Shown here: positions 1 through 64,000 of the stretch, in pieces
Position numbering within the stretch: the stretch's first letter is position 1
Layout: each line of letters opens with the position of its first letter
Assembly (NCBI GenBank): GCA_965208675.1
Contig: OZ242351.1
Span: 1,184,001 to 1,248,000, forward strand
Source of the DNA: Candidatus Poribacteria bacterium
Lineage (GTDB): Bacteria; Poribacteria; WGA-4E; PCPOR2b
DNA length: 64,000 nt
Reading direction: 5' to 3'
The notes under the pieces: model-generated
Seen by the model: the letters and a program-made list of their open reading frames with translations, nothing else
Told to the model about the DNA's origin: nothing
The model's database searches: none
Position numbers and translations under genes: made by a program

Positions 1-969
1 ATTGAGTGTTATATCCGCTGCCACGGAACTACCTAAATCCCCGTGCTGCGGCTGCGGCAGGGTTTCTGCGATTTTAGCCCATCCATTGTCACCCAGCGGC
101 CCGCCGGTACGGATGTCTTCAGTCCCCAAGACGCCCAAGGCATATCCGTTCGGTACCCAATTCTCGGAAACCGGATATCCGCCGGGGAATTTATCGTCCG
201 GATCGGGGCCGGGCCAACCGCCCGACCAAGCAGTAACCGTCACCCCGCGAACAGGGTTTGTGACATCCTCACGCTGAACATCGGAGGCGCCTCGCATTTC
301 ATCCTCGTCCGGACCCGGGAAGCTAAACGCGACCGTGCCGCGTTGCACACGATTGCTCGTGTTTCTCAGGCGTAACTCAAAGACCGCACCGGGAATGTTC
401 GATTTCACCGCATCTCCCGGGATAAAGGGCGTCCACGCCCGTAATCCGATACGGATAGGCGCATCAAGTTCGTATTCCAAATCTGCGACCGGGTAGTGCC
501 CCCAATAGTGAATCTGCTGCGCACCCTGTACACCGTCCGGCGCATCTAGGCTTAGCACGTAGCAGTCGTCTCCCAACGCCAGTCCCAAGAAAGGCAGGTC
601 CACGTTACGCGTCTGCGGCACCGGCGTTGTCCACCAGTTCAATTTCGCCCCAGTATCCGGGTTAACCAGGTTGTTGTAGAGAGACCAGCCGCCAAGTCGA
701 CCGTCCAGACGCAGCGTCACATAACCGGTGCCAATGCCTCCCAACGGTACGCCGCATTCTCGAATTAACGGCCAATGCGCTACGTGTGACGCCGTCACTT
801 CGGGATTGCTGAATCCGGTATACGGAACGCCGCCGCCGTTACGGTAAATCACACCCACCACCGGTTGTAGGAATCCTTGAGCGTGAAATGTCTGCCATTG
901 CCGTTCGGGCAAGTCAGTGGGAAATAGTCCGTGATGGTGCGAGTTTCCAACTGTAGAGGAGGGGCTCAT
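1..969 (-). CDS. GH116-like (non-lysosomal glucosylceramidase family) glycoside hydrolase, N-terminal part; runs off the left edge
   Basis: Manual translation from ATG at 969 (RBS GGGAG): MSPSSTVG...CGVPLGGIGTGYVTLRLDG...HYWGHYPVADLEY...RAWTPFIPGDAVKSNIPGAVF. These match GH116 N-terminal motifs. Absent from the ORF track because no stop lies in the window. Confidence 0.8.
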   Translation of the reverse strand, partial: MSPSSTVGNSHHHGLFPTDLPERQWQTFHAQGFLQPVVGVIYRNGGGVPYTGFSNPEVTASHVAHWPLIRECGVPLGGIGTGYVTLRLDGRLGGWSLYNNLVNPDTGAKLNWWTTPVPQTRNVDLPFLGLALGDDCYVLSLDAPDGVQGAQQIHYWGHYPVADLEYELDAPIRIGLRAWTPFIPGDAVKSNIPGAVFELRLRNTSNRVQRGTVAFSFPGPDEDEMRGASDVQREDVTNPVRGVTVTAWSGGWPGPDPDDKFPGGYPVSENWVPNGYALGVLGTEDIRTGGPLGDNGWAKIAETLPQPQHGDLGSSVAADITLN

Positions 970-1279
970 ACTTAACTCCCGTGGTCGTCTTTGTTCATTA
1001 AAATTGCGCTTTTTCTTAGATTAAGTATGAGGCGATTATAGCACTATTCTTGAATCCGGTCAAGAGCAATGCTCCGTATCATTTTTGATGCAGCATCACG
1101 TCAATTACAACCATAATCCGCCGCACTTCACAGCCGCAGGCCGCGGCGCTGTTACGGTTGAACAGAACCACTGTTAACGCATCAGAGTAACTCCGCCGTT
1201 TACATTTTTCTCTTGACAATTCAGTCGACCTGTGAAATTATATGGCTTTTTGGCTGATCATTCGAGAGGAGAGAATTCT

Positions 1280-1624
1280 ATGGAGATAAATGTTCGTGAA
1301 AGTGAAGGCGTTACGGTCTTTGACCTCAGTGGCAGGATTATCGGCGCCGACAGCAACCAACTCAAGCAAGCTATAGACCAATCAATTGCCGAATCGGAAA
1401 AACCGAAACTGTTGTTCAATCTATCCGGGGTTTCGATGTTAGATAGTACCGGTTTAGGAACCTTGGTCGGATCTCATCTGTCGGCGTCGCGAAAAGGCGG
1501 GCGTATCGGTATTATCAATGTTGCGGAGGGCGCGCAGAGCATATTGATCATTGCCAAGTTGGTGTCAGTGTTGGAACGTTTCGAATCGGAGACGGAAGCA
1601 GTTGAAGCGTTATCGTCTAGTTGA
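1280..1624 (+). CDS. STAS-domain anti-sigma factor antagonist (RsbV/SpoIIAA-like)
   Basis: LFNLSGVSMLDSTGLGTLV with the conserved phosphorylatable Ser; RBS GAGGAG before ATG 1280. Confidence 0.9.
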   Translation: MEINVRESEGVTVFDLSGRIIGADSNQLKQAIDQSIAESEKPKLLFNLSGVSMLDSTGLGTLVGSHLSASRKGGRIGIINVAEGAQSILIIAKLVSVLERFESETEAVEALSSS

Positions 1625-1773
1625 GCGCGATTTCGAGTCGGCCTGCCGTCCCGCGTGGTTGGTTTTCAACGTGGTTTGGCAGTATAACCAAGCGCTTATA
1701 AGAAGCGAAACCTCACGCATAAATCTTCATGATGCGAGCGCAAATTAGACGGTCAAGTTTCATCTCGTTTCCG

Positions 1774-2415
1774 CTAGACACTCAACCCCCACTCGAGTTG
1801 TTCGTTTTTCACGTAGGGCAAGAGCAGTATTTGAAGACGGCGATGAGCGTGGTGTAAATGCGCCTTGATGGTACCTTCCGATCTGTCCAGCCGGGCGGCA
1901 ATTTCCTTTAGCTGCAGACCCTCCTGATAACGGAGATTAAACACGCGTTGTTGTCCGGGCGGAAGTTGCCTGACTGCTCTGCCGATAATCTGTCCGAGTT
2001 CTTTCGTTACAGCTTGGTCCTGCGGAAGTGGATTAGAATCGTTAAATGTCCACTCCTCATCGGTAGCAGACGGCGATGTGTCAATCGGCAATATCTGGAC
2101 ACGTTTCTGTTGGCGAATGAAATCTATGCACTGATTGGTCGCGATTCGATAAAGCCAGCTATAAAATGCCGCCTGTTTCTTGAACTGGGGTAGCGCTTGA
2201 AAGGCTTTGATAAATATATCTTGGCAGAGATCGTTCGCTGATTCAGGGTTGGAGACATATTTGTAAACGACATTATATATTTTTCCTTGGTACCGCAAAA
2301 CTAGCTCGTTGAAAACCTCCTTCTCACCCTTCTGAAACCGGTCGATTAGTGCGCTTTCGTTAATGGATGCATTTCTCATTTCATTTGATGGGATGCCGCC
2401 AAATTCATTAACCAT
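1774..2415 (-). CDS. ECF RNA polymerase sigma factor (RpoE/SigW-like)
   Basis: Region 2 (DLCQDIFIKAF..FYSWLYRIATN) and region 4 (LPPGQQRVFNLRYQEGLQLKEIA..GTIKAHL). Confidence 0.92.
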   Translation of the reverse strand: MVNEFGGIPSNEMRNASINESALIDRFQKGEKEVFNELVLRYQGKIYNVVYKYVSNPESANDLCQDIFIKAFQALPQFKKQAAFYSWLYRIATNQCIDFIRQQKRVQILPIDTSPSATDEEWTFNDSNPLPQDQAVTKELGQIIGRAVRQLPPGQQRVFNLRYQEGLQLKEIAARLDRSEGTIKAHLHHAHRRLQILLLPYVKNEQLEWGLSV

Positions 2416-2668
2416 CTAGGTCTCCTCCCGTTGGGATTATGTGGCACGGCTTACCTCGCAATTAAACTGTAGGCGTGCACACTGCATCGCTGTCTTTAAG
2501 TCTATACACTACAGTCTCTTCAATTAGTTCCATATCTTTTTTGTTATAGTGTTGCCACGGCGAAAAACCCAAGATTGATTAGCTGCAACAGCCTAGGTTC
2601 CGAAGACTTTCAATTTTCTGCGACGCAGGTTCCGGAGATGCGGCACGCACAGCTGAATCATCTATATC

Positions 2669-4090
2669 ATGCGCCGATATAGCATCCAAACCAAAATCAT
2701 CTTGCCTTTCATGGCGTTCTCGGCTGTCGTCGTATTCGGTGTAGCGCTCATAACTATGGACCAATTCAATCGAATTTACGATGAGCAATTTAGCCGGGAG
2801 ACTAGAGAATGGTTAAAGGTAATCGTGGGCACCGGTTATATTGACCATCCTAATAAGGTTAAGGAAGCATACGGTGCAGAGGTTATAGTGTTTAGTTCCC
2901 ATAATGTCCTAAACGCCACAACATTGCCGGAAGAATTGTCTTATGAAGAATTGGCTAATTTAACCGTGAATATGAAACTCCGCGAAGCCCGGAAACTCAT
3001 TGAGGAGTCAGACGCCGACCTTGTTATCAAGAATGTGACCGTTGGCGGAATGCCGTACAAAGCAACTTATTATCTGCTGCCGCATAATCGCCTGTACTGT
3101 TTGATGCGTCCAATGGACAAGATTGCGGCTGCAAAACGCCACGCCACGATGTTGATGTTGGGAATTACAGGCCTTGTCATCGTATTAGTTGCAATCATCA
3201 GCCATTTTATTGGCAAAAATTTAGCAACTCCAATCAAGTCGCTGGTACGGTTCACAAAGCAGGTTGCCGAGGGTGATTTAGAAGGGCAATGTAAAGTAAA
3301 GACGCATGATGAGATTGACGATTTGGCAACCGCATTTAATCAGATGACCCGCGATTTAAGAAATTCTCGAGTTGAACTGATAAGTGCGGAACGTCTCGCT
3401 ACGGCGGGAAAAATGGCAGCATCTTTTGCGCACGAAATCCGGAATCCACTTTCATCAATGCGCATGGTCGCCCAAATGTTGTCGCGGAAACAGGAACCAG
3501 CGAAAGAAAAACAAAAGCAGTCCGTGGCGCATATCTTGGAAGAGATTGAACGGATTGATGTTATTGTCAAGGGTTTTATGAATTTTGCGCGTCCAGCTTC
3601 ACTTGAAAGTGCGCCCCACAACCTAAATCAAGCCGTGGAAGCGGTGCTGAACCTCATGGAAGCCAACCTCAATCACCATCAGATTGCTTTGAAAAAAAGA
3701 TTCGACACCCGCCTCCCCGCTGTTTCGTTCGATTTGGATAAGTTTAAACAGGCGTTTATGAACATCGTGTTAAACGCCATGGATGCCATGCCTGACGGCG
3801 GCATTCTCAAAATTGTAACGTTGCGAGACTCGGACGACGTTCATATTGATGTTGCGGACACAGGCGGCGGCATCCCGCCAGAAGATTTAAATCGGCTGTT
3901 CGAGCCGTTCTTCACAACGAAACCCCAGGGCACAGGGCTTGGACTCGTAAATGCGAAACGGGTTTTTGAGCAGCATGGCGGGGACATAAAATTCAAGAGT
4001 GTCGTTGGAAGCGGCACAACGGTATCTTTGCGGATGCCGCTAACAAACAACAAAACACAGGGTGTGGAAAATCGTGAAAATCCGCAGTGA
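2669..4090 (+). CDS. Membrane sensor histidine kinase (HAMP-HisKA-HATPase)
   Basis: Two TM segments, HAMP (DEIDDLATAFNQM), H-box AHEIRNPL, N-box, DTGGG, FEPFFTTK, GTGLGL. Confidence 0.93.
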   Translation: MRRYSIQTKIILPFMAFSAVVVFGVALITMDQFNRIYDEQFSRETREWLKVIVGTGYIDHPNKVKEAYGAEVIVFSSHNVLNATTLPEELSYEELANLTVNMKLREARKLIEESDADLVIKNVTVGGMPYKATYYLLPHNRLYCLMRPMDKIAAAKRHATMLMLGITGLVIVLVAIISHFIGKNLATPIKSLVRFTKQVAEGDLEGQCKVKTHDEIDDLATAFNQMTRDLRNSRVELISAERLATAGKMAASFAHEIRNPLSSMRMVAQMLSRKQEPAKEKQKQSVAHILEEIERIDVIVKGFMNFARPASLESAPHNLNQAVEAVLNLMEANLNHHQIALKKRFDTRLPAVSFDLDKFKQAFMNIVLNAMDAMPDGGILKIVTLRDSDDVHIDVADTGGGIPPEDLNRLFEPFFTTKPQGTGLGLVNAKRVFEQHGGDIKFKSVVGSGTTVSLRMPLTNNKTQGVENRENPQ

Positions 4091-4153
4091 GACGGGGAGG
4101 CATCCGAATTCGTAAGCCGCCCGAGAAGCCGCGCCCGCTAAGGTGAAAAATCT

Positions 4154-4774
4154 ATGGTTCAACAAAAGGCAACTAATGTCACCTGGTTTGAAGGTATTGT
4201 CACACAGAACGCCAGGGAAAACCTGCTCGATCAGAGTGGGTGCGTACTTTGGTTCACAGGGCTTTCCGGATCTGGAAAGTCCACACTTGCCCATGAAGTC
4301 GAAAATGTACTATACCAACGCGGACATCTAACCTACGTCCTTGACGGTGATAACGTCCGCCACGGCTTGAACAAAAATCTCGGCTTTTCACCCGAAGATC
4401 GGGCTGAAAATATCCGGCGCATCGGCGAAGTGTCAAAGCTGTTTGTCGACGCCGGCGTCATCGTCATGACAGCGTTCATTTCACCCTACCGAATCGACCG
4501 AGACAACGCACGAGCGCTGGTGAGCGAAGGCCGGTTCATTGAAATTTTTGTCGACTGTGCCATTGAAGTCTGCGAGGAACGGGACACGAAAGGGCTGTAC
4601 AAGCGCGCACGCGCCGGTGAAATCAAGGAATTCACCGGAATCAGCGCTCCCTATGAACCGCCGATTCATCCCGAAATCACACTGAATACGGACGCACAGA
4701 GCATCGCAGAAAGCACGAAACTGGTGGTTGACTTCCTTGAGCAGAAGAAAATAGTTCCGGCGGACGTGGAATAG
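4154..4774 (+). CDS. cysC: Adenylyl-sulfate (APS) kinase
   Basis: WFTGLSGSGKST, LDGDNVRHGL, FISPY, KGLYKRARAGEIKEFTGISAPYEPP. Confidence 0.97.
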   Translation: MVQQKATNVTWFEGIVTQNARENLLDQSGCVLWFTGLSGSGKSTLAHEVENVLYQRGHLTYVLDGDNVRHGLNKNLGFSPEDRAENIRRIGEVSKLFVDAGVIVMTAFISPYRIDRDNARALVSEGRFIEIFVDCAIEVCEERDTKGLYKRARAGEIKEFTGISAPYEPPIHPEITLNTDAQSIAESTKLVVDFLEQKKIVPADVE

Positions 4775-4827
4775 CCGCATGTCAATAGCGGAAAGATTTC
4801 GGCCGCATAATCTGAATTACAGCCAAC

Positions 4828-4916
4828 AAAAAAGGCGTCTACGATTGTCGCGGCGCACTATTTTCTGCGCTCCCTTTTTGAGAGCGCCGCACACGCCGTG
4901 TCAAGCAGACGCCTTT
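4828..4916 (-). terminator. Long branched hairpin with U-tail downstream of rpsU (probable intrinsic terminator)
   Basis: AAAGGCGTCT (4831-4840) / AGACGCCTTT (4907-4916) inverted repeat; a T-run follows on the minus strand. Confidence 0.6.
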
Positions 4917-5005
4917 CAATTATTCATTTCTCTTACACGAATCCGTCAATCCATTGAGTTCTGCGACCGAGCGAATCGGTGAGTCAGCGGTATTGAAACT
5001 GCCGC

Positions 5006-5203
5006 TCAGCGATTGTCATAATAGCTGCGGGATTTGAGCTTTCGCTGTCGTTTCAATTCGAGCCGCCGCCGTTTCTCGCTCGGTTTTTCATAGAAGCTGC
5101 GCTTCTTGATTTCTGTGACAATACCAGCCTTGCCACACATTTTTTTAAATCGGGCGAGGGCTCTGTCAAATGTTTCGTCTGGTCCAACCGTAACTTGAAT
5201 CAT
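5006..5203 (-). CDS. rpsU: 30S ribosomal protein S21
   Basis: FDRALARFKK..GIVTEIKKRSFYEKPSEKRR. Confidence 0.95.
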   Translation of the reverse strand: MIQVTVGPDETFDRALARFKKMCGKAGIVTEIKKRSFYEKPSEKRRRLELKRQRKLKSRSYYDNR

Positions 5204-5488
5204 ATTTTTGTTCTACCCTTCCTTCGATACTCAGCCTTCAGTACCTAGGCGCAACGGCACAGCGAACTGTTTTATCCAATAGCCGCGCTGTCAGACGACC
5301 TAGCACGAAATTCCAAGCTTAAATTTTGTAGTCTACATTCAATATCATATTATATCAAATCGTCTCTATTTTCTCAACACAAAAATTCGGTATCGAAACG
5401 AATTTCAAATCTGATCCAAGAGCGCCTTAGCGTCAAGACTCACGCAACGACGTGCTGTACCACAGCTTTGGCGCGGGTTGAATCGAAA

Positions 5489-6472
5489 ATGACCGTACAG
5501 CCGCAAGCGCACATAGATTTCAGTGATATCCAACGTATCCTGATTCTCCGTATGGGTCCGCTCGGCGAAACCATCCTGACGACGCCCGTAATTCGGGCGC
5601 TGCGCAACCGTTTCCCAAACGCGCGCATCGCTTATATGGTCGCACCGGAGCGCGAGGATCTCGTCTCTGCGAATCCGTTTCTTGACGAGGTCATGACGTA
5701 CGATATAAGCGTACCAAAGCTGGTTTATGGTATAATGAAACGGTCGTTTCAGATGGCGGTCGTCCTGCAACCCACATTCCGTCTGGTGCTGCACACCTTT
5801 CTCGCGCGTATCCCGTTTCGAATCGGGTTCGAGACCAACTGTTGCAGCGGCAGATTGCTGCATGTCGCCGTGCCCAATAACACCGCTCAGCACGAAACCA
5901 GCCGCTATCTTGATGTAGTCCGCGGCATCGGTATCCAGCCGGATTGCGGCGAACCGGAGATGTTCGTGGATGACCGTGCGCAGCGATGGGCGGACGATTT
6001 ACTTGTGAATCTCGATTTTGATACCAATCGCCCGCTTGTTGGGCTTAATCCCGGCACAGGCTCCGTTTCGCGTCGTTGGCAAAAAGAGCGGTTTGCCAAG
6101 ATTGGAAATCTGCTCCATCGGGAACACAATGCACAAATCATAATTACCGGGGGACCTCGTGAAGGTTCACTGCCGTACGAATTGGCGGATATGATGTGCT
6201 GTTCACCGATTGTTCTCACGGGTGCGACGCCCATGCAACTGGGTGCGGTGATTCAGCGGTGCCATTTATTCATCAGCAACGACACGGGACCGATGCACAT
6301 GAGTACCGCAGTGAAAACACCGACGATTGCGCTGTTCGGGTCGTCAAATCCGTCGCGGTGGGGACCGTTTTGGCATGGGCATACAATAATCGCCCGAAAC
6401 AGTATGAACGAAATTGCCGTCAATGACGTGCTGTTAGCAGCGGAAAAACACCTGTCTATAGCCGATCGCTAA
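5489..6472 (+). CDS. Glycosyltransferase family 9 (ADP-heptose:LPS heptosyltransferase-like)
   Basis: ILILRMGPLGETILTTPVIRALR, NPG, ISNDTGPMH..TIALFG; start codon uncertain. Confidence 0.88.
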   Translation: MTVQPQAHIDFSDIQRILILRMGPLGETILTTPVIRALRNRFPNARIAYMVAPEREDLVSANPFLDEVMTYDISVPKLVYGIMKRSFQMAVVLQPTFRLVLHTFLARIPFRIGFETNCCSGRLLHVAVPNNTAQHETSRYLDVVRGIGIQPDCGEPEMFVDDRAQRWADDLLVNLDFDTNRPLVGLNPGTGSVSRRWQKERFAKIGNLLHREHNAQIIITGGPREGSLPYELADMMCCSPIVLTGATPMQLGAVIQRCHLFISNDTGPMHMSTAVKTPTIALFGSSNPSRWGPFWHGHTIIARNSMNEIAVNDVLLAAEKHLSIADR

Positions 6473-6575
6473 GAACACAAGCAACACAATAGCCATTTAC
6501 ATGCATATTTACACACATTCTGATACCCCCCTGATAAGGGATCAACTGAGTGGATAGCGAAGGCGATAGTTTTGG

Positions 6576-7990
6576 GGGTTGACACCTCTTTTCGATCGGA
6601 CTGAAAGAATTTGTAGGTTGGGTTAAGCGGAGTAAATGAGAGACGTGAAAAATGTCGAAAGGATATCGGTATTTGAATTCGTTTGGTATTTTTTTAGATG
6701 TAGCGAACCCAACGCTTTTGGATATTGCGGGGCGTTTGGTTTATTGGAAACCGTTCGCAAATACGAAAAGCGTTGGGTTACGCTCCCCACATCGGGTCTT
6801 GGACGTCGTTAAGCTCCCAGAGCGAAAAGAAAAATTGTACATCATTCCGTGAAATTCGCTCAACCCAACCTACACGAAGCTTGACTTGTGGGTAATAGTA
6901 AGCTGATAAGGGGGCTAGAGCGGGTTGACACCTCTTTTCGATCGGACTGAAAGAATTTGTAGGTTGGGTTAAGCGGAGTAAATGAGAGACGTGAAAAATG
7001 TCGAAAGGATATCGGTATTTGAATTCGTTTGGTATTTTTTAGATGTAGCGAACCCAACGCTTTTGGATATTGCGGGGCGTTTGGTTTATTGGAAACCGTT
7101 CGTAAATACGAAAAGCGTTGGGTTACGCTCCCCGCATCGGGTCTTGCACGTCGTTAAGCTCCCAGAGCGAAACGAAAAATTGTACATCATTCCGTGAAAT
7201 TCGCTCAACCCAACCTACACGAAGCTTGACTTGTGGGTAACGGTAAGCTGATAAGGGGGCTAGAGCGGGTTGACACCTCTTTTTGATCGGATTGAAAGAA
7301 TTTGTAGGTTGGGTTAAGCGGAGTAAATGAGAGACGTGAAAAATGTCGAAAGGATATCGGTATTTGAATTCGTTTGGTATTTTTTTAGATGTAGCGAACC
7401 CAACGCTTTTGGATATTGCGGGGCGTTTGGTTTATTGGAAACCGTTCGTAAATACGAAAAGCGTTGGGTTACGCTCCCCGCATCGGGTCTTGCACGTCGT
7501 TAAGCTCCCAGAGCGAAACGAAAAATTGTACATCATTCCGTGAAATTCGCTCAACCCAACCTACACGAAGCTTGACTTGTGGGTAATAGTAAGCTGATAA
7601 GGGGGCTAGAGCGGGTTGACACCTCTTTTTGATCGGATTGAAAGAATTTGTAGGTTGGGTTAAGCGGAGTAAATGAGAGACGTGAAAAATGTCGAAAGGA
7701 TATCGGTATTTGAATTCGTTTGGTATTTTTTTAGATGTAGCGAACCCAACGCTTTTGGATATTGCGGGGCGTTTGGTTTATTGGAAACCGTTCGTAAATA
7801 CGAAAAGCGTTGGGTTACGCTCCCCGCATCGGGTCTTGCACGTCGTTAAGCTCCCAGAGCGAAACGAAAAATTGTACATCATTCCGTGAAATTCGCTCAA
7901 CCCAACCTACACGAAGCTTGACTTGTGGGTAACGGTAAGCTGATAAGGGGGCTAGAGCGGGTTGACACCTCTTTTTGATCGGACTGAAAG
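6576..7990. repeat. Tandem array of four ~346-bp units plus a partial fifth; each unit holds a 261-bp REP-doublet hairpin element
   Basis: Units start at 6576, 6922, 7267, 7613 and 7959. Outer IR GTAGGTTGGGTTAAGCG / CGCTCAACCCAACCTAC; inner IR GCGAACCCAACGCTTTT / AAAAGCGTTGGGTTACGC. Confidence 0.97.
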
Positions 7991-8034
7991 TAATGTGTAC
8001 ATTTTAGTTGCAGTGACTATAAACAGGGGATGTC

Positions 8035-9501
8035 ATGCGCACCGCCATCCAAAACCAACCCGAGCAGATTATCGAAAGCCGCCTTATTGAAATTCGGCGG
8101 CGAATGCACTTGAACCTATTCTTGAGCCGTCTCGCGCATTTTGGGTTCTGGGGGCTTCTCCTTGCCGGAATCCTGCTCATCCTCAATCGACTTATCCCGC
8201 TGCCAATTCCCGTCAGTCTCGCTGCGCCGCTTCCCCTCGCCATCGGATTCGCCGCCGCGCTGTGCCTTTCCCTGTTGCGCAAATCAAATCTTTTCGCAGT
8301 TGCGCGCACTGTGGACACCCGTTTAAATCTAAAGGAACGCCTCAGTACCGCCTGTGAAGCCATCCAACGCGGAAAGCCAGACGATGACTTTGTCCGCTTG
8401 CAAATTAAAGATGCGGGTCATGTTGCACGGGCGATCGTCCCGGGGGTGTCCTTTCCTTACACCGTCCCGTCAACGCTCAAGTGGATCCCAATCGCCCTCT
8501 TGCTCATCGCCTCCGCTTTTGTGATTCCCCAAATGTATGAACTGCCACCTCCGTTGTCCGCAGCCGAGCGTGCAGCCATAGATCATGCGGCAGAAACGCT
8601 CGAATCAGAGCAAAACGTGGTTCCTGATACTGACCTCGCCAGAAAAATACGGGATACCATAGGTAAATTACGCCATAGTGACATTGATGCTAATCGGTCG
8701 CAAGCGGAGTTAAGCGCACTGCGTGATAAAATCCGAGCCAAAAAAAGCCAAGTTGAAAGCGGAACAGATAGTATTGTAAAGGCGATTTCTGAAACGGACG
8801 AACTGTCCAAACATTTCAAAGGCCGCACAGCGAGCGACATCGCCTCGGATTTAGAAAAACGGGCGGCACAGATGAATGGACTTACGCCCGGGCAACGGGC
8901 GGAGTTGGAGGCGTTGCTGAAGAAGATTGCCCAAAGTCTCGGTGATAACCCCGCTATGGAAAATCTGACGAATCAGTTGGCAGAGCTTCAGACAGAAGCG
9001 GTGAGTGCCGAAATGCTTCAGCGAATCGCGCGGGCGCTCCTTCAAAGTACAGATGAAATCGCCCAGTTGGATAAGCTATTGCAACAAATAAGGACGAATC
9101 GCCGAAACATTGCGTTAGCCGGCATCGAGTTGGATCGAAAAACACCGGGCGCTGCGGGCAGCGGAAGCGGATCCGGTGAAGCATCGGATGCAGCGGATTC
9201 ACAAGACACGATGAGTGGGTCAAAGCCCCAGCCGCTCAATCCCCCATCGGACAATTCCTTACCTGACCTTGAACTCACAGCTCCCCCATCCGACTCGCAG
9301 GCGTTCACACAGGTCTACGTTGACGAAGACCCCACCGGTGAAGGCGAGCCTACCTACATGCCCTACCGCGAAGTCTATCTCCACGCCCAACAAGCCTACG
9401 CCCAAGCAATAGAGAGAGATGAAATTCCCGTAAAATACCGGGAACAAGTCAAGGCTTATTTAGAAGCCATCGCCAACCTAGAAAACAAAGATTCGCAATA
9501 A
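8035..9501 (+). CDS. Hypothetical membrane-anchored coiled-coil protein
   Basis: N-terminal TM helices, LKERLSTA motif, long helical region, Gly/Ser linker and C-terminal IPVKYREQVKAYL motif. Confidence 0.8.
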   Translation: MRTAIQNQPEQIIESRLIEIRRRMHLNLFLSRLAHFGFWGLLLAGILLILNRLIPLPIPVSLAAPLPLAIGFAAALCLSLLRKSNLFAVARTVDTRLNLKERLSTACEAIQRGKPDDDFVRLQIKDAGHVARAIVPGVSFPYTVPSTLKWIPIALLLIASAFVIPQMYELPPPLSAAERAAIDHAAETLESEQNVVPDTDLARKIRDTIGKLRHSDIDANRSQAELSALRDKIRAKKSQVESGTDSIVKAISETDELSKHFKGRTASDIASDLEKRAAQMNGLTPGQRAELEALLKKIAQSLGDNPAMENLTNQLAELQTEAVSAEMLQRIARALLQSTDEIAQLDKLLQQIRTNRRNIALAGIELDRKTPGAAGSGSGSGEASDAADSQDTMSGSKPQPLNPPSDNSLPDLELTAPPSDSQAFTQVYVDEDPTGEGEPTYMPYREVYLHAQQAYAQAIERDEIPVKYREQVKAYLEAIANLENKDSQ

Positions 9502-9549
9502 ACTCTTGTAGGATCGGTAGGAGCGATCTCCGAATCGAGACCCTCATTT

Positions 9550-9583
9550 AAAACCGAGTTTTTTCTTCAAAACTCGGTTTTTT
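9550..9583. terminator. Palindromic hairpin after the 8035-9501 gene
   Basis: AAAACCGAGTTTT / AAAACTCGGTTTT inverted repeat followed by a T-run. Confidence 0.55.
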
Positions 9584-9596
9584 AAACGCAGCTTTT

Positions 9597-9958
9597 GTAG
9601 GTTGGGTAGAGCGGATATGCTGATACATACATAGTACTTTTTAAGCAGTTCAGCTCTTGTAGGTTGGGTTAAGCGGTGATGACGAAAGAGAGTGTATGCG
9701 CTGTATGCGTGTCGAGGTGAGAGCGCATTTGAAATTTTGAAAAGATATAGCGAACCCAACGATCAACTGAGCGAATAGATCAAGCGACCGAATAGGGAGT
9801 GCGATAGAACTCTTTGGCGGTAGTCTTCAGCATTAATAGCCTCCCGGCCTCCCCGAAATTGTGTTTCGCTCCACCCCTACAAATCTTGATCGCTGTCAAT
9901 GCACCAACCTCATCCTCAAAATAAATCCGTTTAATCATCTCCGCTCTACCCAACCTAC
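9597..9958. repeat. Nested REP/MITE-like elements related to the 346-bp unit
   Basis: Perfect 19-bp IR GTAGGTTGGGTAGAGCGGA (9597) / TCCGCTCTACCCAACCTAC (ends 9958), enclosing a second element from 9659 to ~9880. Confidence 0.8.
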
Positions 9959-10057
9959 AGAAACGCCGCGCACACGAATTTGCGCAAATTTTGAATAATA
10001 TGGTACAATTCCGAACAATTCATTTCAATCCATCTTTTAATCGTGTGAGGATTTTAC

Positions 10058-11626
10058 GTGAACAATAACCTAAACGAAATCGAACGGCGGCTGTGGAGCG
10101 CCGCCGATGTACTCCGAGCCAATTCGCGGCTGCGGCCGTCTGAATACTCAACGCCGGTCCTCGGTCGAATCTTCCTCCGCTACGCCGACCACAAGTTTAC
10201 GCAGACAGAATCCGAAATCAACCGTGAACCGACCGCGGGCAGGCGTAGACGAGCCGACAAGACCGAATTTCAGGCGCGCGGCGCATTCTACCTCCCTGAG
10301 ACTGCGCGATTCAACCATCTCCTGAACCTGCCCGAAAGCGAAAACATCGGACAAGCTATCAACAACGCCATGAAGGCGATTGAGGAGGAAAACAGACAGG
10401 TTGACGGTGTGCTGCCCAAAACCTACAACCGGCTCGAAAAGACCACGCTTCTTGAACTGCTCCGCATCATGGAACGTATTCCGATGGATATTGAGGGCGA
10501 CGCATTCGGTAAAGTCTACGAATATTTCCTCGGCAACTTCGCCATGACCGAAGGCGCGCGCGGCGGCGAGTTTTTCACCCCTACCTCGCTCGTAAAGCTA
10601 ATCGTCGAAATCATCGAACCGTACCAAGGACGCATCCTCGACCCCGCCTGCGGCTCCGGCGGCATGTTTGTCCAGAGCGCTGATTTCGTGCAGCGGCACC
10701 GCGAAAACGGAAACGGGCAAATCAGCATTCACGGAATCGAACGCGTCGCCGAGACTATCCGCCTCTGCAGGATGAACCTCGCTGTCCACGGACTCGAAGG
10801 CGACATAAAGCAGGCGAATAGCTACTACGAAGACGCGCACCGCGCCTTCGAAAAGTTCGACTTCGTCATGGCGAATCCCCCTTTCAACGTCGATCGCGTC
10901 GACAGAGAACGCATCAAAGACGACCCGCGTTTCCCGTTCGGCATGCCCCGCGTGGACAACGCCAACTATCTCTGGATTCAACTCTTCTTCAGCACGCTTA
11001 ACACCTTTGGGCGTGCCGGCTTCGTCATGGCGAACTCCGCCGCCGACGCCCGCGCATCGGAACTCGAAATCCGCCGGCAGATTATCGAATCCCGCGCCGT
11101 TGATGTCATGGTCAGCATCGGGTCCAACTTCTTCTACACTGTTGCATTGCCCTGTACCCTCTGGTTCTTCGACAAGTCAAAAGGGCACGGCGATAGACGG
11201 GATTCTGTGTTGTTCATTGATGCCCGCCACATCTATCATCAAGTCAGTCGCTCGCATCGCGAGTTCACGCCCCAACAACTGGAGTTTCTCGCCAATATCG
11301 TCCGGCTCCATCGCGGCAAACCGCCCGAAAATCGCCACGACAGTGCGGAATTGATGGGGTCGAAATTCCCTGATGGTACGTATGCCGATGTGCCCGGTCT
11401 CTGCAAAGTCGCGTCAATTGCGGAAATCGAAGCGCAAGGCTGGAGCCTCAACCCCGGCCGTTACGTCGGCGTCGCCGATCGAGAGGCGGATGCCTTCGAC
11501 TTCGCCGAACGGCTGGGCGAACTCAACGAGGAACTGGAAATCCTGAACGCTGAAGCGCATCAGTTAGAGGAACGCATCGGGGAGAATGTAGCCATGATTT
11601 TGGAGGAGTCAGTGAAAATCGTCTGA
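10058..11626 (+). CDS. hsdM: Type I restriction-modification DNA methyltransferase subunit M
   Basis: [34 protein letters not shown] (N6-adenine MTase motif IV). Confidence 0.97.
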
Positions 11627-11724
11627 ATCAGGATATCCAGAATTAAAGGATTTTCAGGATAATAAACGGGTGCGGCACGGACAAATCCTGTGAATCCTTT
11701 AATCCTGCAAATCCTGATTCAGAC
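11621..11724. repeat. 104-bp AATCC-periodic hairpin element, copy 1 (overlaps the hsdM stop)
   Basis: GTCTGAATCAGGAT...ATCCTGATTCAGAC terminal IR; AATCCT repeated every 8-9 bp in the right arm. Confidence 0.85.
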
Positions 11725-11777
11725 TGAATTCAGCGACAATTTTGGAGGTAGACGATGTAACAATTGTCGAAAAAAAC

Positions 11778-11807
11778 TTGACAACTGTAATTCCTTGAGG
11801 GTACAAT
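11778..11807 (+). promoter_or_regulatory. Sigma70-type promoter
   Basis: TTGACA (11778-83), 18-bp spacer, TACAAT (11802-07). Confidence 0.7.
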
Positions 11808-11812
11808 ACTGC

Positions 11813-11902
11813 TAATACAATCTAGGGGATAGGACGGGCATGTTATTTACTAACCGAGGGCATGATCACCTTCGGCGTAGACAATGTGCCTTTTTTTGTT
11901 TT
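11813..11902 (+). ncRNA. Candidate small structured RNA or attenuator
   Basis: Directly follows the promoter. Nested stems GGCATGTT/AATGTGCC and CCGAGGG/CCTTCGG use G-U pairs and end in a long T-run; no recognisable ORF. Confidence 0.45.
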
Positions 11903-12110
11903 GTATAGAAAATGGCAGTGTGCCTAGTTTCCGTGGAATCGCTTAGCCCAAAGTTATCGCCGTCCAAATGCCCGTTAAGGCATGTTCGAAAATACAGGAC
12001 TTTTGAAACGTGGTTGAACTTCACTTACAAACGATGATTCCAAAAAAAACTTCTAGGTCATGGATGAGCTAGCATATTATAGATTTAACCAAATCCTGGA
12101 AATATTAAAA

Positions 12111-12400
12111 ATATGTGACATGATGTGAGGTTTTGTGACATTCATCAAGATTTTGCCAAATTCAAAAATTCGTGGAACCCTTGTCGGAAGCGGATTTGAG
12201 AGCCTTTTGCTCCCCGCGGTGCTGCCACGCACAATATCGCTCACTATGTCACATATTGTGACATTGGAATTAAAGGTGAATCCACCTAAAATTCCATTAA
12301 ATTCACACTACAAGCGGAATTACGTAAGAAACAACGCCGCAAATTTGAATGTCACACGTAATATCACAAAATGTGACATGATGTGAGGTTTTGTGACATC
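12111..12400. repeat. Phased TGTGACA/TGTCACA motif cluster, including a 29-bp direct repeat
   Basis: ATGTGACATGATGTGAGGTTTTGTGACAT at 12113 and 12371; palindrome ATGTCACATATTGTGACAT at 12246; seven exact heptamers in total. Confidence 0.85.
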
Positions 12401-12469
12401 CTGTCGACGGAATTGACAGAAATTAACCGTGAAACTTTCTCGAAATGTAGGGAATGAGGAGGCACTACA

Positions 12470-13216
12470 ATGGATAATAACGGAAATAAACCCTTACCTG
12501 CTGCAGCACCTGCTAGCGGTACAGTATTAGACCTTCCAGAAGAACAAAAATGGGCGGCTTCCGTGTGGGACACGAAAAGCACGACCGAAATCGCAAGCGC
12601 CCTCGGCATTCCGCTTAATGTCGTAGAGGAATGGTGCGAACAGCCCCGTTTCCAAGTCGAACTCTGCCAACAAGAATGGGACATTCAGCCGGAAATCGAG
12701 GTAACACACGCTGTCGTACTGGTGTTGGAAGATGTCTCTTATGCCGAAACCGAGGTTATGGTCGGATTGGAAAATGGCACCCTTATGGCTTGGGCACAAG
12801 ATGAGGAAAGCGACTTTAATAGACTACTGTATTACCTGAATGACGAGGCAAACAATTCGTCGCTATCTGGTCTTTCACCAGAAGATCGAATTTTTGAAAA
12901 TCGTGCAGACGGCTTGAGCGAAGAGCAACTGCAAGCAATTCCTCTTATCGTCGAGGGAAAAACGGATGCAGATGTCGCCGAATCAATCGGCAAAGCGCGA
13001 GAAACGGTCAACCGGTGGCGAAACCGTGACAATGCCTTCAAGACAGCATTGGATGATGCAAGCAAGTCCCATTACGATTCACAAATCGCGGCGCTGACGG
13101 CACGTACACAGAAAGCGCTCTCAGTCCTCGATGGGCTGCTCGAGAGCGATGACGAAAAAATTCGCCTGCAAGCGGCAAGCTTGCTTATAAAATCAACGCC
13201 AGCGCTAAGAAAATAG
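12470..13216 (+). CDS. Multi-HTH protein resembling phage/satellite terminase-small-subunit-like (phBC6A51-type) HTH proteins
   Basis: RBS GAGGAGG; LSEEQLQAIPLIVEGKTDADVAESIGKARETVNRWR HTH followed by ALSVLDGLLESDDEKIRLQAA; additional degenerate HTHs upstream. Confidence 0.65.
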   Translation: MDNNGNKPLPAAAPASGTVLDLPEEQKWAASVWDTKSTTEIASALGIPLNVVEEWCEQPRFQVELCQQEWDIQPEIEVTHAVVLVLEDVSYAETEVMVGLENGTLMAWAQDEESDFNRLLYYLNDEANNSSLSGLSPEDRIFENRADGLSEEQLQAIPLIVEGKTDADVAESIGKARETVNRWRNRDNAFKTALDDASKSHYDSQIAALTARTQKALSVLDGLLESDDEKIRLQAASLLIKSTPALRK

Positions 13217-13313
13217 TGTCGAGGCGCTTCATTCATAGTATTGGCGTACCTCTGCAAAGGGAGCTATATTCCGGTGTTCTAAGGATTTCCTTGGTAGGTT
13301 GGAGAATAAAATC

Positions 13314-13417
13314 GCCTGAATCAACCTTGGCGGCGTAATAGGATATACAGGACAATAGACGTAGGTCGACAGAATGAATCCTGTAAATCCTTTAATCCTG
13401 AAAATCCTCATTCAGAC
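13314..13417. repeat. 104-bp AATCC-periodic element, copy 2 (left arm degenerate)
   Basis: GCCTGAATCA...AATCCTGTAAATCCTTTAATCCTGAAAATCCTCATTCAGAC; same length and orientation as copy 1. Confidence 0.8.
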
Positions 13418-13448
13418 TCAATTCGACGGTGCAACTGGAGGACACGGT

Positions 13449-14684
13449 TTGTTTGGAAAATTGCCTAAAGGTTGGAAAATCAGAACACTTGGAGATGTTA
13501 CACACATCTTTAAGGGAGGCACCCCTAAACGCAATGTTGAGAGATATTTCCAAGGCGATATTGCATGGGCCACACCGACTGACATTTCCAAATTGAATGG
13601 GGCATTGTACATTGATGATACAGCAACACATATATCCGAGGAAGCTCTGGGAAAAAGTTCCGCAAGATTGTTGCCGGTTGGAACTGTACTTTTGACGAGC
13701 CGAGCAACAATTGGAAAGGTTGCAATCACTAGGGTTCCCATAGCAACAAATCAAGGCTTTGCCAACTTCTTATGCAAAGAGGAGATTGTAAATGTCTTTC
13801 TTGCCTACTTTCTCAGAGCCGTAACGGACATGCTAGTGTCGCTCGGTACGGGAACAACATTTTTGGAGGTTACGAAGGCAACACTTCTTGACGTTGAAAT
13901 TCCGCTACCCCCTCGCCCCACCCAACGCAAAATCGCTGCCATTCTCAGCGCCTACGACAACCTCATTGATAACAACACCCGCCGCATCAAAATCCTTGAA
14001 GACATGGCGGCTACCATCTACCGGCAATGGTTCGTCGAATTCCGCTTCCCCGGCCACCAAAACGTCCCAATGGTCGAGTCCGAGCTAGGCTCAATCCCGC
14101 AGGGGTGGGAAGTAATGCCACTTGGTGAAATTTGCCATGTGTTAATGGGCCAGTCACCGAAATCTGAGTTCTATAATGAAACAGGGGAAGGGTTACCATT
14201 CCACCAAGGCGTAACAGACTTTGGGAACCGATTTCCAACAGATCAGGTATATTGCACTGTTGAAAATCGCATTGCAAACGAAGGGGATATCTTATTTAGC
14301 GTTCGTGCACCTGTTGGAAGAATCAACCTCGCAAATAAAAGGATAGTAATTGGTCGTGGACTTGCTGCAATCCGAAGCAATCGTGGAAATCAATCGTTTT
14401 TATTTCAACAATTGCGAGATGAATTCCGAGAGGAAGACACCATGGGCAGTGGGAGGATTTTTAATGCAATCACGAAGGGAGATTTGTTGGGGATTCAACT
14501 CCTAAAACCAATAGAATCAAATATCGATCACTTCGAGGAAAATGTCGAACCAATCTTCTCTAAGTTGGCAAACCTAACACTTAAAAGCACCAACCTCCGC
14601 CAAACCCGCGACCTCCTCCTCCCCAAACTCATTTCAGGAGAGATTGACGTATCCGAACTTGACATTGACACCGAAGGGATATAA
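13449..14684 (+). CDS. hsdS: Type I restriction-modification specificity subunit S
   Basis: Two TRDs (LPKGWK..GGTP; IPQGWE..GQSP), central QRKIAAILSAYDNLIDNN, terminal TRDLLLPKLISGEIDV. Likely TTG start at 13449 after GGAGG. Confidence 0.95.
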   Translation: MFGKLPKGWKIRTLGDVTHIFKGGTPKRNVERYFQGDIAWATPTDISKLNGALYIDDTATHISEEALGKSSARLLPVGTVLLTSRATIGKVAITRVPIATNQGFANFLCKEEIVNVFLAYFLRAVTDMLVSLGTGTTFLEVTKATLLDVEIPLPPRPTQRKIAAILSAYDNLIDNNTRRIKILEDMAATIYRQWFVEFRFPGHQNVPMVESELGSIPQGWEVMPLGEICHVLMGQSPKSEFYNETGEGLPFHQGVTDFGNRFPTDQVYCTVENRIANEGDILFSVRAPVGRINLANKRIVIGRGLAAIRSNRGNQSFLFQQLRDEFREEDTMGSGRIFNAITKGDLLGIQLLKPIESNIDHFEENVEPIFSKLANLTLKSTNLRQTRDLLLPKLISGEIDVSELDIDTEGI

Positions 14685-14999
14685 CCGCGAGCTAGTGCGA
14701 GCTAATGCAGTTATGGTGCGTCACTTCAAAAGCTATGAAATTTCATAGTAACATTTTTTAAAAAGTCGGCTAAACCCGCGCCCCACCTAAGTTTACAGAC
14801 ATTCGTCGTCCGCTCTTTTTCACAGTTTACTATGAAAACTATGAAATTCTGCACCAAAATCACCCATCGCTTCACCGTTACGCTAATTTCACCGCAACGT
14901 AATATTAACGAAAGTTACGATTATCTTTCGCAATAAACCAACATGTGATAAAATAGCTTCGTCTTATGACCGCAAGGTAGCTAGGAAAGGTGCCCACCC

Positions 15000-16223
15000 A
15001 TGCCACAAGCGAAATCATATTTGGAAAAAGTTCATATCAAAAACTTCTTGAGTTTTTCTGATGTGGAGTTTCCGTTAAAGCCTTTGACAATCCTTGTTGG
15101 TCCCAATGCTAGTGGGAAATCAAATGCGCTTGAAAGTTTGCATCTTCTCAACAGAACAATCACACACGGTGCGCTGCCCGCGCTTGTGGTAATCCGAGAT
15201 ACATCCCCGATGAATGAAGCGGACCGCGTTCGCTTTAGATTTCAAGCACAAATTGGACAAGCTGAAACAATATACAATCTAGTTCTAGAAGCGCAGACGG
15301 ACGGGAGTTCAGTCAATACGGAATCATCAATGCACGATCGGGCGACATCTCCAGTGCGAATTGTTGATGAAGGGCTACTGGTTAATGGTGTAAATGTAAT
15401 TTCATTCCAAGGCGGACAGCTTCTGCTCAAAGACGAGAATGGCGAGAATGAGACAACATTCAAATCTGACACTCTCGCACTGAAGTCTGCTGGGAATTAC
15501 GGAAACAAACCTATCACCCGTGAATTAGCGGAATTTATTGAGAAATGGGAATTCTTTGATTTTCGGTCAAAACTCGAATCAAGTTCCTTCACAACCCCTA
15601 TGGTTTGGTCGCCGAGACAACATGGTTTTCCAAATTCGCACGCTACTTATAAGGACCTTCAGATATCGTCATTATCTTCGTTGCTTTTAGATTGGTATGA
15701 AAGCGATCGGGATCGATTCGACTGCGTCAGTGAACGCCTTCAGGCTTCTACTAATCTCAAAATAGAAAGGCGTTCAGTTGCCGGAGTTAACGTACTCACT
15801 CTAGAAGGGCACAAGTCTTGGTCATTCCTAGATACTGCATCTGACGGCACATTACGTCTAATGGCATATTACACCATGCTTAACCGCCCAGAGTTGCCGC
15901 CGCTAATTGCCATTGAAGAACCGGAACGGAATCTTCACCCCGCTGCTTTGACTGAAATAGCAAATGTCCTTGAGCAACTTGCCGAACAATCCCAAATCAT
16001 TATCACTACCCATAGCTCACAGCTTCTTGATGTCTTCACTCCCGAAAAATTATCGGATTCTATTGGTGTTTTGCTTTTGCGCAACCCGCCTGAACGTGGC
16101 ACGGAGTTCATCAGCCTTCAGGATATCCGTCGCAACCGTGTCGCATTAGATGGTTGGATTGCAGATTTTGGGATAGGCAGTGCCATTTTCGAGAGTGAAC
16201 TTCTGCAAGACCTAATGGAGTAA
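15000..16223 (+). CDS. ABC-type ATPase (AAA_21/OLD/AbiEii-like family)
   Basis: IKNFLSF, Walker A GPNASGKSN, signature SDGTLR, Walker B IAIEEPERNLHP, TTHS. Confidence 0.9.
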   Translation: MPQAKSYLEKVHIKNFLSFSDVEFPLKPLTILVGPNASGKSNALESLHLLNRTITHGALPALVVIRDTSPMNEADRVRFRFQAQIGQAETIYNLVLEAQTDGSSVNTESSMHDRATSPVRIVDEGLLVNGVNVISFQGGQLLLKDENGENETTFKSDTLALKSAGNYGNKPITRELAEFIEKWEFFDFRSKLESSSFTTPMVWSPRQHGFPNSHATYKDLQISSLSSLLLDWYESDRDRFDCVSERLQASTNLKIERRSVAGVNVLTLEGHKSWSFLDTASDGTLRLMAYYTMLNRPELPPLIAIEEPERNLHPAALTEIANVLEQLAEQSQIIITTHSSQLLDVFTPEKLSDSIGVLLLRNPPERGTEFISLQDIRRNRVALDGWIADFGIGSAIFESELLQDLME

Positions 16224-16228
16224 CCAGC

Positions 16229-16756
16229 ATGTCAACCGTAAGAATCTGGGATTTAAACCCCCACTTTGATGCCAATGCGGTCAAACGTACCGCATATCAG
16301 GTGGTAAGAGATTCGCAACTTGATAATCTTTTCATCCAAACAGTTGACAAAAAGGCATTCTTGATTCGAAAAGGGAAAGCCTTGAGCAACACCTTGAGGC
16401 AAGCGATTCAGCTTTACCTCCAACAAGATGACTATGTCATTTTCGTCGCCGATTCCCATAGTCCGCCGCAAACCGATCAACAACCACGAGTGTCGGATTC
16501 TTTGATCAGTCACGTTGCACAGGTCGTAAAAGACAATATATTTGACGGCAGGGTATTCCTCGCACGAAGTGTTCAGGAACTGAACGCATGGTTGCCAATT
16601 ACGCAAAAATCCTTTGAAGGGAACTCAACTGCGTGGCAGAAAGAGTGGAACAACATAGTCACATCATTCCACGACGCCTTTGCCAACACGCCAGAGAATG
16701 AGGTTGCGCGGGATCTTGATGCAACATTGGAGGAGGTGAGGCGTGAGCGAACCTGA
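16229..16756 (+). CDS. Hypothetical protein: truncated DUF4276-like N-terminus fused to an antitoxin-like C-terminal helix
   Basis: VIFVADSH and VQELNAWL (compare ExEAW in DUF4276); acidic tail ENEVARDLDATLEEVRRER overlaps the PIN gene. Confidence 0.55.
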   Translation: MSTVRIWDLNPHFDANAVKRTAYQVVRDSQLDNLFIQTVDKKAFLIRKGKALSNTLRQAIQLYLQQDDYVIFVADSHSPPQTDQQPRVSDSLISHVAQVVKDNIFDGRVFLARSVQELNAWLPITQKSFEGNSTAWQKEWNNIVTSFHDAFANTPENEVARDLDATLEEVRRERT

Positions 16757-17210
16757 ACATCGGTGGCGCGTTTACCGGATAACAATTGACACCAATGTCT
16801 TTTTGCGTTCATTAATTCGTCGCGAAAACGACGCTAATCATCTGCTCTCCCTTTGGATAGATTTACGGTTTGTCCTTGTGTTATCGCAGGCAATTCTTGA
16901 TGAAATTCGAGAGGTGCTGTCAAGGCCCGCACTCATCCAAAAATACTCATTTTCGCCGCATTCAGTCTCCCATCTAATCGATCTATTGGGCGGACGAGCA
17001 GTCATTGTTGAAGTACCTTTCTCATATGAATTATGCCGCGATGTTAAAGATGATCCGGTAGCCGATTGTGCGGTCTGGGGAAGAGTACAATTCTTGGTAT
17101 CCTATGACAACGACTTTTTAGATGATTCCACACTCAGACAGGCTTTGTTTGAATTCGGCGTGGAAATCGTTCATCCCGGTACGGTTCTGGAGAACATTCA
17201 GGGCGCATAA
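16743..17210 (+). CDS. PIN-domain toxin (TIGR00305-like)
   Basis: ITIDTNVFL, ILDEIREVLSRP, CRDVKDDPVADCA, LVSYDNDFL. Confidence 0.9.
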   Translation: MSEPEHRWRVYRITIDTNVFLRSLIRRENDANHLLSLWIDLRFVLVLSQAILDEIREVLSRPALIQKYSFSPHSVSHLIDLLGGRAVIVEVPFSYELCRDVKDDPVADCAVWGRVQFLVSYDNDFLDDSTLRQALFEFGVEIVHPGTVLENIQGA

Positions 17211-17475
17211 GTCAACGCACCCGATCCCGTCATTGATCGAGAGACGTTACATCTCAACAAATCTCTCCGCAAGTTAGGAAACGCGCTAGCCCAATTCAAT
17301 TGACGGGACTGAAAGCCCTTTTTTTATAGACTGTAAAAACTGTAATTTTGCAACAAACGATGCCCCAGAAAAAAGGCGCAACTGGAGGAGAATATGCGGT
17401 AGGAGAGCGTTTTAATCTGACCCTCTCTCACTCCCCCTTAGCAAGGGGGAGAATGTGTGTAGAATCCTATGACCT

Positions 17476-17500
17476 GTAGGGGCGCCCCTTGTGGGTGCCC
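17476..17500 (+). repeat. GTAG-family REP palindrome
   Basis: GTAGGGGCGCCCCTTGTGGGTGCCC; related copy at 59384. Confidence 0.7.
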
Positions 17501-17541
17501 ACTTACTGACCGGCACCACCCCCGATTAGGAAAGAATATCA

Positions 17542-17754
17542 ATGCAGCCCAAACCTGTGCAAAATTGGACAGACCGAATCGTTATTGACGAAGCAATTTT
17601 GACGGGAAAGCCCGTCATTAAAGGCACCCGTTTAGCTGTTGAATTCATCATTGACCTATTAGCGAACGGATGGAGCGAAGCAGAGATTCTTGAGAATTAT
17701 CCTGGAATTGTGATTGAGGACATTCGTGCATGTATCGAACACGCTAACACCTGA
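17542..17754 (+). CDS. DUF433 (VapB45-like) antitoxin
   Basis: IDEAILTGKPVIKGTRLAVEFII..EILENYP..EDIRAC. Confidence 0.9.
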   Translation: MQPKPVQNWTDRIVIDEAILTGKPVIKGTRLAVEFIIDLLANGWSEAEILENYPGIVIEDIRACIEHANT

Positions 17755-17757
17755 ATC

Positions 17758-17840
17758 AAGGATAAAGCAACTTCATTGCGAAGAATAAATCTCAACAAAC
17801 AACGACTCAGCATCAATAGAGACGAATACGAAAATGAATC
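17758..17840 (+). pseudogene. Probable C-terminal remnant of a Gp49/RelE-type toxin
   Basis: Translates KDKATSLRRINLNKQRLSINRDEYENE, resembling the 'TPxxEIxLIKQRL' C-terminus of these toxins; abuts the HigA-like gene. Confidence 0.4.
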
Positions 17841-18163
17841 AATTTGCCCAATTGTATCCGAGTTCCGGTAATGTGTTTCGGGACATCGGTATTCCCGTAG
17901 CCGAAGCTGAACGTGAACTCTTGAAGGCCGACCTCGCCTTTGTAATCCACACAATTCTTGAGAAACGAAAACTGACACGGTCAAAAGCGGGGAATATGCT
18001 CGGCATAGATTTGTCGGATGTGTCCCGACTAAAGAATGGCAATTTCGGTTGTTTTAGCGTGGAGCGTATGTTCACGTTTTTGAACAGTCTCAACTACAAT
18101 GTCGAGATTCACATTACGCCTTCGGGCGAGAACGGCGTACACCAGCGGGTCATTGCGGTTTAG
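17834..18163 (+). CDS. XRE-family HTH antitoxin (HigA-like, HTH_37)
   Basis: SSGNVFRDIG..LKADLA..LGIDLSDVSRLKNG..FSVERMFTFLNSL. Confidence 0.88.
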   Translation: MNQFAQLYPSSGNVFRDIGIPVAEAERELLKADLAFVIHTILEKRKLTRSKAGNMLGIDLSDVSRLKNGNFGCFSVERMFTFLNSLNYNVEIHITPSGENGVHQRVIAV

Positions 18164-18248
18164 CTGCCTACCCATATCCGCTGTGGGAGAGGCATCCTTG
18201 CCTCGATAATTGGGTGAACGCCCTTCGCCTCACTTCGGTTGAAGGGGT

Positions 18249-20003
18249 ATGTTTACTTCTAGGTCAACAAACATGAATCGACAGCGCCAAATACAGTTTG
18301 GAAATTATGCCGCGGCACGTATGCTAACAGCGACTCAAGTCGGCTATTCCACGTCACAAGAACGAATAACGGAAATTCTCCGCTCATTCAATTACACGGA
18401 ACTCGTGATTGTACTGGTAAGAATCAATCTTTTTCTCCACCGCAGTGAAGATCTTTTTGAATGCGAACGAGTTCTTAGAAAGAATTTTTGCACGTCGGTG
18501 TTGCAACATTCTATCACCGTTTCTGGAATTCTGGAAGACAGCATCATTTTCCACAGAAACCCAACACTTCGACTGTTAAGCAGGAGTGTGTGCGATGCTA
18601 ACCGAAATTCGACGCGGTCGCCGGATATTGCGGACGATGCACGGAATGACTTGGCGACATGTTATCTCGTCGTGAACGAATTGCTTGCTGAGGAAGCTCC
18701 CCCTCCTGGAATGGGCTCAGAGGAGAAATTAAGGAATGATTTAGCGGAATTAATTGCAATTTTCGAATACTCGGTCAATCCTTCGCCTTGGCGCCACATA
18801 AAACATACAATTGTTCGGTCAAACGAATTTCTGACTCTTCTTCAGGAGAAAGCGTCGACATTTGATGTGAACGCGGCGTTTTTAGAGGCGACAACCGGGT
18901 TGACATTACAGCACTACCAACATCTCATTTTTAGCATATTCGCGGTATACTCTAGATTTTCACCCGAGGAAATTTTGGAAGGCAACGCGCTATTCATTGA
19001 TACAAAGCCATCTCCAGCCCTTGCGACATTGTACGATAAGCTGCTCCAACACACCTGTATCCCAATTGAAGAACTTGCGCGCTGTGCGGAAACAATAACC
19101 TCACTGACAAACGAGTTTCGCCTATGGCGGCAATTTCCACTTGTAAAGTTAAGTGATGACCAAATCATGTGCGTCGATATGGGGTTCCTCGTAGATAAAA
19201 TTGAAACGGGAGTGTTTTGGATCGTACGCGATTACCTTGAAGATAAAATTGCCGGCAAAGGAGAACAGATTATTCGCTTGCGCGGTGCGGTTTTCGAGGA
19301 TTATGCCGCGTCAATTGTTGAGCGAGGAATCAATGCACAACAGCCGCCCGGCAAAGAGAAGTTCATAATTAAGCCGATGTATGATCAGAAAGGAGAGGCG
19401 GAGTGTACCGATATTGCAGTATATGGTGGGGACACGCTCATCCTGTTGGAATGCAAAGCGCCACTATTATCTGCCGAAGCGAAGTTCAGCCGAGATTTTT
19501 CTGAATTCTACAAGGCAATCAAGCCCAGTGTAATTAAGGGCATAGGGCAGCTGTGGGCTTCCATTCAGGACATGTGTCATACTGACAAAAAGCAAAGGCG
19601 AAAGGTAAAAGGCATAAGTATTTCAAAGATTAAAAAGATTTACCCAGTGATAGTGCTTCCTGATCGCCTTTTCTCACTTCCGGGTATGAACAGGTACCTG
19701 GACCTGGAATTTCAACAGCTATTGAAACGCAAAAATCTGAAAAAGCACTTAGCTGACATGCGCTTAACTGTTTTAACCATATCTGATCTTGAGGATTTAG
19801 AGCCCTATCTATACGACAAACCCTTCCATGTTCACCTAGAAACTTGGCTGCAAGATTTCAAAAGAGACGAATACTTCTCCTTCAGCCGATATTTACGGTC
19901 ATTGAGGGAAAACGAACCACGTGAGAATTTGTACGTGAATAAGGAATTTGATCGGATTGGTGCCGACATGCAGGCGTTTTTCTCCGCGCACGGCCTTAAT
20001 TGA
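18249..20003 (+). CDS. Hypothetical 584-aa protein with a C-terminal PD-(D/E)xK/NERD-like nuclease motif
   Basis: GAVFEDYA...ECTDIAVYGGDTLILLECKA...KGIGQL; long ORF with no other recognisable domain. Confidence 0.65.
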   Translation: MFTSRSTNMNRQRQIQFGNYAAARMLTATQVGYSTSQERITEILRSFNYTELVIVLVRINLFLHRSEDLFECERVLRKNFCTSVLQHSITVSGILEDSIIFHRNPTLRLLSRSVCDANRNSTRSPDIADDARNDLATCYLVVNELLAEEAPPPGMGSEEKLRNDLAELIAIFEYSVNPSPWRHIKHTIVRSNEFLTLLQEKASTFDVNAAFLEATTGLTLQHYQHLIFSIFAVYSRFSPEEILEGNALFIDTKPSPALATLYDKLLQHTCIPIEELARCAETITSLTNEFRLWRQFPLVKLSDDQIMCVDMGFLVDKIETGVFWIVRDYLEDKIAGKGEQIIRLRGAVFEDYAASIVERGINAQQPPGKEKFIIKPMYDQKGEAECTDIAVYGGDTLILLECKAPLLSAEAKFSRDFSEFYKAIKPSVIKGIGQLWASIQDMCHTDKKQRRKVKGISISKIKKIYPVIVLPDRLFSLPGMNRYLDLEFQQLLKRKNLKKHLADMRLTVLTISDLEDLEPYLYDKPFHVHLETWLQDFKRDEYFSFSRYLRSLRENEPRENLYVNKEFDRIGADMQAFFSAHGLN

Positions 20004-20046
20004 TAATGATTAGTTGCCAATCGCAACTTCACTGAATATGGAATGC

Positions 20047-20385
20047 ATGATGCATATCACAGGGATTTTTGAATTCATCAGCCCCAAGTCAATTTGAATC
20101 AAAGGCACTCGAGTCGGTATCGAAATTGTCATTGAGAAATTTCCTGACGGTGCAAACCCGGATGAAATTCGACGACAGCACCCACATCTTACATTAAAGC
20201 AGATTCATGGGACGATTACCTACTACCTGTTCAACAAAGAGCCAATCGACGCCTATATTGAAGCCGGGCGAAAGCAAGCCGAACAGACTTATGCCCAACA
20301 GCGAAAAAACCCGTCGCCGGGCGTGGCGCGGCTCATGAAAATCAAAGCCCAGCGCGAAGCCGCACAATTACAACCCCATAACTAA
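20047..20385 (+). pseudogene. DUF433 protein with an internal nonsense codon
   Basis: MMHITGIFEFISPKSI*IKGTRVGIEIVI..PHLTLKQIHGTITYYL; TGA at 20095-97 where CGA (Arg) is expected. Confidence 0.8.
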
Positions 20386-20484
20386 ATGGGATGAACAGAA
20401 TCTATTGTAGTGCTAGCAATAACGAAAATAATTTCGCGTTAATTATCGCCTCTGTGCACATCGTCTGATGGAACTGACTTCATC

Positions 20485-23400
20485 ATGCCAAACCCGTACA
20501 GTGAAGACCAACTTGTAGAACAACCCGCCATCGCCCTGCTCGAAGAACTCGGGTGGAAGACGCTCGACTGCTACGGTGAATTCGATCAGGGTGGCAGTCC
20601 GATCGGTAGAGAGCACAGGGGCGAGGTCGTTCTAACGATGAGGTTGCGCGGCGCACTAGAACGCCTCAATCCTGATGCGTCCGCCGTGGCAATTAACGCG
20701 GCGATTGAGGAGTTGACAAAATCCCGTGCGGCTATGAGCCTCGTCGAAGCCAACTGGGAGATTTACAGCCAACTGAAGGATGGCGTGAAAGTTGCCGACA
20801 CGGCACCCGACGACGAAGGCGAATCCGTCGTAGACCTAAAGGTGATTGACTGGGAAAATACGGAGAACAACGATTTCTTCCTGGCGTCACAGTTCTGGAT
20901 TGCCGGCGAAATGCACACTCGAAGACCGGACGCAATCGGCTTTATTAACGGACTGCCGTTGGTGGTGATGGAGTTCAAACGGCTTGACGAGAACGTCCAC
21001 TCCGCCTACCACGATAACCTACGGGACTATAAGGACACCATTCCCCATCTGTTCTGGTACAACGCCCTGATTATTCTCTCCAACGGTTTGGAGAGCCGCG
21101 TCGGCAGCCTCACAGCCAGTTGGGAACACTTCGCCGAATGGAAACGAATTAAAGGTGAAGATGAACCTGCCGCGGTTTCGTTGGAGACCATCCTGCGCGG
21201 CCTCTGCAACCATCGCCGGCTGCTTGACATTGTCGAGAACTTCACCCTCTTCATGAGTCCCCAAGGCGGATCAATCAAGCTCACCGCCAAAAACCATCAG
21301 TATCTGGGTGTGAACAACGCCATTGAAGCCTTGAAGAGTATTGAATCTAATCGCGGACAGCTCGGCGTGTTCTGGCATACACAGGGCAGCGGGAAGAGCG
21401 TCTCGATGCTATTCTTCGCCCAGAAAGTTCTCAGGAAAATTCCGGGTAACTGGACCTTTGTCGTTGTCACGGATCGGAAAGAGCTGGACACTCAAATCTA
21501 CAAAACCTTCGCGAGTGCGCGCGGCGTTGTGGCAAATCAGGAGGTTCATGCCGAGAGTGTCGCGCACCTCCGCCGTCTCTTGCGTGAAGACCACCGCTAC
21601 ATCTTCACCCTTATCCACAAATTCCAGACCCAAGGCTCTGAGAAACACCCCGTTCTCTCAAACCGATCAGACATCGTCGTCATCACCGATGAATCTCACC
21701 GCAGCCAATACGACACATTGGCATCCAATATGCGAACGGCGCTGCCCAATGCCGCGTTTATCGCCTTCACCGGCACGCCGCTAATCGCGGGCGAAGAAAA
21801 GACCCGCCAAGTGTTCGGGGAATACGTCTCAATCTACGACTTCAAGCAGTCGGTCGAGGACAACGCAACCGTACCGCTCTATTACGAAAACCGCGTTCCC
21901 GCCGTGCAATTAGTCAACGAGGAACTCAACGAAGATTTTGCGGGGATCCTAGAGGCGGCGGAACTTGATGAAACACAGGAAACCAGGATTGAGCGCGAGT
22001 TTGCCACACAGTATCACGTAATCACGCGTGATGAACGCTTAGAAGATGTCGCGAAAGATATTGTTTCGCACTTTATGGGGCGTGGATATCGGGGCAAGGC
22101 GATGGTCATCTCCATCGACAAAGCCACCGCCGTCAAGATGTATGACAAGGTTCAGAAGCATTGGGCTGAGTACCTTGAAGCGTTGAAGGTCAAAAAAGAG
22201 GACGCCCATGGGAACGTGGAACTTAAACCCCTTGAGGCAAAAATCCAATACATGGAAGAGACCGATATGGCAGTCGTAGTCTCACAGTCGCAGAACGAGA
22301 TTGACGATCTGAAAGCCAAAGGGGCGGATATCGTTCCGCATCGCAGACGCATGAATACCCAGGACCTTGAGACTAAATTCAAAGATCCGGCAGATTCGTT
22401 CCGGGTCGTTTTTGTCTGTTCAATGTGGATGACCGGTTTCGATGTGCCGGCTTGTTCCACGATTTATCTTGACAAACTGCAACGCAACCATACCTTGATG
22501 CAGACAATCGCCAGAGCCAACCGAGTCTTCGGCGACAAAGTCAACGGCTTGGTCGTCGATTATATCGGAATCTTCCGCAATCTTGAGCGCGCGTTGGCGA
22601 TTTACGCGGAAGGCACCGATGCGGAAGGCAGACGCCCAATTCGCGATAAATCGGAGCTTGTCGACGTACTTAGACGCGCAATTGCTGAAATTAAAGAGTT
22701 TTGTGCGAACCGCGGCGTTGACCTCACCAAGATTCAGGCGGCGGAAACAGAAACTTTTGAACGCGCTCGGCGAATCAACGACGCGGTAGACAAACTGCTG
22801 GTAAACGATGAAACTAAACGTGACTATTTACAGCGCGCAAATAACATCTCCAAGCTATACAAGGCGATACTGCCCGATCCCGCAGTGAATGAATTTAAGG
22901 AAATCTGCAGCCTCACCAAGCTGATTGCGGAAAAAATCAAAAACTTGACTCCGTCTGCGGATCCCTCCGATGTGAGGAAGGAAATTGAAGTCCTACTGGA
23001 CCAGTCAATCCTGCCGATTGGTTACATCATAGCGGAAGAAGGGGAATATGAAACAAACCAGATTGTCGATTTGAGTCAGATAGACTTCGATAAGCTCCGC
23101 GAAAGATTCAAGACGCAACGCAAGCAGATTGAAGCCGAAAAACTCAGGAGCGCAATAAACAGGAAACTATCACAGTTGATTCGGCTTAACAAAACACGAA
23201 TGGATTATCAGGAAAAATTCGAACAAATCATCGCCGACTATAACGAAGCCGCCATTGACGTTGATGAATGGATTGAAGAATTAATCGCATTGGCGGGTGA
23301 ACTCAATGAGGAAGAACAACGCACCGTCGCCGAGCAACTATCCGAGGAAGAGCTGACTGTCTTTGACCTGCTCACTCGTCCCAAGCCCGAATTGACCGAA

Positions 23401-23652
23401 TCTGAAAAGAAACAGTCGAAAGACGTAGCCCGAAAACTGCTTGAGACACTCAAAAACGGCAAGCTAGTGCTCGATTGGCGCAAGCAACAACAATCGCGAG
23501 CCGTAGTTAAGCTCAGTGTTCGAGAGATACTCGATGAACTGCCGGAATGTTATACCCGGGAGGTATACGATCAAAAATGCGAAGCAGTGTATCAACACAT
23601 CTTCGAGTCTTACTACGGAAATGGCAAGAGCGTTTATAGCATTGCGGCGTGA
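20485..23652 (+). CDS. hsdR: Type I restriction endonuclease subunit R
   Basis: RRPDAIGFINGLPLVVMEFK nuclease motif, WHTQGSGKS, DESHRSQY, FTGTP, MWMTGFD, LMQTIARANR. Confidence 0.97.
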   Translation: MPNPYSEDQLVEQPAIALLEELGWKTLDCYGEFDQGGSPIGREHRGEVVLTMRLRGALERLNPDASAVAINAAIEELTKSRAAMSLVEANWEIYSQLKDGVKVADTAPDDEGESVVDLKVIDWENTENNDFFLASQFWIAGEMHTRRPDAIGFINGLPLVVMEFKRLDENVHSAYHDNLRDYKDTIPHLFWYNALIILSNGLESRVGSLTASWEHFAEWKRIKGEDEPAAVSLETILRGLCNHRRLLDIVENFTLFMSPQGGSIKLTAKNHQYLGVNNAIEALKSIESNRGQLGVFWHTQGSGKSVSMLFFAQKVLRKIPGNWTFVVVTDRKELDTQIYKTFASARGVVANQEVHAESVAHLRRLLREDHRYIFTLIHKFQTQGSEKHPVLSNRSDIVVITDESHRSQYDTLASNMRTALPNAAFIAFTGTPLIAGEEKTRQVFGEYVSIYDFKQSVEDNATVPLYYENRVPAVQLVNEELNEDFAGILEAAELDETQETRIEREFATQYHVITRDERLEDVAKDIVSHFMGRGYRGKAMVISIDKATAVKMYDKVQKHWAEYLEALKVKKEDAHGNVELKPLEAKIQYMEETDMAVVVSQSQNEIDDLKAKGADIVPHRRRMNTQDLETKFKDPADSFRVVFVCSMWMTGFDVPACSTIYLDKLQRNHTLMQTIARANRVFGDKVNGLVVDYIGIFRNLERALAIYAEGTDAEGRRPIRDKSELVDVLRRAIAEIKEFCANRGVDLTKIQAAETETFERARRINDAVDKLLVNDETKRDYLQRANNISKLYKAILPDPAVNEFKEICSLTKLIAEKIKNLTPSADPSDVRKEIEVLLDQSILPIGYIIAEEGEYETNQIVDLSQIDFDKLRERFKTQRKQIEAEKLRSAINRKLSQLIRLNKTRMDYQEKFEQIIADYNEAAIDVDEWIEELIALAGELNEEEQRTVAEQLSEEELTVFDLLTRPKPELTESEKKQSKDVARKLLETLKNGKLVLDWRKQQQSRAVVKLSVREILDELPECYTREVYDQKCEAVYQHIFESYYGNGKSVYSIAA

Positions 23653-23768
23653 TTCACGGCGGCTAACCCATCAATCTCCCCGCCGCTCACGTAAATACGC
23701 ATGAGGAGGATGTGCAACTAGCTGAATTGCTGGAATAACAGATTTTTCGAAAAACTCAACTGATTTGG

Positions 23769-24088
23769 AATCCGTGCAATCCATTAATCCGCGGTAATCC
23801 GCGATTCAGACAATAAGAAGTTCGCCATACGGAATACATTTTCATTTTCTCTCATTGATTCTCCGAAAGCATCCCGGACTTCGACCGAAAAATTATGGAT
23901 GTCTTCAATCCGCGCAATCCATTTATCCGCGGCAATCCGCGATTCAGACAACAAGAAGTTCGCCATACGGAATACATTTTCATTTTCTCTCATTGATTCT
24001 CCGAAAGCATCCCGGACTTCGACCGAAAAATTATGGATGTCTTCAATCTGCGTTATCCGTAAAATCCGCGGCAATCCGCGATTCAGAC
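23769..24088. repeat. Two 138-bp tandem units delimited by three AATCC...ATTCAGAC half-elements
   Basis: ATCCGCGG(T/C)AATCCGCGATTCAGAC at 23787, 23925 and 24064; the intervening ~95-bp segments are near-identical. Confidence 0.92.
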
Positions 24089-24176
24089 AGAGCATTGCCA
24101 AATACGGACGGCTGATCAACGCTTTACGTCTTAGTTTGTGATATACTGATTTGAGATTTTAATTGAAAGGAACATT

Positions 24177-24407
24177 ATGCCAAAAGCATCTTTGCAACAA
24201 CAAGCAGTTGACCTAATAGAGCAGCTTTCGACAGAAAAGCTGAAGACGGTTATTGACTATCTGAGCTACCTGCAAGATAAAGAAGCGTGGGAAGCCACCC
24301 GCGAATTGGCGAGCAATCCGGAAATCGTCAAAAGTTTAGAACGTTCAGAATCAGATGTGCAGGCAGAAAAGCTAAAGCGTTGGACCGATGTTAGACGGGA
24401 CGTTTGA
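24177..24407 (+). CDS. Putative type II antitoxin (RelE partner)
   Basis: 76 aa, VIDYLSYL..EATRELASNPEIVKSLERS; overlaps the RelE remnant. Confidence 0.75.
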   Translation: MPKASLQQQAVDLIEQLSTEKLKTVIDYLSYLQDKEAWEATRELASNPEIVKSLERSESDVQAEKLKRWTDVRRDV

Positions 24408-24665
24408 TGTACAACTCACTGAGATGAGGCAGCGACGCACTACGACGCGCTTGACGCAAACATGACGCGGCGAGTGAATGAAGCGTTTGATATGTTAGCC
24501 CAAAATCCGTTCTTTGGACGGAACATTGTCAAATTGAAGGGAGAGTATGCCGGACGGTACAGGTACCGTGTCGGAAGTTACCGAATTGTCTACAGTGTGA
24601 ACACGCAGCGTCGGGTGTGCATCATCAAAGGCATTTATCGGCGTGGCAGAGCAAATCGTCCGTAA
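24400..24665 (+). pseudogene. RelE/ParE toxin with mutated start codon and a frameshift
   Basis: ACG-TTT-GAT-GTA-CAA-CTC-ACT, then an extra GA, then DEAATHYDAL..KLKGEYAGRYRYRVGSYRIVY. Confidence 0.72.
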
Positions 24666-24753
24666 TTAGGCAAATGACATGGATTCGGCGCATTGCATCT
24701 GCGTCCAACATTTATCCGCGGCAATCCGCGATTCAGAGGTTTGGAGAATGAAA

Positions 24754-25545
24754 ATGAGTCCGACAAATACAGATGAAAATTGGGAAATTACGTCGTCCGT
24801 CACCGATGAACAGGTTTCATTTTACAACGAAAACGGATATCTCACATTTGGCAGGATTTTTACTCGGGCAGAATTGGACGAATTGCGCGGTTACGTCGAT
24901 GATATGGTCGCTACGCTCCCCGAAGGCAAACGCCCCGAACACATGGACGTGCCGCACTTTGAACACCCGTATCTGTTTAAGTACCTTGCGGATCCGCGTG
25001 TGCTGGATGTGATAGAACGCTTCATCGGACCCGATATCCTCCTCTGGTCGAGCCATTTCGTCACCAAACCCAAGACCGACGGTATGCCCGCGCCGTGGCA
25101 TCAGGACGGCGTCTACTGGAACGGCCGATTGGAACCGATGCATGTAATCACGATGTGGCTCGCTGTGGACGAATCGTCAGTCGAAAACGGCTGCATGCGC
25201 GTAATCGCCGGGAGCCATAAACTCAGAGATCGGCGCTACGAGCATGTCGATCCGACAAAAAACATATTCGGCACCGAAGTCGTCGCTGAAGATTTGGATG
25301 CATCGAGGATTGTTAACCTAGAACTGGCCGTCGGCGAATGCCATTTTCACGACGCCTTTACCATCCACGGATCGGCTGCAAATTCCTCGCAAAATAGGCG
25401 ATGCGGTTATACGATGCGTTACATGCCGGCGACTGTCCGCTGCCATGACCCGATGTTGGCACCTGCCCATCGCATCTACCTGTTGCGGGGCGAAGATCGA
25501 AGCAACGGTTTCAATTTCTACACCCCGGCACCGAATTTCCCCTGA
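24754..25545 (+). CDS. Phytanoyl-CoA dioxygenase (PhyH) family Fe/2OG oxygenase
   Basis: PWHQDG, MWLAVD..ENGCMRVIAGSH, IHGSAAN..RR. Confidence 0.92.
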   Translation: MSPTNTDENWEITSSVTDEQVSFYNENGYLTFGRIFTRAELDELRGYVDDMVATLPEGKRPEHMDVPHFEHPYLFKYLADPRVLDVIERFIGPDILLWSSHFVTKPKTDGMPAPWHQDGVYWNGRLEPMHVITMWLAVDESSVENGCMRVIAGSHKLRDRRYEHVDPTKNIFGTEVVAEDLDASRIVNLELAVGECHFHDAFTIHGSAANSSQNRRCGYTMRYMPATVRCHDPMLAPAHRIYLLRGEDRSNGFNFYTPAPNFP

Positions 25546-25820
25546 ACGGCTCGCCGAAATCCTTTACTCCCAATACATTGCCATTGATATCAGACATGCG
25601 ATTACACTTACACGGTTTGACGGGCGATTGAGCGAGAAAGGGGCGATTGCAACAAGCGCAATCGCAAGTTGAGGCCGCCCAACCTCTACCCGTTGAAGTC
25701 CCCGCAATTCCTAACCCGTGCCGATCCAGACGATACCCTCTTGTAATAGACACGGATTTGGTGATATAATCATGGCGCGATTAATTCAAATCCCGAAGAA
25801 ATGACCATCGTGGAGGACAA

Positions 25821-26489
25821 ATGACGAACATAGAAAGCGACGATTCCAACGATTTTGCGCGCCGCAGTCTAGATCGAGGCATGGAGATGCAGCGGCGAGG
25901 GTTTTTAGATGTCGCTATCCCTTACTACACTGAAGTCATACGGTTAGAGCAGGGAGACCCGGATATACTCATTGATGCCTGCGGCAAACGGGGCGAGTGT
26001 TATTTGAAAAAAGGCGATTTGCAGTCTGCAATCAAAGATTTTGACAGAGTGATAAATGAGTTGCCTGAAAACCCCGACAATGCCAGTGTCTATAAGAATC
26101 GAGGTGCCGCTTACCTCGGAACGGGCCGTTTTGACCGCGCCGCCGAAGATTTTACCAAGGCGATAGAACTGAAACCCGGTTACGCTAACGCCTTCCGCCT
26201 TCGCGGTATAGTTTACTGCAGGAAAGGCGAGTATAGCAGTGCTATTGAAGACTTTTCCATAGTGATTGCATTGAAGCCCAATTATGCCAAGACCTATTAC
26301 AATCGCGGTATAGCCTGGCTGCATTTGGGCGAGTGGGAAAAAGCCAAATCTGACCTGATGAACTCCTCGAGTATGAAGATGGACACTATCGCAGCATTCC
26401 GCGAGGAGTATCAAAGCCTTCAAGAATTCGAGCAGAAACTTGGGATTCAAGTGCCGGTTGACATCATCCCATTGCTTAGGCGCGGTTAA
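25821..26489 (+). CDS. TPR-repeat protein
   Basis: Repeated YxNRG..AIxDFxxAIxLxP units. Confidence 0.9.
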   Translation: MTNIESDDSNDFARRSLDRGMEMQRRGFLDVAIPYYTEVIRLEQGDPDILIDACGKRGECYLKKGDLQSAIKDFDRVINELPENPDNASVYKNRGAAYLGTGRFDRAAEDFTKAIELKPGYANAFRLRGIVYCRKGEYSSAIEDFSIVIALKPNYAKTYYNRGIAWLHLGEWEKAKSDLMNSSSMKMDTIAAFREEYQSLQEFEQKLGIQVPVDIIPLLRRG

Positions 26490-26921
26490 TGTCAATTCGT
26501 GAATTGACATTTTAATGGAACCGCCATCGGCAATTAGGCGGCAACGGCGGCTAGCAAATTTAACGGCGCCAATGTGGGGAAAGGGTTGCTAGCGGCGACG
26601 CGCGGCGGATACAACGCGTACTCCATTGAGGGTCGGGACCTCCTGCACCAAAGTCGGTGACAATTAGACACTTCTTGAAATACTAACGGATTCCTTGATG
26701 CGAAATTGATTCAAATGACCATTCATACCGGTTCCCACCATTCCATTCGAGCGAAAATTATATCTGCATCTGATCACTTGCCCCGAATGTGCATCATGAT
26801 ATGTTGGAACACTATGTCGCCGTCCGGCTGCCTTTAAACCCAACGGTTACACAGCGCTTTTGTACCGAATTTCTTGAGTTTTGAATCCGTCGCAGTTCCA
26901 TCTAAAGGGAGAAAACCTCTT

Positions 26922-28814
26922 ATGAGAATAACCCAAATTTTCAAGACCTTGCTCTTGTCTACTTCTCTTTTTCTGCTGCTGAATGGATGCGGAAAAACTG
27001 TCAAAATTCAACCTCCCCCTGAATACAACAATTGGAATCTGCCGCATGGCGCCGCAATGCGGCTCGGAAAGGGTGAAGTCAACGACATCGCTTATGCACC
27101 AGATGGCACTAAGCTCGCCGTGGCGAGTAGTATCGGGGTGTGGCTTTATGATGCCCGCGACGGTACGGAAATCGCCTTGATTACGGCGCATACAGAAGGT
27201 GCGAGCGCGGTGGCGTTTTCCCCGGACGGTAGTACCCTCGCCAGTGGAAGTTCGAGCGATATCATCACCGGAGGTGAGGAAGGTTCCATTTGGCTGTGGG
27301 AAACCGCCACGGGACGGCACAAACAGACGCTTCAAGGGCATGATCGCCTTGTTAATTCGTTAGTGTTCTCACCTAACGGAAAAACTCTTGCCAGTGCAAG
27401 TCAGGACGATACGGTACGGCTCTGGGACGTCGCTACCGGGTACAGCCTCCGCACCCTTGAGGGGCATACGAGTGAAGTGAATTCCGTCGCGTTCTCGCCG
27501 GACGGAGCCACGCTTGCGAGCGGCAGCCGAGACAATACTGCACGGTTGTGGGAGGTCGCCACGGGTCGCCCCATCAAAACCCTTGAAGGACATGAGAAAT
27601 CTGTCAATTCAGTGTCATTTTCACCTGATGGACATATCCTCACTTGTGCAAGCGAGACTGTCTGGATGTGGGATGTTGCAGCAATGGAACCGAAATGGAC
27701 CCTAGAGGTCGGTCCGCACGTGTGGGAGGTAGATGACGTGGCGTATTCCCCGGACGGCATCACGGTCGCCAGCATCTGCTCGGGAAATATTCAGTTGTGG
27801 GACGCCACGACCGGCGGGCTAAAGCGCACACTTCCAAGGACCGGCTGGATTCAGTCCCTCGCGTTTTCCCCTGACAGCGGCACCCTCGCGGCTGCAAGTC
27901 CGTACGACGGAATTTACATTTGGGATTTGGAAACCACGCAGCTCAAAGCCACGCTTGAGGGACACATAGCTAGTGTCGAGTCCTTTGCTTTCTCCCCGGA
28001 TGGAGAAAGTCTTGCAAGCGGCGGTACGACGTTCAATCTGTGGAATGTCAGCACGGGCCGCCCAAAACTCATTTTTGATGACAAAAACATGGAACATCCC
28101 GTGGCGTTTTCTCCCGACGGTAGCAGCCTCGTCACCGGAATTAGGTATAACGCACTTAGGTTATGGGATGCCTCCACCGGTCAACGAATTCAAGTTTTTG
28201 AGGGACATAGTCAGTACCTAAACGCTGTCGCATTCTCCCCTAACGGTTCTCTTCTCGCTAGCGGCGGCAGCGACAATACCGTTCGGTGTTGGGACGTTTC
28301 AAGCGGTCAACTGAAATATGTCCTTGATGCCCACACGGGCGCTGTTGAGTCCGTAGAATTTTCACCAAATGGACGTACCCTCGCCAGTGCGAGTAGAGAC
28401 AAAACCGTACGGTTGTGGGACGCTGCTACGGGTGAAGCCAAGGCATCCCTTGACGGACATGGTTCCGGAGTCGATGCTATCGCATTTTCGCCTGATGGTC
28501 GGATTCTTGCCAGCGGGAGTTGGAACGGGATTCGATTGTGGGATGCCGATACGGGCAAGTTCCTGCGTAAACTAGCTGGCGATCCCGGTGGTGTCGAGTC
28601 AATTTCGTTCTCTCCAGATGGGAACTTCTTAGCAAGCGGAAACCGGAATCACACAATTTGGTCATGGGACGTAGCCACAGGCAGACATTTGCGCATTCTA
28701 TCAGGGCATATGGACAGTGTCGAACACCTGTCGTTCTCTCCGGACGGTTCCGTCCTCGCTAGCGGGAGTCGGGACGGCACCATTCTGCTCTGGGCGTCGT
28801 TCTTACCGCACTGA
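26922..28814 (+). CDS. WD40-repeat lipoprotein
   Basis: Lipobox LLNGC; [14 protein letters not shown] lead motif; about 14 GH..VAFSPDG..LASGS.D..LWD repeats. Confidence 0.93.
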
Positions 28815-28940
28815 CAATGCGGGTACGCGGGCAGTTTTAATGGCGGGAGACATTGGTGTTGAGTCGCGAGTATTGACCGAACACCCGAAGATTTAGAAAG
28901 TCGAATCGTCCACTGTAAAATCAAAAAGGAGTACCCACCG

Positions 28941-30857
28941 ATGAAAAGATCGCTAGAATTTAAATTCGCACTCGCGCTTCTCTGTTTCCTTTTCATCCTG
29001 AATAGCTGCGGCAAAACCGACAGAATACATCCAATTGAAGAATTAAACCGTTGGCGCCTGCCCAAAAATGTCAAGTACCGTCTCGGGAAAGGTAGCGTAC
29101 AGGATATCGCGTATTCACCGGATGGCTCTCAACTTGCCGTGGCGAGCAGTATCGGGATTTGGCTCTATGACGCGAAAACAGGCGAGGAAACTGCTCTGCA
29201 TACACCGAGTAGGGGCGGTGCCCGCTCTGTCACCTTCTCTACACGTGGTCAATTCCTCGCTGTTGGAACTGACGTGGATATTTTCAGCATGAGCGGCGAA
29301 AGCAAGGTTCAGTTGTGGGATCCAAATACAGGTCAACTCAAGCTAACGCTTAAAGGACATGGATATCAGGTCAACGCTGTGACATTCTCTCCAGACGGAA
29401 GAACACTTGCCAGTGGCGGTCAGGACGAGACAATTCGGTTGTGGGATGTTCCAACTGGTCAACTCAAAATAACGTTCCATAAATCTGAAAGCGGCGTCAA
29501 CTCATTAGCATACTCACCTAATGGTGAGACCATTGCAAGCGGCGGTGATGACTATTCTGTTCGGTTGTGGGACACAAACACCGGAAAACTAAAGGCGGTG
29601 CTTGACGGACACACGAGTGCGATTACCTCCATCAAGTTTTCTCCAAATGGCAACACGGTTGCTAGTACATGCCGAGACGAGACAATTCGGTTGTGGGATG
29701 CTAATTCCGGGAAACTCATTCACAATCTAAAAGGGCATACCGCTGGAGTTGAATGCCTAGCCTATTCACCAGATGGAAGTACCCTCGCAACTGGGAGCAT
29801 GGACCATAGCATCCGACTCTGGGATCCGAAAACGGGAAAACCCACGCGGACACTGGAGAAAACCGGTTGGGTCAAGTCAATCGCGTACGCACCGGATGGG
29901 AGTGCGGTCGCGGGTGTCGTAAATGACAATGCTATCCGAGTGTGGGATGCTAATACAGGGGAATTGAGATTGTCCATTGATGGGCATTCACGTGAAGTAA
30001 ACTCGGTGGCATTCTCTCCAGATGGGACGGTTTTAGCGAGCGGCGAAAATACTATTCGGTTTTGGGATGTTGCCTCTGGACAGGCCATTCAGACTGACGT
30101 AAAACGCAGATCTGCCAAGTGTATTGCTTATTCCACCGATGGTCGTACCGTTGCCAGCGGCGGTTGGGACAAGAAGGTCAGGCTGTGGGACACCAACACC
30201 GGGCAAGAGAAACTGGTCCTTGAGGGACATTCGGAACTGGTCAATGCTGTCGCGTATTCACCGGATAGCGAAATTCTCGCCAGTGGGAGTCAGGACAAGA
30301 CTATTCGCTTGTGGGACGCTAGCACCGGGGAACTCAAGTTGATACTTGAAGGGCATTCGGAAGAGGTCATTGCAATCGAGTTGTCACCGAGTGGCAGCAC
30401 GCTTGCTAGTGCGAGTGTGGACAAGACGGTTCGGTTTTGGGATACTGCTACCGGTCAACATTTGCTAACCTTGGAGGGACATACGGGAGGCGTTGAATCC
30501 GTTGCGTTCGCGCCGGATGGAAAGACCCTTGCTAGCGGTAGTCGAGACCATTCAATTCGGTTATGGAACGCTGAAACGGGCGAACACCAACGGACCCTCT
30601 CTTTAGAAGACAGCTTTGCGTGGTTCGATTCAATAGCGTTTACGCCGGACGGTCGCGCCCTCGCGAGTGGAAGTTCGGACAGCTTAGTTCGATTGTGGGA
30701 TGTCCAGAGCGGACATCTATACCAGACGCTTGAAGGACATGTGTTTGGCGTCGACTCTATCGCGTTTTCGCCGAACGGCAAGACGCTCGCCAGCGGAAGT
30801 CAGGATGGAACAATCTTGCTTTGGACGGTAGAACCGCCACCGGCTTCGCTGCGCTAA
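28941..30857 (+). CDS. WD40-repeat lipoprotein
   Basis: Lipobox ILNSC; WRLPKNVKYRLGKG; about 14 WD40 repeats. Confidence 0.93.
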   Translation: MKRSLEFKFALALLCFLFILNSCGKTDRIHPIEELNRWRLPKNVKYRLGKGSVQDIAYSPDGSQLAVASSIGIWLYDAKTGEETALHTPSRGGARSVTFSTRGQFLAVGTDVDIFSMSGESKVQLWDPNTGQLKLTLKGHGYQVNAVTFSPDGRTLASGGQDETIRLWDVPTGQLKITFHKSESGVNSLAYSPNGETIASGGDDYSVRLWDTNTGKLKAVLDGHTSAITSIKFSPNGNTVASTCRDETIRLWDANSGKLIHNLKGHTAGVECLAYSPDGSTLATGSMDHSIRLWDPKTGKPTRTLEKTGWVKSIAYAPDGSAVAGVVNDNAIRVWDANTGELRLSIDGHSREVNSVAFSPDGTVLASGENTIRFWDVASGQAIQTDVKRRSAKCIAYSTDGRTVASGGWDKKVRLWDTNTGQEKLVLEGHSELVNAVAYSPDSEILASGSQDKTIRLWDASTGELKLILEGHSEEVIAIELSPSGSTLASASVDKTVRFWDTATGQHLLTLEGHTGGVESVAFAPDGKTLASGSRDHSIRLWNAETGEHQRTLSLEDSFAWFDSIAFTPDGRALASGSSDSLVRLWDVQSGHLYQTLEGHVFGVDSIAFSPNGKTLASGSQDGTILLWTVEPPPASLR

Positions 30858-30972
30858 ACTTTGAAATCATCACTAAATAAACCATCGCACCTTGTAGATT
30901 TTGGGCGCACCCGCCCTGAAATCCCAAGTATCAATAAAGGCGCCATTCCATCAGAATAGAGGAAAGTGTAAA

Positions 30973-33900
30973 ATGTATAGAAGGCTGTTTTTCAGCATTT
31001 GGCTCTGGTGTGTGGCTCCGCAGTTTCTACCCGCCGTAATTGCGCAAGACTACAATCAATGGCACTTACCCGAAGGCGCCATAATGCGTCTCGGAAAAGG
31101 TACCACCTACGATATTGCCTATTCACCGGATGGTAATCGAATTGCCGTAGCAAGCGGTATAGGCGTCTGGCTCTATGATGCCCATACTGGCGCGGAATTT
31201 TCCTTGCTCAAATCACACCCAGTGGGCGTTAGGTCTATAGCGTTCTCGCCGGACGGCAATATCCTCGCTGGAGGCAGCGCAGACAACATTTCCAGCGATA
31301 GTTTGGAAAGCGCGGTTTGGTTATGGGATGTTGATTCAAGGGAACTAAAACATACGCTTGTGGGACATTGGTGGAGTGTCAACTCTGTAGCATTCTCGCC
31401 GGATGGCAAAACCCTCGCCAGCGCCGCTTGGGAAGAGATTCGGCTGTGGGACACCGAATCTGGGAAACACAAGCGGACATTTGAAGGGCATAAACGCACA
31501 GTCTACTCTATAGCTTTCTCTCCAGATGGAAACACCCTCGCCAGCGCTGGAGCAGACAACAAGATTCGGCTGTGGGATATCGGATCGGGTGAACACAAGC
31601 GCACACTGAAAGGGCACACGGGTACGGTCAATTCCGTCGCCTTTTCGCCGGACGGTAAAACCCTTGCCAGTGGTAGTGAGGACCAAACCATTAGGATATG
31701 GGACGCAAAAACCGGGAAACGCAAAAAGACTCTGCGAAAGAACATTCGGAATTTCAACCAATTGTGGGAGGACGTAAAACTTTCCCTAAAGGGGCTTAAG
31801 ATTGGCGTAAAGTCCGTAGCATATTCGCCAGATGGGAGCACCCTCGCCAGCGCGGGAATGACAATTCGGCTGTGGAATGCCGCCACAGGAGAACTAAAGC
31901 AGAAATTTGAGAAGACAGGGTGGGTCGATGTCATTGTCTATTCGCCGGACGGCGCCACACTCACCAGTGGGAGTGATTACAGGCCAGTTCATCTTTGGGA
32001 CGCGGCGACGGGGAAACTCAAACAGACCCTTAAGAAACATGAGGGTGGAGTTAATTCCGTAGTGTTTTCGCCTGATGGCAACTCTCTGGCCAGTGAGGGG
32101 AGCACAACTCGGTTGTGGGATGTCACAACGGGACAACCTAAGCCGATTCGAAAAGGGCGCAAGGGCGGCTTCTCGGTAGCAATTTCTACGGATAGCCGAA
32201 CGCTCGCCGCCGGAAGTTATAACGGTTCTATTCCGTTATGGAAAGCTGACACTGGCGATTACATTGGGTCGCTTGACGGACATAAGAAATGGGTCTATTC
32301 TGTCGCCATTTCCCCGGATGGCAACACTCTCGCTAGTGGCAGCAAAGACAAGACGGTTCGACTGTGGAATGTGAATACGAGAGCGCACATACGGACACTA
32401 AAAGGGCATAAAGGCGACGTTCGCTCAGTCGCGTTCTCCCCAGACGGATTCACCGTCGCCAGTGGAAGTGAAGACGAAAAAATTCGATTGTGGGATGTTG
32501 TTACGGGGAACTGTAGGCGTATTATTGAAGGACACACTTATCAGATCAATGCCATCACGTTTTCACCTGATGGCGAATTCCTTGCGAGCGGGAGTCGTGG
32601 CGATACGATTTGCTTGTGGGATGTAAACACAGGACGACGCATGCAGGTATTTAAGGGGCATAATGGTTGGGTAAATGGCATTGCATTCTCGCCAGATGGA
32701 AATACTCTCGCCAGCAGCGGTAATGATAAGACTATTCGGCTGTGGGATTTGGAGACGGGTCACGACAAGCGTGCCCTAAAAGGACACACCGATGATGTCG
32801 ATTCAGTCGCGTTCTCTCCTGATGGGAGAATTATTGCAAGTGGTAGCCGCGACGGCACAATTCTTATCTGGGCGGTTGACTCGGCGACTGTCTCGCCCCC
32901 CGTGAAACTGCCTGAAAAAGTCTTCACACGCCAACCACCCGAAACGTACATAAGATGGAATCTGCCCCAAAATGCAAAATTCCGCCTCGGCAAGGGGATG
33001 ATGCACGACCTCACGTATTCACCAAACGGCTCACAACTCGTGGTGGCAAGCAGCATTGGGATTTGGCGCTACGATGCTCATACCGGTGTGGAAATCGACC
33101 TGCTCACTGGGCATAAAGGAAAGGTTAATTCCATCGCGTACTCTCCGGATGGCAAGAATTTAGTGAGCGTGAGCGATGACAAGACCATTCGGTTGTGGGA
33201 TGCGCTATCCGGAATACACCGTCGTACCCTTGAGGGACATAAGAGTCAGATCAATTCCGTAGCAATCTCATTTGATGGCGCAACGCTCGCTAGCGCCGCT
33301 TGGAATGAGATTGGGTTGTGGGACGCCGCTACAGGACAACTTAAGCAGACACTTCAAGGACATGAGAATCACGTCAAGACTCTCGCATTCGCTTTCACCA
33401 ATCATATCCTCGCGAGTGGGAGCTGGGACAAGACGATTTGCCTGTGGGATGCCGTGACGGGGGAACACAAGCATACACTAAAAGGGCATACGGATCACGT
33501 CAATTCCGTCGCGTTTTCACCGGACGGAAGCACCCTCGCCAGTGGTAGCGATGACAAGACAATATGCTTGTGGGATGTAACAACTGGCAAGCGCAAAACA
33601 ATCATTAAGAGAGGAATTCACAACGTAACTGATATATGGGATTTTGTGACGCGCAGGCGAACCCATAAATGGCATACTGAGGAGGTTCGTACAGTCGCTT
33701 TCTCACCTGACGGCGGCACACTTGCCAGTGGCAGTTCAGACTTCACGATACGTCTTTGGGAGGCCAACACGGGAGAATTCAAAAGAATGCATGAACGTGC
33801 CGGTTGGGCTGATACTATCGTTTACGCCCCCGACGGGGAAACTATAGCCATCGGGAGCGCATTCAACGATACAATTCGCATATTGGACCCTTCAACCGGC

Positions 33901-34794
33901 AATCACAAGGAAATTATTGAGAGGCATGAAGGAACCGTAAATTCCGTTGTGTTTTCCCCCGATGGCGACATCCTCGCTACAAGAGGAGCGACCATTCGGT
34001 TATGGGACGCGGACAGCGGAGCACTGAAACTGACATTTGTGAGAAACATTTGGTCCGATTCTCTTGCGTATGCGCCGGACGGGCGAACTGTCGCTAGTGC
34101 AAGTGCGCACAACAATACAATTAGCTTGTGGGACGCCGTGACCGGCGAACAAAGGGAAACTCTTGAAGGGCATACGGATTACATCAATGCCGTGGCATAT
34201 TCTCCGGACGGAAGTACTCTCGCCAGCGGCAGTCGGAACAAAATAATTCGTCTTTGGGATGCCACCTCAGCGACACACAAGGGAACCCTTGAGGGACACG
34301 CGGATGAAATCAATTCTGTCGCCTTTTCTCCGGATGGAAACACCCTCGCGAGTGGAAGTAAGGACAAGACAATTCGATTGTGGGATATCGGAACAGGGAA
34401 ACACAAGCTAGTTCTTAACGGACATTCACATGAGATTAGTTCCGTCGCGTTCTCACCAAATGGTCAAATCCTCGCTAGTGGGAGCTGGGACAAGACAATC
34501 CGATTGTGGGATGTCGTAACGGGAAAACACAAGGTAACCCTTGAAGGGCATGAAAGCATCGTCGAGTTCGTTACGTTCTCCCCAGATGGCAAATTGCTCG
34601 CCAGTGGAGGTTGGGACAAAACGGTTCGGTTGTGGAATGTCATTACCGCCAATCACACGCGGATATTTGAAGGACATACGGATTGGGTCAATTCGCTTGC
34701 ATTTTCCCCGGATGGCAAAACACTTGCCAGCGGGAGCAACGATGGAACGCTTCTTGTCTGGACGGTCAATCCATCGCCGATTTCTTCACAATAA
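30973..34794 (+). CDS. Secreted WD40 protein with two tandem modules
   Basis: Signal-peptide-like N-terminus; two modules starting WHLPEGAIMRLGKG and WNLPQNAKFRLGKG. Confidence 0.93.
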   Translation: MYRRLFFSIWLWCVAPQFLPAVIAQDYNQWHLPEGAIMRLGKGTTYDIAYSPDGNRIAVASGIGVWLYDAHTGAEFSLLKSHPVGVRSIAFSPDGNILAGGSADNISSDSLESAVWLWDVDSRELKHTLVGHWWSVNSVAFSPDGKTLASAAWEEIRLWDTESGKHKRTFEGHKRTVYSIAFSPDGNTLASAGADNKIRLWDIGSGEHKRTLKGHTGTVNSVAFSPDGKTLASGSEDQTIRIWDAKTGKRKKTLRKNIRNFNQLWEDVKLSLKGLKIGVKSVAYSPDGSTLASAGMTIRLWNAATGELKQKFEKTGWVDVIVYSPDGATLTSGSDYRPVHLWDAATGKLKQTLKKHEGGVNSVVFSPDGNSLASEGSTTRLWDVTTGQPKPIRKGRKGGFSVAISTDSRTLAAGSYNGSIPLWKADTGDYIGSLDGHKKWVYSVAISPDGNTLASGSKDKTVRLWNVNTRAHIRTLKGHKGDVRSVAFSPDGFTVASGSEDEKIRLWDVVTGNCRRIIEGHTYQINAITFSPDGEFLASGSRGDTICLWDVNTGRRMQVFKGHNGWVNGIAFSPDGNTLASSGNDKTIRLWDLETGHDKRALKGHTDDVDSVAFSPDGRIIASGSRDGTILIWAVDSATVSPPVKLPEKVFTRQPPETYIRWNLPQNAKFRLGKGMMHDLTYSPNGSQLVVASSIGIWRYDAHTGVEIDLLTGHKGKVNSIAYSPDGKNLVSVSDDKTIRLWDALSGIHRRTLEGHKSQINSVAISFDGATLASAAWNEIGLWDAATGQLKQTLQGHENHVKTLAFAFTNHILASGSWDKTICLWDAVTGEHKHTLKGHTDHVNSVAFSPDGSTLASGSDDKTICLWDVTTGKRKTIIKRGIHNVTDIWDFVTRRRTHKWHTEEVRTVAFSPDGGTLASGSSDFTIRLWEANTGEFKRMHERAGWADTIVYAPDGETIAIGSAFNDTIRILDPSTGNHKEIIERHEGTVNSVVFSPDGDILATRGATIRLWDADSGALKLTFVRNIWSDSLAYAPDGRTVASASAHNNTISLWDAVTGEQRETLEGHTDYINAVAYSPDGSTLASGSRNKIIRLWDATSATHKGTLEGHADEINSVAFSPDGNTLASGSKDKTIRLWDIGTGKHKLVLNGHSHEISSVAFSPNGQILASGSWDKTIRLWDVVTGKHKVTLEGHESIVEFVTFSPDGKLLASGGWDKTVRLWNVITANHTRIFEGHTDWVNSLAFSPDGKTLASGSNDGTLLVWTVNPSPISSQ

Positions 34795-34931
34795 CCTGTG
34801 AAGTCTCTGTCAGCAAGCTATTCAACTTTCCACGCATCACAAACATCAGCCGTCGTGACGATTCACTGATGGATAGGCGATTCGTCGACTCGCCGCCAGC
34901 GTTTATAACAAGGATAGAAAGCAAATTGCAC

Positions 34932-36722
34932 ATGAATCCAATCGAATTTGAAGTCATCCGAAATGCACTGGTCGAAGCCACGGAAGAGATGGCGATTGCG
35001 CTGCGTCGCAGTGCGTATTCCACCAACATCAAGACCAGAGCTGATTTCTCGTGCGCCTTTTTTGACCGCCAACTGCAACCCGTTGCCCAAGCATTTACGC
35101 AACCCGTTCACCTAGGATCGCTAACTGAATTCGTGCCGAGAGTTGTCCGGGAGTATGGACCAGAGAACCTCGAACCGGGCGATGCGATTCTCTCCAATCA
35201 CCCTTATCTGGGCGGCGTTCACCTGAACGATATCACGCTCATCTCTCCGGTGTATTGCCTAGCCCCCCGCACCGTAAATCCGGACAATTCTAAAGGTACA
35301 CTTTTTCAAGATAATGAGGAGCGTCAGGATTGGACGCCAGAACTCTTCGGTTACGTTGCGAATCTAGCGCATCATGTGGACGTGGGCGGCGGCGCGCCCG
35401 CGAGCATAGGCGCGTTCCGCGAGGTCTATCAAGAGGGAATTATCATCCCCCCGGTGAAGCTCGTACAGCGGGGAGAAATTGTTCAGGACATTTTCCGGCT
35501 AGTGCTAGGCCAGATTCGCTCCAAGCATGAGACCGCGGGAGATTTTCGCGCACAGATAGCGGCTAATAACACTGGTGTCCGCCGGCTGAACGCGCTTCTA
35601 GGGCGCACGGGCGCAGATAAAGTAGCCTTATGCGTCAATGAACTGCTTGAATACACCGAACGCCGAACTCGTGCCGAGTTGGCAAAACTCCCAAAGGGGA
35701 CGTTTGCCGCTGACGGTTATGTTGATAACGATGGTTTCACCGATAAACCCGTGCGCCTCGCCGCGAAGATGGTCATTGACGATGATGGCGTCCTTTTCGA
35801 TTTGACGGGTTCAGATCCGCAAAGGCGTGCCCCAGTAAATTCCACGTTTGCCCAGACCTATTCCGCCTGCGCGTATGTGCTCAAGAGTCTCCTCGATCCT
35901 GACATTCCGGTCAACGCTGGATTCTACCGTCTGGTCCGCATCGTGGCTCCGCCCGGAACGGTGGTCAACTGTACCTCGCCAGCGCCAGTGGTGGGCGGTT
36001 GGGAAACGCAAGTACGTCTCAGCGACATCCTGCTGAAGGCAATCGCACAGGTTCTACCCGACCGAATCCCTGCGGGAACAAAGGCAATGATGGCACAGGT
36101 AGGCTTTGGAGCTGCGCATCCTCGCACGGGCGAACTCTACGCTTTTTACGAAACGCTAGCTGGCGGCTATGGCGGTAGAACGTCGAGCGATGGACCTGAC
36201 GCGGTGCAGTGCCACGGTCAGAACACAGAAAATGCGCCTATTGAGGAAACTGAGATTAATTACCCGGTTCGTATAAACCGTTACGAACTCGTAGAAGACT
36301 CTGATGGGGCAGGCAAACATCGCGGCGGGTTGGGGTTGCGGCGAGACTATTTCTTTGATCATGAAGCCTCGTTCACAATCCTGTCTGATCGCGACAGATG
36401 GGGACCGCAGGGGCTTTTCGGTGGGCTGCCCGGAAAGGTGGCTAGCTATGTGCTGAACCCCGATACCGACGCCGTCACGCTCGGTTCCAAGGTAACAGTT
36501 CAACTCAAACCGGGAGACGTGGTGAGTTTTCGCACCTGCGGCGGCGGCGGTTACGGCCCGCCTGAAGACCGTGATCCGCAATTGGTTTTGAGCGATGTGC
36601 GTGACGGCAAAGTTAGTCCGGCGCGTGCGAGAAAAATCTATGGTGTATCCATCGACACAGACACATGGACAGCAGAGAAGGCGGATACCTCGATCCCGCA
36701 AACAAATAGTGCGGCGAAGTGA
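34932..36722 (+). CDS. Hydantoinase B / oxoprolinase family subunit
   Basis: EEMAIALRRSAYSTNIK..DFSCA, NHPYLGGVHLND, HHVDVGG, GAGKHRGGLG, GGGGYG. Confidence 0.93.
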   Translation: MNPIEFEVIRNALVEATEEMAIALRRSAYSTNIKTRADFSCAFFDRQLQPVAQAFTQPVHLGSLTEFVPRVVREYGPENLEPGDAILSNHPYLGGVHLNDITLISPVYCLAPRTVNPDNSKGTLFQDNEERQDWTPELFGYVANLAHHVDVGGGAPASIGAFREVYQEGIIIPPVKLVQRGEIVQDIFRLVLGQIRSKHETAGDFRAQIAANNTGVRRLNALLGRTGADKVALCVNELLEYTERRTRAELAKLPKGTFAADGYVDNDGFTDKPVRLAAKMVIDDDGVLFDLTGSDPQRRAPVNSTFAQTYSACAYVLKSLLDPDIPVNAGFYRLVRIVAPPGTVVNCTSPAPVVGGWETQVRLSDILLKAIAQVLPDRIPAGTKAMMAQVGFGAAHPRTGELYAFYETLAGGYGGRTSSDGPDAVQCHGQNTENAPIEETEINYPVRINRYELVEDSDGAGKHRGGLGLRRDYFFDHEASFTILSDRDRWGPQGLFGGLPGKVASYVLNPDTDAVTLGSKVTVQLKPGDVVSFRTCGGGGYGPPEDRDPQLVLSDVRDGKVSPARARKIYGVSIDTDTWTAEKADTSIPQTNSAAK

Positions 36723-36792
36723 GAATTAAAATAGAACATGATATGCTACTTTGTGATTGCTCAGCCAATCGTAGAATATGGAGGTACAGTGG

Positions 36793-38913
36793 GTGACTTG
36801 CAGATATCGTCTCGGCGTGGATATCGGCGGCACTTTCACGGATGCCATCCTGATTAACGAACGCATCGGCGAAATCCATGTCGGCAAGGTGCCATCGACG
36901 CCCAACGACCCTGCCCGAGGATTCATGGATGCGGCCCATCGCATGCTGCGCGATGCTGATATTTCGCCGGACCAGGTGCGGCTTGTCGTACACGGCACCA
37001 CCGTAGCAACGAATACCGTAATTGAGGGCAAGGTTGCCCGCACAGGCTTTATTGCCACTGACGGTTTTCGAGACCTATTAGAAATTCAGCGCCAGATTCG
37101 TCCGTCACTCTACGATTTGCAATTCGAAAAACCCCGTCCGCTAGTGCCTCGACGCCTCTGCTTCGGCGTGCCAGAGCGGCTCGACGCGCACGGAAACATA
37201 CTCACCCCACTTGATGAAAACGCGGTAGCACAGGTGGCAGAGCGGTTACGAAAAGACGGCGTCGAAGCTATTGCGGTCTGCTTCCTACACGCCTACGTCA
37301 ACCCAATTCATGAAACTCGGGCGGGGGAGATTCTGCGTGAAATCGTACCAAACGCAGCTGTGTCTTTATCGTCCGATGTCGCTCCAGAATTTCGGGAGTA
37401 TTTTAGAGCCAGCACCACCGTCATCAACGCTTGCATTCGCCCGATCGTGGCGCAGTATCTGCAGCGTATTGAAACACAACTGGTTAAGGAGGGGTTAAAC
37501 GCTGCATTGCTCGTCATGCAGAGCAGCGGCGGGGTTTTCACCTTCTCGGCAGCAAGCAAAAAGCCGGTCTTCATGGTGGAATCAGGCCCCGCGGCGGGTG
37601 TCATCGCGGCAACTCACCTGGGGACTGCGCTTGGATATGAAGATGTTATCTCCTTTGACATGGGGGGCACCACTGCAAAAGTTGGCCTGATCGAGAGTGG
37701 AACACCGCGAATAACCAAGGAATATGAGGTTGGTGCGACAGCCCGGTCGGGTTTGGGCGCCAACGCCGGCGGTGGATATCCTATACGCACGCCCGTTATC
37801 GACCTCGTCGAAATCGGCGCGGGCGGCGGCTCAATCGCTTGGGTGGACTCAGGCGGTGTTCTGCGTGTTGGTCCTCAAAGTGCGGGCGCTGATCCAGGTC
37901 CAGCCTGCTACGAAAACGGAGGTACAGCGCCCACCATAACGGATGCCAATTTGGTGTTGGGACGGCTGAACCCGAGCTACTTCTTGGGTGGCGAGATTAA
38001 TCTTAAAATTGATGCGGCATGGCGCGCAATTGAGGAAACCTGCGCCAAACCGTTGGGAATGGAAGTCGCCGATGCCGCTCACGGGATCGTGGAAATTGCT
38101 AATACGGCCATGGTGAACGCACTCCGCCTCGTTTCGGTACAGCGCGGTTATGACCCCAGGGAATTTGCCTTAATGGCGTTTGGCGGTGCCGGGCCGCTGC
38201 ACGCCAACCGCTTGGCGGATGAGATTGAAGCACGCGCTGTCATCGTTCCAATGAGCCCCGGTACTACATCCGCCATGGGGCTTTTGGTGACTGACCTCAA
38301 ACACGAGTATACCAAAACACTCATCCAGCGTGTCGCCCAACTCGACCTAAGGGAATTGGAGAAAACTTTCGAAGCACTCACCGAAAAAGGACGAAAGACC
38401 CTTGAGCGTGAGGGAATGGCGCAAGAAGACATCTCATTCGTCCGCAAAGTAGATATGCGCTACGTCGGACAGAGTTATGAACTGACTGTAACGTTGTCAG
38501 AGGGTCAAGGCGAACGCGCAGCACCTCCACTTAGCGAATCCGATATCCGTCTGGCTTTGGAGGCGTTCAACCTAGATCACGACCGAGCATACGGTTACAG
38601 CGCCCCGGACGAACCGGTCGAAATTGTCAATCTCCGGCTCACTGCCATAGGACAAATCACCAAGCCCCGGCAGCAAAAGTTGGAGGGAGGTGATACGGAC
38701 GCGGGAGAAGCTCAGAAAGCGACCCGGTCAGTCTACTTTGCAGAAAAGAACGGATATGTTGATTGCCCCATCTACAATCGCTACCGGTTGGGTGCCGGAT
38801 GCGTCTTAAGTGGCGCTGCGATAGTAGAAGAGGTCGATTCTACCACGGTCATCCACCCCGGTCACCAAGCCGAAGTAGACAAGTACGGCAACTTGATTTT
38901 GACCAAAATATGA
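36793..38913 (+). CDS. Hydantoinase A / oxoprolinase family subunit
   Basis: GVDIGGTFTD, HGTTVATN, ESGPAAG, DMGGTT, SAGADPGPACY, FGGAGPLH. Confidence 0.95.
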   Translation: MTCRYRLGVDIGGTFTDAILINERIGEIHVGKVPSTPNDPARGFMDAAHRMLRDADISPDQVRLVVHGTTVATNTVIEGKVARTGFIATDGFRDLLEIQRQIRPSLYDLQFEKPRPLVPRRLCFGVPERLDAHGNILTPLDENAVAQVAERLRKDGVEAIAVCFLHAYVNPIHETRAGEILREIVPNAAVSLSSDVAPEFREYFRASTTVINACIRPIVAQYLQRIETQLVKEGLNAALLVMQSSGGVFTFSAASKKPVFMVESGPAAGVIAATHLGTALGYEDVISFDMGGTTAKVGLIESGTPRITKEYEVGATARSGLGANAGGGYPIRTPVIDLVEIGAGGGSIAWVDSGGVLRVGPQSAGADPGPACYENGGTAPTITDANLVLGRLNPSYFLGGEINLKIDAAWRAIEETCAKPLGMEVADAAHGIVEIANTAMVNALRLVSVQRGYDPREFALMAFGGAGPLHANRLADEIEARAVIVPMSPGTTSAMGLLVTDLKHEYTKTLIQRVAQLDLRELEKTFEALTEKGRKTLEREGMAQEDISFVRKVDMRYVGQSYELTVTLSEGQGERAAPPLSESDIRLALEAFNLDHDRAYGYSAPDEPVEIVNLRLTAIGQITKPRQQKLEGGDTDAGEAQKATRSVYFAEKNGYVDCPIYNRYRLGAGCVLSGAAIVEEVDSTTVIHPGHQAEVDKYGNLILTKI

Positions 38914-38995
38914 TGCGGTGGGGGAACTGTTTAAGCGTGGCGAGCAAGTTGTAAAGAATCAAAGATTTGGCAGGTAATTCATCTAACCCAAACCT

Positions 38996-40186
38996 TCATT
39001 TCATCGCGGCACGGTCAAAAATTATTTCTGCGATTTCTCGCTTGGACAGCAGGGGAAGCTGTTCATGTGAGCCGTCACGATTCAAAAGTGTCACAACGTT
39101 TGTATCGCCTTCAAACCCTGCGCCTTTTTCCAAGATGTTGTTTGCTACAATCAAATCCAAGTTCTTATCGGCTAACTTTTGCCGAGCATGACTCAAGATA
39201 TCGTCCGTTTCAGCCGCAAACCCTACGAGAATCTGATGCGATTTCCGCCTACCGAGCTCCAGCGCAATATCAGGGTTTTTTACGAGCGGAAACGTAAATT
39301 GATCGGCTTTTTTCTTGATTTTATGGGAAGAGACCGTTTCGGGACGGTAATCTGCAACTGCTGCCGTCATTATGACAAAATCTGCCTGATCGAATACTGC
39401 AAAAACTGCGTCGCGCATTTCCATCGCAGTTTCGACATAGCGGCAATCAATACCGGTGGGGGGAGGCACCGCTGTTGGACCGCTGATTAGAAAAACATCC
39501 GCGCCGCGGCGATACGCTGCTTCAGCAACCGCATAACCCATTTTGCCGCTGGATCGATTGCTGATGAAACGAACCGGGTCGAGATATTCCCGCGTCGGTC
39601 CCGCCGTGACTACAACTTTCTTGTTAATCATATCTCTTTTGCCGGACAATCGCCGTGTAATACGTTCTAGAATCACTTCAACCGTGTTCAAACGCCCGAT
39701 CCCCTGACGCCCAGAGCCAAGATCTCCGATGACAGGTTCAACAAATTCAACATCGTGATCTCTCAGACGCGTCATGTTTGCTTGCACGTAAGGGTTTTGG
39801 TACATGTGATCTTCCATTGCTGGGGCAATCAAAACGGGACAGTGGACGGAGATCGCGACGGTTGAGAGGACATCGTCCGCGATGCCATTTGCCATTTTCC
39901 CAATCACATTTGCGGTCGCAGGCGCAATCACCAGCAAATCCGCCTGTTCTGCGAGATCGATGTGGGCGGGCTTCCAATCCGATTCGGGGTTGAATAGATT
40001 TAGCATCACGGGGTTGCGGGAGATGACCTGGAATTGCAATGGTTGCACCAAGCGGGTGGCATTTTCCGTCATAACCACATGAACGGAAGCGCCGTGCTTA
40101 ACCAACTGACTCGCCAAATCGACAGATTTATGGATAGCGATACTGCCAGTGACTCCTAAGATGATTCGCCGCTCTTTCAATTCCAT
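38996..40186 (-). CDS. coaBC: Bifunctional phosphopantothenoylcysteine decarboxylase / phosphopantothenate-cysteine ligase
   Basis: GVTGSIA, APATAN, PAM, TAGPTREYLDPVRFISNRSSGKMG, GFAAET. Confidence 0.97.
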   Translation of the reverse strand: MELKERRIILGVTGSIAIHKSVDLASQLVKHGASVHVVMTENATRLVQPLQFQVISRNPVMLNLFNPESDWKPAHIDLAEQADLLVIAPATANVIGKMANGIADDVLSTVAISVHCPVLIAPAMEDHMYQNPYVQANMTRLRDHDVEFVEPVIGDLGSGRQGIGRLNTVEVILERITRRLSGKRDMINKKVVVTAGPTREYLDPVRFISNRSSGKMGYAVAEAAYRRGADVFLISGPTAVPPPTGIDCRYVETAMEMRDAVFAVFDQADFVIMTAAVADYRPETVSSHKIKKKADQFTFPLVKNPDIALELGRRKSHQILVGFAAETDDILSHARQKLADKNLDLIVANNILEKGAGFEGDTNVVTLLNRDGSHEQLPLLSKREIAEIIFDRAAMK

Positions 40187-40438
40187 TTCGTCATCGCCTC
40201 TAGAATCTCAATTTTCATCTCGTTTCTGAATATTTTACAGTATTCTGTGATTCATGTCTACATTGTGTTGCGTACGATTCGTTCGTAATGACCGTTGACC
40301 GTTTTTCGACCTTTTTGCATATCTTCAACATTAGACAAATCCTAACCGCGTTTATCGGCACGGCATTCACAGCCATAGCAATAGAAACTTTTTATTTTAA
40401 CGCTTAAATTCTTGGCAATGCACGCTAATAATTCAAAG

Positions 40439-41662
40439 ATGCAACCGATTTTTCCTCGTCAAATCCTATTCGCCGCATTCGCAATAGCCGCCGCTGCCAG
40501 TTTTTTGCTGTGCGGATACGAATTCATCCGAGCCGTCTCAGACTCACTGTTTATCGGTGCCTATGGCGCTGAAAACCTGCCTTGGGTCATGGCTGCTGTG
40601 TTTCCCGGCGTTTACCTAATGATTTTCCTTTACGGCCGTCTCCTTTCGTGGGTCGGTGCAAACCGCGCGCTCATCGTGACATCGCTGCTTTCGGGAGTAA
40701 TGATCTTATCCGCCTATGGTCTGATTTTGAAAGGCTTTCCTATCGCCACAGCAATCATCTACGTCTTTCGCGAGGCGTACATCGTTCTCATTATCGAACA
40801 ATACTGGGCATTCGTCAACAGCACGCTAAGTCCCAACCAGGCACGCCGCATCAACGGTCCTTTTTGCGGCCTAGCATCGTTGGGATCGGTCGCGGGGGGA
40901 TTCCTCGCCGGACATTTGGCGGAACGGGTGGGTTCAGACACGCTGCTAATTTTCACGGCTGCGTCACTGCTGCCAGCCGCGGCATGTTCAGCTGCGGCTT
41001 ACGCCTTCGCTGGTACGCCGCAGCCATCTGAAGCTGAACGCGGCGGAAAATTTGGACACACCGGGCTGCGGGTGTTATTTCAATCCCGATATCTCATGTT
41101 CATCGGTTTGTTGGTCATAACTACGCAGATAGTTTCAACCGTGTTGGACCTTCGATTTAAAGGCCTAATTGAAATTGAAATACCGGAAATAGACGAGAGA
41201 ACCGCGTTCATCGGAAATTTTTACGGCACGCTTGGCGCCGTCGCCGCAACTCTCCAATTTGTGGTTACGCCACTATTGCTGCGATTTGTCCACATTCGCA
41301 TCGTGCACCTTGCCATTCCAATAATACATCTCATCACCTGCAGTGTCCTCACTGCCTCACCGTCGCTGTGGATTAGTGCTGCTGCGTTTTTAGTATTTAA
41401 AGGGCTTGATTACTCAATTTTCCGCGCCGGCAAAGAGATTTTTTACATCCCTTTGCCGTTCGATGCCCGATACCGGGCAAAGCAGATTATCGATTCTTTT
41501 GGCTATCGATCTGCAAAAAGCGGCAGTGCATTCATAATCGCCCTAACGCGTCTGCCCGCATCAGCGTTTTCCTTGGCTGCTATAATTGCGGCAACCATCT
41601 GGTCCGGTATTGTATCAAATTTAGCAACGCAGTATCAGACAGTGGAGAAAACTCAAGATTGA
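40439..41662 (+). CDS. Npt1/TLC-like (ATP/ADP translocase family) MFS transporter
   Basis: About 11-12 TM segments; YEFIRAVSDSLF, QYWAFVN, KGLDYSIFRAGKEIFYIPL..RYRAKQIIDSFGYRSAK. Confidence 0.75.
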   Translation: MQPIFPRQILFAAFAIAAAASFLLCGYEFIRAVSDSLFIGAYGAENLPWVMAAVFPGVYLMIFLYGRLLSWVGANRALIVTSLLSGVMILSAYGLILKGFPIATAIIYVFREAYIVLIIEQYWAFVNSTLSPNQARRINGPFCGLASLGSVAGGFLAGHLAERVGSDTLLIFTAASLLPAAACSAAAYAFAGTPQPSEAERGGKFGHTGLRVLFQSRYLMFIGLLVITTQIVSTVLDLRFKGLIEIEIPEIDERTAFIGNFYGTLGAVAATLQFVVTPLLLRFVHIRIVHLAIPIIHLITCSVLTASPSLWISAAAFLVFKGLDYSIFRAGKEIFYIPLPFDARYRAKQIIDSFGYRSAKSGSAFIIALTRLPASAFSLAAIIAATIWSGIVSNLATQYQTVEKTQD

Positions 41663-41786
41663 GGGTAAGGTAATTGGGAATTCAGGGAAGTGAACTTGGA
41701 GTTAATGGAGCAGAGTTTCAGATGAATATGGGCAAATGCCGCTTCACCGTCGAACTCAGATTGTTCGCCACGCATTAAATCTGTCA

Positions 41787-43100
41787 TTAGGTAACGAAAA
41801 TTGCTCTCAACACGCTTTCCCGAACTCGATCATATGCTAGGGCTGCACCGGCGATATTTCCGCCCGCGGGACCAAGTTGAAGCTGCGCAATTACTCCCGA
41901 CCCAAAAAGACTCTCAACGGGGGTCAGTTGCAGTTTTTCATCGAGTACCGGCAACCCGCGCACGGTTGTTACGCCGTGTTGTTCGATCAGATTTGACAGA
42001 AATGCGTATTTGCGAAGATTAAATCGATACCCCGTTGCGAGGATAATTGCGTCAACCGCGTCAATCACTCCCAGTGAGGTTTTCACCTGTAATCGATCAA
42101 GCCGACTCGTTTTGTTGATGTCAAGCACTTCGGCGCCGATGCAGCGTTGGAATTTTTTGTTCGTAATGGCAAATTTTTCCAACGCTTCGGCAATGTCCGG
42201 CGTAACACTTCCCTCGCCCCTTGCCTGTTGGATAATTTCCCACCGTTTCTCCCAATCGGGTTCATCGTTGAACGCCTCAATTGTTTTCGGCCCCAACCAT
42301 GAAGGTTGAAAGTCAAATTGTTGAATTTTCAGCGGACTTCTCATAATGGACACTACCTGCGTGCCCTGCTCAACGAGGGATTTTGCAAGGGTGCCAGCCG
42401 TTAATCCGCCGCCGATTATGACGACTTTCTGCGCTTCCTTCGAAAGCTGTGTATGACCGAGGCGCTGTCCGAATTTCTGCAGATCGAAATCCCTCGAATG
42501 CAATATACGCTCCGGAAACCGATTTCGCCAACGCACGAATTCCGGCGGTATGTATGGGCAATCGTCAGAACCCACAGCCAGAATAACGCAACGCGCCCGA
42601 AACCCTTCATTGCGCTGCGAGATAATTCTGAACGGATACCGGCCGCTGCCTTTATCCCATCGCAATTCCGCGACATCAAAATGGTGATAGAACGAACCAA
42701 TCTGTTGTTGGTCGATTTCTCGGCGGCAAAAATCAAGAAAGAGACCCGTGGAAGGCTGTGAGTACGGTGGGGAAAGTTCATTGGTGCGCTGGTGAATTCT
42801 CGCGTGCTCTACGATTCCTAACGCATCCATTCCGACATGGTGCACAGCAGGAGATCTCAAGGAGTTCATTCCCTGCTTCTGTGTTTTTATCTGCCATGCC
42901 GTCAAGGGATGCGCATAACGATCTAGAATCGCGAGATATTTCACCGCTTCGGTTCCAAAAATCTGGTGTCTCGCAAAATCTCGAATTAACCGCGCCGCGA
43001 TTGATATACCGTGGATGCCGCCTCCAATGATTGCTACAGGGATATTTTGATGGCTGAGGTTCAACATGGCACAAACACAAGCGCCGCGATGATTGTGCAT
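41787..43100 (-). CDS. FAD/NAD(P)-binding oxidoreductase (N-hydroxylating monooxygenase-like)
   Basis: IIGGGIHG, LRSP, IIGGGLTA, ILATGY, GPAGGNIAGA; start uncertain (43100 or 43067). Confidence 0.8.
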   Translation of the reverse strand: MHNHRGACVCAMLNLSHQNIPVAIIGGGIHGISIAARLIRDFARHQIFGTEAVKYLAILDRYAHPLTAWQIKTQKQGMNSLRSPAVHHVGMDALGIVEHARIHQRTNELSPPYSQPSTGLFLDFCRREIDQQQIGSFYHHFDVAELRWDKGSGRYPFRIISQRNEGFRARCVILAVGSDDCPYIPPEFVRWRNRFPERILHSRDFDLQKFGQRLGHTQLSKEAQKVVIIGGGLTAGTLAKSLVEQGTQVVSIMRSPLKIQQFDFQPSWLGPKTIEAFNDEPDWEKRWEIIQQARGEGSVTPDIAEALEKFAITNKKFQRCIGAEVLDINKTSRLDRLQVKTSLGVIDAVDAIILATGYRFNLRKYAFLSNLIEQHGVTTVRGLPVLDEKLQLTPVESLFGSGVIAQLQLGPAGGNIAGAALAYDRVRESVLRAIFVT

Positions 43101-43213
43101 GACTTCGCGTTTGCTTGTGCATCGCGTAGATGCGTCATCTAGGTGGGCAATTGACGCTCATGCAGCCTCAGGTTTACTCAGCGGCAAGCGATCGAAGCTG
43201 GTTTTATGTTCGG

Positions 43214-45490
43214 TCAATCGCTTAAGGATTCAGAAAAGTCGCACGACTCGTCGTAGCAGACACGTTGGCGCCCCTTTGATTTTGTTACTTTTTCAAGAAG
43301 GAACGGCGATTGGCACTGCGGGCAGGGTTGTGAAACGGGTTTATCCCAATGCACAAACCTACATTTCGGATAGTTGCTGCATCCATAGAAAACCTTCCCA
43401 CGCTTACTGCGGCGCTCCCCAAGGTAGCCGCCACAGCCATCCTCTGGACAATCAACACCGATATTAATCGGTTTTGCATTCCTGCACGCTGGGTATCCCG
43501 TACACGCGAGGAATCTGCCTCCAGCGCGGCTCGTTTTAATTGTCATTGGACGGCCGCACTTGTCGCAGATCTCATCCGTCGGTTCCTCTTCGGCAGGCTG
43601 TGTTTCGCTTTCCGTCAAGGGTTTTATGTTGCGGCACTCTGGAAACTTTGAACATCCGAGGAAACGTCCGTATCTACCCCATTTAATGATCATTGCCGAA
43701 CCACATTTATCACAAGTCTGATCGGTAGTCTCCTCCATCTCCTTCATCGCATGGTACATAACATCAGGTGCCTCGCTCAAGGCACTGCTGAAGGGGTCAT
43801 AAAATGTACTCAATGTCGCCACCCAATCCAATTTCCCGTCCTCAATGTCGTCGAGCTGTTGCTCCATCTTCGCCGTAAATTGGGCATCCACGATATTAGG
43901 AAAACCCTTAACCAAGAGTTGGTTGACCAGTATTCCAATATCTTGAGGAACAAACCGCCCTTTTTCTTTGAGGACGTATTCCCTTTCCTGAATTTTGGAG
44001 ATAATTTCGGCGTAAGTGCTCGGTCGGCCAATCTCCTTTGCTTCCAACTCTTTGACAAGCGTAGCCTCTGTATAACGAGGCGGCGGTTTAGTGTAATGCT
44101 GTTTTGGGATGGATTTGAGGAGCTCAAGGATATCGCCAACTTTTAATTCCGGCAGTATCGTCTCCTCGTCATTTTCGCCATCCTTGTTGCTGTCGCCCTC
44201 GTCGCGGCCCTCCATATAGACAGCCATGAATCCCTTGAACTTGATTATAGAGCCGGTCGCACGGAAGATATATTCACCCGCGGAAACGTCAATCGTTGTG
44301 ACATCCAAAAGCGCTGGGTTCATCTGGCTAGCAACAAATCGCTTCCAGATGAGGTCATAGAGCCGAAATTGCTCCGTGGACAAATGCGGCTTCATAGACT
44401 CGGGTGTTCGTTCAACGGACGTAGGCCGAATCGCTTCATGCGCATCTTGCGCACCCTTTTTGCCTCTATAGTGGACTGGTCGCGTCGGTAGATGATCGCC
44501 GCCATAAGTCTTTTTGATGTACGATCGAACTTCGGTAATGGCTTCGTTCGATACTCGTGTTGAATCGGTTCGCATATACGTAATCAGTCCGACGGAACCT
44601 CCTGCACCAATCTCCAACCCTTCATAGAGTTTCTGGGCAACGTCCATTGTGCGTTTCGCCGTAAATCTGCACTTACGCGCAGCGTCTTGCTGCAGAGTGC
44701 TCGTGATGAACGGCGGAACTGGTCTCCGTTTTCGCTCACGTCTCTGAACAGTTTTGACGACAAATTTTTTCGTTCTCGTATCCGCGACGATTTCATTCGC
44801 GCGCGTCTCATCAATCGGAAATCCGTACGTACTAATTGACCCCTTTTCATCTCCAATCTGAAGTAGCTTCACGTCAAACGGGTCGATCGGTTCGCCTTTC
44901 AGCGTCGCCGTAATCGTCCAATATTCCACGGGAACGAATGCTTCAATTTCTGCTTCCCGTTCACAGATGAGCCTTACGGCAACGGACTGAACTCGCCCCG
45001 CACTCAACCCCGGTTTCAGCGTCCTCCAAAGGAGTGGGCTAATCTGATAACCGACCAATCGATCAAGTATTCGACGTGCTTGCTGTGCCTCAAAAAGCTT
45101 TTCATTAACTCTTCCGGGGTTATCGATGGCGGCTTGGATGGCACTCTCCGTAACCTCATTGTATATGATTCGGTAAATTGGTTTCCTCGTTTTCCCCAGC
45201 TCATGGGCGAGATGCCAACATATCGCCTCCCCTTCTCGATCCAGGTCAGCGGCAAGATAAATTGAGTCTACGTTCTTTGCGGCAGTCTGCAGCTCCTTGA
45301 TTGTTTTCCCTTTTCCGCGAATCAGGGTGTACTTCGGGGTAAATCCGTTGTTGACATCAACGCCAAGCTCTTTAGGAGGCAAATCGCGGATATGCCCCAT
45401 AGAGGCTTTAACGATATAATTTCGGCCGAGAATTTTGTTTATCGTTTTCGCCTTCGCGGGCGATTCAACAACAACTAACGATTTCGGCAT
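43214..45490 (-). CDS. topA: DNA topoisomerase I
   Basis: VVESPAKAKTI, DLDREGEAI, SAGRVQS, LITYMRTDS, C-terminal Zn ribbons. Confidence 0.98.
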   Translation of the reverse strand: MPKSLVVVESPAKAKTINKILGRNYIVKASMGHIRDLPPKELGVDVNNGFTPKYTLIRGKGKTIKELQTAAKNVDSIYLAADLDREGEAICWHLAHELGKTRKPIYRIIYNEVTESAIQAAIDNPGRVNEKLFEAQQARRILDRLVGYQISPLLWRTLKPGLSAGRVQSVAVRLICEREAEIEAFVPVEYWTITATLKGEPIDPFDVKLLQIGDEKGSISTYGFPIDETRANEIVADTRTKKFVVKTVQRRERKRRPVPPFITSTLQQDAARKCRFTAKRTMDVAQKLYEGLEIGAGGSVGLITYMRTDSTRVSNEAITEVRSYIKKTYGGDHLPTRPVHYRGKKGAQDAHEAIRPTSVERTPESMKPHLSTEQFRLYDLIWKRFVASQMNPALLDVTTIDVSAGEYIFRATGSIIKFKGFMAVYMEGRDEGDSNKDGENDEETILPELKVGDILELLKSIPKQHYTKPPPRYTEATLVKELEAKEIGRPSTYAEIISKIQEREYVLKEKGRFVPQDIGILVNQLLVKGFPNIVDAQFTAKMEQQLDDIEDGKLDWVATLSTFYDPFSSALSEAPDVMYHAMKEMEETTDQTCDKCGSAMIIKWGRYGRFLGCSKFPECRNIKPLTESETQPAEEEPTDEICDKCGRPMTIKTSRAGGRFLACTGYPACRNAKPINIGVDCPEDGCGGYLGERRSKRGKVFYGCSNYPKCRFVHWDKPVSQPCPQCQSPFLLEKVTKSKGRQRVCYDESCDFSESLSD

Positions 45491-45492
45491 AG

Positions 45493-46302
45493 TTAAATCT
45501 CCGTATGCGATGCGGACGAAGGCTGAAGTCCGTCAGAATGAAAATCAAGAAGGTCGATAAGTAGCGATCGCATTTCACGGCGATGAACAATCGTATCAAT
45601 TAGCCCGTGTTCAAGCAAGAACTCGGCTTTCTGGAAATTGTCGGGCAGTTGCTCCCGGATACTTGCGACGGCTAAAGGACCCGCAAAGCCAATCCGCGCC
45701 CCCGGCTCTGCAACGATGATGTGCCCAAGCGACGCAAAGCTAGCGGTCGTCCCGCCAAACGTGGGGTCAGTCATTACCGATATGTAAAAGAGATTCGCTT
45801 TAGCGTGCTCAACACATGCGGCTGCTGTCTTCGCCATTTGCATCAGTGCTAACGTGCCCTCTTGCATCCGCATCCCGCCGCTCACCGACACCGTAATCAA
45901 TGGAAGCCTCTCCTCAGTCGCCCGCTCAATGCAGCGTGTCAACTTTTCACCGGCAACCGATCCAACCGTACCGCCTCTTATGGCGACATCCGCAATTCCA
46001 ACCGCCGTCGGGTATCCGCCAATCTTTGCAATGCCGGCGAGCACTTCGGATTTTAACCCCGTTTTGGCAAAGTCCTGCTGCAGTTTTGTCTCATAGTCCG
46101 GAAAATTCAACGGATTCAGCGAATACAACCCGTTATCGTAACTTTCAAAGCTGCCATCATCGACCAATAGCCTGAGTCGTTCATCTGCGCTCATGTAGTG
46201 ATGGTGGTCGCATTCTGGACAAACTTTATGGAACTCTTCGAACACAGACTCCTGAATTTCGGCGCCACAATTGCGGCAGGAGACTGACTTTGAAGCTGCC
46301 AT
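45493..46302 (-). CDS. accD: Acetyl-CoA carboxylase carboxyltransferase beta subunit
   Basis: CxxC..CxxC, SGGMRMQEG, DPTFGG, AEPGARIGFAG, FQKAEFLLEHG. Confidence 0.93.
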   Translation of the reverse strand: MAASKSVSCRNCGAEIQESVFEEFHKVCPECDHHHYMSADERLRLLVDDGSFESYDNGLYSLNPLNFPDYETKLQQDFAKTGLKSEVLAGIAKIGGYPTAVGIADVAIRGGTVGSVAGEKLTRCIERATEERLPLITVSVSGGMRMQEGTLALMQMAKTAAACVEHAKANLFYISVMTDPTFGGTTASFASLGHIIVAEPGARIGFAGPLAVASIREQLPDNFQKAEFLLEHGLIDTIVHRREMRSLLIDLLDFHSDGLQPSSASHTEI

Positions 46303-46524
46303 GCTTCTACTCCTAGTATCTCTCCCAAGCTATAATAGTAGGCGAACCTCTCAAAAAGGCGTATAATACCTTTGGCGATGTGGATTGTCAAGCAAAAATG
46401 GTCTGCGGCGGGCTTTTAGCAGGTTGGTTGTGTGTGGTGCTTATTTTGCTCTCACACGTGGGAAACATATCCATATAACATCTCCTACGCGGATGTCTGA
46501 AATGCCCTATTCAAGAAGCGCAGG

Positions 46525-47952
46525 TTAATTGACCTCTATTCCCAGTTTCCTAATCTTCTGCAGCAAAGTTGTCCTGCTGATACCCAACAATTTCGCTGAT
46601 TTCGTCTGATTAGCATCTGCGCCATCGAGTATAATCCGGATTAGCGCGCCATCCACAGCATCAATTACTTCATTGTATAGCGAATCTCGATTGTCCGTTA
46701 CGGCGTCGTCAATAAATGGTCTCAAAGCAGATTCGAGTTGCTTCTCTAGTTCAGGACGATTTGAATGTTTGCTTTCTCTGTACCTTACAATCTCGGGAGG
46801 AAGGTGTTCCGGCAGGACAATATCCGACCTTGACAGCACAGCGGCGCTTTTGAGTGCGTTTTCTAACTCTCTCACATTGCCAGGCCAATCGTACCCCCGC
46901 AAATACTGCAGGCAACGGCTTGATAGCCCCCGAACAGGTTTACCAAGCTCCGCGCTAATCAGCATCAAGAAGTGGTCGACAAGCAGCGGAATGTCTTCAA
47001 CACGATCCCGCAACGGCGGCAGATGGATGGAGAGGCGTTTAAAGCGGTAGTACAGATCCTCACGGAACTTCCCAAGTCTGGAAGCCTCGCCAAGATCGCG
47101 GTTAGTTACGGCAATAATGCGGACATCAACGCCTATCGTCTCGGTTCCGCCTACCCTTTCGATTTCCTGTTCTTGTAGGGCGCGCTGCAATTTAACCTGC
47201 AGCGCCGGGCTCATATTCGACACTTCGTCAAGCAAAAGCGTCCCCCCGTCTGCAAGCTCAAATCTGCCCGGTTTTCCTTTTGCGCTTGCCCCGGTGAATG
47301 CGCCCGGGTCGTATCCAAAAAGTTCACTTTCTAACAGCTCATCCGGCAACGCACCGCAGTTGACCGCGACATACGGTTTGTCTCTACGAACACTATTGGC
47401 ATGAATCGCTTGCGCGATTAGCTCCTTCCCGGTTCCGCTCTCCCCCTCGATGAGCACCGTGATCGTGTTGGTTGACATTATGCCTATCAGTTTGTAAATT
47501 TCTTGCATTTGAACCGATTTACCAATCAGGCGAGGCCCCAAAAACGAGCTCGGCATTTGCGCCTCAGGAAATTGAAGCTCGCCCCGCGCAGCCTGCATCT
47601 GGATGGCACGATCAAGGACCACTTTCACTTTATCTAGATCAATTGGTTTGGGTAGAAAGTCAAATGCCTGCAACTTCATGGCTTGGATAGTCGTATCAAC
47701 GTCGTCATGCGCAGTCATCACCACAACAATCGCATCCGGCTGCATAGATTTAATCTGCTTCAAGGCGTCCAAGCCATTCATGCCCGGTAGTCGGACATCA
47801 AGCAAAACAATATCGGGGGTCTCAGATTCAATCTGCCGCAAACCCTCCTCTGCGTTATTGGCAATTATCGGTTTGTAGCCTTCCTCAGCCAAAAATTGCT
47901 CAAACGCCCAACAGATTTTTTCATCATCATCTACCACTAAAATTTTCTTCAT
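46525..47952 (-). CDS. Sigma54-dependent response regulator (NtrC/AtoC family)
   Basis: REC domain, GESGTGKE, GAFTGA, WPGNVRELEN, C-terminal Fis-type HTH. Confidence 0.95.
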   Translation of the reverse strand: MKKILVVDDDEKICWAFEQFLAEEGYKPIIANNAEEGLRQIESETPDIVLLDVRLPGMNGLDALKQIKSMQPDAIVVVMTAHDDVDTTIQAMKLQAFDFLPKPIDLDKVKVVLDRAIQMQAARGELQFPEAQMPSSFLGPRLIGKSVQMQEIYKLIGIMSTNTITVLIEGESGTGKELIAQAIHANSVRRDKPYVAVNCGALPDELLESELFGYDPGAFTGASAKGKPGRFELADGGTLLLDEVSNMSPALQVKLQRALQEQEIERVGGTETIGVDVRIIAVTNRDLGEASRLGKFREDLYYRFKRLSIHLPPLRDRVEDIPLLVDHFLMLISAELGKPVRGLSSRCLQYLRGYDWPGNVRELENALKSAAVLSRSDIVLPEHLPPEIVRYRESKHSNRPELEKQLESALRPFIDDAVTDNRDSLYNEVIDAVDGALIRIILDGADANQTKSAKLLGISRTTLLQKIRKLGIEVN

Positions 47953-48281
47953 AATGCACCAATGCCTACAAGTTTAACGGTTGTATCTTATCACGTTTCA
48001 ACGGAAATTTCAATCTGTTAATGTATCGTGTGAACGCCAGTCCCTCACTCTTCTCCGTCCAGCCGCCCAGACAATTATCTCGATCGCGGCCTCGCTCAAG
48101 TCTCACTTGATAACTTTGTATACATACCCAATGTTAAATGACCATGTCTTGAGTTTGGAAAAATTATATTGCATTTTAGCGGCGATACAGTTATTCTAAT
48201 TATGATTATGATCCGAACCACTTAATCACTAAAGATGAGAAAACTGAGTTCAAACTTGCTCTGAATTAGCTTAAGATAATC

Positions 48282-48959
48282 ATGCGTAAAGAAACATTGA
48301 AGCAACTCGCCGCCGAGGCAGCCGCCAAGAACGTGCAGGATGGAATGGTTGTCGGGCTAGGTACTGGCTCTACTATCTACTATGCTTTGCTGAAGCTAGG
48401 CGAGATGGTACGCGGCGGTCTTGATATTATCGGTATCCCAACATCGAAACAGACCGAAGAAATCGCGAATGCACATGGCATACCGCTATCAACGCCAGAA
48501 CAGCATCAGGTTATAGATGTAACCATTGACGGTGCAGACGAGGTTGATACCAACCTTCACCTGATTAAAGGCATGGGCGGTGCACTGGTGAGGGAAAAAA
48601 TTGTCGCCAATGCCTCCAATCAACTCATCATTGTTGCGGACGAAAGCAAACTGGTGGAAACATTAGGCACAAAATCTCCGCTGCCTGTGGAGGTTGTCCC
48701 ATTTGGTTGGCAGACCACGCAGCTTGCCTTGAATCAGCTCTGTGACAGAATTTCGTTGCGGCTTGTCAATAATGTGCCGTTCAACAGCGATAACGGTTTG
48801 TACATTTTGGACTGCCACTTCAATTCCATACCTCAGCCCGCACAAACCGAACAGATAATCAACAATATCCCCGGCGTAGTTGAAAACGGTCTTTTTGTGA
48901 ACCGTGCTGAGAAGGCAATCATTGGCACCGCTTCGGGCATCCAGATTAGAGAGAAGTGA
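48282..48959 (+). CDS. rpiA: Ribose-5-phosphate isomerase A
   Basis: GLGTGST, DGADEVD, IKGMGGALVREK, PGVVENGLF. Confidence 0.97.
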   Translation: MRKETLKQLAAEAAAKNVQDGMVVGLGTGSTIYYALLKLGEMVRGGLDIIGIPTSKQTEEIANAHGIPLSTPEQHQVIDVTIDGADEVDTNLHLIKGMGGALVREKIVANASNQLIIVADESKLVETLGTKSPLPVEVVPFGWQTTQLALNQLCDRISLRLVNNVPFNSDNGLYILDCHFNSIPQPAQTEQIINNIPGVVENGLFVNRAEKAIIGTASGIQIREK

Positions 48960-48960
48960 A

Positions 48961-49920
48961 TTGAAGAAGGTATTTCAAACTAGTTGGTCGCGGGAAAGAT
49001 TTCACAGGTTGACGCGCGATACAATACGTGTTGTGTATTGCGAATTGCGTGATGGCTCACCACGCGCCGCACGTCCATCCACGGTTCTACTTTCTCTCGC
49101 CATATTTTGGTCTACATGCTCCCTAATCCTACAGCCCTCTTGTTGGGCAGCGTCGTATTTTCGAGAAAGCGGATTGACCGACATACCGACGGGAAAAGTG
49201 GTCGAACACGGGATTTTCAACATTGGGACCTACTTTGCTTTTCGCAGCGAAGACGCAATCCAGCGCGACGAAGCCGCCGCTCGGTTCGATTTTGGCCTTT
49301 TCGATAGGATTGAAATCGGTTTGACCAGCACACGGCTGAATCAAGAGAGCCATTTATCAGGGAATCTAAAGCTACTCCTATTCCGCGAATCTGGCGCAGT
49401 CCCCAATGTAGCGGTTGGTGTTGAAAACGTTGGGAACACGATTGAGAATGGACTAAACGACGTATCTCGCTACAAACGCCAGTCTACTTTCCTCGCAATT
49501 AGCAAGGTGTTTAATTTACCCCGCGTTCATCTGATTTCTGGACACATCGGTATCGGAAACCGGCGTTTCGTTGATAATGTTGGCATGGGTAAGTGGTTAA
49601 ACGGGGTGTTTTTCGGGATTGGCAAGGATTTCCATCCCGCCTTCGCTAAGGGCGATCTCAATTTTAGCATCGAAGTCGATGGCAGAGGTGTTAACTCCGG
49701 TTTAAGACATACGGCAACTACCGGTCTGCAGGTCTACCTCGGTGTGGAAGCATTGAACGCGCTCACGAGCGATGAAGAAGAAATTCGATTTTTGGCGGGT
49801 GTAGCGTGGACAAACCGTTCTTTTATGAAACAAACCGAAGACTCTAAACGGTTGTCGGAACAAGCCGTTAAGATTGCGAATCAAGCCAAACGGAAGGCTG
49901 AAGAACAGTCAACAGATTAG
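48961..49920 (+). CDS. Exported YjbH-like outer-membrane beta-barrel protein
   Basis: Signal-like segment then SGLTDIPT, amphipathic beta strands, PNVAVGVEN; start uncertain. Confidence 0.6.
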   Translation: MKKVFQTSWSRERFHRLTRDTIRVVYCELRDGSPRAARPSTVLLSLAIFWSTCSLILQPSCWAASYFRESGLTDIPTGKVVEHGIFNIGTYFAFRSEDAIQRDEAAARFDFGLFDRIEIGLTSTRLNQESHLSGNLKLLLFRESGAVPNVAVGVENVGNTIENGLNDVSRYKRQSTFLAISKVFNLPRVHLISGHIGIGNRRFVDNVGMGKWLNGVFFGIGKDFHPAFAKGDLNFSIEVDGRGVNSGLRHTATTGLQVYLGVEALNALTSDEEEIRFLAGVAWTNRSFMKQTEDSKRLSEQAVKIANQAKRKAEEQSTD

Positions 49921-50066
49921 CCGTATTCCTGCTGTTTACACTCATAAATTTTACTGATGTAGACTGCGATTAGCTGCAATGCAGGAACTAACACTGTTAT
50001 AGTGCCGCCTCTCATTCGCCTCGCTAACACCCCGCACTTTAGCTGGTCACAACTTTTGCTCCATGG

Positions 50067-50912
50067 CTAGGCTCTTCGATCAATCCCTGCTTCAGCGAAT
50101 GCACGAGATAACACGCCATAAGAAAAATCCGATGCTAGGAACGGATCATAGTCCTTGCGGTCTTGTACCATCATACTTACTTCGGCGGTAATGAATCCGT
50201 CATAGCCGTGTGTTTGCATCGCATGTAGGTACGCTACAAAATCGAAATTTCCTTCCCCTGGAATGAGAAACTCAAAGTCCGGATAACGCCCACGCTGATC
50301 CTTGACATGAGCGTGGACAGAATGCGGTGCTAGGACTGAAACCGTTTCTTCGATGGTCATCCCGACGATGTCAAAGTGGCTGATATCGAAATTTACCTTG
50401 AGGTTTGGTGAATCTACTAGCTCCAGCAACTCAATCATTTTATCCGGCGTATCAATAATTGCGCCGACGTGCGGTTCCATCGCAATTGTCACACCATGCG
50501 ATTGTGCGTATTCAACGAGATCAGCTGTCCGTTCCACGAGTAACTGCTTCCGGTCTTCCCACTGTTCCGGTTTACCGCCCGGAGTCGTGTTAATAGCGGG
50601 AATCATATCTTCCTGCCCTAAATCCACCGCTAAATCTATAGCGCCCTTCAGTCTCCGCAAATTGCGTGTGTGCGCTTCGAAATCGGTTTCAAGCAAACTC
50701 GAATGCGCGGCAATTGCCGGCAACGCCAGATGATGCTTCCTTAACAAATTGGCAATCCGTTTACGTTTATCGCTGTCAAGCGCGCTCAATTCTGTCGTGT
50801 AACGCGGAATGACCGTCAGTTCAATACCGTCAAACCCAAGTTGTGCAATATGGCGTATTGCCGTTTCAACGGGCACGCTCGGCATTCCCCACGTACTATA
50901 ACCGAGTTTCAT
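50067..50912 (-). CDS. Sugar phosphate isomerase/epimerase (xylose isomerase-like TIM barrel)
   Basis: GFDGIEL, IAMEPH, NFDISH, HAHVKD, PGEG, ITAE. Confidence 0.9.
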   Translation of the reverse strand: MKLGYSTWGMPSVPVETAIRHIAQLGFDGIELTVIPRYTTELSALDSDKRKRIANLLRKHHLALPAIAAHSSLLETDFEAHTRNLRRLKGAIDLAVDLGQEDMIPAINTTPGGKPEQWEDRKQLLVERTADLVEYAQSHGVTIAMEPHVGAIIDTPDKMIELLELVDSPNLKVNFDISHFDIVGMTIEETVSVLAPHSVHAHVKDQRGRYPDFEFLIPGEGNFDFVAYLHAMQTHGYDGFITAEVSMMVQDRKDYDPFLASDFSYGVLSRAFAEAGIDRRA

Positions 50913-50931
50913 ACTTACGCTCCGTCATACG

Positions 50932-51717
50932 TTAGGGCCAAACCTGCGGGAAATACTGTCCCTTCAACAATTCCCCGTCCTCCACTTCTACGAACGGCTT
51001 CATTACGTGTTCACCGCTGGCATCGAACCGCGTTTCTTGCGTCATATAGTGTATCGCAATTGCCCGCCGCGGCCCCGCGCTAGTATTAGCGTGAGATGCG
51101 TGCCACGTCATCCCGTGGTGGTAGTGTACCTCTCCCATTCGCACAGGGCACCGCAATGCCTCCACTTTGCGCCCGTTGAATTCAGCAGGCAGGTCCTCAA
51201 ACGTGTCCAATTTTTGCTGGAGAAATTCAATCTGATCGCCCCAGCGGTACGAACCTGAAACCATACTCATGCAGCCATTGGATTCATCGACATCATCTAA
51301 AGCCGTCCAAGCAGTGACTTGTGTCTTCGGGTGCAGGATCGGCCACAGCGGTGCGTCTTGATGCCATCGATTAACGCCCCCTACTTCAGGAGGTTTGTAC
51401 TGAATCTGATCATGCCATACCCGCAGTTCGCTAGCCCGTGTCAACTGGGCAATCTCCTCGACAATCTTCCGATTACTCAACAGCGCCCGGAATACATCGC
51501 TCACCTCCCAAATATTGACAATTTGCCAGACTAACTTGTTTGGCGCGCTCGTCGCATTACGCTGCAAGAGAGGCTGCGCGGTATCGGCGTCATCTCTGTT
51601 ATCAATGACTCGCGTGAGCTCACGCCGCAACGCCTCCACCTGATCTCGATCCAACGCAAGTCCGCCATTGAGAAACCCCTTTGCGTCGAATTCCTCTACT
51701 TGTGATTCGGTCAACAT
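50932..51717 (-). CDS. Phytanoyl-CoA dioxygenase (PhyH) family protein
   Basis: WHQDAP, AWTALDDVDESNGCM, TWHASHAN..RRAIAIHY. Confidence 0.92.
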   Translation of the reverse strand: MLTESQVEEFDAKGFLNGGLALDRDQVEALRRELTRVIDNRDDADTAQPLLQRNATSAPNKLVWQIVNIWEVSDVFRALLSNRKIVEEIAQLTRASELRVWHDQIQYKPPEVGGVNRWHQDAPLWPILHPKTQVTAWTALDDVDESNGCMSMVSGSYRWGDQIEFLQQKLDTFEDLPAEFNGRKVEALRCPVRMGEVHYHHGMTWHASHANTSAGPRRAIAIHYMTQETRFDASGEHVMKPFVEVEDGELLKGQYFPQVWP

Positions 51718-51862
51718 CAGTGACTCCCTCCCATTCAGAATAATATGCTATCTACAGTTACACGATGTACCGAATGTGCAGTTAATGGCTTTTCAATAAG
51801 ATAAAGTGAATGTGAAAGCCGCACTTGCCTATAGATTAATCCCTGCGGTTTTGGGCAACACC

Positions 51863-53137
51863 TCACACACTTAGAATTCCCAAACTGTCGTTGATTTCTT
51901 GTTGATAAGATTTGACCTTCTCGCTGATTACTTCGTCCACCGAAACAGGATGTCCAATCTCATTGGATTCCAGCATCGCATAAGAGACAGCAACAGATCG
52001 CGTGCCATGCTCGGCATCCACTTCAACATCCCCTTCACCCAAGATGGATGCTGCAAAATTCCCGTATTCAATTGCGATGTTCTTTCGATCTGTTTCAGAA
52101 AATGGGAATTGGTAATGCCAAAGCCGATCTCCACCAAACAGACCGGCTGTTATTGTATCAAGATGAAAATCTGGAACTAGATTTAGCATTCTCTCGTCAT
52201 CGAAAACATCCTCTCCCTCAATGTTAAGAATTATAGTGCCCCCGCTCCGATCCTGCGGCAAAGTCATCGATCCTCGGGAGCCGTGAATGCGCCTCGTCCA
52301 TATACCCTGGCCATACCCGGCGTGATCTTCAACGTACTGTCCGACAACGCCGCTCTTGAACGTCAGTGTAGCGTAAGCGGCATCTTCTGCAGTGGCTTCA
52401 AATTCGGCTGGCATCTGTTTCTGCCATTGCTCATAAACGCGGCTGGGGTTATTTTTAGGGCTACCTCCTTTAGCCGCGGGGTTTTTGCGGGTGCGCTCGT
52501 GCAGTCTCGTTTCCGCATAGACCGTATCTATTTCGCCCAGCAAGTATTCCATCATGTCAGTGAAATGCACGCCGACATCAAGAAGTATCCCCCCTTGGTT
52601 CTTTTGGTGGCGCCACGCCGTGATTATCATCTGATCCCGGCCTCCAACGGAATGATGGATGAGAAAGCGTGGCTCCCCGATGACGCCAGCGTCCAGAAGT
52701 GCTTTTGCCAACCGGTTGATGGGATCGCGGCGGTAATTCTCCGCCACACTCAAAATTGCATTGTTGTTCTCTGCAGCACGCCAAATTATGTTGCACGCCC
52801 GGACTGTAACACCCATCGGCTTTTCAACCATGGTGTGCCACCCGCGATTCAGTGTTTCAACAACGAGCGTATGATGATATCGCGGCGTTGAGGTCACACT
52901 GACCGCTTCAACACCGATTGCAGCCAATTCATCCAAATCACTGACGACGGTCGGATGGGTGCCAAAATCTCTCGCAGCCTGATTCGCAAGGGATGCCGCG
53001 TTCTCTCGTACCGGATCGCATGCGCCAACTAGCTCAAAGCCTTCCCACCCGATACGTCGGAGTTCTGCAAGGCCGTACAGATGGCGGTGTCCCATACCCC
53101 CACAGCCAACAATTGCCAATCGAATCTGCCGACTCAC
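51863..53137 (-). CDS. Gfo/Idh/MocA family oxidoreductase
   Basis: IVGCGGMG, VEKPM, AENYRR, GGILLDVGVH; GTG start after GGAG. Confidence 0.92.
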   Translation of the reverse strand: MSRQIRLAIVGCGGMGHRHLYGLAELRRIGWEGFELVGACDPVRENAASLANQAARDFGTHPTVVSDLDELAAIGVEAVSVTSTPRYHHTLVVETLNRGWHTMVEKPMGVTVRACNIIWRAAENNNAILSVAENYRRDPINRLAKALLDAGVIGEPRFLIHHSVGGRDQMIITAWRHQKNQGGILLDVGVHFTDMMEYLLGEIDTVYAETRLHERTRKNPAAKGGSPKNNPSRVYEQWQKQMPAEFEATAEDAAYATLTFKSGVVGQYVEDHAGYGQGIWTRRIHGSRGSMTLPQDRSGGTIILNIEGEDVFDDERMLNLVPDFHLDTITAGLFGGDRLWHYQFPFSETDRKNIAIEYGNFAASILGEGDVEVDAEHGTRSVAVSYAMLESNEIGHPVSVDEVISEKVKSYQQEINDSLGILSV

Positions 53138-53496
53138 TATTACCTGTCTCCATAAAACGGAATTAATGATTTGGTTCGCCAATTATAGCGGTGTCATAGG
53201 TACATGTCAATGACAAAAGGATTCCAAATCTGTCGGCGTGCCGTTCCAACCGACAATCATCTTGCATTGCGTCTTTGGTTTTTGATAAAATCTATAAAAT
53301 TAACCCATTCGCACTCCAGAATGTAGTTGCTAGATTCATCGGGAGTCAATGGGCATGTTCAGACGCTACACCCATCGTAGGCAGGGCATCTTGCTTCGCG
53401 TTCGTGATGAAAAACCGTAATAAATCACCAAATCGTTAAACCGCGTTAATCCTAAAAAAAAAAATTGAACTGAACAATGCGAGAAAGTGTGATGAA

Positions 53497-54045
53497 ATGA
53501 AACGCGTGTGCGTATTCTGCGGATCCAGCATGGGAAGGAATCCGGTGTATGCTGAAGCCGCAAAGCAGTTAGGCAACGTCTTGGCAAACAGAAACCTAGG
53601 ACTCGTTTACGGCGGCGCGAATATAGGCATGATGGGTGTGCTTGCCAACGCCGCCATCGATGCTGGCGGGGAAGTGATTGGCGTCGTACCAACGATATTC
53701 GTCGAGAAGGAAATCGCCCATGCCGCACTTTCTGACTTGCGAATCGTTGACTCGATGCACGAACGAAAAGCGCTTATGGCAGAACTTTCTGATGCGTTTG
53801 TTGCTCTCCCTGGCGGATTCGGCACCCTCGACGAATTCTTCGAAATGGTTACGTGGACGCAACTTGGGCTGCACCATAAACCCTGCGGTGTTCTTAACGC
53901 GTGTGGGTATTACAGCAAATTGACGGATTTCTTAGATTATGCGGTTTCGGAGGGGTTCATTAAGCCGCGTCATGGTTCATTGATACACATTGACGAAAGT
54001 CCGGAGGCGTTGCTTGAGAATTTTGAAAAGTTTATGCACTATTGA
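53497..54045 (+). CDS. LOG family nucleotide 5'-monophosphate phosphoribohydrolase (TIGR00730)
   Basis: VCVFCGSS, LVYGG, MHERK, LPGGFGTLDE. Confidence 0.95.
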   Translation: MKRVCVFCGSSMGRNPVYAEAAKQLGNVLANRNLGLVYGGANIGMMGVLANAAIDAGGEVIGVVPTIFVEKEIAHAALSDLRIVDSMHERKALMAELSDAFVALPGGFGTLDEFFEMVTWTQLGLHHKPCGVLNACGYYSKLTDFLDYAVSEGFIKPRHGSLIHIDESPEALLENFEKFMHY

Positions 54046-55097
54046 CTTACTCACACGAATACTGCGAGGAGAGGATTATAAAAGCCGTAGTCTTTCAAGA
54101 AATTGGCAAATTATGCGTACAAGATAAACCGGTGCCGACGCTTTATACAGGCGACGTCCTAGTCAAGGTCAACCTTTGCGGTATCTGTGCATCAGACTTG
54201 GCAGCGCTCAACGGGGACATCACCGATTACTCACCGCCCGTCGTCATGGGGCATGAACTCGCAGGAATTGTCGTTGAAAGCCGACATCCCAACGCGACAG
54301 TAGGCGAAAACGTGACCGTGAATCCAATGCTGTCCTGTGGTAACTGTGATTATTGCCGGGCAGATTTGGACAAGTATTGCTCGCAAATTGAGGGAATCGG
54401 ACACGACATTGACGGCGGTTACGCTGAATACCTCCGGATGCCAAAACACGGAATTGATACAGGCAAACTCATCTCTGTACCAGATACGATTCCGCCGGAA
54501 GAGCTAATTTTTCTGGAGCCGTTAGGATGCTGTATCAATGCGATGCGCGAAACCATCTTCGATAAGAGCTTGGCAATCTTGGGGGCAGGCCCCATTGGTC
54601 TAATGTTCGTTAAACTAGCCAATAAGGCGGGATTGCGGACGTTTGTTCTTGAACCGCATGCGCATCGGCGGAGCGCCGCAAATGAATTAGGCGCAGACGC
54701 CGCTTTTGATATTACACCAGAGCAGGTCGAGGCGTTCATAGATAAGACTAACGGCGGCGTGAATACTGTTATCTCTGCGACTGTCAACAATCAGCGCGCG
54801 ATAAATCTCGCCTTCGCGGTTGTGCGGCGAGGAGGCTGTATAAATTTCTTTGGATTGGCACCAGGCGATCAGGAACTGCGGATTAACCTCGAACATTTTC
54901 ATTACTCAGGTCACAAACTAATGGCATCCTGGGCATTCTCCCGCTGGAGTTTGCGTGAAGCTAGTCGAATGATTGTTGATGGAACGATTGACATCAAGCC
55001 TTTGTTAACGCATAGATTTCCAATCGAAAAGGCTATTGAGGGGTTTGAAAACGCCCGGCAGCGGCACGGCGTGAAAACCGCAATGCACAGCGGATAA
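54042..55097 (+). CDS. Zinc-dependent (MDR) alcohol/polyol dehydrogenase
   Basis: GICASD, GHE, CxxCxxC..C, GAGPIG; start ambiguous (TTG 54042 or ATA 54078). Confidence 0.9.
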   Translation: MTYSHEYCEERIIKAVVFQEIGKLCVQDKPVPTLYTGDVLVKVNLCGICASDLAALNGDITDYSPPVVMGHELAGIVVESRHPNATVGENVTVNPMLSCGNCDYCRADLDKYCSQIEGIGHDIDGGYAEYLRMPKHGIDTGKLISVPDTIPPEELIFLEPLGCCINAMRETIFDKSLAILGAGPIGLMFVKLANKAGLRTFVLEPHAHRRSAANELGADAAFDITPEQVEAFIDKTNGGVNTVISATVNNQRAINLAFAVVRRGGCINFFGLAPGDQELRINLEHFHYSGHKLMASWAFSRWSLREASRMIVDGTIDIKPLLTHRFPIEKAIEGFENARQRHGVKTAMHSG

Positions 55098-55150
55098 ATA
55101 CTTGGGCGATGTTACTCCAAGCAACTTCTCCTACTTGATAACAAATCATC

Positions 55151-56071
55151 ATGAACACATTAAAGGCATACCTTGAACTCATTCGTTATCCCCTCTTCGC
55201 CATCCCGATCGTTGCAACGCTACCCGGCGCATTGATTGCTTCAGAGGGTGCGTGGAGTTGGCGTGTCGGACTAACGCTCCTTATTGCGATGCTCGGTTAC
55301 TTCGCAGGCATGATGAAGAACGACTATTTCCACCGCGATCAGGACTATATTGTAAATCCGAACCGCCCGATTCCGTCGCACCGTCTCACACCTCGCCAGG
55401 TAATGATTACCGCAAGCGGCATTTACATCATCTGCGTCATTTTGGGTTTCACGCTCCACATCAAAGCCGGACTTCTGGTGATTGCCCTAGTGATGATTTC
55501 GCATTCTTATAACGCCATCTTCAAGGAACGCGGAATACTGGGAAGCATTAGCCTTCCCATTGGCATCGGTCTCCTCAATATTTTTGGCGCGTTAGCCGTA
55601 AGCGGCGGCGTGCCGCGTTTGGTCTGGTATGCGTTCGCCGCGACAACGCTCTACGACTGCGGCACGCACATCACCACAACATTCAAGGACATAGAGCGTG
55701 ACAAAAAAATTGGCATTACCACCACCCCTTTACAATTGGGAATCAAACCTGCGCTTGTCATTTCCGGCGTGGCAACAATCCTCGCTTTTATTGCCGCCGC
55801 TCTGCCATACTGGATAGAAGGTGTTGGTTGGCATTATACGGTGTGGATTGTTTTTGCATTGATTGCAACAAGTATCACCCGTCTTCCGCTTTACCTGAAT
55901 CCGAATGAAAAGAACGGCTATCTTGCCCTTCAGGGTTCCATGATTGGCGCAGTTACGTTTTTCCCTTGCTTCGCTAGCATTCAGATTTCCCTCTGGGGTT
56001 CGGCGCTGTTAATCTTGCCCTTGCTGTTGGTGACCATGACGCTGCTGAAAGTGACCAAGCGGGAGGTCTAA
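55151..56071 (+). CDS. UbiA-superfamily prenyltransferase (DGGGP-synthase-like)
   Basis: About 8-9 TM segments; NDYFHRDQDYIVNPNRPIPS and KDIERDKKIGITTTP motifs. Confidence 0.88.
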   Translation: MNTLKAYLELIRYPLFAIPIVATLPGALIASEGAWSWRVGLTLLIAMLGYFAGMMKNDYFHRDQDYIVNPNRPIPSHRLTPRQVMITASGIYIICVILGFTLHIKAGLLVIALVMISHSYNAIFKERGILGSISLPIGIGLLNIFGALAVSGGVPRLVWYAFAATTLYDCGTHITTTFKDIERDKKIGITTTPLQLGIKPALVISGVATILAFIAAALPYWIEGVGWHYTVWIVFALIATSITRLPLYLNPNEKNGYLALQGSMIGAVTFFPCFASIQISLWGSALLILPLLLVTMTLLKVTKREV

Positions 56072-56179
56072 TTCGAAACCGGCTTCTTTCTCAAACCATT
56101 TCGACACTGCAGAAAAGTCAGTGTCTTTGCAATAGCCCAACTCCTTCACAGCCAAAAAGGTTTAAAACACAACTAAAAC

Positions 56180-57853
56180 ATGAAAAAGCTCGCCGAATCC
56201 GCCCTACATCGAGGTTCCGCCCATTTACTCAGGCAACAAAATTCAACAGGCAGCTTTGAAGGAAAGCTTTCCTCAAGCACATTTCCCACCTGCGCTTACG
56301 CTTGGGTAATGTTTGCTCAAAACCAACTGCCCGATCAAATGTTAATTGATTGGATCCTAAATAACCAGAACCCGGACGGAACATGGGGGCTTGATGCTGC
56401 CAATCAGCCAAATCGCGAAGCTACATTATTTGCGAAACTCATATTAAGTCAAGTTGCCAAGCAGAATCCAAATCCGCAGATTACAGAAGCCTTAAAGCGC
56501 ACCCCTGATTATCCTTTAGCGCTTGCATTGAACAAATTGGCTTATGCAGCATTCGGCGAGTACAACTGGGACAAGCTGACCATTCCAAGGCGTATGCTCC
56601 CTGTAATGACGCTGACAAAAAAGGTGCTAGCCAGATTCCCATCACTGCGGTCCTTCCTAAAACCCCCGAGGAACGTCCTCCCTCCCGTAGACCTCTTCAA
56701 TTCACCTATGTTTGGAAACCTATTTATCGCGGAGCAATATACACTCGTCGCTGTTTTTACCATGATTGAACTGAATACCCGGCGACGCCCAAAAGTAATC
56801 AAATCGCTTGTCAATTGGCTCAAGGTACACATGCTACCCGACAATAGTTGGTTTCGTGTAAATTACATAACTGCGCTATCCGTATTAGCCCTAGTGGAAC
56901 TTCAGAAAGTACAAGGCATTGACGAAGACACCCAGTTGATAATCGATCGAGGAATTTCCTGGCTTCAATCCACGCGAAATACCGATGGCGGGTGCCGTGA
57001 GGCCTTAAACCTTAACGTGTGGGATACCGCCCTTAGCATAATCTCGCTTCTAGAAATTAACGGCATCAACGGAAACAGCGCGATCCAAATTGCATGCAAA
57101 TGGTTAATCGAAAATCAGAACACGGATGGCGGTTGGGCGTTTTCTCGAATGCGCCCAAACGAAAACCTCCCGAGCGATGCTGACGACACGGCTTTAGCCA
57201 CGCTGGCATTAATCCAATCGAAAACGCCGCCGACTGCCGCAGCAATTCAAAACGGATTGAATTGGCTAACCGCGAACCAAACATCCGATGGATGCTGGAG
57301 TACATATCTTCCCGGTCAGGGCGATGTCGGGTGCGTAAGCATCACCGCACACGCAATCGAGGCATTGCACGAAGTACCCGGTACTGAAGCGCAGATTTCG
57401 CGGGCAACCCACTGGATTAAGGGTCAAATTTCATCTGACGGATATTGGACGGATTTATGGTTAGCCAAACGAACTTATGGGACAGCCTGTGCCGTTATTG
57501 CCTTAAACAAAGTGGGAATGAAGGACACGACGGAAGTTTCACGGGGAGTGCATTGGCTTGAATCCGTACAAAACAGCGACGGCGGGTGGGGAGAAGATAT
57601 GTTTGGTAACCGGAGGGATAGCACAATCGAACAAACGGCGTGGTGCACCCACGCGCTCCTACTCGCCAACCCTGGAAACCAAGCCGCCAAAAATGGGTTA
57701 AACCACCTCCTAAACCGCCAAAAATCGGACGGTTCCTGGGACGCGAGTTGCGTGGGCATCTACTGGGAAATCATCGGCGGCTACGCCGATCCGATTTACG
57801 CTTCCGTGTTTCCCCTGCGCGCACTGAATCAGTATTTGAAAGGTTCAAAATAG
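56180..57853 (+). CDS. Squalene-hopene-cyclase-like class II terpene cyclase
   Basis: NVWDTA, GGWAFS..PSDADDTA (DxDD), several QW repeats (QNTDGGW, QNSDGGWGE, QKSDGSW). Confidence 0.88.
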   Translation: MKKLAESALHRGSAHLLRQQNSTGSFEGKLSSSTFPTCAYAWVMFAQNQLPDQMLIDWILNNQNPDGTWGLDAANQPNREATLFAKLILSQVAKQNPNPQITEALKRTPDYPLALALNKLAYAAFGEYNWDKLTIPRRMLPVMTLTKKVLARFPSLRSFLKPPRNVLPPVDLFNSPMFGNLFIAEQYTLVAVFTMIELNTRRRPKVIKSLVNWLKVHMLPDNSWFRVNYITALSVLALVELQKVQGIDEDTQLIIDRGISWLQSTRNTDGGCREALNLNVWDTALSIISLLEINGINGNSAIQIACKWLIENQNTDGGWAFSRMRPNENLPSDADDTALATLALIQSKTPPTAAAIQNGLNWLTANQTSDGCWSTYLPGQGDVGCVSITAHAIEALHEVPGTEAQISRATHWIKGQISSDGYWTDLWLAKRTYGTACAVIALNKVGMKDTTEVSRGVHWLESVQNSDGGWGEDMFGNRRDSTIEQTAWCTHALLLANPGNQAAKNGLNHLLNRQKSDGSWDASCVGIYWEIIGGYADPIYASVFPLRALNQYLKGSK

Positions 57854-57918
57854 AAATAATCCGTACACGCTGCTAAAACTCACGTCGCACAAGGGCAATC
57901 ACCTCATGTCTGGCTAAA

Positions 57919-58590
57919 ATGATTTCTGTCATCATTCCAATTCTCAACGAAGCGAAAATCTTGGAACAGTCGCTCTCCCAACTCACTCAACAACTGCAAA
58001 GTCATCAGCTAATTATCGTCGACGGCGGCAGTTCAGATGGAAGTCTTTTCATTGCGAAAAAATTCGGACAAGCATTATCTTCTCCCCAAGGAAGAGCCAG
58101 TCAAATGAATGCCGGCGCTGCCGCTGCAAACGGAGACATTCTGCTGTTTTTGCATGCTGACGTTTGGCTGGAGTTCGGCGCAATCAACGGAGTCGAAACA
58201 GCAATCGCAACAGGATACGTGGGCGGTGCGTTTAAACAGCGCATCGAAGGCGGGCATATTCTATATCGCCTAATTGAGCGAGGTGCGAACTTTAGAGCAC
58301 AACGCCTACAGCTTTTTTACGGCGACGGAGGGATTTTTATACGTAAGCGCCACTTCTACCAAATCGGCGGCTTCCCCAATGTTCCTATCCTTGAAGAGAT
58401 GGAATTTTCTCGAAAACTCCGACACCTCGGTAAAACCACACTTGTTGAGCCAGGAATTCGAATCTCCTCCCGGCGCTGGAAGAAGAGCGGGATCGTTCGA
58501 ACGACCACCCTCAATTGGTTTATCACTGCGCTGTTTTCTCTGGGTGTATCCCCGGTCCGGCTCGCGAGATTGTATCGTCATATCCGTTAA
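57919..58590 (+). CDS. Glycosyltransferase family 2 (TIGR04283-like)
   Basis: ISVIIPILNE, VDGGSSD, GRASQMNAGA, LLFLHAD, SSRRW. Confidence 0.9.
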   Translation: MISVIIPILNEAKILEQSLSQLTQQLQSHQLIIVDGGSSDGSLFIAKKFGQALSSPQGRASQMNAGAAAANGDILLFLHADVWLEFGAINGVETAIATGYVGGAFKQRIEGGHILYRLIERGANFRAQRLQLFYGDGGIFIRKRHFYQIGGFPNVPILEEMEFSRKLRHLGKTTLVEPGIRISSRRWKKSGIVRTTTLNWFITALFSLGVSPVRLARLYRHIR

Positions 58591-58766
58591 TTGCGGAAAT
58601 TCACCCATCGCCATTAGCTCAAAGTCGAAATGCGTCAAACCCGATTGCATGGTACCACATCCACACCGGTAGTTACATAGTAAATGATCGTCCTTAAAAT
58701 CGCGCAAACAGACTCGAATTGAATTCCCTTCGTTGCCCTTGTACCGTCAGGTACTAACACACGATC

Positions 58767-59348
58767 TCATCTCTGATTCCGGTAGATTGTCACCTCCATA
58801 GCGTCCCGATTGACCCACGGCAAATCAATCTCAAACCAGTGGGTCTGACTTTCGTATAGAGAACGAACAAGATTCAGGTAATCCGCCATCTCTGACGCAC
58901 CGATCGCTACGTTGTCCGCAACCACCGTCGCACCATCAAGGAGACGCGATTCAATTGCCCGAAAAGAGGAGTAATATGCGCCGAAACTGTTGTCTAGCAG
59001 TAGAAAATCTATGTCGTCATTAACTACTTTCAGGACGTCTGCGGCATCCCCAATCCGCGAATCAACTTGCTCGCTGAAACCGGCGCGCGCGAAGTTCTCT
59101 TGGGCTTCATGGGCGCGGTCGGCATCAATCTCAACAGTGATTAGCCTGCCCTTGCCCATCGCTTGCAATCTCGACGCTATCCACAATCCGGAATAGCCGA
59201 TTGCGGTACCGCATTCTACAATTAGTGACGGTTTTACCTGCTCAATGAGGTCGGTGAGAAATTCAGCCTTTTCGCGTCCGAGCATAGGAATATGCCGCTG
59301 CCGGCATTGGCTATCCACTTTCTGCAACACCTGATCGAATTGGGTCAT
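58767..59348 (-). CDS. SAM-dependent O-methyltransferase
   Basis: VECGTAIGYSGLWIA, ITVEID, IGDA, VVADNV. Confidence 0.9.
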   Translation of the reverse strand: MTQFDQVLQKVDSQCRQRHIPMLGREKAEFLTDLIEQVKPSLIVECGTAIGYSGLWIASRLQAMGKGRLITVEIDADRAHEAQENFARAGFSEQVDSRIGDAADVLKVVNDDIDFLLLDNSFGAYYSSFRAIESRLLDGATVVADNVAIGASEMADYLNLVRSLYESQTHWFEIDLPWVNRDAMEVTIYRNQR

Positions 59349-59383
59349 CGGTTTATCCTTCCCTTACATGGGGTTCATTCGCT

Positions 59384-59408
59384 GTAGGGGCAACCCTTGC
59401 GGTTGCCC
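59384..59408 (+). repeat. GTAG-family REP palindrome
   Basis: GTAGGGGCAACCCTTGCGGTTGCCC. Confidence 0.7.
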
Positions 59409-59955
59409 TCATCGCCGCTCCAGTAGCCATAGCCACAGTCCCAGAGAGACCGAAGGTACATAGAAATTATAGCAACAGATCGACATCAAGCCCCAGAAGG
59501 GATCTTCGATCATCTAATCGACGATAGCCATTTCAGGTATATAGAATATTATCGCGCCACCCAGCCAGACTTCTTGTCGGCGTTGCTCATTCTCATGGTG
59601 TACATGCCAACTCACAAATCTCAATAAATTTAGCCATAGTTGACAGCTCTTCAGTGTACGCGGGTACTACATTCGCGCCAAAGCCCACGCATATCTGAAG
59701 CGTACTCTGAAATTCTCGTACCGCGGCCAATTTTGAAAGATGATAACATAGGTTTCGCAGATTGTGCATGCGAAAAATGACTCGTACAAATTCTATGCTC
59801 CGCTCCCCAATGTATCACTATTCGCACATGTTCTTACGAGAAAAGCCGCGCACGCCGTGACATAATCTCAAGACACGGTTGAGGTCGTGCTGATTAGAAC
59901 ATTAAACGGAATTCAGAATCGGCTTCCGAACCTCCAATTCCCGTAGCTTTTTGGC

Positions 59956-59984
59956 TTGACGATCTACATGGCGTTGTGTAGAAT
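59956..59984 (+). promoter_or_regulatory. Sigma70-type promoter
   Basis: TTGACG, 17-bp spacer, TAGAAT; ATG begins 6 nt downstream. Confidence 0.7.
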
Positions 59985-59990
59985 ATTACC

Positions 59991-60425
59991 ATGAATGGGG
60001 TAATAAAGATGCCCTTCCGATTCCTTTTCTTTCTGGGTGCCGTTTCCTTTCTTGCATCGGGATGCTCGCCGCTACAACATCACGCTACCATTGACCAATA
60101 CAATGAATTTGCAATAGAGGCGGCTGAATTGCAATTATGGAACGAAGCTGTGTTCCGATGGGAACGCGTCATTGAAATTGACCCACAGTACGCGCGAGCA
60201 CACAATAATTTAGGAGTCGCTTACGAAGCGTTGGGAAAGACCGATGAAGCCATTGAAGCCTACAAACGGGCGACGGAATTAGATTCATCCAACAAGTTTT
60301 ACCGTTTCAACTATAGAAAGTGCCGTCTCAACGTTCAACGCAATATCAAAAGGCAACCTGATACAGAGGATGAGGCCGTTCAAGAAGATGAAGATACCGA
60401 AAAGGAACGCCAAGGCAAATCTTGA
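59991..60425 (+). CDS. TPR lipoprotein
   Basis: Lipobox LASGC; AHNNLGVAYEALG TPR. Confidence 0.85.
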   Translation: MNGVIKMPFRFLFFLGAVSFLASGCSPLQHHATIDQYNEFAIEAAELQLWNEAVFRWERVIEIDPQYARAHNNLGVAYEALGKTDEAIEAYKRATELDSSNKFYRFNYRKCRLNVQRNIKRQPDTEDEAVQEDEDTEKERQGKS

Positions 60426-60624
60426 ATCGCCGCTGTTAACTTTTTGTGATTCACTCCAATATGTGCCTCCGCGAGCGCCAAGGATTAAGTGTGCGGCTAA
60501 ATTATTCATCGTAAGCGTACCCTCGGCGGAATTAACCTCACATACCGTAGGCATGAATTAATGAGTTCCTTATCCATCTAGACTTTTGTTAAAATACATA
60601 TACTCCCACGAGCGTCCGCCGTGT

Positions 60625-61464
60625 ATGAAAGTTGCTACTGTAAAATCCACTCCGTGGACTCGCAAACAAAGTTTCGCCCTCAGCACGTTCCTTGCGTGCA
60701 TTTTGACAGTTGCAACTTCCATTTTTTGTCTAAGGATAACCAGAGACAAATTCGGCGTTAATCTGCTGATGGTTGTGATGTGTATCTGTTTTTACTGCGG
60801 CTGCGGTGGTCCGATTGCACGGGTCTCGATTCCCATCAAGGTTCAATCAGAATTAAACGTGAGTCAGTATTCAAGTTTTGTGGTCTTGCCATTTTTTGAT
60901 GAACGACCGGACGGAGAAACGACATCTGCAGCTAAAGAGACAGAGGAGGAGATTGCGTCCCTAATGCGGCGGAGACTTGGGCAACAAAAAAACCTTAACA
61001 TACTTGGTACACAGGAAACGCTGCGAATGCTAGATGGCGAACCACTGGGTCTCAATCTTTTGAATGACCCTAGCCAGATTTTCCAATATGGAGAACTATT
61101 TGAGGTTGATGCAGTCGTTCTAGGAAGCTATAAATTTTATACCGTGAGCAGGTCTCGACGCTACTATGGTGAACGATATTCTAGGACGATGCAACGCTAT
61201 GTGACCGACTATCAGGATTACCTGCAGAAAAACTATATCTTCTCGTTGCGAGTTGTCATTGCGGATGCAGAATCTGAAGAAGTCGTTTGGGATGAAAAAT
61301 ACGAACGTGCGGCGGCTGAAGCCCACACCCTCGGTTCCTTTCTGGTGTCACAAGCTACTCCCGACGAAAGCACCTTAAAAAACCTAGCAAAACAAGCAAT
61401 CACAGAATTTACACGCAAAATTGCACCTCACTATCAAACTGAAGAAAGATTTCTGGTGAGATAA
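60625..61464 (+). CDS. Putative lipoprotein (CsgG/TolB-N-like alpha/beta fold)
   Basis: Hydrophobic segment ending CGC; VVLPFFD, VDAVVLGS, LRVVIADAESEEVVW; start uncertain. Confidence 0.6.
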   Translation: MKVATVKSTPWTRKQSFALSTFLACILTVATSIFCLRITRDKFGVNLLMVVMCICFYCGCGGPIARVSIPIKVQSELNVSQYSSFVVLPFFDERPDGETTSAAKETEEEIASLMRRRLGQQKNLNILGTQETLRMLDGEPLGLNLLNDPSQIFQYGELFEVDAVVLGSYKFYTVSRSRRYYGERYSRTMQRYVTDYQDYLQKNYIFSLRVVIADAESEEVVWDEKYERAAAEAHTLGSFLVSQATPDESTLKNLAKQAITEFTRKIAPHYQTEERFLVR

Positions 61465-61486
61465 CATTGTAATTGGGCGAAGTAGA

Positions 61487-64000
61487 ATGATTACATTGAT
61501 ACAATTGTTCATAACACGCTTCAAGTTTTTTATCGTGCGTCGCAATTCGCGCATTACACCGGCTTCACCGGCGATTTCATTGTTCTTCTTATGCCTGTCC
61601 ACAATTCTTTTTCACTCCCAAACTAGTTGGGCGCAGGGATTTGGCAAAAACAAAGTCACCGATGAACCTTTCGACTGGAAAATTCACCGCACAGAACATT
61701 TTGATATTCATTACTACCCTAGCGGAGAGCGGCTTGTTCCGATTATGGCAGACATTGCGGAAGAAGCGTATGAAAAGCACAGCGAAGATTTTGACCACGA
61801 AATCAAAGATCGCACACCGCTAATCCTATATCAATCCCACAAAGACTTTCAGGAGACCAATATTATACTGCAGGAGATTCACGAAGGCATTGGCGGTTTC
61901 GCTGAAATATTTAAGCGGCGTATGGTAATTCCCTTCACTGGTTCAATGGAAGCGTTTCGAGAAGTCATATTTCACGAATTAGTGCATATCTTTCAATACG
62001 ATATTATCTATCAGAAACCTGCGGCTCATATCTATAGCGGCGAATTTCTCTATTCACCTCCAATCTGGTTTATTGAAGGATCGGCAGACTACTTTGGCGA
62101 AGACAATGACACGATCGGAGAGATGGTTTTACGAGATGCAAGCCTCGCCAACTACATCGTGCCGTTGACCCGCCTTCAAGATTTCCGCGTTCTTGGCCCG
62201 CATGTCTTTCTCGGGTATAAGATGGGGCAATCCGCAGTTGGGTACTTGGTGGAAACTTATGGGCGAGACAAAGTGGGGCAGATTATGCATGAATTAAGGC
62301 ACATCCGAACAAAAGATATCGACATTGCCTTCAAAAATGTGCTCGGCATTGGTCTCGAAGAGTTCGATAAAAGTTGGCGCCGCGTCGTTCAGAAAAAATA
62401 TTGGCCCCTGGTTGAGCACAAGGATACGCCAGATACCATTGCCAAAAGCCTGACTGAAAAATCCCGATATTCCAGCAACGTTAAGCCGGCTTGGTCGCCA
62501 AGCGGCGACATCATCGCCTACATTACCGGCAGCGACGGATTTGGCGAAATCGTCCTCGTATCCGCAAAGAGCGGGAAAAGACTTGCCCGAATTAGCAAAC
62601 GTTTCTTTGGAAGTAAATACGAAGACCTCCGCATGGACGGCAGCGGAATTGCTTGGTCGCCTGATGGTGATTGTATTGCATGTATTGCCAAGCATCACGG
62701 AACGGATTATCTATTGGAGATTGATATCATAACCAAAAAACTAAAGCGCCGCTTAAAACTCGACTTTGATGCAGCATATTCACCGAGCTATGATGGAAAC
62801 GGTGACCGCATCGTTTTTGCTGCATTAGACAAAGGACAATCCGATTTATATGTCATTGAGCTTTTAACCGGAGAGATTACTCGGTTGACAAACGACCCCT
62901 TCGATGATAACCACCCTTCATGGCACCCAACAACAGAAGAAATCATCTATGCCTCAGAGCGCGAGAGCAAGAACAAGCTAGTCATCTTTGATGTGAGTAA
63001 CCGCACACAACGGCAGTTGACATACGGCGAACACAACGCCGTGAGTCCAAAATGGTCGCCCGATGGGGAAAAAATAATTTTCTGCTCGGACCTGCACGGC
63101 GTCTACGATTTGCACACGATTAAACCGGATGGAGCGGATTTTACGAGACTGACAAGTATTATCACAGGGTGCTTCAACCCTAGCCTTGACCCCCATCAGA
63201 GAAATATCGTCTTTACTGCGTATCAAAATGGAAGACAGGACATCTATCTCATGGACACGGCAAAGGCGATGGATGACAAGATTGACATGCCGCCTTTGGA
63301 GGTACAGCCGATAATTGCGGACGCTTCGACACCGCCGCCGCGCCGCATTGGCCGCAGGAAATACGATACCAACATTGCCTTGGACGCTATTTTCACGAAC
63401 TTTAATTTGGGCGCTGACGGTCTTCTGCGGAACACGACGGAGTTCATCGGGAGCGATATGATGGGTAATCATCGGTTGGGAGCAAGTTTGATAAATCAAT
63501 CAGGCTTCCTGGCACCGGATTTCATACTACGATACGGATTTCTCGCACGTCGCAGCGATATTGGTGCCGCCCTTTTTAACTACCACCAATATTACCTCTT
63601 GGGTACAACTCGCGATCGCCGCGGGTATTTGCAGCGGACAACTGGCTTTCTAGGATACATGAGTTATCCATTCAATCGCTATCGTCGGTTAGATTTCAAC
63701 CTCTTAATGTACTCTACCCCGTTTTCTTTCAACTTTGAACCTAATCCGACGCGCAATTTTGGCGACAACCGTGCAATCCTTTTTCTCGGAACACTCTCTC
63801 TCGTGGGTGATACCACGATGTGGAAAGTGTTTGGGCCCCATACTGGCACACGCTACAAACTTACATTCGAGAAGTCGTTCCGGGCTTTAGGCAGCGAACT
63901 ACAATTGACGAATCTAGTCTTCGACTATCGCCGATATTTTAAACTTGGCAGGCGTTCAACATTTGCAACCCGTTTGCTGCTAGGTGGCAGCTTTGGCTCG
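61487..64000 (+). CDS. Large exported protein: HExxH peptidase-like domain, PD40 propeller and probable Omp85-type barrel; runs off the right edge
   Basis: Manual translation: AQGFGKNKV..TEHFDIHYY, FHELVH, WFIEG, PAWSPSGD and PKWSPDG repeats, GPHTGTRY..DYRRYF. Confidence 0.8.
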   Translation, partial: MITLIQLFITRFKFFIVRRNSRITPASPAISLFFLCLSTILFHSQTSWAQGFGKNKVTDEPFDWKIHRTEHFDIHYYPSGERLVPIMADIAEEAYEKHSEDFDHEIKDRTPLILYQSHKDFQETNIILQEIHEGIGGFAEIFKRRMVIPFTGSMEAFREVIFHELVHIFQYDIIYQKPAAHIYSGEFLYSPPIWFIEGSADYFGEDNDTIGEMVLRDASLANYIVPLTRLQDFRVLGPHVFLGYKMGQSAVGYLVETYGRDKVGQIMHELRHIRTKDIDIAFKNVLGIGLEEFDKSWRRVVQKKYWPLVEHKDTPDTIAKSLTEKSRYSSNVKPAWSPSGDIIAYITGSDGFGEIVLVSAKSGKRLARISKRFFGSKYEDLRMDGSGIAWSPDGDCIACIAKHHGTDYLLEIDIITKKLKRRLKLDFDAAYSPSYDGNGDRIVFAALDKGQSDLYVIELLTGEITRLTNDPFDDNHPSWHPTTEEIIYASERESKNKLVIFDVSNRTQRQLTYGEHNAVSPKWSPDGEKIIFCSDLHGVYDLHTIKPDGADFTRLTSIITGCFNPSLDPHQRNIVFTAYQNGRQDIYLMDTAKAMDDKIDMPPLEVQPIIADASTPPPRRIGRRKYDTNIALDAIFTNFNLGADGLLRNTTEFIGSDMMGNHRLGASLINQSGFLAPDFILRYGFLARRSDIGAALFNYHQYYLLGTTRDRRGYLQRTTGFLGYMSYPFNRYRRLDFNLLMYSTPFSFNFEPNPTRNFGDNRAILFLGTLSLVGDTTMWKVFGPHTGTRYKLTFEKSFRALGSELQLTNLVFDYRRYFKLGRRSTFATRLLLGGSFGS

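What the first reader, a model, noticed from the sequence alone, without database searches (positions are those of the whole stretch)
53497..59348. Candidate undescribed terpenoid-conjugate pathway: LOG, Zn dehydrogenase, UbiA prenyltransferase, DxDD class II cyclase, GT2 and methyltransferase
Seen: five co-oriented genes with short gaps (overlap, 53, 108 and 65 bp) and a convergent SAM methyltransferase. The cyclase keeps DADD and QW repeats but is only 557 aa, and no squalene synthesis (hpnCDE) genes lie in the window. Established: UbiA plus SHC-fold cyclase pairs build meroterpenoids (e.g. cyanobacterial merosterol). LOG enzymes release bases, including prenylated adenines, from nucleoside monophosphates. 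Inference: the cluster prenylates a polyol or nucleotide acceptor, then cyclises, glycosylates and possibly methylates it. A terpenyl-purine product recalling sponge agelasine-type compounds is a speculative possibility; LOG may be unrelated.
Basis: partly seen in the sequence, partly recalled or inferred. Interest (0 to 1): 0.8.

Follow-up and report, generated by a model that had tools for sequence, protein, structure and literature searches.

The report
Poribacterial terpene cyclase–glycosyltransferase gene pair
The six genes are really there, but only two of them, an unusual squalene-cyclase-like enzyme and a small sugar transferase, stay together across the sponge-associated phylum Poribacteria, which points to an uncharacterised cyclic terpenoid glycolipid and not a six-step terpenyl-purine pathway.

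Summary
Observation confirmed: all six ORFs, their gaps, the DADD motif and six QW-like repeats are at the stated coordinates. None of 41 window ORFs scanned is a squalene- or prenyl-diphosphate-synthase gene.

The window is from a Candidatus Poribacteria genome.

In 80 related loci, only cyclase + GT2 are conserved: adjacent and co-oriented in 77 of 80. UbiA lies upstream in 4 loci, the Zn-dehydrogenase in 3, and LOG and the methyltransferase in 2.

The cyclase is a confident two-domain class II fold. The nearest solved structure is A. acidocaldarius SHC, TM 0.81. It is not a canonical SHC:
- It scores 141 bits against a 431-bit cutoff.
- It sits outside the SHC clade.
- The SHC D447 equivalent is Ser in 79 of 79.

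The GT2 passes the TIGR04283 cutoff.

The UbiA is DGGGP-synthase-like, conserved phylum-wide, and has an invariant NDxxH first motif.

Best reading: a phylum-specific operon making a glycosylated cyclic terpenoid lipid. UbiA and ADH are possible upstream steps. LOG and the methyltransferase are bystanders. Substrate and product are unknown.

New variant of a known kind; moderate interest.

The parts
56180..57853 (+). Core gene 1: non-canonical SHC-superfamily class II terpenoid cyclase (557 aa, DADD 333-336, six QW-like repeats)
   Evidence: Pfam/NCBIfam; AF2 pLDDT 96; Foldseek top hit SHC 2sqc, TMq 0.81; outside the SHC clade; orthologues in 80 of 80 Poribacteria loci
57919..58590 (+). Core gene 2: small GT-A glycosyltransferase, TIGR04283 family (223 aa), with two C-terminal helices
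   Evidence: TIGR04283 228.4 bits against cutoff 182; directly downstream of the cyclase on the same strand in 77 of 80 loci, median gap 14 bp; AF2 pLDDT 87.6, generic GT-A matches
55151..56071 (+). Lineage-specific neighbour, possible upstream step: UbiA-family membrane prenyltransferase, DGGGP-synthase-like, first motif NDYFHRDQD (middle Asp replaced by His)
   Evidence: 6m31 DGGGP synthase, profile E 3e-19; His61 invariant in 23 of 23 aligned orthologues; adjacent to the cyclase in 4 of 80 loci, in two branches; orthologues 65-93% identical across Poribacteria
54042..55097 (+). Lineage-specific neighbour: Zn-dependent medium-chain dehydrogenase of the polyol/threonine-dehydrogenase type
   Evidence: upstream of UbiA in L001, L002 and L015 only (3 of 80), separated from UbiA by an inserted restriction-modification pair in L001 and L015
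53497..54045 (+). Neighbour, probably unrelated: LOG-family (TIGR00730) protein
   Evidence: 195.9 bits against cutoff 96.35; PGGFGTLDE motif; near the cyclase only in L001 and L002 (2 of 80)
58767..59348 (-). Neighbour, probably unrelated: class I SAM-dependent O-methyltransferase, with weak likeness to sugar O-methyltransferases
   Evidence: orthologue (78-85% identity) convergent after GT2 only in L001 and L002

Best explanation
The conserved unit is a two-gene operon found throughout Candidatus Poribacteria. It encodes a two-domain class II terpenoid cyclase of the SHC/OSC superfamily that is not a canonical squalene-hopene cyclase, followed by a small GT-A glycosyltransferase of the TIGR04283 family. 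Proposed mechanism: the cyclase has no transmembrane segment and probably binds the membrane on one face, as SHC does. It protonates the terminal double bond of a linear isoprenoid lipid with the central Asp of DADD (D335). That Asp is backed by the conserved equivalents of SHC H451, Y495, W312/D313, W489, Y420 and F365. The chain then folds into a polycyclic product. The residues that SHC uses at the far end of its cavity are replaced here, so the ring count or termination step probably differs from hopene. The GT2 then adds a sugar to a hydroxyl, carboxyl or phosphate of the product, giving a cyclic terpenoid glycolipid that is a phylum-typical membrane component. In the window's lineage and one other, a DGGGP-synthase-like UbiA and a Zn-dehydrogenase lie immediately upstream. 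They may make the substrate, for example a prenyl ether of a polyol. LOG and the methyltransferase are incidental neighbours. Shown: gene content, conservation pattern, fold, catalytic motifs, placement outside the SHC clade. Inferred: membrane association, substrate class, the order of steps, and any role for UbiA or the dehydrogenase.
For: Cyclase + GT2 are adjacent and co-oriented in 77 of 80 loci spanning 56-81% cyclase identity, while all other flanking genes vary. The median gap is 14 bp. One exception is cut by a contig end (L017) and one has a DDE transposase at the GT2 position (L030). The cyclase model is confident (pLDDT 96, pTM 0.95) and best matches SHC (TMq 0.81), then OSC (0.78) and drimenyl diphosphate synthase (0.72). 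DxDD and the H451, Y495, W312, D313, W489, Y420 and F365 equivalents are invariant in 79 of 79 poribacterial cyclases. It is not a canonical SHC. It scores 141.3 bits on TIGR01507 (cutoff 431.1) and 176.2 on TIGR01787 (cutoff 322.7). The poribacterial clade plus P0121 (100*) lies in a 26-row unlabelled group (97*), apart from the 51-row SHC/SHC-like/tetrahymanol-synthase-like clade (99*). The D447 equivalent is Ser in 79 of 79, against Asp in 19 of 19 SHCs. The E45 and E93 equivalents are Ala and Phe. The family is discrete: 825 and 787 bits, one cluster at 451 bits, then 199 bits or less. The GT2 passes the TIGR04283 cutoff. Its nearest Atlas clusters include one auto-named 4,4'-diaponeurosporenoate glycosyltransferase family, a terpenoid glycosyltransferase. 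UbiA-cyclase adjacency occurs in two separate branches. The ADH-(RM)-UbiA-cyclase-GT2 order is shared by L001 and L015.
Against: No substrate-supplying gene (squalene/phytoene synthase, polyprenyl synthase, GGGP synthase) is in the window or among the 75 neighbour ORFs scanned from the loci. The isoprenoid substrate is therefore unknown and squalene is not excluded. The GT2 acceptor is unknown. Fold and sequence searches gave only generic GT-A matches. NCBI names its family for arsenosugar biosynthesis, not terpenoids. UbiA is more than 10 kb from the cyclase in most genomes: it is absent from 76 of 80 loci, of which 4 have too little upstream DNA to tell. Its link to the cyclase could therefore be accidental. 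All relatives examined come from one phylum, so conserved adjacency partly reflects shared ancestry. Three aligners disagree on the register of the C-terminal active-site segment.
Confidence: 0.45

Rival explanations
1. Ordinary hopanoid biosynthesis: the cyclase is simply a divergent, shortened squalene-hopene cyclase making hopene or diplopterol from squalene made elsewhere in the genome, and the GT2 decorates the hopanoid in the way the hopanoid-associated glycosyltransferases do.
For: SHC is the best sequence match in the PDB (1gsz, E 2e-32) and the best structural match. The initiation machinery is fully conserved. Profile-profile alignment to canonical SHCs covers 535 columns. A hopanoid survey lists Poribacteria among phyla with a lower level of SHC conservation (passage read in PMC12324291).
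Against: It scores 141 bits against a 431-bit equivalog cutoff. It lies outside the strongly supported SHC clade. The D447, E45 and E93 equivalents are changed in all 79 orthologues. No aligner places an aromatic residue opposite SHC F605. No hpn genes are in the window or the 80 loci. The GT2 gave no hit to any hopanoid-associated glycosyltransferase model at E <= 1e-3.
Confidence: 0.2
2. One reading: the UbiA prenylates a polyol or other acceptor supplied by the Zn-dehydrogenase, the cyclase cyclises the prenyl chain, the GT2 glycosylates it and the methyltransferase methylates the sugar. In the strongest form, LOG supplies or releases a purine base to give a terpenyl-purine.
For: ADH, UbiA, cyclase and GT2 keep the same order in the window, L001, L002 and L015, and UbiA-cyclase-GT2 in L027. 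These lie on two branches of the cyclase tree. The UbiA belongs to the O-prenylating DGGGP/chlorophyll-synthase branch, which fits a hydroxyl acceptor. The methyltransferase has weak hits to rhamnosyl O-methyltransferases (PF04989 E 3.2e-7, NF045824 E 2e-5).
Against: Of the 80 loci, 76 lack UbiA within 10 kb (72 if the 4 with short upstream flanks are set aside), 77 lack the dehydrogenase, and 78 lack LOG and the methyltransferase. A restriction-modification pair sits between the dehydrogenase and UbiA in L001 and L015, so co-transcription is not required. In L015 a thymidylate kinase replaces LOG. The dehydrogenase also resembles the sugar/inositol catabolic enzymes encoded divergently next to it (IolM-, IolG-, IolE/IolO-like hits). 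LOG is a standard TIGR00730 protein.
Confidence: 0.2
3. The GT2 works in the pathway its family is named for (arsenosugar, rSAM/selenodomain-associated), and its adjacency to the cyclase is historical. Alternatively the cyclase-like protein is a non-catalytic alpha/alpha-toroid protein.
For: The GT2 exceeds the curated TIGR04283 cutoff, and sources name its orthologues 'rSAM/selenodomain-associated transferase 2' or 'arsenosugar biosynthesis glycosyltransferase'. Many 'prenyltransferase/squalene oxidase repeat' proteins are uncharacterised.
Against: No radical-SAM, DUF2064/TIGR04282 or arsenic gene is in the window or among the 75 neighbour ORFs scanned. The pair survives in 77 of 80 genomes while every other neighbour turns over. 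The catalytic DxDD and its supporting residues are invariant, which argues against a non-catalytic role.
Confidence: 0.07

Closest known systems
Squalene-hopene cyclase of Alicyclobacillus acidocaldarius (PDB 1gsz/2sqc) and TIGR01507 SHCs
   Same: Two-domain beta-gamma alpha/alpha-barrel fold (TMq 0.81), QW repeats, a DxDD general acid, and conserved equivalents of H451, Y495, W312, D313, W489, Y420 and F365.
   Different: About 75 residues shorter, through loss of several SHC loops. 22-25% identity. 141 bits against a 431-bit cutoff. Separate clade. D447 becomes Ser, E45 Ala and E93 Phe. The C-terminal GTGFPxxFYLxY segment is replaced by an invariant VGIYWE(V/I)IGGYADPIY.
Merosterol pathway of Scytonema (UbiA-type prenyltransferase + class II cyclase MstE, PDB 6sbb)
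   Same: A UbiA gene next to a proton-initiated class II cyclase. A review predicted this pairing for sponge meroterpenoids (passages read in PMC5618424).
   Different: MstE has a single domain of about 350 aa (TMq 0.41). The UbiA here resembles DGGGP and chlorophyll synthases, not aromatic prenyltransferases. The adjacency holds in only 4 of 80 loci.
Digeranylgeranylglyceryl phosphate synthase (PDB 6m31)
   Same: Best solved relative of the UbiA (profile E 3e-19, residues 1-255). It shares the RP(L/I)PS motif and the second DxxxD motif.
   Different: Below the equivalog cutoffs (126.3 against 269; 106.8 against 296). The first motif is NDxxHxxxD instead of NDxxDxxxD in all 23 aligned orthologues. 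No GGGP synthase or glycerol-1-phosphate dehydrogenase gene is nearby.
Terpenoid-directed GT2 enzymes (CrtQ of staphyloxanthin, CruG of myxol glycosides; hopanoid HpnI/HpnB, the last two recalled from memory)
   Same: A small GT-A family-2 transferase encoded beside a terpenoid-forming enzyme. An Atlas neighbour cluster is auto-named 4,4'-diaponeurosporenoate glycosyltransferase family. There is a weak CruG hit (E 3.9e-4).
   Different: Family membership by score is TIGR04283. No direct evidence for the acceptor. No hit to hopanoid-associated GT models at E <= 1e-3.
Bacterial class II di- and sesquiterpene cyclases (ent-CPP synthase 5bp8, Rv3377c 6vpt, drimenyl diphosphate synthase 7xq4)
   Same: Similar length (about 500-540 aa), beta-gamma fold, DxDD.
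   Different: Much weaker sequence matches (E 8e-10 to 3e-6, against 2e-32 for SHC) and lower TM (0.57-0.72).

Membership tests
Canonical squalene-hopene cyclase (TIGR01507 equivalog) | Score at or above the curated equivalog cutoff | tested here: not met
   141.3 bits against 431.1; the subfamily model TIGR01787 gives 176.2 against 322.7
Canonical squalene-hopene cyclase (TIGR01507 equivalog) | Falls inside the SHC clade in a tree | tested here: not met
   The poribacterial clade lies in a 26-row group (97*) separate from the 51-row SHC/SHC-like clade (99*). Quick IQ-TREE of 110 rows, midpoint root
Canonical squalene-hopene cyclase (TIGR01507 equivalog) | Second-sphere and termination residues (D447, E45, E93, F601, F605; A. 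acidocaldarius numbering, residue roles recalled) | tested here: not met
   Ser, Ala and Phe at the D447, E45 and E93 equivalents in 79 of 79. The F601/F605 register is ambiguous, but F605 is never aligned to an aromatic residue
Canonical squalene-hopene cyclase (TIGR01507 equivalog) | Converts squalene to hopene or diplopterol | not testable with these tools
   Needs an enzyme assay
Class II terpenoid cyclase, SHC/OSC superfamily | Beta-gamma double alpha/alpha-barrel fold with QW repeats | tested here: met
   PF13243 161.1 bits and PF13249 70.2 bits; AF2 pLDDT 96; TMq 0.81 to SHC; six QW-like repeats
Class II terpenoid cyclase, SHC/OSC superfamily | DxDD general-acid motif aligned with that of SHC | tested here: met
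   SDADDTA aligns with DVDDTA; D333, D335 and D336 are invariant in 79 of 79
TIGR04283 glycosyltransferase family | Score above the curated cutoff | tested here: met
   228.4 against 182
TIGR04283 glycosyltransferase family | Genomic association with the radical-SAM/selenodomain (ArsS) gene and TIGR04282 (the association itself is recalled) | tested here: not met
   No such Pfam hit in the 41 window ORFs or the 75 neighbour ORFs scanned. The rest of the genomes was not seen.
UbiA superfamily / DGGGP synthase | UbiA domain and multiple transmembrane helices | tested here: met
   PF01040 126.2 bits; hydrophobic segments throughout the protein
UbiA superfamily / DGGGP synthase | Equivalog score for DGGGP synthase | tested here: not met
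   106.8 against 296 and 78 against 353; the best model, PRK12884, gives 126.3 against 269
UbiA superfamily / DGGGP synthase | First Asp-rich motif NDxxDxxxD | tested here: not met
   NDYFHRDQD. His61 is invariant in 23 of 23 and aligns with the middle Asp of NDIFDIEID in 6m31. The second motif, DIERD, is present.
MstE-type meroterpenoid pathway | Single-domain class II cyclase acting on a UbiA-made prenylated aromatic acid | tested here: not met
   Two-domain protein; TMq 0.41 to MstE; the UbiA is not of the aromatic-prenyltransferase type; the substrate is untestable here
LOG (TIGR00730) as part of the pathway | Family membership, and conserved linkage to the cyclase | tested here: not met
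   Membership is met (195.9 against 96.35; PGGxGTxxE). Linkage holds in only 2 of 80 loci. The cytokinin-LOG equivalog NF058542 gives 137.3 against 300.

The most novel reading that the evidence does not exclude
Poribacteria make a lipid class not yet described. An O-prenylating, DGGGP-synthase-like UbiA with a His-substituted metal motif attaches a polyprenyl chain to a polyol (or polyol phosphate) shaped by the Zn-dehydrogenase. A dedicated SHC-superfamily cyclase then cyclises the ether-linked chain at the membrane surface, and the TIGR04283 GT2 glycosylates the head group. The product would be a cyclised isoprenoid-ether glycolipid. Such a pathway in abundant sponge symbionts could also be the long-sought bacterial route (UbiA plus SHC-like cyclase) to sponge meroterpenoid-type skeletons, and a source of unassigned polycyclic biomarkers.
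Probability: 0.12. Interest if true: 0.8.

Novelty: new variant of a known kind. Interest (0 to 1): 0.5.

Why it matters
Poribacteria are uncultivated and abundant in many sponges, and their lipids are essentially unknown. A phylum-wide, sharply delimited clade of SHC-superfamily cyclases with its own glycosyltransferase implies a characteristic cyclic terpenoid glycolipid. That lipid could serve as a hopanoid or sterol surrogate, a chemotaxonomic marker for the phylum, or a source of polycyclic terpane biomarkers. It would also provide a new class II cyclase scaffold for biocatalysis. A review of sponge merotriterpenoids (PMC5618424, passages read) said that no biosynthetic pathway for sponge meroterpenoids had been identified, and it predicted a UbiA plus SHC-like pair. 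This locus gives concrete genes to test. My searches found no description of the pair in print. The key poribacterial pangenome paper (PMC6331548) and a class II cyclase review (PMC10954422) were not held and were not seen.

Tried and rejected
1. Complex prediction for cyclase + GT2 returned no verdict (score 0.00 in two runs, controls not run). It is neither for nor against binding.
Their taxa and contexts stay unknown.
3. A sigma-70 promoter and terminator scan of 53100-60000 found counts close to those of shuffles (12 against 8.8; 9 against 7.6) and nothing between the co-oriented genes. It was uninformative.
4. tblastn of the cyclase against 72,556 plasmids found only distant SHCs at 22-29% identity.
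5. GT2 acceptor: sequence, profile and fold searches against the PDB gave generic GT-A hits (WrtF, PcManGT 6yv7, GalT1, DPMS) and no assignment.
6. Mapping SHC F601/F605/Y609 onto the poribacterial sequence: phmmer, MAFFT and hhalign give three different registers. I make no ring-number prediction from them.
7. Rejected the idea that the UbiA is a decaprenyl-phosphate phosphoribosyltransferase, MenA/MqnP, UbiA proper or heme O synthase. Those models score 25-49 bits.
8. Considered whether the UbiA is a UbiA-type terpene synthase. Its motifs do not match the NQxxG/AxxED motif quoted in PMC13483135. Unresolved.
9. Literature searches for Poribacteria with cyclase, terpene, squalene or hopanoid, for TIGR04283, and for SHC + GT + UbiA clusters found no description of this module.
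The single genome-contig scan kept only the best 80 of 358 relatives, all of them poribacterial (79 titled Poribacteria, 1 'uncultured bacterium'). Synteny outside the phylum is therefore unchecked.

Full report
OBSERVATION. Pfam and NCBIfam confirm each domain call:
- a TIGR00730 LOG-family protein (195.9 bits, cutoff 96.35);
- a Zn-dependent medium-chain dehydrogenase;
- a UbiA-family membrane protein;
- a 557-aa protein with squalene-hopene-cyclase N and C domains;
- a 223-aa family-2 glycosyltransferase that passes the curated TIGR04283 cutoff (228.4 against 182);
- a class I SAM methyltransferase.

The cyclase has DADD at 333-336 and six QW-like repeats. No squalene/phytoene synthase, polyprenyl synthase or hpn gene is among the 41 window ORFs scanned. 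Co-orientation with short gaps is normal in bacteria, so it says nothing about a pathway. Conservation in relatives is the test.

ORGANISM AND RELATIVES. The cyclase has many orthologues of about 572 aa at 58-88% identity. Every one that carries an organism name is Candidatus Poribacteria. A search of 1.84 billion cluster representatives shows a sharply bounded family: 825 and 787 bits for poribacterial clusters, a single cluster at 451 bits (P0121, 42% identity), then nothing full-length above 199 bits. Of these, 79 are titled Poribacteria and 1 is titled 'uncultured bacterium'.

I ran tblastn with the window's 14 proteins against the 80 loci and clustered all 1,170 locus ORFs.
- Cyclase and GT2 are adjacent on the same strand in 77 of 80 loci, with a median gap of 14 bp.
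- The three exceptions: L017 is cut by a contig end; L030 has a DDE transposase at the GT2 position; L016 has an amino-acid kinase there and a shorter cyclase ORF.
- Everything else turns over. The next most common neighbour families occur in at most 33 loci. They include secretins, TonB receptors, regulators, an AI-2E transporter, GFO/IDH/MocA oxidoreductases and lectin-domain proteins.
- None of the 75 neighbour ORFs scanned is an isoprenoid, radical-SAM or DUF2064 gene.
- UbiA lies directly upstream of the cyclase in 4 loci (L001, L002, L015, L027). Four further loci have too little upstream sequence to tell.
- The dehydrogenase is present in 3 loci (L001, L002, L015).
- LOG, the methyltransferase and the divergent GFO gene are present only in the 2 closest relatives (L001, L002).

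In L001 and L015 a XamI-type restriction enzyme and its methylase sit between the dehydrogenase and UbiA. In L015 the gene before the dehydrogenase is a thymidylate kinase, not LOG. The six-gene order is therefore not conserved. The stable core is two genes.

On a tree of the 81 cyclases plus P0121, the UbiA-adjacent loci form two separate branches (window + L001 + L002; L015 + L027) inside a 31-row group with support 95*. L001 and L015 share the order ADH-RM-UbiA-cyclase-GT2. The four-gene block is therefore either ancestral to that group and later broken up, or maintained twice. Either way this is moderate evidence of a link, not strong evidence.

THE CYCLASE. AlphaFold2 on a 132-row alignment gives pLDDT 96 and pTM 0.95. 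Foldseek against the PDB ranks A. acidocaldarius SHC first (TMq 0.81). Next come human OSC (0.78), drimenyl diphosphate synthase (0.72), ent-CPP synthase and Rv3377c (0.57-0.61) and MstE (0.41). By sequence, SHC is far ahead as well (E 2e-32, against 8e-10 for ent-CPP synthase).

It is not a canonical SHC, for three reasons.
- It scores 141.3 bits on TIGR01507 (cutoff 431.1) and 176.2 on TIGR01787 (cutoff 322.7).
- I labelled 116 full-length representatives by their NCBIfam scores and built a quick IQ-TREE of 110 rows. The poribacterial clade plus P0121 (100*) lies within a 26-row unlabelled group (97*). That group is separated from the 51-row clade holding all canonical SHCs, the shorter SHC-like proteins and the tetrahymanol-synthase-like proteins (99*). 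The root is at the midpoint only.
- Residue mapping through the phmmer alignment to 1gsz, checked across 79 poribacterial cyclases and 19 canonical SHCs and by hhalign, separates the two ends of the active site. The initiation machinery is invariant: D374/D376/D377, H451, Y495, W312, D313, W489, Y420 and F365 equivalents. D447 is Ser in 79 of 79 (Asp in 19 of 19 SHCs), and the E45 and E93 equivalents are Ala and Phe. The SHC segment GTGFPxxFYLxY is replaced by an invariant VGIYWE(V/I)IGGYADPIY.

Three aligners give three registers for that last segment, and none places an aromatic residue opposite F605. I conclude that protonation-initiated cyclisation is retained and that the distal, product-determining part of the cavity differs. 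I make no ring-count claim. The roles of the SHC residues are recalled from the literature and were not tested here.

The protein has no hydrophobic segment long enough for a transmembrane helix. One-sided membrane binding as in SHC is an inference.

THE GT2. It is a confident GT-A fold (pLDDT 87.6) with an HAD in place of DxD and two C-terminal helices. PDB sequence, profile and fold searches give only generic family-2 relatives, including lipid-phosphate-directed enzymes such as PcManGT and DPMS at low scores. Sources name its orthologues 'TIGR04283 family arsenosugar biosynthesis glycosyltransferase' or 'rSAM/selenodomain-associated transferase 2'. The partners that gave the family that name are not seen near it here. 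The Atlas places it next to TIGR04283 clusters and next to a cluster auto-named 4,4'-diaponeurosporenoate glycosyltransferase family. That is a lead towards terpenoid acceptors, not a test.

THE UbiA AND THE DEHYDROGENASE. UbiA orthologues (306-308 aa, 65-93% identity) occur across Poribacteria. The best solved relative is M. jannaschii DGGGP synthase (profile E 3e-19), followed by chlorophyll synthase. All equivalog scores are below their cutoffs. This places the UbiA in the O-prenylating branch of the superfamily.

Its first metal-binding motif is NDYFHRDQD. The His aligns with the middle Asp of NDIFDIEID and is invariant in 23 of 23 orthologues. This is unusual and unexplained.

The dehydrogenase has the catalytic and structural zinc sites and a GAGPIG fold motif. 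It resembles polyol, threonine and scyllo-inosose dehydrogenases, well below their cutoffs. It could shape a polyol acceptor. It could equally belong with the divergent sugar/inositol-type genes next to it (GFO/IDH/MocA, PhyH, xylose-isomerase-like TIM barrel).

EXPLANATION. Best supported (confidence 0.45): a phylum-typical operon in which a non-canonical SHC-superfamily cyclase makes a polycyclic isoprenoid from a membrane-embedded linear precursor and the GT2 glycosylates it. UbiA and the dehydrogenase are candidate upstream steps. LOG and the methyltransferase are bystanders.

Rivals:
- a divergent but ordinary hopanoid cyclase with a decorating glycosyltransferase (0.2);
- coincidental adjacency of an arsenosugar-type GT2, or a non-catalytic toroid protein (0.07).

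The substrate is the main unknown. Squalene cannot be excluded because only 64 kb of the genome was visible.

COMPARISON AND NOVELTY. The module works like SHC plus a terpenoid glycosyltransferase, but the cyclase fails three membership tests for canonical SHC. It shares only the UbiA-plus-class-II-cyclase idea with the merosterol pathway. Seven literature searches found no description of it. I read passages of PMC12324291, PMC9864124, PMC5735121, PMC7074536, PMC11868695, PMC13483135 and PMC5618424. PMC6331548 and PMC10954422 were not held and might bear on this. I rate it a new variant of a known kind, with interest 0.5. It is a clean, testable, phylum-wide enzyme pair in an uncultivated symbiont lineage, but its chemistry is unknown and the more exciting six-gene reading is not borne out.

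Noticed in passing
L001:6431-8976 and L015:6088-8645: The same XamI-type restriction endonuclease + N6-methylase pair is inserted between the dehydrogenase and UbiA in two different poribacterial lineages. The methylase ORF overlaps the UbiA start by 4 bp. The pair is 83-85% identical between the two loci, more than the flanking genes (65-78%). The window and L002 lack it.
   Followed up: partly
window 55319-55345 (UbiA residues 57-65): The first Asp-rich motif of the UbiA reads NDYFHRDQD. A His replaces the middle Asp of the canonical NDxxDxxxD and is invariant in 23 of 23 poribacterial orthologues. The meaning for metal or diphosphate binding is unknown.
   Followed up: partly
window 10058-23652: A type I restriction-modification system is split by other genes: hsdM 10058-11626, hsdS 13374-14684, hsdR 20485-23652. 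An AAA ATPase (15000-16223), a PIN-domain protein (16743-17210) and unannotated ORFs lie in between. It looks like a defence island.
   Followed up: no
window 26874-34794: Three tandem, very large WD40-repeat proteins (646, 638 and 1297 aa), a eukaryote-like repeat class.
   Followed up: no
window 40412-41662: A 416-aa ORF with a partial match (residues 320-395) to the TLC ATP/ADP transporter family (65.3 bits). A nucleotide transporter would be notable in a symbiont, but only the C-terminal part matches.
   Followed up: no
window 50067-53182 (- strand) and 24679-25545: A divergent trio of GFO/IDH/MocA oxidoreductase, PhyH dioxygenase and xylose-isomerase-like TIM barrel, with weak IolG/IolE/IolO-like hits, lies next to LOG. 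A second PhyH gene lies elsewhere in the window. These may be sugar or inositol catabolism genes to which the Zn-dehydrogenase could also belong.
   Followed up: partly
L030:11771-12751 (-): A DDE transposase occupies the position directly after the cyclase where the GT2 lies in 77 other loci. It suggests a recent disruption of the pair in that genome.
   Followed up: partly
L030:9189-9968 and 15 other loci: In one sub-clade (16 loci) a Laminin_G_3/ConA-like lectin-domain protein of about 259 aa lies directly upstream of the cyclase on the same strand. In L030 it overlaps the cyclase start. Relevance unknown.
   Followed up: no
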